IMG/VR virus record: IMGVR_UViG_3300025073_000880
Origin: a virus
Taxonomy: Duplodnaviria > Heunggongvirae > Uroviricota > Caudoviricetes
Reading direction: 5' to 3' (one strand)
Length of the DNA stretch: 28,975 nt
Made by a program: the position numbers and the translations under genes. The notes below the pieces were generated by a model, which searched no databases, was not told the DNA's origin, and was given only the letters and a program-made list of their open reading frames with translations. Shown here one piece after another: positions 1 through 28,975 of this stretch (within the stretch, counting starts at the first letter, position 1; each line of letters opens with the position of its first letter).

Positions 1-12
1 TAATTTTTTCAA

Positions 13-40
13 CCCCCCCCCCCCGCCGAAATTTTTCGGC
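13..40. repeat. C12 homopolymer followed by a small perfect hairpin
   Basis: 12 consecutive C at 13-24; GCCGAA(25-30)/TTCGGC(35-40) inverted repeat. Confidence 0.85.
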
Positions 41-95
41 TCCACCCATCCAGATTTTTTGGCGTCAAACTTTTATCTTAAATTACACAAAAGTT

Positions 96-243
96 ATAAA
101 AAAATTCACAAGGATAAACCAGCCTACTCCCACCTACCGCTAAGTGGTACAGCCCTAGGGCCGTACAGCTGATTTATCCTTGTGAACTTTGTTATTGGCG
201 GTATTTGGAGCATAATTTTGCATTTTGTTATCCTAAATAAACT
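96..243 (-). ncRNA. Candidate structured small RNA or cis-regulatory leader (three-way junction)
   Basis: 28-bp inverted repeat 96-123/168-195 encloses two hairpins (147-166 and 130-147). Four + strand A-C mismatches become G.U pairs on the - strand. A consensus promoter lies just upstream on - and the 3' arm ends in a U7 run. Confidence 0.6.
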
Positions 244-249
244 ATCAAC

Positions 250-278
250 AGTATACCAAGATTGCACCATTTTGTCAA
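250..278 (-). promoter_or_regulatory. Sigma70-type promoter with extended -10, firing leftward, predicted TSS about 243
   Basis: - strand TTGACA (278-273), 17-nt spacer, TG-G-TATACT (-10 at 255-250). Confidence 0.75.
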
Positions 279-316
279 TGGTTATATTATGGCGTAATTT
301 AAGACTAAAAATGTTT

Positions 317-325
317 TGTGGATAA
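317..325 (-). promoter_or_regulatory. Perfect DnaA box (TTATCCACA)
   Basis: + strand TGTGGATAA at 317-325, intergenic, 2 nt beyond the stop of the 328-627 gene. Confidence 0.55.
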
Positions 326-327
326 CT

Positions 328-627
328 TTAAATCTCTTTTGATGAATTTTCCTGTTCTTGATAATTAAACGGGCTTTTATATGTCCCCACGACTTGAGTT
401 TTTAGTTTTCGCATATTATACACAAATAAGTCGGGCTCAACCGCTAGTTTTCTTTTAAAAAAGTCATGAACAACCTGCATTAAATCTTCAGTTTCCTCAA
501 ACAGGAAATAACCCACGGGACGCCTGTTTGATCCCTCATACTGATAATCAATCCTGTCAAGCTCGTAGCCTAATGTAATAAGCACTGAAGCAAGAGCAAT
601 GTCCCTCGTAGAATACATTTTTGTCAT
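328..627 (-). CDS. DUF5659-like small protein
   Basis: Pattern STRDIALASVLITLGY...FLFEE...VEPDLFVYNMRKLK resembles DUF5659 as I recall it; has its own upstream promoter and an A-rich T-ATG start. Confidence 0.6.
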   Translation of the reverse strand: MTKMYSTRDIALASVLITLGYELDRIDYQYEGSNRRPVGYFLFEETEDLMQVVHDFFKRKLAVEPDLFVYNMRKLKTQVVGTYKSPFNYQEQENSSKEI

Positions 628-661
628 ATTTTTTATTATTTTAATATTTCATCTGCTTATT

Positions 662-691
662 ATTATAACACAAGTCACTCCATCTTATCAA
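662..691 (-). promoter_or_regulatory. Divergent promoter for the DUF5659-like gene
   Basis: - strand TTGATA (691-686), 18-nt spacer ending TGT, then TATAAT (667-662). Confidence 0.55.
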
Positions 692-711
692 CCTATTATT
701 AAGTAAACAGC

Positions 712-740
712 TTGACAAGTCTATAAATATTTGATACAAT
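712..740 (+). promoter_or_regulatory. Sigma70-type promoter with extended -10 for the GT2/HTH genes
   Basis: TTGACA 712-717, 17-nt spacer, TG-A-TACAAT with -10 at 735-740, 25 nt before ATG 766. Confidence 0.8.
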
Positions 741-765
741 AAAAACAAATAATAAAAGATTTATT

Positions 766-1653
766 ATGTATAAACGAGAAAAGCCCCTAGTTTCAATTGT
801 TATCCCATCTTGGTTCACAAACGACCAACATGGTAAATACTGTCAAAATGAAACGTATTGGTTTGCCCAAGAATGCCTTAAAAGGCTAATAAATGTTACT
901 CCCAAAAACTTGTATGAACTTATAGTCATTGATAATGGAAGCACTATTACAGGAACAACACAGATTGACGATAAAACTATTCCTGTCGCAGAATACTGGT
1001 CAATGGCTGATGTCCTAATCAGAAACAATGAAAACCTTGGCTTTGGACCCGCATGTAACCAAGGGTTTTCCGTTTCAAGAGGAGAGTATGTTTGTTGCCT
1101 TAATAATGACATCTTAGTCTGGTCAAATTGGCTTGACGCCATCCTTGCAACATTTAAGCTTGAACTTCAACCGGCCCCAGGTATTGTTATGCCGGCTTTA
1201 ATGCGTGAAACAAAAGACGCTAGAGAAGCGTTAAACATTAAAACTATAAACCTTGATAAAAATAAAAATAGTTATGGCTCAAAGGCAGAGTTCGGATCGT
1301 TGTGGATTGCTCCAAAATGGTTATTGAATAAAGTGGCAGAAAGACGCGGTGGGTATTATGTTTTTGATGAAGAATTTTTATGTGGTATGGGGGAAGATAG
1401 ATTGCTTTATAGGGAAATAAGGGAGCTCGGATATGAAACATATAGAACTCATAACACACGAGTTTTCCATCAGGGGAATATGAGTATTGGGAAAATTAAA
1501 AATAGAAAAGATTTTACCGTTCCAAATAGAGAATATCTGAAGCGACTAACTAATCTTGAACGTCAAGGACAAATATTAACTATTGGCCAACGGTCTGAAC
1601 TTAGAAAACGTGTGGAAGAAGAGTTCAGCCACGGCAATGATTTTACTAATTAA
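766..1653 (+). CDS. Glycosyltransferase family 2 (GT-A fold)
   Basis: LVSIVIPSW, ELIVIDNGST, NENLGFGPACNQG, GEYVCCLNND (DXD-equivalent) and FDEEF..G.GED motifs. Confidence 0.9.
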   Translation: MYKREKPLVSIVIPSWFTNDQHGKYCQNETYWFAQECLKRLINVTPKNLYELIVIDNGSTITGTTQIDDKTIPVAEYWSMADVLIRNNENLGFGPACNQGFSVSRGEYVCCLNNDILVWSNWLDAILATFKLELQPAPGIVMPALMRETKDAREALNIKTINLDKNKNSYGSKAEFGSLWIAPKWLLNKVAERRGGYYVFDEEFLCGMGEDRLLYREIRELGYETYRTHNTRVFHQGNMSIGKIKNRKDFTVPNREYLKRLTNLERQGQILTIGQRSELRKRVEEEFSHGNDFTN

Positions 1654-1663
1654 TTATAAACGT

Positions 1664-1903
1664 ATGGAATCAGAAACTATTGTTTTAAGTGCACTTGCAA
1701 AGCTTTTTAATGTGAATAAATCAAAGCTTTCATATTATTATTCTCTTGGGTTAATTAAAGAGTCTAGCTTTAAAGGCAAAACAGCTGTGTTTGATAAAGA
1801 TTATGCTGTCAAAAGACTAAAAAGAATTGAAGAGCTTAAAGTCACCAACCCCGATATGACTATCCCAGATATCATAGATTTCTTTAAAAATAATACAAAA
1901 TAA
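1664..1903 (+). CDS. MerR-like helix-turn-helix DNA-binding protein (79 aa; start revised from 1583)
   Basis: LSALAKLFNVNKSKLSYYYSLGLIK...AVFDKDYAVKRLKRIEEL matches the MerR wHTH pattern; the in-frame ATG at 1664 lies just after the GT2 stop. Confidence 0.7.
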   Translation: MESETIVLSALAKLFNVNKSKLSYYYSLGLIKESSFKGKTAVFDKDYAVKRLKRIEELKVTNPDMTIPDIIDFFKNNTK

Positions 1904-1905
1904 TC

Positions 1906-1914
1906 TGTGGATAA
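1906..1914 (-). promoter_or_regulatory. Perfect DnaA box
   Basis: TGTGGATAA at 1906-1914, 2 nt after the HTH stop and 5 nt upstream of the next -35. Confidence 0.55.
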
Positions 1915-1919
1915 TAAAC

Positions 1920-1948
1920 TTGACAAGTTGATTATTTTAATATACAAT
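1920..1948 (+). promoter_or_regulatory. Sigma70-type promoter for the SSB-like/recombination operon
   Basis: TTGACA 1920-1925, 17-nt spacer, TACAAT 1943-1948. Confidence 0.8.
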
Positions 1949-1979
1949 ATAAGTGAAAAATAATTATTAAAAAAAATTT

Positions 1980-2690
1980 ATGGGTATTGATATCTTTAGT
2001 CAAGGAGAAAAAAAAGAATTGGATTACGACAAGGGAACAATAATGTCATTTAAGGAAATTGGTGACAAAATACAGGGTACACTTATAGACTCTAGAGAAT
2101 TTCAAGACAATTCACCGTTTGGAAACGGAGAAATGAGGCATGTTTATGATATTTTAGTCAGAGCTGGGACCGAGATTATTACTAAAGGGCAAAAGGTTGT
2201 TTCCCAAGATGACCAAAAATGGGTTGTGTTTGAAAATTATGACATGGGTAATGTAATGAACGATCTTAATCTTGGACAGATAATTGGTATTGTTTTTTCA
2301 GCCAAAAAGCCTGCTGGTAAAACTGGAATTAAATATATTGTTGATGTTTGGGCGAAAGATGGTTTAATAGATGAAGTATGGCTCAATGCTAATAAAAATG
2401 TAATATCAAATAACAAGGAAACAGTTCTGCCTGTAAATGATGCACAACCAACACCTGCCCCTATGCCAGCAACCTTATCAGCAGCAACTCCTACAGACAC
2501 ATCACTACCTGATTTTTTACAACCAACACCAGCAGAAAAACTGATAAAAATAACGGCTCTCGCTGAACAGAAGTTGGGTGTAAAACCACCAGCAGATGTA
2601 AATAAAGCCATCGCTGATAAAACAGGTTATCATGTTATGGAAGAAAATTATGACTCAATCATTTCTGCCCTAGAAAAACATCCATTTTAA
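1980..2690 (+). CDS. Putative ssDNA-binding (OB-fold-like) protein with P/A/T linker and small helical C-terminal domain
   Basis: Beta-rich N-terminus (FKEIGDKIQGTLI...HVYDILV...IIGIVF...YIVDVW), PTPAPMPAT linker, position directly upstream of SbcD. Fold is inferred. Confidence 0.4.
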   Translation: MGIDIFSQGEKKELDYDKGTIMSFKEIGDKIQGTLIDSREFQDNSPFGNGEMRHVYDILVRAGTEIITKGQKVVSQDDQKWVVFENYDMGNVMNDLNLGQIIGIVFSAKKPAGKTGIKYIVDVWAKDGLIDEVWLNANKNVISNNKETVLPVNDAQPTPAPMPATLSAATPTDTSLPDFLQPTPAEKLIKITALAEQKLGVKPPADVNKAIADKTGYHVMEENYDSIISALEKHPF

Positions 2691-2707
2691 ACGTAAACTA
2701 AATAACT

Positions 2708-2735
2708 GGGGTGGTTATTTAATAATCACCCCTTT
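2708..2735 (+). terminator. Probable weak intrinsic terminator or processing hairpin
   Basis: GGGGTGGTTAT/ATAATCACCCC 11-bp stem with one G.U on the + strand, 3-nt loop, followed by only TTT. Confidence 0.5.
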
Positions 2736-2770
2736 GAGGTGTGTTTAAAAATTAAAACGATAGATATTAT

Positions 2771-3811
2771 ATGCTTGGTGTCATCGGAGATTTACATTTC
2801 AAAGATAGTTTGGGCTATGCGGACTATATAAAAGATAGAAGAGAAAAAGAGAAAAAAGAAATCTTAGATTTTATCGTTGAAACACTAAGCGGTTGCGACA
2901 AAATTATTCTGATGGGTGATAATTTCAACACCAAAAATAATACCTCTAAAACCATTAAAGATTTTGTATCCTTTGTGGAACGCTTTAATGGCAAGGAGGT
3001 TTTTATATTGGCTGGGAATCATGAAAAATTTGGCGATGGTAAAAGTGCCATTGATTTTATGAAAGAATTAAAAAGTAAAGCTGACTGGCATATCATTACA
3101 ACTGAACCATTAACCGTATCATTACACGAGAAGCAACTACTTTTTGTTCCCTATTATTCTAAAAATGAATTGGGAGTAGGAACAAACGAAGAAGCTGCTA
3201 ATGTTATGATGGATATAATCAAATCTCAAGTCGCACCTCAAAAAACATCAAACATGCTATTTCTTCATCAAACAATATCAGGATTTGATGCAGGTGGGAC
3301 TCTCACGGATATGTTTAATGAAATAGTTTTACCTCAAAAAAAATTAGAAAAAATATTTGAGATTATTGTGTGCGGGCATATACATAATCCATCTGTTTCA
3401 GGTAAAACATTAATGACTGGAAGTGTATTTACAAATGAGGTTGGGGAACATGAAAAATTTATTTATATAATTGATGAGAAAACCTACAAAACTACACACA
3501 TAAAACTGCCATGCAGACCGATAATAAAGATTGAAAACCCATCCATAAATGATTTAAACGGTATTGACCCTCAAAGTATTGTAAAAGTGGTTTTAACAAA
3601 AAAAACAAAAGACATTGAAATTATCCGTTCGAAATTGGACTCATTTGCCGCTCATTTGCTTGTTGAACAATACCCAAATAAAAGAAAAAAAATTGATTTT
3701 GGAAACAATCTTCTTGACTTTAATATTGTTGACCTTTTAAAAACTTATGCTAAAGAAAGGACTGTTGATGAAAAAAAACTTCTTCTTGCATGGGATATGA
3801 TTAAAGATTGA
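2771..3811 (+). CDS. sbcD: SbcD/Mre11-family metallophosphoesterase nuclease (T4 gp47-like)
   Basis: GDLH, MGD, AGNHE, FLHQ and CGHIH motifs; cognate SbcC two genes downstream. Confidence 0.9.
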   Translation: MLGVIGDLHFKDSLGYADYIKDRREKEKKEILDFIVETLSGCDKIILMGDNFNTKNNTSKTIKDFVSFVERFNGKEVFILAGNHEKFGDGKSAIDFMKELKSKADWHIITTEPLTVSLHEKQLLFVPYYSKNELGVGTNEEAANVMMDIIKSQVAPQKTSNMLFLHQTISGFDAGGTLTDMFNEIVLPQKKLEKIFEIIVCGHIHNPSVSGKTLMTGSVFTNEVGEHEKFIYIIDEKTYKTTHIKLPCRPIIKIENPSINDLNGIDPQSIVKVVLTKKTKDIEIIRSKLDSFAAHLLVEQYPNKRKKIDFGNNLLDFNIVDLLKTYAKERTVDEKKLLLAWDMIKD

Positions 3812-3897
3812 AAGGATTTAAATTATAGCTTTTGGTCACTTTATAAATGTAAAATCTTTATAAAAAATATCGGTATCAAGGCTAATAAAAAAAATAT

Positions 3898-4434
3898 ATG
3901 AGTAACGTTATAGGCCTTGATTTATCTTTAACAGAGACTGGGGTTGCAATTATTAACAGCAATAAACTAGACCCAACACTCATTGAAATAAAATCAAAGC
4001 CAACAGCTATTAAAACTCCTATAAATGAGCTCAAAAGAATACTTGGAATAAAGAATTCAATCATGGATGTAGTTAAAGGTAGCGAAATAGACATAGCAGT
4101 AATTGAAGGCTTAGCCTTTATGGCAAAAAACACAACTTCATTAATACAATTATCAGGACTTAACTATATGATTAGAGAGGCCTTGTATAATTTAAGTATA
4201 AAATTCGTTATAGTAGCCCCAACACAATTAAAAAAATATATAACAGGCAAGGGTAATTCCCCAAAGGATACAATGATGCTTGAAACATATAAGCGTTACG
4301 GCCAATCGTTTACAAGCAATAATCTTTGTGATGCCTTTGGGCTTGCAACTATTGGTGTTAATTTGCTCCACCAAGATAAAAAAATAACCATTCCACAAAA
4401 AGAAACCATTAAATTATTAACCCCACAATTATGA
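3898..4434 (+). CDS. Phage RuvC-like Holliday junction resolvase
   Basis: VIGLDLSLTETGVA, AVIEG, VAPTQLKKYITGKGN and NNLCDAFGLA motifs. Confidence 0.85.
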   Translation: MSNVIGLDLSLTETGVAIINSNKLDPTLIEIKSKPTAIKTPINELKRILGIKNSIMDVVKGSEIDIAVIEGLAFMAKNTTSLIQLSGLNYMIREALYNLSIKFVIVAPTQLKKYITGKGNSPKDTMMLETYKRYGQSFTSNNLCDAFGLATIGVNLLHQDKKITIPQKETIKLLTPQL

Positions 4435-4781
4435 CAGAAGGAAAAAAAAATCTTAAAGGTTTTTCGCAAATAATGAAATCAAGAGATACCTCTCAATGCC
4501 CACACTGTAACAAAGAAATTTATATTTCGATATCTAGTATGGTTCCGATTATATCATCTATTATTACCCCTGACACAGCCAAAGAGGCTAAAGAGATTGT
4601 TAAAAAATTTATAGATGGTTCAGCGTTTAAGAACCCCGAAGAAAAACAACAACGGTTAAGTTGGCTTAACGATGAAACTACAATTATTGACCCAGAAGAT
4701 GTTAAAAGTTTTCTTGACGATGTGGCTAGGAATTGTATAACCACACCAAAACTTGATGATATTAAAGACAAAAAAGAATAA
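4431..4781 (+). CDS. Hypothetical protein with one CxxC (CPHC)
   Basis: ATGA overlap with the resolvase stop; stop 2 nt before the sbcC start. Confidence 0.7.
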   Translation: MTEGKKNLKGFSQIMKSRDTSQCPHCNKEIYISISSMVPIISSIITPDTAKEAKEIVKKFIDGSAFKNPEEKQQRLSWLNDETTIIDPEDVKSFLDDVARNCITTPKLDDIKDKKE

Positions 4782-4783
4782 AC

Positions 4784-6901
4784 ATGTTAAATATTAGCCA
4801 AATACATCTTAAAAATTTTATCAGTCATGCGGATACTAAATTAAATCTAACTATTCCGCAAAAGGTTTTAATTGACGGAAAGTCTGGACATGGTAAATCA
4901 TCAGTTATAGATGCTTTCATTTGGTGTTTATATGGAAGAAGTAGAGCTGACAACAGGTCTCTTATAAGGCGAGGGGCTGAGCGAGCAGAAGTGTCTGTTG
5001 CCTTGATTGATGGTCAAACAAATGATGAATATAAAATAACAAGATCAATAACCAATGGTGGTAAGCATGACTTGACCGTAACCCACAAAGAAAAAAAGTC
5101 TTTCCTGCCAATAAAGGTTAATGGTGTTAAAAACATCCAAATGTTTATAGAGCGAGATTTATTAAAATCTTCATATCTTTTGTTTATAAATTCTATCGCT
5201 TACCCCCAAGATAACCAAGAAAATTTCGTAAAACAAACTGCGACCAAACGCAAGGAGATAATAATGGAAATGATAAAGGCGGAAGATTATGACACTTATT
5301 ATAATAAAACAAAAGATAAGCTTAATGAACTTAAAATTGCTCTGGAAAAAAATCTTTCTCGGATTGAATCATCCCAAAACACGATTAATACCTATAAAGA
5401 TATAGCGTCTGGTCTGAATGTTTTGTTGGCTGAAAAAAACAACCTCGAGAAACAATTAACCACTCTAAAAGAAAAGCTTTCAGAATTACAGATTAAGGTT
5501 GATGAAAAAAAAGTTTTAGATGCTACTATCAACCAAAAAAAGAACGAGTTGCTAAAAACCATTAAGGAAATAGAAATAAAACAGCTAGATATTGATAGCC
5601 AAAAGATGAAACTGGGAAGCCTTAACGGCATGGATATATCAAAAATGGAGGCTGATTGTGCTGGGTTGCAAGAAGATAAAGATACTTTAAAAATACTCCA
5701 AGCAGAAAGTTTAATCCTGTCAGATTGGTTAAACAGAAAAATGGCTGTTATGTCAAAAAAACCAGCAGAGGTTGATTTTGAAGAAGATATAAAAACGATA
5801 AACAAAACAATTATCGATTTAACCTACCAAAAAGTAACTATTTGTCCCGAGATACAAAAACCATGCCCACTTTATGATAAAGAAAGACAGGGTAAACTTG
5901 AAGAAAATAAAGTGTTGTTGAAAATAACCTACGATAAAAAGAAAAAACAGGCTGAAGATGTCAATGAATATATAATAAAATTAGCTGAGCTCGGAGACGA
6001 ACCCGTGGTGGATACAGAGAAAATTAATGCCCTTTCAGCCGTTGTCTCTAAGAAAGAAAAAATTTTTGCTGACTTTAATCGTCTTAAAACCACCAGAGAT
6101 GTTGATATCAAAAACACCCAAGAAATAATAGCCAAAAGCCAGGATGATTTTAATATCTTAGTCGGCTTAAAGGAAACAATATCTGAAGAGATAACAGGGA
6201 TAGAGTTAAAAATAAAAGACTTAGAATCGTTTAAGGTTGAAGCGTCTAATGTTGAGCTGAATATTTCAACAGCGAACACAGATATGCTTGATGTTGTAAA
6301 CAAAATAGCTTCTGCTGAAAATGCTAAAAAACTTGTTGAGAAAGAACAAGAAAATATAAATATTGTCACCAAAGAAAATGAATTGGTTGGGGACAACACT
6401 GAATGTTTAACACTTTTGAAAGAAGCCTTCAGCCCTACCGGCATTAAGGCGATTATAATTGATTATATAATCCCAAGGATGGAAGAAAAGATTAATGACA
6501 TACTTGGAAAGCTTTCGGATTTTAGAGTTCGTTTAGATACTCAAAAAAAAGGGTTAGGTAAAGATACTGTTTTAGAGGGGCTATTTATCAGCATATTTAA
6601 TGAACTAGGTGAAGAGTTTGATTTTGATAACTATAGTGGATCTGAAAAGATGAGAATTACCTATGCCATATCAGAGAGTCTAGCTTCAATCCAAAACTGT
6701 GGGTTTAGAATCCTTGATGAGTTCATCCATGGTCTTGACACAGAAACAGAAGAAAAATTTGCAAATATTATTTTACGACTTAAAAACGAAGTTGACCAAC
6801 TGTTTTGCATTACCCACATTCAAAGCATTAAAGATTTATTTGAAGAAAAGATTTTTGTTAAAAAAATAAACGGATTATCTTCAATTACGTATGGTTATTG
6901 A
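4784..6901 (+). CDS. sbcC: SbcC/Rad50-family ABC ATPase (T4 gp46-like)
   Basis: Walker A GKSGHGKSS, Q-loop YPQ, long coiled coil with central cysteine pair, signature YSGSE, Walker B ILDE, D-loop GLD, H-loop ITH. Confidence 0.92.
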   Translation: MLNISQIHLKNFISHADTKLNLTIPQKVLIDGKSGHGKSSVIDAFIWCLYGRSRADNRSLIRRGAERAEVSVALIDGQTNDEYKITRSITNGGKHDLTVTHKEKKSFLPIKVNGVKNIQMFIERDLLKSSYLLFINSIAYPQDNQENFVKQTATKRKEIIMEMIKAEDYDTYYNKTKDKLNELKIALEKNLSRIESSQNTINTYKDIASGLNVLLAEKNNLEKQLTTLKEKLSELQIKVDEKKVLDATINQKKNELLKTIKEIEIKQLDIDSQKMKLGSLNGMDISKMEADCAGLQEDKDTLKILQAESLILSDWLNRKMAVMSKKPAEVDFEEDIKTINKTIIDLTYQKVTICPEIQKPCPLYDKERQGKLEENKVLLKITYDKKKKQAEDVNEYIIKLAELGDEPVVDTEKINALSAVVSKKEKIFADFNRLKTTRDVDIKNTQEIIAKSQDDFNILVGLKETISEEITGIELKIKDLESFKVEASNVELNISTANTDMLDVVNKIASAENAKKLVEKEQENINIVTKENELVGDNTECLTLLKEAFSPTGIKAIIIDYIIPRMEEKINDILGKLSDFRVRLDTQKKGLGKDTVLEGLFISIFNELGEEFDFDNYSGSEKMRITYAISESLASIQNCGFRILDEFIHGLDTETEEKFANIILRLKNEVDQLFCITHIQSIKDLFEEKIFVKKINGLSSITYGY

Positions 6902-7316
6902 AACACAAGTAGACACTAAAAATGAGTTACAAATGTATATTATGCTCGTTGATGTATTTGACCCTTTGAATCGACGCAGGGAGGAAAACATTGAAGTTGT
7001 TTTTAGTGATGATTTTAATATTGTAATAACAGGGCTAAAAGCAAAATATACCTTAAATGGTTCACCATTTGTGATTAGAAAACTTAGTAATGTACCAACA
7101 GAAACACTACTAACAGCTATCAGTAAATCAAAAAACACCCATCAAACTAAAACTGCAACCATAACCAATAAGAAAAATAATGAATCAAAAGAGCAATTCA
7201 TTTATAATCTCCAATATGTTGCCGATAAATACAAAAAAATTTTGACCGTAACTGACCTAAGGGCTGTCTACAATATAGTAAAAAAGATTACATCTAAAAT
7301 AAAAAAATCCACATGA
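6891..7316 (+). CDS. Hypothetical protein
   Basis: 141-aa ORF overlapping the sbcC end and ATGA-coupled to the next gene; no motif recognised. Confidence 0.65.
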   Translation: MVIETQVDTKNELQMYIMLVDVFDPLNRRREENIEVVFSDDFNIVITGLKAKYTLNGSPFVIRKLSNVPTETLLTAISKSKNTHQTKTATITNKKNNESKEQFIYNLQYVADKYKKILTVTDLRAVYNIVKKITSKIKKST

Positions 7317-7561
7317 ACATTTCTTTTATTAAAAAAAATGAACCATCATTAGTATTCAGACATAAAATAGATACTATTTTTGAAGGAACACCAATTGAAA
7401 TTGAACCTTTAACCTTAACAGTTGGAAAGTGTCTTATAAAAACATTTAGGCTTGCACCGTTTTTATATTCAACCTGTGTGTTTAATGGAATGAGTATATG
7501 CTGTGGGTTTAATACACCAAGTGAAGCAAAAGATTTCGCTTTAAATGTAAACAATCTATGA
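7313..7561 (+). CDS. Hypothetical protein
   Basis: 82-aa ORF with ATGA overlaps at both ends. Confidence 0.6.
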   Translation: MNISFIKKNEPSLVFRHKIDTIFEGTPIEIEPLTLTVGKCLIKTFRLAPFLYSTCVFNGMSICCGFNTPSEAKDFALNVNNL

Positions 7562-8124
7562 AAGAAAAAAAGCTTTTTAAGCCTGACACTTCTCTCTTAA
7601 AACGTTATGTCGGCTCACATAGTAAACAAAGCCGTTTAGCTGAAAGCTCTGATATTGAAACAATAAAAAAAGATTCAACCGATATGTTCCAACTTTTATA
7701 TTTACCATACGGTCATTATAAGGGTGGTTATGCTATAGCTCATCCTCAAATAAATAAAACAGACCCAATTAGGTTTTTTGTCACAATAGACCAAGATATT
7801 ATAATCAACCCTACCATAATTAAACACACAAATGCCTTTGTTAATTCGGATGAAGGATGTTTGGACTTCCCTAATGAAATAATGGTTACTGTTCAAAGGT
7901 TTAATAAAATAACAGTTAAATACCAAGAACTTAATCTCATTAACGATAATTTTATAATATCTGACACAAAGACAAAAGAACTTTCTGGGTTTGAGGCTAA
8001 GGTTTGGCAGCATGAAATTGATCATCTTAATGGTGTAAATATTATGTCAAAAGAACATCACGCTATAAATAATATAAATAAAATAAAAAAAATCTATGGA
8101 AACCCAACAAGAACAAAAAAGTGA
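7558..8124 (+). CDS. def: Peptide deformylase
   Basis: Motif 1 GYAIAHPQ (variant), motif 2 EGCLD, motif 3 QHEIDHLNG. Confidence 0.93.
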   Translation: MKEKKLFKPDTSLLKRYVGSHSKQSRLAESSDIETIKKDSTDMFQLLYLPYGHYKGGYAIAHPQINKTDPIRFFVTIDQDIIINPTIIKHTNAFVNSDEGCLDFPNEIMVTVQRFNKITVKYQELNLINDNFIISDTKTKELSGFEAKVWQHEIDHLNGVNIMSKEHHAINNINKIKKIYGNPTRTKK

Positions 8125-8518
8125 ACAAACAACAGATGCCAGTACCCTAGTTAATGTTAATGACTATGAGTCCGTATATGTCTCATTTATGCAAGATTAT
8201 AAAAGAGGAGTAACTGACGGTGAAATGGTTGGTGTCACAATTGCTAAATTGGCACAATGCTATGGAACAATTAATAGGTCTTTAAATAATTGGTCTAGGG
8301 TTGCAGGCGAGAAATACTCTGAAATACTTGAAAGCACAGAACCTGGTACAGGTAAAGCTATATCTGTTGCTAAAGCCTCTGTTGTCTGGGAATCTACGGA
8401 AGAATATAGAAAAATGAACTCCGTTAAAATTGACCTTGCCATTGTCGACCAATATATCAATGCACTCAAATATCTCCAAAAGGGAATTTTGAACGAATAC
8501 AGCCATAGTGGTTTATAA
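8096..8518 (+). CDS. Helical hypothetical protein, possibly a UvsY-like recombination mediator
   Basis: All-helical pattern (ISVAKASVVWESTEEYRKMNSVKIDLAIVDQYINALK) reminiscent of UvsY; sits in a recombination operon. The functional call is weak. Confidence 0.35.
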   Translation: METQQEQKSEQTTDASTLVNVNDYESVYVSFMQDYKRGVTDGEMVGVTIAKLAQCYGTINRSLNNWSRVAGEKYSEILESTEPGTGKAISVAKASVVWESTEEYRKMNSVKIDLAIVDQYINALKYLQKGILNEYSHSGL

Positions 8519-8536
8519 GCATAAACCAAAACCATA

Positions 8537-8782
8537 ATGGCTAAAATTATTAAACAATGCCCCGTTTGTAGGAGATACTTTGTTAGAAAACATTATCGCC
8601 ATATGTTTTGTAGCCGTAAATGCTTCAAATCTGTTTACAATAAACAAAGAAAAGAAACTTTATACCCAATATTTAAATGCCCACATTGTAAAGAAATTAC
8701 AGAGCTAACATTTTATCCAAAAAAAAATGCCCACAAGTGGGAAATGTTTATATGCCCAAAATGCAAAAAACAAGCGATTTAA
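8537..8782 (+). CDS. Small double zinc-finger protein
   Basis: CPVC...FCSRKC followed by CPHC...CPKC. Confidence 0.75.
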   Translation: MAKIIKQCPVCRRYFVRKHYRHMFCSRKCFKSVYNKQRKETLYPIFKCPHCKEITELTFYPKKNAHKWEMFICPKCKKQAI

Positions 8783-8892
8783 GCTTGTTTTTTGTTCTGT
8801 CTATGTATTATCACTAAAAAGATATAAACATCTCTCCTGGCCGTTAAAAAAGGCCTTTAACAAAACTTTACGATTCGTGCCTGTTATTTGCC

Positions 8893-11800
8893 TCACCTCA
8901 TATTCTTATATTTGTTCCAGTCCATTTTAGAACTACTGTCATCAGTAGTTATTTTTTTATACCCAGACATATCAATACCAGTTTTACTGCTAGAACCTGA
9001 CTCGGTTAGAATATCATTTATTATTTGAGCAAGCTGTGAAGAACCTGGACCACCAAGCACAGACCCTAATGCACCAAAAACTTTTACCGCTCCTTTTATT
9101 TTTGTTTTTTTCTTTTTGCCAGTTAATAATGATTGTAAACCTTCAAGCACATCATCGAAAGACCTAATCACAGGAACTGGACTACTTCCGTACGTTAATG
9201 ATGAAATAATGGACCCAAGCATCGGTATGTTATTTGTAGAGTTTTTTAGGATACTTTTAAGCACGGTTTCATTCTCAACATTTTTGTCTGTGATAAGAGA
9301 CATTACCCATTTACTAAATCGTCTAGTAGCCTCTTCAAACGCACTTGTAACTATAAAAAACCAAATTAAACCAGAAATAGCCTTTTTATAATCACCTTTT
9401 TGTATGCCCTCATACCAAACTTGTCTTTGTATATTTGACCACCGATGAAGTAAAAAGCTTTGAAATGTTAAGATTGTTTTATTTATAGACCGATTATTGG
9501 CCAAGCCAAAACCTGTAGAGATGGCTAGTGGCTGGTCTTTATAGTATGAAGACCCTTGGCTGTCACGCATTAATTTATTAGCTTTTGCTAAAATGGTAGG
9601 GTTAGGGTTTGAAAGATTAATCTCTATCCCGATTTCCTTAGCAAGTTTCATATACGCCCCAGCTGCAGCTGTAGACCTCATTAGTCCATCCATTACCTGT
9701 AATGGTTTCATTCCTGATTGCTGTATTTTACCCCATAATTTTTCATCAAACTCTCTAAAAGCAATATCATCGCCAACTGCGGCTTTTATTTCAGGGAAGT
9801 TATTCATTATAAAATTTCGCCATTCTTTTGATGTAGCAATTTTATATGCTCCTTGTGAAGCCCAATCAACACCAATGGTTGCAGCTGCATCTGAAAACGA
9901 TGATAATTGGATTAACGCTGAAGATAATCTAAAACCTAAAACCCCAGCTGTCATATTTCTTCTTACCCAATCTAATCCTTTAATCCTTTGAAAATTTTGG
10001 ACACCACCTTTTCTAGCCATTAAGTCCAAATACTCGCTCCATGCGGCTTGACCAACATCACCAAAATGCTCTTTCATTTCTTTTGATTTTACAATCTCAG
10101 AATACATTTTTATATCACGACCCATGGATAGGGCGTATGCAACATCATCAATGTGCCGCAAGAAAACCTCTTTGGCATTGAGGCGTAGTGGCATATCACT
10201 GACATCTTTACGGCTTTCAACAAATGATTTTTCGACAAGTTTTGTTTGCCTTTGGGCAGCAGCATCTAAAACATTATCATTCCCAAATTTTTGCTGGATT
10301 TCAAAATCAGACATAGCTTCAAAGTCAGAAAAAAATGTCATATAGCTTTTAACCTCTTTCACATCAACATTGAACTCTTCCCTTGCCCATCGTTTTATTA
10401 AAGGGTACGTTTTAGCGTTTGTTTCAACAATGAAGTTATATAGCTCCATTTCGCCTTCTGTTAACTTAATTGATTCAATATATTCCCTTGAAAGCCTATT
10501 GTTCTCAACTAACCTCTGCATACCACCTTCTTGTTTTGAAATAGCATAAATACCAACATTTTCAAAACTGTCTTCCAGTAGATGTCGTCTTTTAATAATG
10601 TCTTCAAACTTTTCAACTATTTCAATATTGAAGTTTAAATAATTACCGTAATCAGCGTCTAGCGTTTCTTTCATTGGCACCATGCCAGTTATTTCAGCCA
10701 AAAGGTCTATGGAAGTAAGCCCAACATTTGTTTTTTGAAGATAATTGCGAAGACCTATATACCTATCAGCCCAAGCTCTTTTTGTTCTGTTTGCAAGTTG
10801 TTCTTTGGTAAACTTTTTTCTTGAGTTTATTGGGGCCTCTGTTTCCAGTAGAGCCTGTTTTTTTAATACTCTCTCTTGAATATATATTGCGTTTCTATTG
10901 ATAAGATTAAGTTTCCCCAAATTGATTAAAAGCTCAATTTGACGCTGTATGCCTTGAAGCTGAGATAAGGTAAGTTGATCCTTTGGTATTCTGCCCAAAA
11001 TTTCAAGCTGTCTAAGAACCCTATTGGGCATTTTCATTTCATGCCCAAGCTCGCTTTGCTTATCTAAAAATGCTTGAGTAGCCCTGAGTTTATCCATAAA
11101 CGCCTCTGTATGACGAGTCAATTCAAAAGTATCAAGAAGCTCTTGGATTCTTTTTTGATATTCGACATCAATTTGTTTACTACTAGCAATGTTCTTAGCT
11201 GTTTTTTTAAGATTATTAATAGCCTCTTCAAATTGTATTTTTTCAGAAAGAGTGTCTATCCTAGAAAAAAGCTTTATCGCACCTTTAATAGTGTTAACTT
11301 TAGATAACCCAGATAAAACTTTGCCACGAGCTGAAATGGGAAGATATGTATTGGCATATTCAACAACACGTTTTTTGGCAGAAACCGCAGTTAGTTCTTT
11401 TTGTTTAAAAAATCCGATTAAAGCATTTTTAGCCTCTCGTCTTTTTATTTCTTTTTTGATATTTACCTCTTCACTTTTGATAGCCTGAGCATCAGCCTTA
11501 TCAAGAATCTTCAAAGCAGCAACAATGGTGTTTGTTTTTCTTATATCAGACAAAAAGACACCCTGATCCTCTGACGGGACATTCCTTTTAATATAGGAGA
11601 TAATGTTTTGTTTTATTCTATCAACGCTTGCATTTTCAGCCTTTGCGTCACCCACTATTCTAGCCTTAGCCTCAGCCTGACCTGCCACATAGCTTATCTT
11701 TGAGCTTTTAGCCATGGCTCGTATCCTACTTCTCAACAAAACATCTTCACGACTACTGACAACGTTAGCTGATTCTGGTGCAAGCCCAACTGCCCTCAAG

Positions 11801-14800
11801 CCACGAATACCCGGGATACCTTCAGTTAAAGCTTTTACGGCAGTTGTTTTCTTTTCTTTAGATTTAGATTTGATTTTTATAAAATCCTGTTTGGCATCAG
11901 CAAACTTTTTACCACTAGCTTTAAATGTAGGAGCTTCACCTTTTATTTTAGCTTTAATTTCAGGAGTTAATTTTATCCCTTGCTGGGTTTTTTTCTTGGT
12001 GGAGATGTCATATGTTTCTCCGTCTTGTAATAAAACCTTGTTCCCTTTTAATTCATAAGGGGTCAGTACTTCACCATCAGGAATTTTTACCTTATTGCCA
12101 TAGACATCAGTCGCAGGGACATCTCTTTTGAGTTTAATGTCAGGATAAGTTTTCATTATATCGTCAACCGTCATCCCAACGGCCCCTCTAAGCGTTTCAG
12201 CTGTCTTTTTAGTAGGCATTTCTTTAATCGCTTTTATGGCGGTTGCTTTATTTGCCCTTGCCGTAATTGTAGGAAGTTTTTCTTTTATGGCTGTAACTAT
12301 CGTTGGTTTTTTAGGCTTCTTTTTAACCTCTTCGGTTAATGTTTCAGTTTCATAATCTGTAGTCTGTTCGCCAATTCTTTGGTCTGTAATAAAAATTGGC
12401 GAATTAAGCTTATCCTCTGATTCATAAACATATATTTTTTTACCATCAAGAGATTTCAAAGCTGAACCTAAATATTTAGCATCGAAAGCCAACCTTTCTT
12501 CTCCGACTTTTATTGGCATTATCAATACGCCATTATTCGCCTCACCTGGATTGGTAGAAACACTTGACGATACTGCTGGGATGGCAATAGTTTTATCTAT
12601 ATCTAACTCATTATTTTTAACAGTTACCGAAAGCAATAACTCTCCGTCCTTCTTGTCAATATAGACATTATTATTTACAACCTTTTTGGCTAATGGGAGT
12701 AATTCTTTTATGGCGGAAGAAAGGCGACTGCCATCAACTGCCTCAACCGTTTTATATCCACGTAATATTTGTTTATAATCTGGGTATGTCCCTTGGATTC
12801 GTCTAACAATAACCTCGCCATTTTCTCCACTAAACTTAATTGTATTTTCACCAACTGAAATGCTACACATATCACCAACAGCAGTTAAGACTTTTGATAA
12901 TTTAGTTGGATTAGACACAATAATATCAACATTATCAGCTGATACAACATTTGATTTATTAATAAAAAGCCTATAGGCATCAGTGCTTACAACCGTCATC
13001 GCCCCATCAGTTATGTTTATATTTATCCCAGATAACTCTATTCTATTATCTTTTTCGTTCATGTTTAAGGTGGCTTTTTTAATAATATCTGAAAACTCTC
13101 TTGAATCTATTGATGTGGCAACAAGCTCAGTTTCTTCACTCGGGGTGGACGGAAAATCTTCTGGGCTTAATTTTGTTTTTGTTGCGTTCTTACCAACAAC
13201 TTGGTACATCCCATCTTTTAAATCAGATTTTACATCAACAAAAACCTCAAGATCAGTCACCTGTAAACGACCATTGGAAACGCGAGCCTCTGATAATATT
13301 GGAATATTTTTCTTCTTACTTCCTATAGCATTAATAATATTAACATTGGATAAAGGCTTTGATTTTAACGTTTTTACTTTTTGGCTTTTAATGGCTTCTA
13401 AAGCTGTCTGTTTTTGGGTGCCATCAAATACTTTTTTTTCTGGTCCGGAAATCTTTGGCTTACTAATCTTAAATACTTTTTCTAAATAGGTGTCAAATTT
13501 ATTTTGGTCAAACTCTGGTATAGATAACTCTTTGCTTGGATTATTCCATTTTGCTGGCAAAAGCGATGCTGGTGACATCCCAAATTGTCCTTCGGTTTCA
13601 CTGATTGCACCTGCATAATAACCATCAACACTTCCGTCAGTGTTTCTTTTTGTGAGCACAACTGGACGTAAAATGCCCGTCGGCATTTTTTGCTGATATA
13701 TTTCTCCTGGATTAAATTCCCCAGCACCGATTCTTGCATTTGTTAACATTTGTCTGTCTGCCTCCGTTTTTTCATTTGCAGAAAATTTTTCCTTTTCTTT
13801 AACACCCTTCTCTGCAACAAAAACATCATAAAACTCAGCAATGGTCATGCCTACATCTTTTTTGATTTGTTCCTGTATCCTTTTTGCTGTATCTCTCTTT
13901 GTTAAATTTTGCTGTACCAACTCAGCGTTGAACATTTCAACAAACTCTTCCTTTGTCAGGTTTTCTTTCTTTGCCTTTTCAACAAATTCTTCTATCTCAG
14001 GAGAAACGTTCTTTGATACATCTTCAACTGTAAGACCAGGGGTGAGCTGTTTTACAAAACCCTTAAATTCTTCTCTCATTTCAGGATGACTCACATATTG
14101 AACAACCGTGTCCATGCCAGAACCACCCAAGAGCCCCCCTGCAAAACTCATAACAGACCTAGTCATAGCCTCATCCCAACCCAAATCATCCCTAAATGTT
14201 TTTTCTGTAGCTAATGTTACAGCTTCTTGTAAAACCTCAGTCCCACCTTCAGTCAAACCAGATCCAGCTATCCCCAAAAGTCTTTTGGTGAGACTAGATA
14301 CAAACTTATTTTTAGCCGACCCCAATATCTTTGACGGGACTATTCTGTCTAATAAAGAAACCAAAACACCGGCATAAATACCCTTTTTGGTCGCAGTATC
14401 AGGATCAACGCCTTTAGCCTCAGCCATATCCTTTATGTCGCCAGCTGTACTCCCAGCAACAACCGCAGACCCAAAGACAGGATTTATTGCGTACATCCCC
14501 AAACTAGCTATAACACTTGGAGCCAACTCAAGAAATGTTTCCGTAATATGCTCCGGTGAAAACTTTTCTGAAAGAGAGGCATTTTTCCACTCATCTGACG
14601 GCTCGAAAGCTTTATGGCTATTAATAGTTTCAAACCATTGTTTTATTTTTTCTTGTGGTAAATTGTCTTTATTGGCTTCAAATACAGCATTCCACTCTTC
14701 AAGTTTCTTTTGTCTTTCTTGTCGTTGTTTTTCCGTTCCTATTTTGGCTTCAAAACCCGTGCCTTTTATATAAGATGGTAACGTATCACCAGCCTTAATT

Positions 14801-15369
14801 TGCCCCATTCGTTTTGTAAGAGCATCCACGAAAAAATCAAATGATGTAGATACCATCCCACCAGCAAGCAACCCTGTCCGTGTAAGAAACTTGCCGTAAT
14901 CATCCACTTTGGGGCTAATGCCCAAGCCAGGAGTTAGCATTTTAGCAACTGTTAATGGTGATTCTTTCACTATTGGCTTATCCACAACCTTTTTTTCAGT
15001 AGAAGAAAGCGGTGATGTGTATTTATCCATTATGATTTTATACCGTGCGAATGGAGAAAGTTGTTCCTGAGTTTTAGATGTTGGAGTTACGGTCGTATAT
15101 TTTAAATCAGGAATAATACGTAAAAGCTCTGTAGTTGTTTTCCTCGGACCAGAATATAAAACAGTTGGTTTTTTCTCTGATTCTTTCTTCAAATATTCTT
15201 CAGTCCTCTCTTGAGCCTTAGGGTCATAAAGCTCTTGAGCCCCAGAATTTTTTTCCTTTATGTATTTATAGGTATTATAAGCACTCTCTATAAGACTATC
15301 GCCAGAGAGATTTTTTGCCGTTGTTATAAAACTACTACCTATTTTCTTTAATGAGTCTAATAATGCCAT
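8893..15369 (-). CDS. Giant (2158 aa) putative internal virion/DNA-ejection polyvalent protein containing a DnaN (beta-clamp) domain
   Basis: Last and largest gene of the virion operon; Gly/Ala-rich hydrophobic N-terminal segments (GLTEGGTEVLQE, FAGGLLGGSG); long helical C-terminal half; internal clamp motifs. Confidence 0.75.
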   Translation of the reverse strand: MALLDSLKKIGSSFITTAKNLSGDSLIESAYNTYKYIKEKNSGAQELYDPKAQERTEEYLKKESEKKPTVLYSGPRKTTTELLRIIPDLKYTTVTPTSKTQEQLSPFARYKIIMDKYTSPLSSTEKKVVDKPIVKESPLTVAKMLTPGLGISPKVDDYGKFLTRTGLLAGGMVSTSFDFFVDALTKRMGQIKAGDTLPSYIKGTGFEAKIGTEKQRQERQKKLEEWNAVFEANKDNLPQEKIKQWFETINSHKAFEPSDEWKNASLSEKFSPEHITETFLELAPSVIASLGMYAINPVFGSAVVAGSTAGDIKDMAEAKGVDPDTATKKGIYAGVLVSLLDRIVPSKILGSAKNKFVSSLTKRLLGIAGSGLTEGGTEVLQEAVTLATEKTFRDDLGWDEAMTRSVMSFAGGLLGGSGMDTVVQYVSHPEMREEFKGFVKQLTPGLTVEDVSKNVSPEIEEFVEKAKKENLTKEEFVEMFNAELVQQNLTKRDTAKRIQEQIKKDVGMTIAEFYDVFVAEKGVKEKEKFSANEKTEADRQMLTNARIGAGEFNPGEIYQQKMPTGILRPVVLTKRNTDGSVDGYYAGAISETEGQFGMSPASLLPAKWNNPSKELSIPEFDQNKFDTYLEKVFKISKPKISGPEKKVFDGTQKQTALEAIKSQKVKTLKSKPLSNVNIINAIGSKKKNIPILSEARVSNGRLQVTDLEVFVDVKSDLKDGMYQVVGKNATKTKLSPEDFPSTPSEETELVATSIDSREFSDIIKKATLNMNEKDNRIELSGININITDGAMTVVSTDAYRLFINKSNVVSADNVDIIVSNPTKLSKVLTAVGDMCSISVGENTIKFSGENGEVIVRRIQGTYPDYKQILRGYKTVEAVDGSRLSSAIKELLPLAKKVVNNNVYIDKKDGELLLSVTVKNNELDIDKTIAIPAVSSSVSTNPGEANNGVLIMPIKVGEERLAFDAKYLGSALKSLDGKKIYVYESEDKLNSPIFITDQRIGEQTTDYETETLTEEVKKKPKKPTIVTAIKEKLPTITARANKATAIKAIKEMPTKKTAETLRGAVGMTVDDIMKTYPDIKLKRDVPATDVYGNKVKIPDGEVLTPYELKGNKVLLQDGETYDISTKKKTQQGIKLTPEIKAKIKGEAPTFKASGKKFADAKQDFIKIKSKSKEKKTTAVKALTEGIPGIRGLRAVGLAPESANVVSSREDVLLRSRIRAMAKSSKISYVAGQAEAKARIVGDAKAENASVDRIKQNIISYIKRNVPSEDQGVFLSDIRKTNTIVAALKILDKADAQAIKSEEVNIKKEIKRREAKNALIGFFKQKELTAVSAKKRVVEYANTYLPISARGKVLSGLSKVNTIKGAIKLFSRIDTLSEKIQFEEAINNLKKTAKNIASSKQIDVEYQKRIQELLDTFELTRHTEAFMDKLRATQAFLDKQSELGHEMKMPNRVLRQLEILGRIPKDQLTLSQLQGIQRQIELLINLGKLNLINRNAIYIQERVLKKQALLETEAPINSRKKFTKEQLANRTKRAWADRYIGLRNYLQKTNVGLTSIDLLAEITGMVPMKETLDADYGNYLNFNIEIVEKFEDIIKRRHLLEDSFENVGIYAISKQEGGMQRLVENNRLSREYIESIKLTEGEMELYNFIVETNAKTYPLIKRWAREEFNVDVKEVKSYMTFFSDFEAMSDFEIQQKFGNDNVLDAAAQRQTKLVEKSFVESRKDVSDMPLRLNAKEVFLRHIDDVAYALSMGRDIKMYSEIVKSKEMKEHFGDVGQAAWSEYLDLMARKGGVQNFQRIKGLDWVRRNMTAGVLGFRLSSALIQLSSFSDAAATIGVDWASQGAYKIATSKEWRNFIMNNFPEIKAAVGDDIAFREFDEKLWGKIQQSGMKPLQVMDGLMRSTAAAGAYMKLAKEIGIEINLSNPNPTILAKANKLMRDSQGSSYYKDQPLAISTGFGLANNRSINKTILTFQSFLLHRWSNIQRQVWYEGIQKGDYKKAISGLIWFFIVTSAFEEATRRFSKWVMSLITDKNVENETVLKSILKNSTNNIPMLGSIISSLTYGSSPVPVIRSFDDVLEGLQSLLTGKKKKTKIKGAVKVFGALGSVLGGPGSSQLAQIINDILTESGSSSKTGIDMSGYKKITTDDSSSKMDWNKYKNMR
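12379..13353 (-). other. Embedded DNA polymerase III beta sliding clamp-like domain (aa about 673-997 of the giant protein)
   Basis: DnaN motifs in canonical order: NIPILS, TDLE, EDFP, RIELSG, VSTDAYRL, RRIQGTYPDYKQIL, AFDAKYL, SPIFI. Confidence 0.88.
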
Positions 15370-15384
15370 AAATGTTTTTTAAGA

Positions 15385-17160
15385 TTAACCAAGACCGGGT
15401 TTATCACCCCAAAAGTCGCCAAAAACTTCTTTAAATATTTCAAGTTCCCTGTCCGTAGGATTAGGCCCAAGATAAATTTTTGACTCATCGTCCTCATAAA
15501 GATCATTCCAAACATCCTTAGCTGTTACCCCACGGCTTTTAGATTCAATCAATTCATCCCTGTAAAACTGGTCAGTAAGTGTTTTTCTGATTGTAACATC
15601 ATCCTCTGTTTCTGGTGACTCTTTAACTGTTATGTAATAAGGATTGTTTGGGTTTCTATATCCTGCAAAAGTTGTATCAAAATCATTAGGTGATTCATTA
15701 TACAATGTCACCCACTCACTCCTAAACTTAGCCCAGTCATCAGGGGATACAAATGTATCAACACCTCTAACGGCCGCAAGGCTTTTATTCATTTCAGCCT
15801 CTTTTTCGGCCCTTGTCATTTTCTTCTTGTCATCAGCGTTGATGATATCATCAATCTTTTTCTCAACATCAACAATCCTACCTATCCCAAGTAAAGCACT
15901 ATTTAATATATCAAGTTGATATTTTGTCTGGTCTTGTGATATCTTTGTCCTATTATCAACATTTTCATAAAGTTCTTCAAGCATATCAGAAACGTTCTGA
16001 TATGCCTCTTTTGTAATGGCAGTTTGACGTTTTATTGCACTTTCAGCAGCAGCTAAACTTGAATTATAAATATTAGTAGCTTGAGTCATCTTATTATTAA
16101 AGCTTTCAATACCAATATTCAAAAAATCAATGTAGCGATTGGTCTGTCTGCCACTTAGAATTGTTAAATAATTAAGATAATTTGACATACGTTTAGACAC
16201 ATTTGGGTCGGATGTGTCCATATATGCAATTTTAGACTTGCCCTCATCAAGCAATTTATCAATCTTCCCAAGGTACTCATCTTTCCCTTTAATATATGAA
16301 GTCAAATTTGTTTCGAGACCCAATCCTTGGTTTTGAAGATTGGTAAGATTTTCATATTGAGAATCAAGCTTAAATTCTTTACGTATAGCATCCTCCAATT
16401 CATTCAGTTGGTCAGAAAGTAATCCACTTTCAGGTAAGTTGCTGACGGCTTCTGGTGGTAAATTTAATAGTTTCGCTAGACTGTCACTATCAGATAAAAC
16501 TCCCATTTTAAATGTTTTAGGACCAACGCCTAATTTAACTGCATCATAGACATCTTTCATCCTAGTTTGTTTGTCAGTTTCCAAACCTTCATACCATGTG
16601 TCAAGACCGTTCTCTCCACTTGTAGCTAAAATGTCTTGCATTGTCTTTGATAAAGAATCAGCATCAACGCCATATGAAGCCAATAATTCATCCGCACTCT
16701 TAATAAATTTTGTGGTTGACGGCACATCTGACACAGTTGCCCCACCAAATGGTGTCATTCCACCAGTTAAAGTCTTTGCTACCTCTTTTTGTGGGTTTGT
16801 TATAGCACTTTTTTGGTCTGGACTCATCACGCTCATTGGCGTTTTTGGAGAATAGCTTGGAGGAGTGTAAGCATTTTCAAAATATTTCAATAATGGGTCA
16901 GAATACCCGCTAGATGTTGATGATCTTGGCTGAGTACTTGAAGTAAAATAATTGTCCAAAACACCACCCTGACCGTCTTGCCTGTTATAATTATTACTCG
17001 CTTTGGTTAACGAGCTCAAAATAGATTTAACCTGACTGTTCTTTGTACTCCCAACAGGAGATTTCCATGCCGAAAAAATTAACTTCGACAGTTTGGGATT
17101 CTTCATTACAGCCGATATAGCAGAGGCTTTAGCCCTAGTTAAATTATCGTTCATGGCCAT
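15385..17160 (-). CDS. Putative internal virion/ejection protein (helical, S/P/T-rich N-terminal linker)
   Basis: 591 aa, coiled-coil-like centre, located between the M23 gene and the giant protein; role inferred from synteny only. Confidence 0.5.
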   Translation of the reverse strand: MAMNDNLTRAKASAISAVMKNPKLSKLIFSAWKSPVGSTKNSQVKSILSSLTKASNNYNRQDGQGGVLDNYFTSSTQPRSSTSSGYSDPLLKYFENAYTPPSYSPKTPMSVMSPDQKSAITNPQKEVAKTLTGGMTPFGGATVSDVPSTTKFIKSADELLASYGVDADSLSKTMQDILATSGENGLDTWYEGLETDKQTRMKDVYDAVKLGVGPKTFKMGVLSDSDSLAKLLNLPPEAVSNLPESGLLSDQLNELEDAIRKEFKLDSQYENLTNLQNQGLGLETNLTSYIKGKDEYLGKIDKLLDEGKSKIAYMDTSDPNVSKRMSNYLNYLTILSGRQTNRYIDFLNIGIESFNNKMTQATNIYNSSLAAAESAIKRQTAITKEAYQNVSDMLEELYENVDNRTKISQDQTKYQLDILNSALLGIGRIVDVEKKIDDIINADDKKKMTRAEKEAEMNKSLAAVRGVDTFVSPDDWAKFRSEWVTLYNESPNDFDTTFAGYRNPNNPYYITVKESPETEDDVTIRKTLTDQFYRDELIESKSRGVTAKDVWNDLYEDDESKIYLGPNPTDRELEIFKEVFGDFWGDKPGLG

Positions 17161-17165
17161 ATGTT

Positions 17166-17762
17166 TTATTTTATAAACTGTAAAGGATTTATATATTTAT
17201 TGAACGCATTCATAACACGATAATCGAGATGTGAACCAGTCCCTCCGCTTAAAGAATATACACTCCCGCTTACCCCCATTCGCCCAATCTCAGACCCAGC
17301 GGTTACTGGTTCATTAATAGCCACAAAAACTTTATCCAAATGGCTATATCTATGCTTATTCCCTTGAGGGTCGGTTACTATAACATAATTACCGTAACTA
17401 GATTTGGCAGAATTACTACCCTGCCCAATACGCACATCCGTGACAACACCCTCGGTAAATGTTGGGATTGATGTCCCAATTTTATTTGCGATATCAACCC
17501 CTGGATGAAATTTTTCATATCTAGTGCTCCCACCATAAGGAGTTGTTACTGACCCGATGCTAGACAAACTTGTGGGGACACTTTGGCGAGGCATAGCACT
17601 CCCACTTTGCATTGGTTGTTGCTTGATAATATCAACAAGACCTGAAAATTTTTCAGTTGGTTTATTAACAGGTAAACTTTCACCAACATCTTTTGCTGTT
17701 TGGATAAATGGTTTTATTGCAGAGGCATACCCCCTATAAGTTGTATTTTCTTTAAGTGCCAT
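17166..17762 (-). CDS. M23/LytM-family peptidase, probably a virion-associated peptidoglycan hydrolase
   Basis: FHPGVDI (HxxxD), YGNYVIV, YSHL, GSHLDY (HxD variant of HxH), INP. Confidence 0.85.
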   Translation of the reverse strand: MALKENTTYRGYASAIKPFIQTAKDVGESLPVNKPTEKFSGLVDIIKQQPMQSGSAMPRQSVPTSLSSIGSVTTPYGGSTRYEKFHPGVDIANKIGTSIPTFTEGVVTDVRIGQGSNSAKSSYGNYVIVTDPQGNKHRYSHLDKVFVAINEPVTAGSEIGRMGVSGSVYSLSGGTGSHLDYRVMNAFNKYINPLQFIK

Positions 17763-17802
17763 AGTGAATTTTTATTTATGCAATTTCATTATATGTTTTA
17801 TT

Positions 17803-20800
17803 TTATTGCCATCTTTGATCAACACCAGGATTTAAGTATATATCAGTTCCAACCTTTTTTGTTTCTTCTGGCTTATACAATTTAAGTTCAGTAAGCCCTG
17901 GTATCCTTACTAATGGTTTGCCATACATCGTTGTCCCATCTGGGTTTGTCATATGGGCAGAATATCGTTCAATCTCTGATGGGTTTGGAATAGCTGAATA
18001 ACCTGATGGAGCAGACCACTGGTTAGAAATGTTTGAAGCAGCTTCGGAGGCACTCGCCAATGATGTCGGAGAAGAAGACGGTATTGCAGGCGTTAAGGAC
18101 CACCCAGAACCCAAAAGCTGAGATGCTTCACTGCTACCAACTTGGACACGTTTTGAAGACCCACTTGGGCCATAAAGTATCGCAAACTCGGTAGCCGCAG
18201 GTGTTAATGTCCAACCTTGAGATTGAAGCTGAGAAGCTCTACTCGTACCAATTTCAACAACCTCTCTTTGACCTCCTGGCCCATATAAGGTTGCCTTTCC
18301 CTCCATACCCTGTACATCTCTACTTTGAGGTGAAGATGTCCCCGATGGTACAGTCGTATCTGTCCCAGTTGTTGTTGTTTCTGGTTGTGTTATGTCATCA
18401 GGAAGGCTAGCATAATCAGGGTTATATGAAGAAAATGGATTGGCAGCAGCAGTATATGGAGCATAAGCTTTTTCCTCCTCTGTTAATTTTTGTGCCATTA
18501 GCTTTTCTTGCTGATACGTTTTCTTTGCTTCTCCAAGGTCATACTTATTGGCAAATAGGTTTTGGTATAATTGGCTTCTATAATTTCCATTTTCATCAAG
18601 CATTGTATCTCTCATGGCCTTAATCTGAGCATCGCTTAATGTTGGATAAAGCTTTTTGAGATTATCTATATTAAACCAGTTGGCAACATCATCACTTGGG
18701 ATTAAACCATAAGCCTTAGCCTTATCTGGATTTTGTGCCACAAACTGTTTTATTTCCTCTGAAGTGGCTGAATTAAGCAGATAATTTTTATAATTTGATT
18801 CTTCAGTTGTAAGCTTTTCATCTCGTAATAGCTGGTTGTTTCTCCTTACATCTGCCAAATACCTATCCATAGCTTCATTCATTAGACCACTATCACCAAG
18901 CCCAGCTTGACTATATCCTGAAAACATATCTTGCAACTGACCCCATGCCGTTCTAGCATTATCGCTTAAAGCTAAACCATATTTCTTTTCAAGAGACGTC
19001 TTAAACTCGTTCCAATTATTTTCAGCTAACGCCTTAGCTTGTTCAGTTTGGGCTTCAGCTTTTTGCATCATTAAATCATAATATGAAGCTTGAATCTTTT
19101 CGGCTTCAGCTTGAAACTCTGGAGATGTCCAGTCTATTGGTTCAATAAGAGTAGTAAAAGCTTGACCTGGTATTTGAAATATTGGGTTATCAAATAAACT
19201 TGAATCCATATTTAAAATATCAAGAGGAATTATCAATAACGTATCGTTTTTAGCTTTAATCCCATCAGACGTGCTATACCAAGAACTTGCCTTAACGTTT
19301 TCATCAAATGCCTTAAAATTATCATATTCAGAATTACCATTAGCTGAAAGTTGTTTTGCTTTAATTTCTTTATATATATCACCTAATGTATAACCACCAT
19401 AAAGTACGGCACTTGTATACTTTGCAAGCTCAGTTGCATTACCAACAGTTTTGTCAAATACATCTTGAGAAATATCATCTTTTAATTTCGCTGTAGTTAA
19501 AACCGTGCCAATTAAATTAGTGACCCATTGTTCATCTTCAGACGATAATTTTTCCGCCCCATAAATATTTTGTAATGCCTGCATTGTTTCAGGACTTGGT
19601 TGTTGTGGAGTTTGCTTAACTGTTTCATTAACAACCTTATCTTCTCCACCAGGGATTTCTCCATTATTTTGGACAGCTCTATCTCTAGTCAAAAAATCAC
19701 CTTGCCACGTAATGTTTGATAGTGCTGTCACAGGAACACTTTGAACTAATGGCATTATTTTATCTATTGTTGTCTCAAAAAAACTTTCCATTGCAGCAGT
19801 TGAGGCAAATGGTCGGTAAGTTTTATTTTGTTTATCATAAAACCAAATAGTGTTTTTATCATCAATGTTATCACTTGGCGTAGGGTCTTCTTGAAACTTT
19901 ACTAAAACATAATTACCATCAATGATATAATTGGCTGTTGGTGCTTGCTCAAAATCACGTTGTGACTTTTCGAGTATCTGTGTTCTTGTCTGCTCTAAGT
20001 TCTTTCTTAAAACCGTGTCATCAGCCTGACTCGAATATAATGCTTTTTCTTGCTCATTGGCAGGACGACCAAGGTAAAGCTGAAATAAACTATCGACTAC
20101 AGCATTGCCAATACCTTGTCCTGTATTATTTACCGTTTGCTGTGTTGTTCCCTGTGGTACGGTAGTCGAAGAAAGGTTTGATAAGGCGGTTTGGGTGTCA
20201 ATAACAGTTTTCCCACTAGCACCCAATATCCATCCTTGAGACTGCAACTTGCTGGCTTCAGATGACCCTACAGTTACAACCGTTTTAAATTTACCATCAG
20301 GTGAAGACAATGTTGCCTGACTTGTACTCTGTCCAGACGGGTCTTGTGTTGGTGTTTGCCGTGTTTGGCTAGAAGATGGTTCAGTTTGCCCACTTGGTGT
20401 TTGAACAGACGTTTGGAATGTGGTATCAGGTCTTTCAGGCTGAATAGGGGCTAAACGTTGATAAATTTCAGCAGGAGATAACCCTTGTGTCTGTAAAGCC
20501 TTAAACTGTTTTTCAAATTCAGCCATTGATTCTACATCTCCAAGATTAATCTTTGAACCAGAAATAGTCAGTGGAATGTTCGGTGTTGTTAAAATATTTT
20601 TCCATTTTGGGTCTAGTGATAGAGTCCCCCCAGGAACAAATGATCCCAAAGAAGACAATCCATTATCGCCGACTCTAAAAGCTTCGCCTGGACCAAATTG
20701 GATATTTTGACCTTTAAAAATATCAACCAACTGAGAAGAGTTTGTTAAAACACCTTGTGGGTTAACAACATCTTGATTAAATCTAGTCTCAACATCATTT

Positions 20801-20952
20801 CGAGAAAAACCTAACGCCTCCAAGGCTTCAAGGCTTGTAATTTCATACGTAACATTTCCTCTTGAATCCCCTGTTTGAACATCTATAAACACTTTGTTTT
20901 GGTCAACTTCGGGGTTCCTGCCTATTCTAAACAGGTTTATTTTTAAGCCCAT
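17803..20952 (-). CDS. Putative internal virion/ejection protein with several small repeated modules
   Basis: 1049 aa, Q/T/S/P-rich linkers, three GSSEAS.L.SQGW-type repeats, helical core; located just downstream of the tail genes. Confidence 0.55.
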   Translation of the reverse strand: MGLKINLFRIGRNPEVDQNKVFIDVQTGDSRGNVTYEITSLEALEALGFSRNDVETRFNQDVVNPQGVLTNSSQLVDIFKGQNIQFGPGEAFRVGDNGLSSLGSFVPGGTLSLDPKWKNILTTPNIPLTISGSKINLGDVESMAEFEKQFKALQTQGLSPAEIYQRLAPIQPERPDTTFQTSVQTPSGQTEPSSSQTRQTPTQDPSGQSTSQATLSSPDGKFKTVVTVGSSEASKLQSQGWILGASGKTVIDTQTALSNLSSTTVPQGTTQQTVNNTGQGIGNAVVDSLFQLYLGRPANEQEKALYSSQADDTVLRKNLEQTRTQILEKSQRDFEQAPTANYIIDGNYVLVKFQEDPTPSDNIDDKNTIWFYDKQNKTYRPFASTAAMESFFETTIDKIMPLVQSVPVTALSNITWQGDFLTRDRAVQNNGEIPGGEDKVVNETVKQTPQQPSPETMQALQNIYGAEKLSSEDEQWVTNLIGTVLTTAKLKDDISQDVFDKTVGNATELAKYTSAVLYGGYTLGDIYKEIKAKQLSANGNSEYDNFKAFDENVKASSWYSTSDGIKAKNDTLLIIPLDILNMDSSLFDNPIFQIPGQAFTTLIEPIDWTSPEFQAEAEKIQASYYDLMMQKAEAQTEQAKALAENNWNEFKTSLEKKYGLALSDNARTAWGQLQDMFSGYSQAGLGDSGLMNEAMDRYLADVRRNNQLLRDEKLTTEESNYKNYLLNSATSEEIKQFVAQNPDKAKAYGLIPSDDVANWFNIDNLKKLYPTLSDAQIKAMRDTMLDENGNYRSQLYQNLFANKYDLGEAKKTYQQEKLMAQKLTEEEKAYAPYTAAANPFSSYNPDYASLPDDITQPETTTTGTDTTVPSGTSSPQSRDVQGMEGKATLYGPGGQREVVEIGTSRASQLQSQGWTLTPAATEFAILYGPSGSSKRVQVGSSEASQLLGSGWSLTPAIPSSSPTSLASASEAASNISNQWSAPSGYSAIPNPSEIERYSAHMTNPDGTTMYGKPLVRIPGLTELKLYKPEETKKVGTDIYLNPGVDQRWQ

Positions 20953-20953
20953 A

Positions 20954-21124
20954 TTATTTTTGTGAAATTATATACTCAATTATTATTAGCTTCATCAGTT
21001 TAACCATGTCTGTATCATTGGCTGGTATTGAATTGATACTCTCAGGGTCTAATGTATAACCTTTATCTTGTAAATTTTTGATACAGGTTTTAATTACCGC
21101 CTTTTTTTTATCTGCAAATGTCAT
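20954..21124 (-). CDS. 56-aa hypothetical protein absent from the ORF track (MTFADKKKAVIKTCIKNLQDKGYTLDPESINSIPANDTDMVKLMKLIIIEYIISQK)
   Basis: Fills the intergenic gap exactly, with TGA-T-ATG at its start and TAA-T-ATG at its end. Confidence 0.8.
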   Translation of the reverse strand: MTFADKKKAVIKTCIKNLQDKGYTLDPESINSIPANDTDMVKLMKLIIIEYIISQK

Positions 21125-21125
21125 A

Positions 21126-23198
21126 TCAAGTTATTAAAGCTTTAGACACTTTTATCTTGGTTGAAATAGTATTGCTTGTCCCTCTGTCGGGTGTGTTCGA
21201 ATATCTAGCCATAGCGTAATCCGTTCCAATTCTTACTATCCCCATTGGATATTCAATCGTAGTAGTCCCTGCACAAAACCAATCATCAATGTTATCTACG
21301 TCTGCTCCTGTTGAATCTTCTTCATAAATAGTTCCAGTAGAGCCAACCGTGAAAAAGTTTGTTTCATTACAGAATAATCCATGACCACTGTTTCTTATCG
21401 TATTAGCTGAAACCGCTGAATATGTCGCAGTAGTCCCTGATATGGTGCAAGTATAAAGTTTAGAATCCCCTGCGGTAGCTGTATCACCATGTCTCATTAC
21501 TATATATAAGCTTGTACCATTTGTAGCTAGATACCCACATCTTTTAATCCCACCTGGAAAACTAGCTAAAGTCATTGCTGTCCCATTAGTTAAATCCAAA
21601 TCATACCTTGTTAACATAGCTGAAGCCGTAGTGCCGTCATACCAACTAACATAGACATAACTTCCAATCACCACTACCCCGCCATAAGTCGCTCCAGCAT
21701 CAACCAAAACTTGGTCGGACGCTCTAGGAATATAACTGCCAAAAGTATTCTTCCTAATTCTATATAAATATAAAGAAGAAGCCGCTGCAACTGAATACAC
21801 AAAATACCAATTATCGGGATGTGTTTTATATTCTGAGCACATCTGCATGGTATATGTAGCAATTTGGAAATCACTTATTTCAACAGGTGATTGAAGCTCA
21901 ATTGTGGCTGTTACATCACTTCTAATTTCCCCCGCTAAGCCAATAGCATTACGAATACCATTATAATTCTTAGCTAAGCCGTAAGCTTCAGCATCAGTTA
22001 ATTCTCCGCTGAAAATCTGTATAAATTCAATCGTTCCAGCAAAACTTACAGTGGTTAAGTTATAATGTTTGCCGATAGTCAAGTCACTAGTAGCGTTGGT
22101 AATATCTGTCGTTGTAGTATCAGAAACTTCAGTATTATCTTCCTGTCCGTCTATATATAACCGTATTTTATTATCAGTGGCATCACGAACAGCAATTACT
22201 GAGTGTCTATTGCCGTCAGCAATATTAGTAGTGCCAGTAATACTGATAACGGTTGATGAATCTTTAATTACAAAGTTAACCCGACCAGCCGATGAATCAC
22301 TCATCCTCAATAGCATAAATGTGTCTGTGACGTTTGTCGCACTTCTAGTATCAATGATAACGCCTTCTGTTAACATTGATGTTGAAATAACCATGTTGAT
22401 AAAGAATGAATCGCTAGTAGCAAATTGTAATTCTGTTGGTAAATTATCTAAAAATAAATACTCCGTATTAGCATCAAATAAAATTGCCGATCCCGTAATA
22501 CCAGTGGTATAACTTGCTCCATAAATCGTTAAATGATTTTCATATGATGTTGAATCATATGCAATTGTTCCCGTGTTTTCATCAAATGACAAGTGGGAAA
22601 TTAAACTAGCTTTTTTCGGTAAAGCCTGATTGATTTCAGGATTGACTGCTGTTATTATTCCGCTTGTTGCATCAAACTCAATATATTGGCTAGATAAATC
22701 ACCCATATATCCGCTTGCCCCCAACTTCCAAACACCCGTCTTCAAAATATAAGCCGTTGCATTATCATTATCAGCCACAAAATCAACAACATTAGCGCCA
22801 CTCCACATGTTCCCCGCAGAATCCACGTGCCAAGAATCGGAAGATAATTCATTCGGGATATCTAAACTCCCACCAACGATACCACCAGTACCTACAAATA
22901 ATTTAACGCATTCAATGTATCCCCCAGCCCCATTTATATAAAAGCCACGAGCTTTGGGCTGATAGTTCCTAGACTTTATCCATGTGTTAATCCAAACATC
23001 ACTAAAAGAATCGCCTTCAACGGCACCTGAACTCATTTGGCTTGGGCTATTAATAGAAACACCTGTATTTATATTCTGTGCCACTTGAGAATCCAAAGAA
23101 TCTAATGCTTGATAAGCATTTTGTTCTGTCAGAGTAGACGCTCCGCGCTCTAAATCTGAACTATATGGTCTGTCTATTTCAAGATATGTTCTTGCCAT
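21126..23198 (-). CDS. Tail/receptor-binding protein with LamG (concanavalin A-like) domain and beta-rich C-terminus
   Basis: LISHLSFDENTG...AILFD...IRLYIDGQ...LTIGK...FAGTIEFIQIFSGELT at about 21975-22604; the N-terminal SRNYQPKARGFYING segment resembles phage tail-tip linkers. Confidence 0.75.
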   Translation of the reverse strand: MARTYLEIDRPYSSDLERGASTLTEQNAYQALDSLDSQVAQNINTGVSINSPSQMSSGAVEGDSFSDVWINTWIKSRNYQPKARGFYINGAGGYIECVKLFVGTGGIVGGSLDIPNELSSDSWHVDSAGNMWSGANVVDFVADNDNATAYILKTGVWKLGASGYMGDLSSQYIEFDATSGIITAVNPEINQALPKKASLISHLSFDENTGTIAYDSTSYENHLTIYGASYTTGITGSAILFDANTEYLFLDNLPTELQFATSDSFFINMVISTSMLTEGVIIDTRSATNVTDTFMLLRMSDSSAGRVNFVIKDSSTVISITGTTNIADGNRHSVIAVRDATDNKIRLYIDGQEDNTEVSDTTTTDITNATSDLTIGKHYNLTTVSFAGTIEFIQIFSGELTDAEAYGLAKNYNGIRNAIGLAGEIRSDVTATIELQSPVEISDFQIATYTMQMCSEYKTHPDNWYFVYSVAAASSLYLYRIRKNTFGSYIPRASDQVLVDAGATYGGVVVIGSYVYVSWYDGTTASAMLTRYDLDLTNGTAMTLASFPGGIKRCGYLATNGTSLYIVMRHGDTATAGDSKLYTCTISGTTATYSAVSANTIRNSGHGLFCNETNFFTVGSTGTIYEEDSTGADVDNIDDWFCAGTTTIEYPMGIVRIGTDYAMARYSNTPDRGTSNTISTKIKVSKALIT

Positions 23199-23221
23199 AG
23201 TGAAAATACATGAATAATTTA

Positions 23222-25273
23222 CTAAATTGATCCTTGTTCTCTATTAGTTTCCTCTTCCATAGTTTCTATATATCTAATACGCACACTGGATATCTTACAC
23301 AGTTTTTTACTAAAATCTCTAATTGAAACCCTTAATGTTCTACACCTTACAGGGTTTGTAATATCATCATCTTTGGATGTTACTCTAAAAATATTTAACC
23401 CCTTTTTAGCCGTTCCTGATATTTCATAAAAAGGATTGCCATCCAATGAAATAAAGCATTTAATATCACTTCCACGTTCAGCCTCAAGTATAATCTCTTT
23501 AATTTGAGAAATTTGTTTAAATGTAATCCTGTTAGTGTCAGCTCTAAATAAAATTTCTTTATCTGAAGTGACTGCATCATCAAGCTCATTAGAAAAAAGC
23601 TGATAAACATGATAACCGCTTTCAGTGCTTGAAAACTGCAAACTATCAGCATCAGTGCTTCTTGGATATGTAGCAAACTCTGTAGCCTTAATGCCTGTGT
23701 GAACAAACCAATTCTCTTGTCTTAAATTACGCTCTAATACAATGTCACTAATAGTTTTAAATATTGAGCCGTCACTGTTGTAAAGAGTAACGTCACCAGG
23801 AATAGCACAAAAAATACTAAGTCCTCGTCTACCCATACAAGCGTTTTCAAGACCTGTTCTAGTTGCACCAGTAATGTATTTCTCTATCTTTGATGACACT
23901 AATCTTGGGAGTGAGTAGTCAGTCATTGAATATATGCCTGTATAATGCAGAAAAAATAATTGCCCAACGGCTTTAACAAAACCTCTATCAGATACACACC
24001 CAAGACCTAAATCATAATTCTTTAAATTAGAATCATTCCATGTGGCTAAACTATTATCTGTCCCAAAAACTTGAACATCTCCAATGTTCACCATCATCTT
24101 TATTCGTTCATTACCGCCACCAGTTATTTTAAATGTATCATACCTTTTAACATCAATGCCTATTTCTGAAGAGTTTTCTGTCCATCTAAACACCTTGTTC
24201 CCTGCATATGTATTAGCCACCCACAACTCGTCAGCACTTTTAATAGCGTTACTAGTTGCAGTAACAGTTAAAGAGTTTTCAGTTTTAGCTGTAATCGTTA
24301 TAGTTTCAATCTTAGTCCCACCACGATAAACGTCTAAAGAGTCGGAACTATAAATATATTTTGTATCAGTTACATTTAAAGTTGTAACGCCAGAAGCATG
24401 ATCGCCATCTACAAGTGAAACTATCCCAACGGGGATAGATGACCGCAAAATTGTATTTTTATATCTAACACTACCATATGTAAAATCGGATAAATACAAG
24501 CGGTCTTTATAATAGTTTATTTTTCTAGCCTTTGGTGATTTATAAAGACTGCTAGATGTTGACGCTGAGGAACTAACCGTTGTCCCATCGGCATTTATTT
24601 CTAAATTATCAGTATCGCCATTAACTAAAAAGGCAGTATTCTCAGCGATAACAGATGAAAAATTATTACCAGAAACAGTAATTGAACCTGTCCCAATGGT
24701 TTTGTTTGTTTCAGCCGTACCACTAGCATTTGTCACTTCAAAATAGTTAGCCGAAACACCCGTTACTGTAAATGTACCCTTATTCACACTATTAAAATTT
24801 TGAGCATTAATAACAACTGTTGACCCTACTCTCATGTGGTGGTCTATGTTTGGATCAGTGCCGTTAGTGTCCCATGTATATCTAAACGTGGTACCGCTAG
24901 GATTTGTAATATCAAATTGTGTAGTGCTACTACCAAGTTCATAAATACTTGTCCCGAGACTAGTCAAAGCAGTCCATGCTGGGGTGGAGTTTAAATAATA
25001 AATAGATGTTATACCACCAACAGTACTAACCCTATAAAAGTATGGGTTGGTACTATCTGTGAAATAAAATATTTTATAATTAGCTGTGGCTGTAATGCTA
25101 TTACCCAACCGCCTAGTCCCCTGTCTTTTTTCAATTATCCCAATTTCTCCAGACCTGACATTTTCAGCATGATACATTTCTTGTGGTTTTGCCAAATTAT
25201 AACCCACTGAGGAATTTATGCCTTCAAAATAACTTATTGATAATTCTTTTTCTACATTTCTTTGCCTAGCCAT
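23222..25273 (-). CDS. Tail nozzle/stabilisation protein (P22 gp10/T7 gp12-like beta-propeller) with inserted domains
   Basis: N-terminal FEGINS...AENV...IEKRQG; GCVSDRGF...FFLHYTGIY propeller blades; follows the adaptor gene. Confidence 0.65.
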   Translation of the reverse strand: MARQRNVEKELSISYFEGINSSVGYNLAKPQEMYHAENVRSGEIGIIEKRQGTRRLGNSITATANYKIFYFTDSTNPYFYRVSTVGGITSIYYLNSTPAWTALTSLGTSIYELGSSTTQFDITNPSGTTFRYTWDTNGTDPNIDHHMRVGSTVVINAQNFNSVNKGTFTVTGVSANYFEVTNASGTAETNKTIGTGSITVSGNNFSSVIAENTAFLVNGDTDNLEINADGTTVSSSASTSSSLYKSPKARKINYYKDRLYLSDFTYGSVRYKNTILRSSIPVGIVSLVDGDHASGVTTLNVTDTKYIYSSDSLDVYRGGTKIETITITAKTENSLTVTATSNAIKSADELWVANTYAGNKVFRWTENSSEIGIDVKRYDTFKITGGGNERIKMMVNIGDVQVFGTDNSLATWNDSNLKNYDLGLGCVSDRGFVKAVGQLFFLHYTGIYSMTDYSLPRLVSSKIEKYITGATRTGLENACMGRRGLSIFCAIPGDVTLYNSDGSIFKTISDIVLERNLRQENWFVHTGIKATEFATYPRSTDADSLQFSSTESGYHVYQLFSNELDDAVTSDKEILFRADTNRITFKQISQIKEIILEAERGSDIKCFISLDGNPFYEISGTAKKGLNIFRVTSKDDDITNPVRCRTLRVSIRDFSKKLCKISSVRIRYIETMEEETNREQGSI

Positions 25274-25276
25274 AAA

Positions 25277-26386
25277 TTAAACATTAACTTCGTCTAAAAT
25301 ATCCCAAGAGTCTTTCCCCCCATCTTGTTTTGACGACACAAGCTTCATAGTCGCAATTTTTTCTCCGAATGATCTTTTATATTCCGCACCATCAACCCTC
25401 CCAAGTTTTGGAGCAGCTCTATAAAGCATATAGTCAATAACGCAATAATGGTTATTATCAGGTAAATCAATAGTATCGTAATAAGATGTAAGCTCCGCAG
25501 CTTTTGTGTTATACCTTAACCTAAATGTTATTGACGATGTTATCGCAGGAGAAAACCCAATATACCCGCCACGTATATAATATTTAGTTCTATTCGCAGA
25601 AACGCTATTCCAATCGTCAATCTCTGAAAGCTTTATTGTTTCAAGCTCTAAATTACTAGTAGAGTTATAAACAGATAAGGCGTTACTAAAATTTGTGGGG
25701 ACAGCATATTCAGATGTCCCTGATACAGCAGAAATGTCATAATATGTTTCTGCGGTATAATTGTTTGTTACAAGGTTTAACTCATTCCTAGCGATAGCAT
25801 ATGCTTCATTCAACCAATAAAAAGCATCATCATCAGAAACAAGCTGTCTTTCTTTATTGTTAAGATGGCTATAAAAACTATCGAGTATTCTCTGAGCAGA
25901 ATTCAAAGCAAACCCTGCATACGGTATAGCATTAGAGTTAGCACTCGCATTGGTTGTTGTTGAATTATAAAAAACAAACCAGCCATATCCTGTACTATTA
26001 ACGCTATCATCAGCTTGTGTGTAAAAAGAGTCAGCCTGAATATCTGTATAACCAGTTACAGGGCTTGTGGCTGAAAATGTTGCCGTTGTTGTATGATAAA
26101 ACCTAACCTGGTTATAAGGCAAAATGGCAACCTTTGTACTTTCTGAATGTGAAAATTTAGTTGCAGCCACTAGAGTCAAGGTATGAGTTGAAGTGTTTAT
26201 GCTCTGAATTTGGACTATCTCTGAACTTTCCTGCCCAAATCCTCCAAGCAGAATATAGTCGTTAGCATCAAAGCCAACGCTGTTTGTTACAACAACACTT
26301 GAAACACCTGATAAATAATTTGTATTTAGGAATGAATATTTCGCACCTGTGAGCAAATCTCTATTGTCTGCTTTTAATGTAATCAT
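25277..26386 (-). CDS. Head-tail adaptor (P22 gp4/T7 gp11-like) with N-terminal beta-rich extension
   Basis: C-terminal half with WLNEAY...VSGTSEYAVPTNF...YIGFSP...LRY...DLPDNNHYCVIDYMLYRA pattern. Confidence 0.65.
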   Translation of the reverse strand: MITLKADNRDLLTGAKYSFLNTNYLSGVSSVVVTNSVGFDANDYILLGGFGQESSEIVQIQSINTSTHTLTLVAATKFSHSESTKVAILPYNQVRFYHTTTATFSATSPVTGYTDIQADSFYTQADDSVNSTGYGWFVFYNSTTTNASANSNAIPYAGFALNSAQRILDSFYSHLNNKERQLVSDDDAFYWLNEAYAIARNELNLVTNNYTAETYYDISAVSGTSEYAVPTNFSNALSVYNSTSNLELETIKLSEIDDWNSVSANRTKYYIRGGYIGFSPAITSSITFRLRYNTKAAELTSYYDTIDLPDNNHYCVIDYMLYRAAPKLGRVDGAEYKRSFGEKIATMKLVSSKQDGGKDSWDILDEVNV

Positions 26387-26390
26387 AGAC

Positions 26391-28067
26391 TTATTTTTCG
26401 CCTTTTATTCTTTTTGATTTAGATACACCTCTATAATTATTACTTGATATAGATAAATTAAATCTTTTACTATCCTTTAACCCATTAACAGTTTTAAAAC
26501 TTGACGTCGCTTTGATTGTTCTATTTTTAGCTATTATTTTATTATTATCACCACCAATTTTACCCTTTGTAGTTTTTGTCACGACTGTAAGAGTTTCTTT
26601 AAAATCTCTTCCTATCCCATCATATCTATGGTTAGACAAATTTCCGCGTTTTCTCAATATGCCTACATCTCCTTTTGGTGTCCAATCATCATAGTTAAAG
26701 CTTATTGTTGAAGTGCTAGAAGATGTGGAGCTTGAAGTGCTAGAAGATGTGGAGCTTGATGTGCTAGAGGATGTGGAGCTTGATGTGCTTGAACTTGTTG
26801 AGCTTGATGTTGATGAACTAGTAGAACTTGATGTACTTGAACTCGTTGAGCTTGTAGAACTTGAAGTACTAGAGCTTGTAGAACTTGAGGTGCTTGAAGT
26901 GCTAGAGCTAGTAGAGCTTGAGGTGCTAGAGCTGGTAGAGCTTGAGGTGCTAGAACTTGTAGAGCTTGAGGTGCTAGAGCTTGTAGAGCTTGAGGTGCTA
27001 GAGCTTGTAGAACTTGTAGAGCTTGAAGTGCTAGAGCTAGTAGAGCTTGAAGTGCTAGAACTGGTAGAGCTTGAGGTGCTAGAGCTGGTAGAGCTTGAGG
27101 TGCTAGAGCTGGTAGAGCTTGAAGTGCTAGAGCTTGTAGAACTTGAAGTGCTTGAACTGGTAGAGCTTGAGGTGCTAGAGCTAGTAGAGCTTGAAGTGCT
27201 AGAGCTGGTAGAGCTTGAGGTGCTAGAGCTTGTAGAGCTTGAAGTGCTTGAGCTTGTAGAGCTTGAAGTGCTTGAGCTTGTAGAGCTTGAGGTACTAGAG
27301 CTTGTAGAGCTTGAGGTACTAGAGCTTGTAGAGCTTGAAGTGCTAGAGCTTGTAGAGCTTGAAGTGCTTGAGCTTGTAGAGCTTGAGGTACTAGAGCTTG
27401 TAGAGCTTGAAGTGCTAGAGCTAGTAGAGCTTGAAGTGCTAGAGCTGGTAGAGCTTGAGGTGCTAGAGCTAGTAGAGCTTGAAGTGCTAGAGCTGGTAGA
27501 GCTTGAGGTGCTAGAGCTAGTAGAGCTTGAAGTGCTAGAGCTGGTAGAGCTTGAGGTGCTAGAGCTAGTAGAGCTTGAAGTGCTTGAGCTTGTAGAGCTT
27601 GAAGTGCTAGAGCTTGTAGAGCTTGAAGTGCTAGAGCTAGTAGAGCTTGAAGTCGAAGAACTGGTAGAGCTTGAAGTGCTAGAACTTGTAGAGCTTGAGG
27701 TACTAGAGCTTGTAGAGCTTGAAGTGCTAGAGCTTGTAGAGCTTGAAGTGCTAGAGCTTGTAGAGCTTGAAGTGCTTGAGCTTGTAGAGCTTGAAGTGCT
27801 AGAGCTTGTAGAGCTTGAAGTGCTAGAGCTAGTAGAGCTTGAAGTGCTAGAACTTGTAGAGCTTGAGGTCGAAGAACTGGTAGAGCTAGAAGTGCTTGAG
27901 CTTGTAGAGCTTGAGGTGCTTGAGGTGCTTGAGCTTGTAGAGCTTGAAGTGCTAGAGCTTGTAGAGCTTGAGGTCGAAGAACTGGTAGATGACGATGTGC
28001 TGGATGTCGTCGTTACTACAAGTCCACCGTATTCGACTTCAGCATATGCGTGATATCCGTATGGCAT
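26391..28067 (-). CDS. Ser/Thr-rich tandem repeat virion-region protein with basic C-terminal tail
   Basis: 18-aa leader, 436 consecutive S/T residues, about 104-aa Lys/Arg-rich C-terminus. Unit variants are silent in this frame. Confidence 0.8.
   Translation of the reverse strand: MPYGYHAYAEVEYGGLVVTTTSSTSSSTSSSTSSSTSSSTSSSTSSSTSSTSSSTSSSTSSSTSSSTSSSTSSSTSSSTSSSTSSSTSSSTSSSTSSSTSSSTSSSTSSSTSSSTSSSTSSSTSSSTSSSTSSSTSSSTSSSTSSSTSSSTSSSTSSSTSSSTSSSTSSSTSSSTSSSTSSSTSSSTSSSTSSSTSSSTSSSTSSSTSSSTSSSTSSSTSSSTSSSTSSSTSSSTSSSTSSSTSSSTSSSTSSSTSSSTSSSTSSSTSSSTSSSTSSSTSSSTSSSTSSSTSSSTSSSTSSSTSSSTSSSTSSSTSSSTSSSTSSSTSSSTSSSTSSSTSSSTSSSTSSSTSSTSSSTSSSTSSSTSSSTSSSTSSSTSSSTSSSTSSSTSSTSSSTSSSTSSSTSSTSSSTSSSTSSSTSSSTSSSTSSSTSSSTSSSTSSSTSSSTSSSTSTISFNYDDWTPKGDVGILRKRGNLSNHRYDGIGRDFKETLTVVTKTTKGKIGGDNNKIIAKNRTIKATSSFKTVNGLKDSKRFNLSISSNNYRGVSKSKRIKGEK
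26706..28013 (-). repeat. Coding tandem repeat, about 54 imperfect 24-nt units encoding (SSST)2
   Basis: Consensus + strand unit GTGCTAGAGCTTGTAGAGCTTGAA with third-position variation. Confidence 0.95.
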
Positions 28068-28135
28068 ACGTCATCTAAAATTATATCTTAAAAATAATTT
28101 TTAAATTTTAATTCAATACTTTGCTGACTATTCCG

Positions 28136-28231
28136 TCATCGCTTTGGAGATCCATATCTTTTCTTTTTAGTTTTTCTCTTTATTTTTGGTGTTGGTCTTG
28201 GCTGAATTTCAGCCTTTGGATTTTTATTCAT
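28136..28231 (-). CDS. 31-aa highly basic, proline-containing peptide absent from the ORF track (MNKNPKAEIQPRPTPKIKRKTKKKRYGSPKR)
   Basis: Starts 1 nt after the upstream stop (TAA-T-ATG), the same coupling seen at 21124 and 20952. Confidence 0.55.
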   Translation of the reverse strand: MNKNPKAEIQPRPTPKIKRKTKKKRYGSPKR

Positions 28232-28232
28232 A

Positions 28233-28973
28233 TTATGTCGAAGGATTTAAAACCTCTATTGATAAATTTGTGCATATCATTGAATTGTCCGCATGAGCCG
28301 TTCCCCACAACATTGTCAGATTAAGTGCTAGTGTTCCCGTAGTATCTATTATATCTGTTGTGCTGTGTGTATCTGCAAAAACATCTATTGTTGCCGCTCC
28401 CTTAACATAGCTAAACATTCCTTGTGTCATTGTTGTCCCTGTTGCTCCTGTTGACCTGCAAACAATATCAGCCTCAAATGTCCATGACTGAACACCTGTT
28501 GAAGCATCTCCGATTGAAACTGTGCCTGTGTCATAAACACTTGTTGCACCAAGCTTGAACTGTATCTGCATATTTGGTGAACTAGTTTCACTGTATACTC
28601 CACTTGCTTTTATTCTTACAATCTTTCCGACTGTGAAAAAGTTAGCAGGTAAAGTCAAAGTTCCTGTTCCTGAGGCAATCAAAGTAGTTTCATCTGTTGT
28701 ATTGGCTACTGTCGCACTCGCTGTCTGTGTAAATAAAACTCCTTCAAACCCTTGTTTAATACCCGAGAAGAATCCAACCAGTCCTTTTTTGGTTGAATCG
28801 TTCCAAGTATCACCTTCAACAGCAGTTGGTGCAGCTACCGCCTTGAATGTCTCAACCCCAACAATATGGTCTTGTGTTGAAAAGTCCAAAGCGGTTAAAT
28901 AGGTTGATATAACTCCGTTACCAGAAGCGTCTAAAATCATCTTCCAAATATCCCTATCAGTTCCACCAGTTAA
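28233..28973 (-). CDS. Virion structural/tail-fibre-like protein, 5'-partial
   Basis: Frame is open to the window edge (LTGGTDRDIWK precedes the ATG at 28940); Thr/Gly/Ala-rich beta-type sequence. Confidence 0.6.
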   Translation of the reverse strand, partial: LTGGTDRDIWKMILDASGNGVISTYLTALDFSTQDHIVGVETFKAVAAPTAVEGDTWNDSTKKGLVGFFSGIKQGFEGVLFTQTASATVANTTDETTLIASGTGTLTLPANFFTVGKIVRIKASGVYSETSSPNMQIQFKLGATSVYDTGTVSIGDASTGVQSWTFEADIVCRSTGATGTTMTQGMFSYVKGAATIDVFADTHSTTDIIDTTGTLALNLTMLWGTAHADNSMICTNLSIEVLNPST

Positions 28974-28975
28974 AT

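Follow-up and report, generated by a model that had tools for sequence, protein, structure and literature searches.

As an extended consensus-type promoter near one end of the window (the whole stretch of phage DNA analysed here, 28,975 nucleotides) points into a long inverted repeat, we wondered whether the predicted RNA is a free-standing small RNA or a switch for the genes that lie behind it.

Fold and surroundings of the predicted leader RNA

A consensus scan confirmed the extended leftward promoter that an earlier note, made from the letters alone, had seen firing from about position 243. On the - strand, it consists of a -35 hexamer TTGACA at 278-273, a 17-nt spacer and TG-n-TATACT at 258-250 (TATACT at 255-250), matching the consensus at 11 of 12 positions, and transcription is predicted to start at about 243-244. 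The - strand from 245 to 90 folds at -56.6 kcal/mol (z = -6.37; 0 of 200 shuffles as good), whereas the + strand of the same region folds more weakly (-41.8 kcal/mol, z = -3.7). The fold reproduced the three-way junction described before, with a 28-bp closing stem (P1, 195-168 with 123-96, a 28-nt inverted repeat of 89%) and two abutting hairpins, P2 and P3, that share C147, joined to P1 by a linker at 129-124 (Table 1). Four mismatches of the + strand (104/187, 119/172, 151/162 and 134/143) are indeed G.U pairs on the - strand; a fifth mismatch in P1, C191.U100, is not a wobble and was absent from the earlier description. Together, the G.U asymmetry and the greater stability of the - strand support the suggestion that selection acts on the - strand RNA fold.

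The proposal that the 3' arm of P1 could terminate its own transcript is also supported, as U7 was found at 104-98, and we predict a self-terminating leader; a simple terminator scan did not call P1-U7 because the loop is longer than 8 nt. Searching Rfam, as had been advised, matched no known family: the window gave no match at the gathering score and none with a meaningful E-value, only chance miRNA-type matches, as did 20 homologous loci searched at E up to 5. ARAGORN was likewise negative for tRNA and tmRNA in the window.

Table 1. Features of the leader region in window coordinates.
Feature	Position	Strand	Basis
Sigma-70-type promoter, extended -10 (TTGACA-17-TATACT)	250..278	-	consensus scan
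5' leader with antisense target boxes and leader-ORF start	196..243	-	pairing score, comparison
Second possible leader ORF, 22 codons, AUG 223 after AGGA (234-231), stop in P2 loop	155..223	-	
Leader ORF, 29 codons, AUG 213-211, stop 126-124 in junction linker	124..213	-	frame analysis
Target box b1 (UGCUCC), overlaps AUG 213-211, pairs with b'	207..212	-	complementarity
Target box a1 (UACCGC), pairs with a'	198..203	-	complementarity
P1 5' arm, closing/terminator stem	168..195	-	fold, inverted repeat
P2 hairpin, CUAG loop, scaffold	147..166	-	fold; comparison with relatives
P3 hairpin, with antisense box a' (GCGGUA, 140-135) in its loop region	130..147	-	fold, pairing
Junction linker, antisense box b' (GGAGUA)	125..130	-	complementarity
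P1 3' arm, ends in U7 (104-98), predicted termination site	96..123	-	fold
DUF5659 gene, syntenic anchor for homologue search	328..627	-	context

The window belongs to a larger phage contig, L001, which spans at least 76.8 kb and has the same sequence where the two overlap. To the left of the window, this contig carries on the strand of the RNA a 152-aa ORF, a 301-aa ORF, tRNA genes, methylases, a primase-helicase, recA and groEL. The product of the 301-aa ORF is similar to clusters with Phage_rep_O, HTH_36 and Phg_2220_C, and in the window phage the 152-aa ORF and a poly-G tract separate the RNA from this initiator-like gene. As the initiator-like gene, the primase-helicase and recA follow the RNA and DUF5659 lies upstream of it, we regard the RNA as the leader of a replication operon, which agrees with the earlier idea of an attenuator for genes to the left.

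Homologous loci and leader-loop complementarity

Relatives of the DUF5659 gene in viral, metagenome and genome collections gave 85 non-redundant loci; 64 have a promoter just downstream of DUF5659, 46 have a long stem with a U-tract, and 39 gave no promoter or module call. We kept 41 and left out L017, L038, L067, L078 and L083, where the automatic call had misplaced the module. As the U-tract was a selection criterion, it is not independent evidence, and the family statistics are to be read with the lack of phylogenetic independence among the loci in mind. The 41 loci share a layout of DUF5659 gene, promoter, leader, structure, U-tract and, mostly, a replication-initiator-like gene, often encoding an HTH_36/DnaD_N, Lin1244_N or Phage_rep_O-type protein. 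A promoter matching at least 10 of 12 positions lies in the same location in 37 of them (a count partly due to how the loci were selected), and the sense fold is more stable than the antisense fold in 37 of 41. The window has the three-stem P1/P2/P3 junction; elsewhere in the family, the number of inner hairpins is sometimes one or three. In the scaffold hairpin P2, GNRA-type loops are common, and 12 of the family's 26 four-base loops are GNRA, UNCG or CUNG.

Across subfamilies, we found no sequence conservation: MAFFT gave no usable alignment, and a covariance model built from five related modules recovered one more locus and not the window. It is therefore layout and synteny, rather than sequence, that define the family. 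Within one subfamily (n = 5), 13 of 33 scaffold pairs had changed on both sides and 96% were paired, more than in any shuffled or slid control. When viral contigs were scanned for exact patterns of P3 and of the P1 arms, there were 0 matches; blastn against phage records gave chance matches only, and the glycosyltransferase, used as an anchor, led to no relatives among viral contigs. The 301-aa initiator-like protein has its homologues in other gene contexts. Two close relatives, L138 and L139, have a DUF5659 gene about 91% identical to that of the window. In both, the promoter hexamers are unchanged and 6 of 17 spacer bases differ, positions 223-196 are identical, neither the target boxes nor the antisense boxes have changed, and two bases of the P2 loop differ. 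As they carry a different HTH_36 initiator-like gene directly after the module, the module is retained when the gene behind it is exchanged. Downstream of DUF5659, L003, L018, L105 and L122 have single-hairpin switch versions whose loop bears a single address of 10-11 nt, and L026 apparently has two structured modules in tandem.

The 5' part of the transcript had been described as single-stranded over about 48 nt. These 48 nt are not inert: they contain two boxes complementary to the structure and two AUGs (223 and 213). In antiparallel order, b1 (212-207) matches b' in the linker (130-125) and a1 (203-198) matches a' in the P3 loop (140-135), so that the first target box covers AUG 213, the start of a 29-codon ORF running through the structure. 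By a pairing score, the window leader ranks 1 of 41 with its own loops, and its score was matched or beaten by 17 of 5,000 dinucleotide shuffles of the leader, an optimistic figure because the score was designed after the match in the window was known. With this score, which was devised once the window and about seven loci had been seen, the cognate mean across the 41 loci was -16.3 compared with -6.4 for non-cognate combinations (0 of 100,000 permutations), and own loops ranked top in 21 loci against about 1 expected (one all-zero case discounted). An independent test on nascent-fold energies agreed (-6.3 versus -2.6 kcal/mol, 0 of 50,000), the window ranking third. Moreover, L007 and L036, whose near-identical modules have few differences, show compensatory changes in both address helices. 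A second target copy downstream of the module was rejected: in the 150 nt after the module, no a2b2/seqC counterpart was found, as cognate loops pair no better there than others (-10.6 versus -11.5), and the window ranks 37 of 39.

When the AUG nearest the module was taken in each locus (n = 34, partly related), the leader ORF in its frame had a median of 34 codons versus 8 and 6.5 for the two remaining frames, and it reached at least 20 codons in 29 of 34 loci versus 5 and 6 (p = 4e-10). The target starts within -3 to +12 of the leader AUG in 18 of 24 loci. A Shine-Dalgarno-like motif is rare (2 of 34 leader AUGs), and the leader stop overlaps or abuts the next start in L007, L105 and L126. 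A conserved leader peptide was ruled out, as the sequences differ and the module is read in different frames; it therefore appears that translation of the leader ORF, rather than its product, matters. Overall, these comparisons give good support to the view that the address pairings and the open leader frame are under selection.

A proposed antisense attenuator and competing readings

As two exposed patches of the RNA match the start of its own leader's tiny ORF, we favour a replication on/off switch over a free-standing decoy. At a probability of about 60%, we read the element as a c4/CI-type antisense attenuator heading a phage replication operon. From the computed fold, the leader-loop pairing with its locus-specific covariation, the open frame, the target on a start region, the gene position and the lack of a downstream target, we infer transcription, termination at U7, translation of the leader ORF, processing, action in trans, the sign of the switch and its biological purpose as follows. 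The promoter would yield a leader whose short ORF begins inside the target boxes. As long as mature RNA is absent, a ribosome would load at the leader AUG and cross the 5' arm of P1 into the junction; with the ribosome over P1, the P1-U7 terminator could not form and transcription would read through into the replication genes. Transcripts that have terminated or been processed would fold into the stable three-way junction, displaying a' in the P3 loop and b' in the linker. Once accumulated, this RNA would act in trans, its a' and b' pairing with a1 and b1 of new leaders and covering the AUG and first codons, so that ribosome loading is blocked, P1 forms and transcription ends before the replication genes. 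Because such pairing would block leader translation and let P1 terminate, the RNA would limit its own operon as well as any incoming genome of the same address, as copy or superinfection control.

Points that weigh against this reading are the missing downstream target copy, the rarity of Shine-Dalgarno-like motifs at leader AUGs and, in the window phage, the 152-aa ORF and poly-G tract that precede the initiator-like gene. Action in trans is put forward as a proposal because the same complementarity can be met in cis: in nascent RNA with its 3' end at 134-116, a1:a' is paired with a probability of 0.9-1.0, and b1:b' also pairs at some lengths before P1 can form. This pairing and the lack of a second target copy would suit a switch acting in cis only, in which a1b1 and a'b' of a single nascent RNA pair to serve transiently as an antiterminator or timer; the speed of the ribosome, or a protein such as DUF5659, would choose between cis pairing and the P1 terminator, and the released RNA would play no part in trans. 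However, the junction wins once the 3' arm of P1 emerges (112 and beyond), and the cis fold sequesters no base of P1 and is 17 kcal/mol less stable at full length (-38.2 versus -55.7 kcal/mol). Moreover, many different addresses on one scaffold would be left without obvious reason, and the scaffold shows a' and b' unpaired, like an antisense RNA; we consider a purely cis-acting switch rather unlikely, though it is the main competitor of the favoured reading. As b1:b' covers the leader AUG in the cis fold, a competitor could free it, and a switch of opposite sign has a precedent in IsrK of Gifsy-1, a short RNA that activates in trans (PMC4825925). Here, the short RNA would relieve an inhibitory fold and turn the downstream genes on, which seems improbable, as any partner in trans that bears a' and b' would cover the AUG too; activation would be left to the 48-nt leader piece alone, for which no terminator was seen.

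A constitutive terminator with a free-standing small RNA or protein decoy, the main idea of the earlier note, would account for the very stable fold, the own promoter and the U7 tail. It is hard to reconcile with loops that have no family-wide sequence, that escape the subfamily covariance model in the window and that co-vary with their own leader, or with a leader frame that stays open; a promoter scan of the window also gave no further consensus promoter, from U7 to the ORF that follows, that could serve the downstream genes. We therefore give the decoy hardly any credence, and the suggested new kind of small RNA found no support either, as the element is laid out like the c4/CI antisense RNAs, a class that the note had not listed. 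Of scarcely greater likelihood is a DNA-level element such as a cruciform, an origin primer RNA with an R-loop on the poly-G tract (11-24), or a target for a counter-transcript from the opposite strand. The module does adjoin replication genes, with the poly-G tract and a DnaA-box match nearby, and opposite-strand promoter-like matches at 10 of 12 positions occur in 10 of 41 loci against about 3.5 expected, a mild excess. Nonetheless, the G.U asymmetry favours a - strand RNA, the opposite-strand matches vary in position across the family and reach 9 of 12 at best in the window, and the poly-G/R-loop primer was rejected since L138 and L139 keep the RNA and lack the tract.

Related systems and the phages that carry the element

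The CI RNA of the satellite phage P4 has a stalk, two stem-loops and a bulge pairing with its own leader. The attenuator proposed here shares this architecture and heads a replication operon with an upstream target, the counterpart of seqA, with premature termination of replication genes proposed. Unlike the seqA-cI-seqC arrangement, it has no seqC/kil downstream target, its leader ORF runs through the RNA itself, and its carriers are phages of about 100 kb without integrase, not satellites. In P4, CI causes premature termination ahead of the replication genes via seqA and seqC (PMC4825925). The c4 RNA has a' and b' boxes, an upstream a1b1, a downstream a2b2 and stable P2 tetraloops (Weinberg et al., PMC2864571 suppl. 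1), and both c4 and CI RNAs have been suggested to be RNase P substrates (PMC5499578). With c4 of phages P1 and P7 (RF01695), the element has in common a long stem P1, the scaffold hairpin P2, the hairpin P3, the a' and b' boxes, an a1b1 upstream in the same transcript and a target on a translation start. In contrast to c4, the window and 20 homologous loci have no match to the RF01695 covariance model, there are no structured c4-a1b1 hairpins, and stem P1 itself ends in a U-tract. Nor is there a downstream a2b2 at the next gene's ribosome-binding site, the covered start codon lying in the upstream copy, and the controlled gene is usually a replication initiator, not icd-ant, with next genes that are initiator-like or unassigned. 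Phages P1 and P4 act mainly through the downstream a2b2/seqC copy, which is absent here. As it has no model match, no downstream target and no icd/ant, we do not count the element as a c4/CI member.

In pT181 and pIP501, antisense RNAs from a counter-promoter attenuate plasmid rep, and trpL is a ribosome-mediated leader-peptide attenuator in which leader translation decides terminator formation. The proposed mechanism resembles these in its RNA-controlled termination ahead of rep and in leader-ORF translation deciding the terminator, but the antisense RNA would come from the same strand and transcript, and the leader peptide has no conserved sensing codons. As in IsrK-orf45-anrP of Gifsy-1, a short terminated RNA and a read-through mRNA are predicted from one promoter, and a small ORF lies inside a structured leader; IsrK differs in activating in trans, and the window has no Rfam isrK match. 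In the literature searched, we found no mention of DUF5659.

Related complete genomes measure 88-101 kb. As no tyrosine integrase was found in six genomes at least 90% complete, and no resolvase or clear ParA in five related genomes tested, a role in lysogeny is doubtful; control of timing or copy number, and exclusion of superinfecting phages, are more plausible than classical lysogeny. Two short contigs with the anchor gene were binned in Patescibacteria genomes, which is weak evidence for Patescibacteria as hosts.

If the attenuator reading is correct, c4/CI-type RNA control, a principle known for decades, would also operate in a large group of phages that are uncultured and apparently do not integrate, with a wiring simpler than known: one upstream target on the leader-ORF start and the RNA's own stem as the terminator. 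Tentatively, and at slightly less than even odds, it might represent a minimal one-target antisense immunity, in which the RNA, its sole target and a translation-sensing leader ORF fit into about 150 nt and gate the replication initiator directly, carried by non-integrating groundwater phages, possibly of Patescibacteria. The dozens of interchangeable addresses would then be incompatibility or superinfection groups, their sequences would predict mutual exclusion among related phages, and they could form a natural library of orthogonal transcription attenuators.

Several other features were seen in these genomes. Within the 301-aa initiator-like gene, at about 8140-8215 (-) of L001, five CAAAGCCC direct repeats resemble the iterons of lambda O and are a candidate replication origin. 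Between the RNA and the 152-aa ORF, window positions 11-40 (- strand) hold a G12 tract (poly-G 11-24) and a GCCGAAAAATTTCGGC hairpin; both are present in several assemblies of the same phage and are absent, with the 152-aa ORF, from L138 and L139. Perfect DnaA-box matches (TTATCCACA) lie at window 317-325 and 1906-1914, and a consensus promoter follows closely downstream of each; the match at 317-325 is conserved in L138 and L139, and L094 has two in the same location. Directly after tRNA-Ile(TAT) (7497-7569), L001 7412-7490 (-) is tRNA-shaped with a UCA anticodon and was not called by ARAGORN; the genes checked end in TAA, and it may be a suppressor, recoding or degenerate tRNA. In L002, a 2-kb non-coding stretch at about 3000-5000, between the glycosyltransferase and DUF5659 genes, consists of units of about 100-150 nt separated by a repeated AATAAACAATTATT motif, with one tRNA called, and is possibly an array of small RNAs. 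Finally, at about 26660-28000 (-) of the window, a long 24-nt (9+15) tandem repeat in a 558-aa ORF encodes a serine/threonine-rich tract.

Follow-up and report, generated by a model that had tools for sequence, protein, structure and literature searches.

Bacterial replication and repair have their central docking hub in the beta clamp, which is also an antibiotic target. In coliphage N4, the virion RNA polymerase gp50 is a nucleic-acid enzyme module housed in a giant virion protein, which is injected and so can act ahead of phage gene expression. For the polyvalent proteins that phages and conjugative elements encode, delivery of early-acting tools along with the DNA has been proposed (Iyer et al. 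2017, PMC5512222), and the main text of that survey makes no mention of a clamp, DnaN, PCNA or a processivity factor. The protein gp47 of phi24B (vb_24B_48), a giant of 2811 aa with an LPD38 domain, is abundant in purified virions by proteomics and has been proposed to be an ejection protein (preprint 10.64898/2026.04.10.717836). For the fusion of a clamp into a giant phage protein, which is the subject of this report, we found no published description.

The window analyzed here is a stretch of 28,975 nucleotides from a tailed phage (IMG/VR record IMGVR_UViG_3300025073_000880). Its ORF list and translation give a giant reading frame on the minus strand (8893..15369) encoding a protein of 2158 aa, P0001. 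We report that aa 673-1000 of this protein (12370..13353, minus strand) are a genuine three-domain protomer of the DnaN family, identified by Pfam, PHROG and PDB sequence matches, an AlphaFold2 model, Foldseek and VIA-align. An earlier note on this DNA had listed a series of DnaN motifs inside the protein, and all of them were located in the translation in the order claimed: IPILS (689-693), TDLE (705-708), EDFP (737-740), VSTDAYRL (794-801), IQGTYPDYKQIL (858-869), AFDAKYL (961-967) and SPIFI (990-994). Its coordinates, 12379-13353 or aa 673-997, agree with the family HMM envelope, which spans aa 662-998, and with the stretch that is folded in the model (aa 673-1000).

Three Pfam profiles cover the clamp, and the suggestion that all be applied was borne out for the central one alone. 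DNA_pol3_beta_2 (PF02767) matches aa 754-864 with 55.2 bits against a gathering cut-off of 27 (E 1.1e-14), while the N-terminal (PF00712) and C-terminal (PF02768) profiles have no match in P0001 at E <= 1. Among 20 clamp relatives, these two profiles are matched at E <= 0.001 in 7 and 4 proteins, respectively. Further sequence matches come from phrog_947, 'DNA polymerase processivity factor' (E 2.1e-24, aa 730-998), and from phmmer against the beta clamps of the PDB (best E 1.8e-10). The AlphaFold2 model of the module has a pLDDT of 93 and a pTM of 0.89; Foldseek pairs it with DnaN structures at a probability of 1.0, and VIA-align superposes it on the E. coli, S. aureus and P. aeruginosa clamps with Z 26-27 and rmsd 2.6-3.0 Å over ~295 residues, model residues 24-351 corresponding to residues 11-355 of E. 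coli beta. The earlier note would have abandoned the identification had no DnaN profile or structure matched; with PF02767 at E 1.1e-14 and Z 26-27 in VIA-align, both kinds of match are present.

The clamp module belongs to a phage-specific clade that resides mostly within giant polyvalent-type proteins. In an exhaustive search, the clamp lay inside a protein of more than 900 aa in 72 of the 150 best representatives (at 50% identity), and the clade is found mostly within giants of 1100-5500 aa. All 95 family members in the tree are separated from 10 cellular DnaN sequences by a branch of 0.63 substitutions per site. When 50,697 phage records were searched by tblastn with a clamp of the embedded clade, the only matches were to distant stand-alone phage clamps (19-31% identity), and no cultured phage with a clamp giant came to light. 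The clamp lies upstream of a zincin peptidase and LPD38 module in 54 of the 72 embedded copies, with a gap of <=30 aa in 30 of those 54 giants. LPD38 itself was recognized in 11 of 20 clamp-bearing giants, and other domains found in such proteins are N6_N4 methylase (DNA methylase domains in 3/20), Zeta toxin, GNAT, PARP/ART-PolyVal, DnaJ and a conserved HExxH peptidase motif. Two clamp modules stand in tandem in each of P0071, P0074, P0119 and P0154, both being complete only in P0154. Stand-alone members of the clade occur among small early-type genes rather than in replication modules. The fusion first described as a clamp within a giant putative ejection protein is therefore real but not a singular case, the module being repeated in at least 72 other giant phage proteins, and it adds a widespread member to the catalogue of polyvalent-protein domains.

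One observation might nonetheless be taken to mean that the fusion arose by misassembly, as a chimaera, or by read-through of separate genes. Over 15.3 kb the window has a 100% identical counterpart in a JGI contig, which leaves it at aa 1769, in the C-terminal module of the giant, and enters an unrelated capsid-like ORF, so that one assembly or both must be broken there. This break lies 770 residues downstream of the clamp, however, and across it 14 homologues run colinear with the window version. The clamp and both of its flanks are common to both assemblies, and in-frame embedding is repeated in 72 other giant proteins. Misassembly, which had been named as grounds for rejecting the fusion, is thus very unlikely at the clamp junctions, and we regard an artefactual origin as scarcely credible.

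Relative to cellular clamps, the embedded module is remodelled. Domain I (aa 673-747; 13129..13353, minus strand) is shortened: by MAFFT alignment with 10 cellular DnaN sequences and by the secondary structure of the model, it is without ~35 residues of the cellular domain, comprising the second helix and two strands. P0001 does not have a complete domain I with two inner helices, and one inner helix per protomer is gone. The deletion is common to all family members shown and is replaced by a family-specific DGxYxxVGK hairpin, in P0001 DGMYQVVGK (aa 719-727; 13189..13215, minus strand), which is well conserved in the embedded copies (G720 in 72/72, Y722 in 69/71, G726 in 67/72). The truncation may prevent the formation of a closed ring. 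Domain II (aa 748-869; 12763..13128, minus strand) contains the PF02767 match at aa 754-864, and residues of its pocket equivalents are conserved in the 72 embedded copies. Domain III (aa 870-1000; 12370..12762, minus strand) has eight strands in the model, its extent being set by that secondary structure and by structural and MAFFT alignments.

By VIA-align and MAFFT, the module does not end in the canonical C-terminal "VMPxR" strand; the structural alignment with E. coli beta stops at residue 355 of 366. SPIFI, included in the earlier motif list, is indeed present, but alignment and structure comparison make it the penultimate strand of domain III and not the terminal strand of the pocket. 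An internal match to the cellular C-terminal motif ..LVMPIK/R.. occurs instead at VLIMPIK (aa 948-954; 12508..12528, minus strand; M951 in 65/72 copies, P952 in 60/72), ~45 residues upstream of the module end; in the 10 cellular DnaN sequences this motif is found at the C-terminus only. Judged from the alignment, VLIMPIK is probably a relocated pocket strand, with aa 949-954 corresponding to the terminal strand of cellular clamps.

The remainder of P0001 is equally modular, and each of its modules (N-terminal region, clamp, small module and C-terminal scaffold) is common to a different set of giant proteins. A Gly/Ala-rich N-terminal region (aa 159-408; 14146..14895, minus strand) has 34% identity to aa 99-336 of the giant P0003 and, by hydropathy scan, one strongly hydrophobic segment at aa 286-305. 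Within a Lys-rich linker region, a small conserved module (aa 1054-1172; 11854..12210, minus strand) is 44-76% identical to pieces of P0016-P0022, giants that are otherwise unrelated. The C-terminal scaffold, A3 (aa 1301-2138; 8956..11469, minus strand), is all-helical and 25-48% identical to the C-terminal ends of its homologues, which were found in 14 other giant proteins and 19 IMG/VR loci and bear PBECR5, LPD22 and ART-PolyVal domains. Its AlphaFold2 model is all-alpha (pLDDT 64) and matches C-terminal parts of viral polyvalent-type proteins in BFVD, to E 4e-15. The top Foldseek match in the PDB, 8vb2_A of the PhiM1 ejectosome, is weak (E 0.017, probability 0.60), and its VIA-align score (Z 8.0, rmsd 3.8 Å, 198 residues) is within the chance range for helical proteins; the A3 profile found nothing among PDB sequences.

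P0001 thus pairs its clamp with A3 in place of the usual peptidase and LPD38 module (A4), to which A3 has no relation by profile-profile comparison (probability 4%). No clamp was found within 10 kb of the A3-type giant in any of the 19 IMG/VR loci, and PF02767 had no match in five whole relatives. P0001 contains no HExxH motif, and without a peptidase within the protein the clamp may remain attached to the 2158-aa chain. Among the polyvalent hallmark domains searched for in P0001 itself (MPTase, LPD1-40, ART-PolyVal and PBECR), none was found, PF02767 being its only Pfam match.

The P0001 gene is the last of a podovirus tail gene block. By the gene order of the window it is the final gene of a minus-strand tail/ejection block, and the ORF list shows gaps of 4-173 nt between the same-strand genes upstream. 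The block is marked as virion and tail genes by an SU10-type head-to-tail adaptor gene (369 aa; 25277..26386, minus strand; PF24175, E 1.8e-19; phrog_2941, 'virion structural protein'). It also encodes a 690-aa protein with a Laminin_G/ConA-like domain (21126..23198, minus strand; PF13385, E 4e-12), probably a fibre or receptor-binding protein, and an M23 peptidase of 198 aa (17166..17762, minus strand; PF01551, E 6.6e-17, with PHROG matches). All three lie on the strand of P0001, which is downstream of each, and the order of adaptor then giant recurs in a complete relative, G002. The description of P0001 as a large polyvalent-type protein of a late/virion operon is accordingly sustained, both by the modules it shares with different giants and by its place in the tail/virion block. 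When 21 kb of the window were compared by megablast with 50,697 phage records, no match was found; tblastn with whole P0001 gave one weak match only, and exact-pattern scans of viral and metagenome contigs found nothing that would extend the contig. PADLOC returned no matches for three parts of P0001 and two neighboring genes.

The equivalents of the peptide pocket in domain II, identified by alignment, are RIELSG (776-781), STDAYRL (795-801) and YPDYKQIL (862-869), all within 12763..13128 on the minus strand, and the pocket residues present in P0001 are R776, L779, T796, D797, R800, L801, P863, I868, D963 and Y966. Over the 72 embedded copies, T796 is conserved in 68, D797 in 70, R800 in 57 and P863 in all 72. 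The residues said to line the pocket, in regions equivalent to E. coli T172-L177 and P242-V247, are thus found and conserved across the family. Mean entropy in these copies is 1.56 bits for the 18 pocket columns versus 2.62 bits for the other 289 columns (one-sided Mann-Whitney p = 2e-6), and pocket equivalents make up 10 of the 32 most conserved columns. Neutral evolution of the pocket, which would have spoken against a role for it, is not what this comparison shows, although pocket residues are partly structural too, so that their conservation is no proof of ligand binding.

We therefore weigh several readings of the pocket, and favor one in which the clamp of the injected giant would act as a docking hub that brings host clamp-binding proteins to the entering DNA, a reading to which we assign a probability of about 0.5. 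By analogy with the N4 virion RNA polymerase, and as proposed for the phi24B giant, the protein would be packaged in the capsid and exit with the DNA. Once in the cytoplasm, the conserved pocket would dock host proteins that carry clamp-binding motifs, such as Pol III alpha and delta, Pol I, ligase and repair enzymes, and these would be brought to the incoming phage genome ahead of phage gene expression. Polymerase content in the lineage bears on the partners. Five related genomes, of which three are 100% complete, gave no match to family A, family B, protein-primed family B or Pol III alpha polymerases. For the phage with the closest clamp (P0023), 27.5 kb out of 35.6 kb were covered, and no polymerase was seen there. 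No DNA polymerase was seen in the 29-kb window either, and the ~14 kb of the phage genome that lies outside it could encode one. With relatives of the lineage lacking a recognizable DNA polymerase, any polymerase partner would be the host's.

The same conserved pocket is compatible with a more hostile role, in which the delivered clamp soaks up host clamp-binding proteins or pairs with host DnaN, stalling early host replication and repair. Truncation of domain I at the ring interface, which makes a closed functional ring doubtful, fits this alternative, as do the toxins and host modifiers (Zeta toxin, ART, GNAT) that accompany clamps in other giants; moreover, the host clamp is a known phage target, for example of Twort Gp168 (PDB 7evp). 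By reasoning alone, however, the few injected copies would face hundreds of host clamps. The inner helices carry positive charge at the cellular level, which a pure decoy would not need, and the tandem clamps in four relatives (both complete only in P0154) favor a ring over a monomeric sponge. We consider such a decoy or poison unlikely.

Charge and tandem copies lend themselves to yet another explanation: two copies, or a tandem pair, could encircle the entering linear DNA as a sliding tether, and the giant with its other parts would then ride the genome, topologically linked to it, independently of the partners of the host clamp. The three-domain protomer is kept, the inner-helix net charge of the family (+2.97) is like that of cellular clamps (+3.00), and the module as a whole is more basic, with a mean net charge of +2.6 versus -6.7. 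The DNA methylase domains of some clamp giants would profit from a tether, and P0071, P0074, P0119 and P0154 supply the tandem modules. Sliding, however, leaves the pocket unexplained as the best-conserved surface, and each protomer is missing an inner helix; we find this reading distinctly unlikely. A related idea, a clamp ring already threaded on DNA in the capsid, was set aside by reasoning only, as a folded ring ~80 Å wide could not pass the tail channel.

Alternatively, the pocket might bind a peptide of the phage's own, be it a cleavage or recognition site of the zincin peptidase or a tag on capsid cargo, and serve in assembly or processing with no host target. The close abutment of clamp and peptidase plus LPD38 module in more than half of the giants that have both (30/54) would suit such internal docking. 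P0001, however, has a clamp and no peptidase, no ORF of the window contains the strict clamp-binding motif Q[LM]x[LM]F, and where the clade has stand-alone clamp genes, these are found among early genes. We regard this as improbable, with little more than an outside chance.

Returning to the docking hub, a bolder form of the proposal can be offered only tentatively, as one that may well prove wrong: that many uncultured phages inject a purpose-built clamp, its pocket strand moved inwards and its domain I trimmed to sit in-line in a polyprotein, which would capture the clamp-dependent polymerases and repair enzymes of the host at the entering genome within seconds. If true, injected clamps would be a new class of delivered effector against the replisome hub, and a clamp in a probably injected phage protein would open a new viral route to that hub before gene expression. 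A compact natural variant of this kind could also separate the parts of a clamp that are needed for partner docking from those needed for ring closure.

Finally, P0001 can be placed among the systems described so far. Like cellular DnaN (E. coli 2POL/1MMI; PF00712, PF02767, PF02768), its module has the three-domain protomer fold (Z 26-27), positively charged inner helices, and conserved equivalents of R152, L155, T172, D173, R176, L177, P242, V247, N320 and Y323. Unlike the cellular clamp, a stand-alone protein of 366 aa, it is a module within 2158 aa, with a domain I ~35 residues short and an MP-type motif ~45 residues upstream of the end; it scores with the central Pfam model only, and its gene lies outside a replication module. 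Stand-alone phage clamps (PHROG 947) are a homologous family (E 2e-24), but each is encoded by a gene of its own (~370 aa) within a replication module, beside phage polymerases.

The polyvalent proteins (PMC5512222) resemble P0001 in being giant, multi-module and encoded with late genes, and its relatives bear MPTase, LPD38, LPD22, LPD1, PBECR5, ART-PolyVal, methylase and GNAT domains. Phi24B gp47 is likewise a podovirus giant at the end of the structural genes, and it shares the LPD38-type C-terminal module (E 3e-42) that 54 of the 72 clamp giants have after the clamp; gp47 itself lacks a clamp, however, and the C-terminal module of P0001 is of another type, without profile-profile relation to the LPD38 module. 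N4 gp50 differs in being an RNA polymerase rather than a clamp, with no sequence relation to P0001, yet it provides a precedent for the logic proposed here, that of a nucleic-acid module delivered within a giant virion protein.

A recombination/early block on the plus strand (about 770-8780) encodes a family-2 glycosyltransferase (766-1653), SbcD, RuvC, SbcC, and a peptide deformylase, and a tail/virion block, recognized from ORF order and domain matches, runs along the minus strand from about 28940 down to 8893. The minus-strand order is a 558-aa Ser/Thr-repeat protein, an SU10-type adaptor (PF24175, E = 1.8e-19 in Pfam), a 683-aa protein, a 690-aa Laminin_G protein, a 1049-aa protein, an M23 peptidase, a 591-aa protein, and the 2158-aa ORF (8893-15369). 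Based on this gene order and intergenic gaps of 4-173 nt, the giant is the terminal gene of the tail/virion block, in agreement with its earlier assignment to a late/virion operon. The 558-aa ORF (26391-28067, minus strand), directly upstream of the adaptor gene, starts with a 20-aa N-terminus and ends in a basic C-terminal domain of about 110 aa; the stretch between them, about 430 residues long, is (TSSS)n with roughly 107 units. This ORF accounts for the GC content of 0.47 and GC skew of +0.47 at 27-28 kb and, together with the glycosyltransferase gene, could specify an O-glycosylated, mucin-like virion fibre. In the early block, the peptide deformylase gene (7558-8124, plus strand; phrog_2890, E = 8e-21) adjoins the SbcCD and RuvC genes. 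A 99-aa ORF (328-627, minus strand; DUF5659, E = 2e-9) precedes this block, on the other strand.

The giant carries a DnaN-family module (aa 673-1000) whose homology to beta clamps is real and extends across all three domains. The central clamp model of Pfam scores 55.2 bits (E = 1.1e-14; cut-off 27), the processivity factor family PHROG 947 matches at E = 2.1e-24, and the best hit to a solved beta clamp has E = 1.8e-10. An AlphaFold2 model of aa 650-1010, with 42 relatives as input, reached pLDDT 93 and pTM 0.89. Its probability-1.0 matches in Foldseek were DnaN structures only, and VIA-align superposed it on beta clamps at Z = 26-27, with about 295 residues aligned at rmsd 2.6-3.0 A, pairing model residues 24-351 with residues 11-355 of the 366 in E. 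coli beta. The earlier note had described a DnaN clamp domain inside the giant (12379-13353, equivalent to aa 673-997); that identification stands, and all of the DnaN motifs it quoted occur in the same order at aa 689-994.

When 1.84 billion representative sequences were searched exhaustively with HMMER (query aa 655-1005), 72 of the best 150 matches were proteins longer than 900 aa, and up to 5478 aa, with the clamp in an internal position; ordinary cellular DnaN enter the match list only from about E = 1e-14. This recurrent in-frame embedding in 72 other proteins is the strongest counter-argument to a misassembled chimaera, a concern raised in the earlier note. The JGI contig Ga0103680_10002189 (L001) is 100% identical to window 10069-25369 (15.3 kb) and diverges at aa 1769, partway through the giant gene; the diverging stretch (L001:15301-16370) carries an unrelated capsid-like ORF of 348 aa. 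As all homologues stay colinear with the window version past aa 1769, the JGI contig is likely the broken one, either an assembly chimaera or a deletion variant. With that break 770 residues from the clamp and so many comparable fusions, it is exceedingly improbable that the fusion is an artefact.

Alignment with ten cellular DnaN sequences, read together with the secondary structure of the model, reveals two differences common to every family member inspected. Domain I is short by about 35 residues: the second helix and two strands are gone, and a DGxYxxVGK hairpin occupies their place (G720 in 72/72 copies, Y722 in 69/71). In addition, the ..LVMPIK/R strand that is terminal in every cellular clamp is missing at the module end, in keeping with a sequential structural alignment that ends at E. 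coli residue 355. A near-identical motif, (L/I)(V/I/L)MP(I/V/M/L)(R/K), is found some 45 residues further upstream, at aa 948-954, with M in 65 and P in 60 of the 72 embedded copies, and domain III of the model still counts eight strands. We infer an inward relocation of the pocket strand, to aa 948-954. SPIFI, previously taken for the terminal pocket motif, is instead the penultimate strand.

In E. coli beta numbering, the pocket residues R152, Y153, and L155 map to aa 776, 777, and 779; T172 and G174-L177 to aa 796 and 798-801; P242, R246, and V247 to aa 863, 867, and 868; N320 and Y323 to aa 963 and 966; and, if the strand has been relocated, V360 and M362-R365 to aa 949 and 951-954. Across the 72 embedded copies, mean entropy is 1.56 bits for the 18 pocket columns versus 2.62 for the other 289 (one-sided Mann-Whitney, p = 2e-6), and pocket equivalents make up 10 of the 32 most conserved columns. 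Pocket residues are therefore not evolving neutrally; neutral evolution at these sites is what the earlier note had set against its own claim. The best-supported reading, at a probability of about one half, casts the module as a delivered docking hub: the giant protein would enter the cell together with the DNA, its conserved pocket would then bind host proteins with clamp-binding motifs, and these would be brought to the phage genome. Pocket conservation also favours a decoy that titrates clamp-binding host proteins or poisons host DnaN, which we consider unlikely.

In 54 of the 72 clamp giants, the clamp precedes a conserved module in which a zincin peptidase motif (HExxH) comes first and LPD38 follows, the distance being 30 residues or fewer in 30 of the 54. 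Pfam matches in 20 clamp giants include LPD38 (11 proteins), N6_N4 methylase (3), Zeta toxin (2), and DnaJ (2), as well as LPD1, GNAT, PARP, and ART-PolyVal. These domains are hallmarks of polyvalent proteins (Iyer et al. 2017); LPD38 is listed in that survey as specific to phage-type members (PMC5512222). The direct adjoining of clamp and peptidase in 30 giants would suit peptide docking internal to the phage, in processing or packaging. This reading is quite improbable, however: the 2158-aa window protein contains no HExxH and therefore lacks its own peptidase for freeing the clamp, and a strict clamp-binding motif occurs in no window ORF. Tandem clamps, back to back, are present in four giants of 2726-5478 aa (P0071, P0074, P0119, and P0154). 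Only in P0154 are both complete; joined by about 40 residues, they could close into a ring made of one chain. Net charge on the five inner helices that remain is +2.97 versus +3.00 in cellular clamps, and the whole module is more basic (+2.6 versus -6.7). The charge kept on these helices and the tandem copies speak for a form that encircles DNA. As a sliding tether, a rather doubtful alternative, the module would hold the giant protein on DNA.

All 95 clade members split from ten cellular clamps along a branch of 0.63 substitutions/site (FastTree). The window clamp groups with that of P0023, a peptidase + LPD38 giant from a phage of 35.6 kb (support 0.96), and the pair is nested in a group of 17 (support 0.93), 12 of which are peptidase + LPD38 giants. 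Stand-alone clamps of 314-402 aa are dispersed through the tree. The two that were looked up (L026:376-1413, 345 aa; L025:665-1714, 349 aa) reside in arrays of small early-type genes rather than replication modules, and neighbours of the former include HTH_17, Pyr_excise, ROS_MUCR, and a Tad3-family gene.

The C-terminal 840 residues of the window protein (aa 1301-2138) form a scaffold with 25-48% identity to the ends of 14 other giants and 19 IMG/VR loci on contigs of roughly 17-75 kb. N-terminal halves of these homologues differ, featuring PBECR5, LPD22 with a weak ART-PolyVal match, or a DnaJ-like or colicin-DNase-like piece, and the clamp is absent from them (19 IMG/VR loci within 10 kb; five whole relatives, PF02767). 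Profile-profile comparison finds no relation between the scaffold and the LPD38 module, and clamp and scaffold are combined, among the proteins retrieved, in the window protein only. This join and the placement in the tree suggest that the clamp module has passed between giant proteins of two kinds. The scaffold model is all-helical (pLDDT 64), and in fold it resembles the C-terminal portions of many viral proteins (E down to 4e-15) named as LPD- or ART-PolyVal-containing, nuclease, MuF-C, or 'structural protein'. A weak likeness of the model to the PhiM1 ejectosome protein 8vb2_A (Foldseek E = 0.017; VIA-align Z = 8.0, 198 residues) may be taken as a lead only. Separately, a small module at aa 1054-1172 (11854-12210, minus strand) has 44-76% identity to pieces of the otherwise unrelated giants P0016-P0022, where its halves stand about 450-550 residues apart, as though a domain were inserted between them.

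Family A, family B, protein-primed B, and Pol III alpha polymerases had no match in five relatives from the lineage of the window, three of them rated 100% complete. Likewise, neither the 29-kb window nor 27.5 kb of the P0023 phage, out of 35.6 kb, shows a polymerase. Any polymerase partner of the clamp is therefore probably the host's, with about 14 kb of the phage genome lying outside the window.

Finally, polyvalent proteins and the beta clamp are each already known; neither the joining of the two nor the remodelled topology of the clamp appears to have been described. The main text of the founding polyvalent survey (Iyer et al. 2017, PMC5512222) makes no mention of clamp, DnaN, PCNA, or processivity factor; our literature search found no paper in which an injected or polyvalent phage protein is described as carrying a clamp; and a close relative is absent from the cultured phages among 50,697 records. 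Virion association of the window giant is indicated indirectly, by its gene position after adaptor, fibre, and peptidase genes and by the same adaptor-then-giant order in a complete relative (G002). Indirect support by analogy also comes from phi24B, in which a 2811-aa LPD5/LPD1/LPD38 giant is reported to be abundant in purified virions and is proposed to be an ejection protein (preprint 10.64898/2026.04.10.717836). Unlike the clamp giants, this protein, vb_24B_48 (L027:29149-37572; 2807 aa as encoded there), has no clamp, but it has in common with most of them an LPD38-type C-terminal module (E = 3e-42).

Follow-up and report, generated by a model that had tools for sequence, protein, structure and literature searches.

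A phage-domesticated beta clamp with a shortened domain I and a relocated pocket strand within a giant phage protein

Replication and repair in bacteria centre on the beta clamp, which is also an antibiotic target. One documented phage strategy against it is a binding inhibitor: Gp168 of phage Twort (7EVP) sits as a plug in the DNA channel of the host clamp (PMC11139829). Phages also carry full-length DnaN homologues or processivity factors (phrog_947; BFVD entries such as A0A7G5BAQ6). A third group relevant to this study is that of the phage polyvalent proteins, giant multi-domain proteins encoded in late-gene context, whose proteases are proposed to release cargo domains; clamp, PCNA, DnaN and processivity are not mentioned in the main text of their description (Iyer et al. 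2017, PMC5512222). A limited literature search retrieved no relevant paper on mimics or permuted forms of the clamp, or on clamps within polyvalent proteins. Here, we describe a DnaN-derived module that resembles each of these systems in part. Like Gp168, it is a phage protein module predicted to act on the clamp system, but it is the phage's own clamp derivative instead of a plug. It shares phage-borne DnaN homology with the full-length phage clamps, of which the best-scoring matches are standalone proteins of 354-461 aa with 11-18% identity, a comparison made by size and identity only.

The window analysed, i.e., the whole 28,975-nucleotide stretch of a Caudoviricetes virus (IMGVR_UViG_3300025073_000880), contains on the minus strand a structural operon comprising an SU10-like adaptor (25277-26386), a LamG-domain protein (21126-23198) and an M23 peptidase (17166-17762). 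Its last gene (8893-15369, minus strand) encodes P0001, a giant protein of 2158 aa that matches phrog_9880 and that we consider a putative injected polyvalent or ejection protein. Genes for SbcD, a RuvC-like resolvase, SbcC and a peptide deformylase (2771-8124, plus strand) converge on the giant gene. P0001 has the giant multi-domain architecture and the virion-gene context of polyvalent proteins, and its relatives carry the LPD38, MPTase, MTase and ART domains reported for this class (PMC5512222). Unlike the described polyvalent proteins, P0001 lacks HExxH and LPD38: the HExxH motif is absent downstream of the clamp module, and LPD38, MPTase and the other known polyvalent domains were not detected in P0001, though present in its relatives. 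The C-terminal third of P0001 resembles viral protein clusters, one of which has LPD39 in 55% of its members; a PDB sequence search with the C-terminal half returned no match.

Residues 677-996 of P0001 (12382-13341, minus strand; hereafter module residues 1-320), flanked on both sides by Lys-rich linkers, match DnaN in Pfam, PHROG and PDB sequence searches. The AlphaFold2 model of this module, built on an alignment of 86 family rows, has a pLDDT of 96 and a pTM of 0.92, and its comparison with DnaN (VIA) gave Z scores of 26-26.5 and an rmsd of 2.5-2.9 over ~290-293 residues. By homology and by fold, the module is a DnaN relative. As in bacterial DnaN (PF00712/PF02767/PF02768; E. coli 2POL, B. 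subtilis 4TR6), the model forms a three-domain crescent with a complete domain II, the pocket residues and the PIL, TDLE and DFP motifs; unlike DnaN, the module is ~38 aa shorter in domain I, its terminal strand is permuted, its dimer residues are re-keyed and it is embedded in a virion-module polyprotein. These data show that the module is a phage-domesticated beta clamp, in which the DnaN fold has been retained while half of domain I was deleted, a strand was moved and the dimer residues were replaced. It departs from DnaN in its domain content, its terminal strand and its interface, and as judged from sequence its pocket probably works in a DnaN-like manner.

Domain I (13150-13341, minus strand) consists of alpha1, the PIL motif, beta2-beta3-beta4, beta5, a G-K turn, a short beta8 strand and the DFP linker, the IPIL and EDFP motifs starting at P0001 residues 689 and 737. 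The span between the prolines of PIL and DFP is 51 residues in P0001 and 50-57 in 85 of the 86 family members (the remaining row, poorly aligned, has 74), as compared to 88-97 in 45 cellular DnaN proteins (90 in E. coli); domain I is therefore short by ~38 aa. The original prediction, made from the nucleotide sequence of the window, had placed about 50 aa between IPIL and EDFP and proposed that part of domain I is missing, and both points hold family-wide. The model does not contain three complete domains, since beta1, alpha2, beta6 and beta7 are absent from domain I, and the deletion is spanned by a new beta5-beta8 hairpin, GMYQVVGKNATKT (13174-13212, minus strand), with the family pattern G-x-Y-x-x-v-G-K-D/E/N. 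Standalone family members begin at a median of 20 residues (range 14-30) ahead of PIL versus 27 in DnaN. Of the ring interface, alpha2 is gone, whose residues K74, I78 and L82 are a major part of the canonical dimer contacts (PMC12269063, PMC11139829), but the C-terminal part of the interface strand beta8 (E. coli ~103-110, or ~105-109 by register) is kept as module residues 52-56. The module shows how far clamp domain I can be reduced.

We found ~85 relatives with the same anatomy among 1.84 billion representatives, and later ~100. Because these ~100 phage relatives, which have diverged to roughly 21-40% identity, share the short domain I as well as the relocated strand, neither feature is due to chance or to an assembly error; an assembly artefact was rejected on the basis of this family-wide conservation. 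Most relatives are internal modules of proteins of 1,100-4,500 aa that also bear LPD38, methyltransferase, ART, Zeta toxin, GNAT or RadC domains, and 40 of 68 large relatives have an HExxH metallopeptidase motif 86-191 aa downstream of the module. One close relative is likewise encoded by the last gene of a structural block, on a 35-kb phage contig. More than 10 relatives are standalone proteins of 314-402 aa; the three examined are whole genes inside their contigs. The standalone forms lie among small genes, away from structural modules, and no polymerase or loader gene adjoins them. One of them, gp79 of phage Tunturi_4 (XOB77407.1; L004:5929-7014; 361 aa), resembles the P0001 module in its short domain I and permuted strand but, unlike it, is not fused; it is annotated only as 'processivity factor' and is not discussed in PMC11924767. 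The gp79 gene adjoins a DNA methyltransferase gene in this cultured acidobacterial siphophage. In a tree from which domain I and the moved segment had been left out, 97 short-domain-I rows and 47 DnaN fell on opposite sides of a branch with 99% local support; fused forms were scattered among standalone ones. A search of GTDB genomes, by a narrow pattern and hence weak, returned no relative.

The second alteration concerns the C-terminal strand of DnaN. The last part of domain III, beta5-alpha2-beta6-beta7 (AFDAKYL to SPIFI; 12382-12495, minus strand; motifs starting at P0001 residues 961 and 990), ends the module with no terminal MP strand, and the alignment of the model with DnaN covers E. 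coli residues 15-355, ending directly before that strand. The corresponding segment, GVLIMPIKV (module residues 271-279; 12505-12531, minus strand), equivalent to DnaN 358-366, lies internally between domain III beta4 and beta5; its LIMPIK motif starts at P0001 residue 949 (12525-12508). The original prediction had noted the absence of an IMP strand after SPIFI and the presence of LIMPIK before AFDAKYL, exactly at this position, and had suggested a permuted strand that preserves the pocket; the following data agree with it. (i) In the AlphaFold2 monomer model, LIMPIK is not a disordered loop but an ordered strand (271-274 and 277-279, local pLDDT 94-96). (ii) Column by column, the moved strand follows the DnaN 360-365 profile, with M in 97% versus 89% and P in 88% versus 100%, and the columns after MP agree as well (I/V/M/L, then R/K). 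(iii) Among 108 family rows, the (I/V)MP strand is only internal in 86, only terminal in 7 and in both places in none, the remaining 15, of which most have a degenerate internal strand, failing the strict pattern; among 158 cellular DnaN, it is internal in none and terminal in 154. (iv) The moved strand is coupled to the pocket, by K278-A122 (rank 11 of 52,003), I274-Y290 (rank 55), M275-T120, I277-Y123 and I277-I192.

The residues to which this strand is coupled belong to the pocket for clamp-binding motifs, whose subsites I and II are listed in PMC11139829. In the module, they are supplied by the complete domain II (12799-13128, minus strand), where R100, L103, T120, Y123, R124 and L125 correspond to E. 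coli R152, L155, T172, H175, R176 and L177; by the domain II-III linker (12766-12792, minus strand), with P187, Q191 and I192 (E. coli P242, R246 and V247); and by domain III, with D287, Y290 and P315 (E. coli N320, Y323 and S346, the latter being P in most species). These pocket residues are conserved throughout the family and nearly all of them in the P0001 copy, in which N320 is replaced by D. The moved strand very probably fills the beta8 slot, which would leave the pocket intact. As the pocket residues are both conserved and coupled to the strand, the permutation very likely rebuilds the pocket, and the relocation is a true sub-domain permutation in which the peptide pocket is very likely kept. 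The module is thus a natural case of the clamp fold being circularly permuted at the sub-domain level. Such a strand order could arise by duplication of the last beta-alpha-beta-beta-beta unit followed by deletion.

It had also been proposed that moving the strand frees the C-terminus for fusion. Permutation as a consequence of fusion was rejected, as counter-examples exist both ways: standalone members such as gp79 are permuted, and P0143, P0117 and P0147 are fused, yet have a terminal MP strand beyond which the chain continues. Together with P0083, P0101, P0102, P0160 and P0121, these three proteins combine a short domain I with a terminal MP strand. Such unpermuted short forms occur at several places on the FastTree tree and are either intermediates or reversions.

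We then compared the two faces through which DnaN subunits assemble. The canonical dimer residues I78, F106, I272, L273, R103, E298, E304 and R269 are not conserved in the module. In the interface helix of domain III (12688-12732, minus strand), E213, P216 and L217 stand for E. coli R269, I272 and L273, and in the family I272 is replaced by P in 91%, L273 by Y or F in 90% and R269 by E in 62%. In the edge strand beta4 of domain III (12574-12603, minus strand), the DnaN acidic cluster has been replaced: E304 is I/V (I/V252) in 82% and a new lysine, K250, is present in 86%, the net charge of this strand being +0.3 in the family versus -2.4 in DnaN. Since family members have lost or exchanged the dimer residues, they seem unlikely to share an interface with host DnaN. 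The suggestion that the module acts as a chain terminator, docking onto a single face of a host DnaN subunit so that the ring cannot close, must be weighed against these changes. Although the crescent is DnaN-like overall and one edge strand is kept at each end, the domain III face is unlike that of the host (I272P, L273Y/F, R269E, E304I/V and the beta4 charge) and domain I is devoid of K74, I78, L82 and R96. With both faces re-keyed, capping of host clamp subunits is highly improbable.

Covariation links these two faces. Domains I and III are far apart in the crescent, and their strongest coupling, N52-L217, ranks second of all 52,003 pairs and first of the 6,138 pairs between the two domains (z 8.6, the next being 4.9). 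It came first in 8 of 8 jackknifes and exceeded the maxima of all 8 row shuffles (4.8-6.5), in an analysis that rests on ~100 sequences and mostly on this one pair. As a control, the known inter-subunit pair F106-L273 ranked 10 when the same method was applied to 86 cellular DnaN. Tree-based contrasts over all branches gave 13.1 same versus 4.0 opposite changes (median p 0.049), similar to the result for a control pair within one domain, and the test restricted to well-supported branches, with 5-6 pairs, was underpowered and not significant. The 52-217 pair mirrors the canonical head-to-tail contact and arises within the family itself, which further argues against the chain terminator. Both tips of the crescent are near-invariant in new residues (G44 100%, Y46 98%, P216 91%, K250 86%). 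These data are moderate evidence that the module is not monomeric and associates with itself, head to tail, through a re-keyed interface.

The module had originally been suggested to be either such a terminator or a monomeric, non-ring pocket mimic, and a monomeric decoy that cannot oligomerise and soaks up host clamp-binding proteins, perhaps especially the loader subunit delta or clamp-targeting toxins, is a possible but rather unlikely explanation. It would account for the deletion of alpha2, beta6 and beta7 and for the I272-to-Pro change; in E. coli, the clamp dimer becomes weaker or falls apart when I272A/L273A, L82D or R269 mutations are introduced, delta binds the clamp monomer about 50-fold better, the pocket is intact and the module is embedded in a 2158-aa chain. 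However, near-invariant new tip residues are not expected of exposed, unused faces, and the top cross-domain coupling mirrors an inter-subunit contact, which makes the monomer doubtful. The P0001 copy carries a rare N52/L217 combination, found in 1 of 86 sequences. Because this combination is rare, N320 is changed to D and HExxH is absent, the P0001 copy may have drifted or may stay tethered.

We propose, with about even confidence, that the module, whether injected or made early, is a private clamp derivative. It would self-associate without engaging host DnaN and would divert host clamp-binding proteins from the host replisome, probably onto phage DNA. As suggested by context, it would arrive in the cell alongside the DNA, carried by an injected polyvalent protein, and standalone forms would be made early. 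The injected-cargo reading is supported by the relatives, since these are polyvalent proteins with HExxH downstream in 40 of 68. Through the beta8 remnant and the re-keyed domain III face, copies of the module would join head to tail in a private interface from which host DnaN is excluded, yielding a dimer ring or an open arc. The pocket would then bind the host loader delta, Pol III alpha, Pol I, ligase, MutS/MutL and Hda, and the module would draw these proteins off the host clamp, probably onto phage DNA. If true, a clamp derivative that is carried by a phage and combines an intact pocket with an interface of its own would represent a takeover route different from that of a binding inhibitor. 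In a bolder form of the proposal, which we regard as unlikely, the modules would be a family of minimal sliding clamps, orthogonal to those of the host and widespread among phages, with ten inner helices instead of twelve, a permuted pocket strand and a private dimer key. Injected along with the genome, they would encircle phage DNA and bring in host enzymes for replication and repair as soon as infection begins. Direct testing is possible because the cultured pair Tunturi_4/Tunturiibacter carries a standalone member.

Retention of the pocket, of the R24 equivalent (K/R in 67%) and of net-basic inner helices, together with the self-interface signal and the DNA polymerase encoded by Tunturi_4 itself, would also suit a working processivity ring that serves phage DNA, is placed there by the host loader or in the course of ejection, and has no anti-host role. 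Nevertheless, one of the six inner helices is lost, the standalone genes are not beside polymerase or loader genes and delivery as virion cargo fits host takeover better than bulk replication, so that such a ring appears improbable.

Tandem copies of the module were found in three polyproteins: P0066 (1109-1753), P0071 (1141-1822) and P0147 (2633-3217). One copy of each tandem is degenerate or truncated at the pocket strand; the tandem copies are possible single-chain pseudo-dimers, and we count them in favour of the proposed self-association. Some second copies have lost the MP strand, as would be expected if the module were a relic or a spacer with a structural role in the ejection apparatus and had no activity resembling that of a clamp; yet pocket residues are conserved over roughly 21-40% identity and standalone, non-structural versions exist, leaving this explanation barely credible.

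Two further small modules are present in P0001, at residues 1036-1152 (about 11914-12264, minus strand) and 536-632 (13474-13764, minus strand). Each shares 52% identity with part of a different giant protein (P0034 and P0053), and we regard both as putative mobile cargo.
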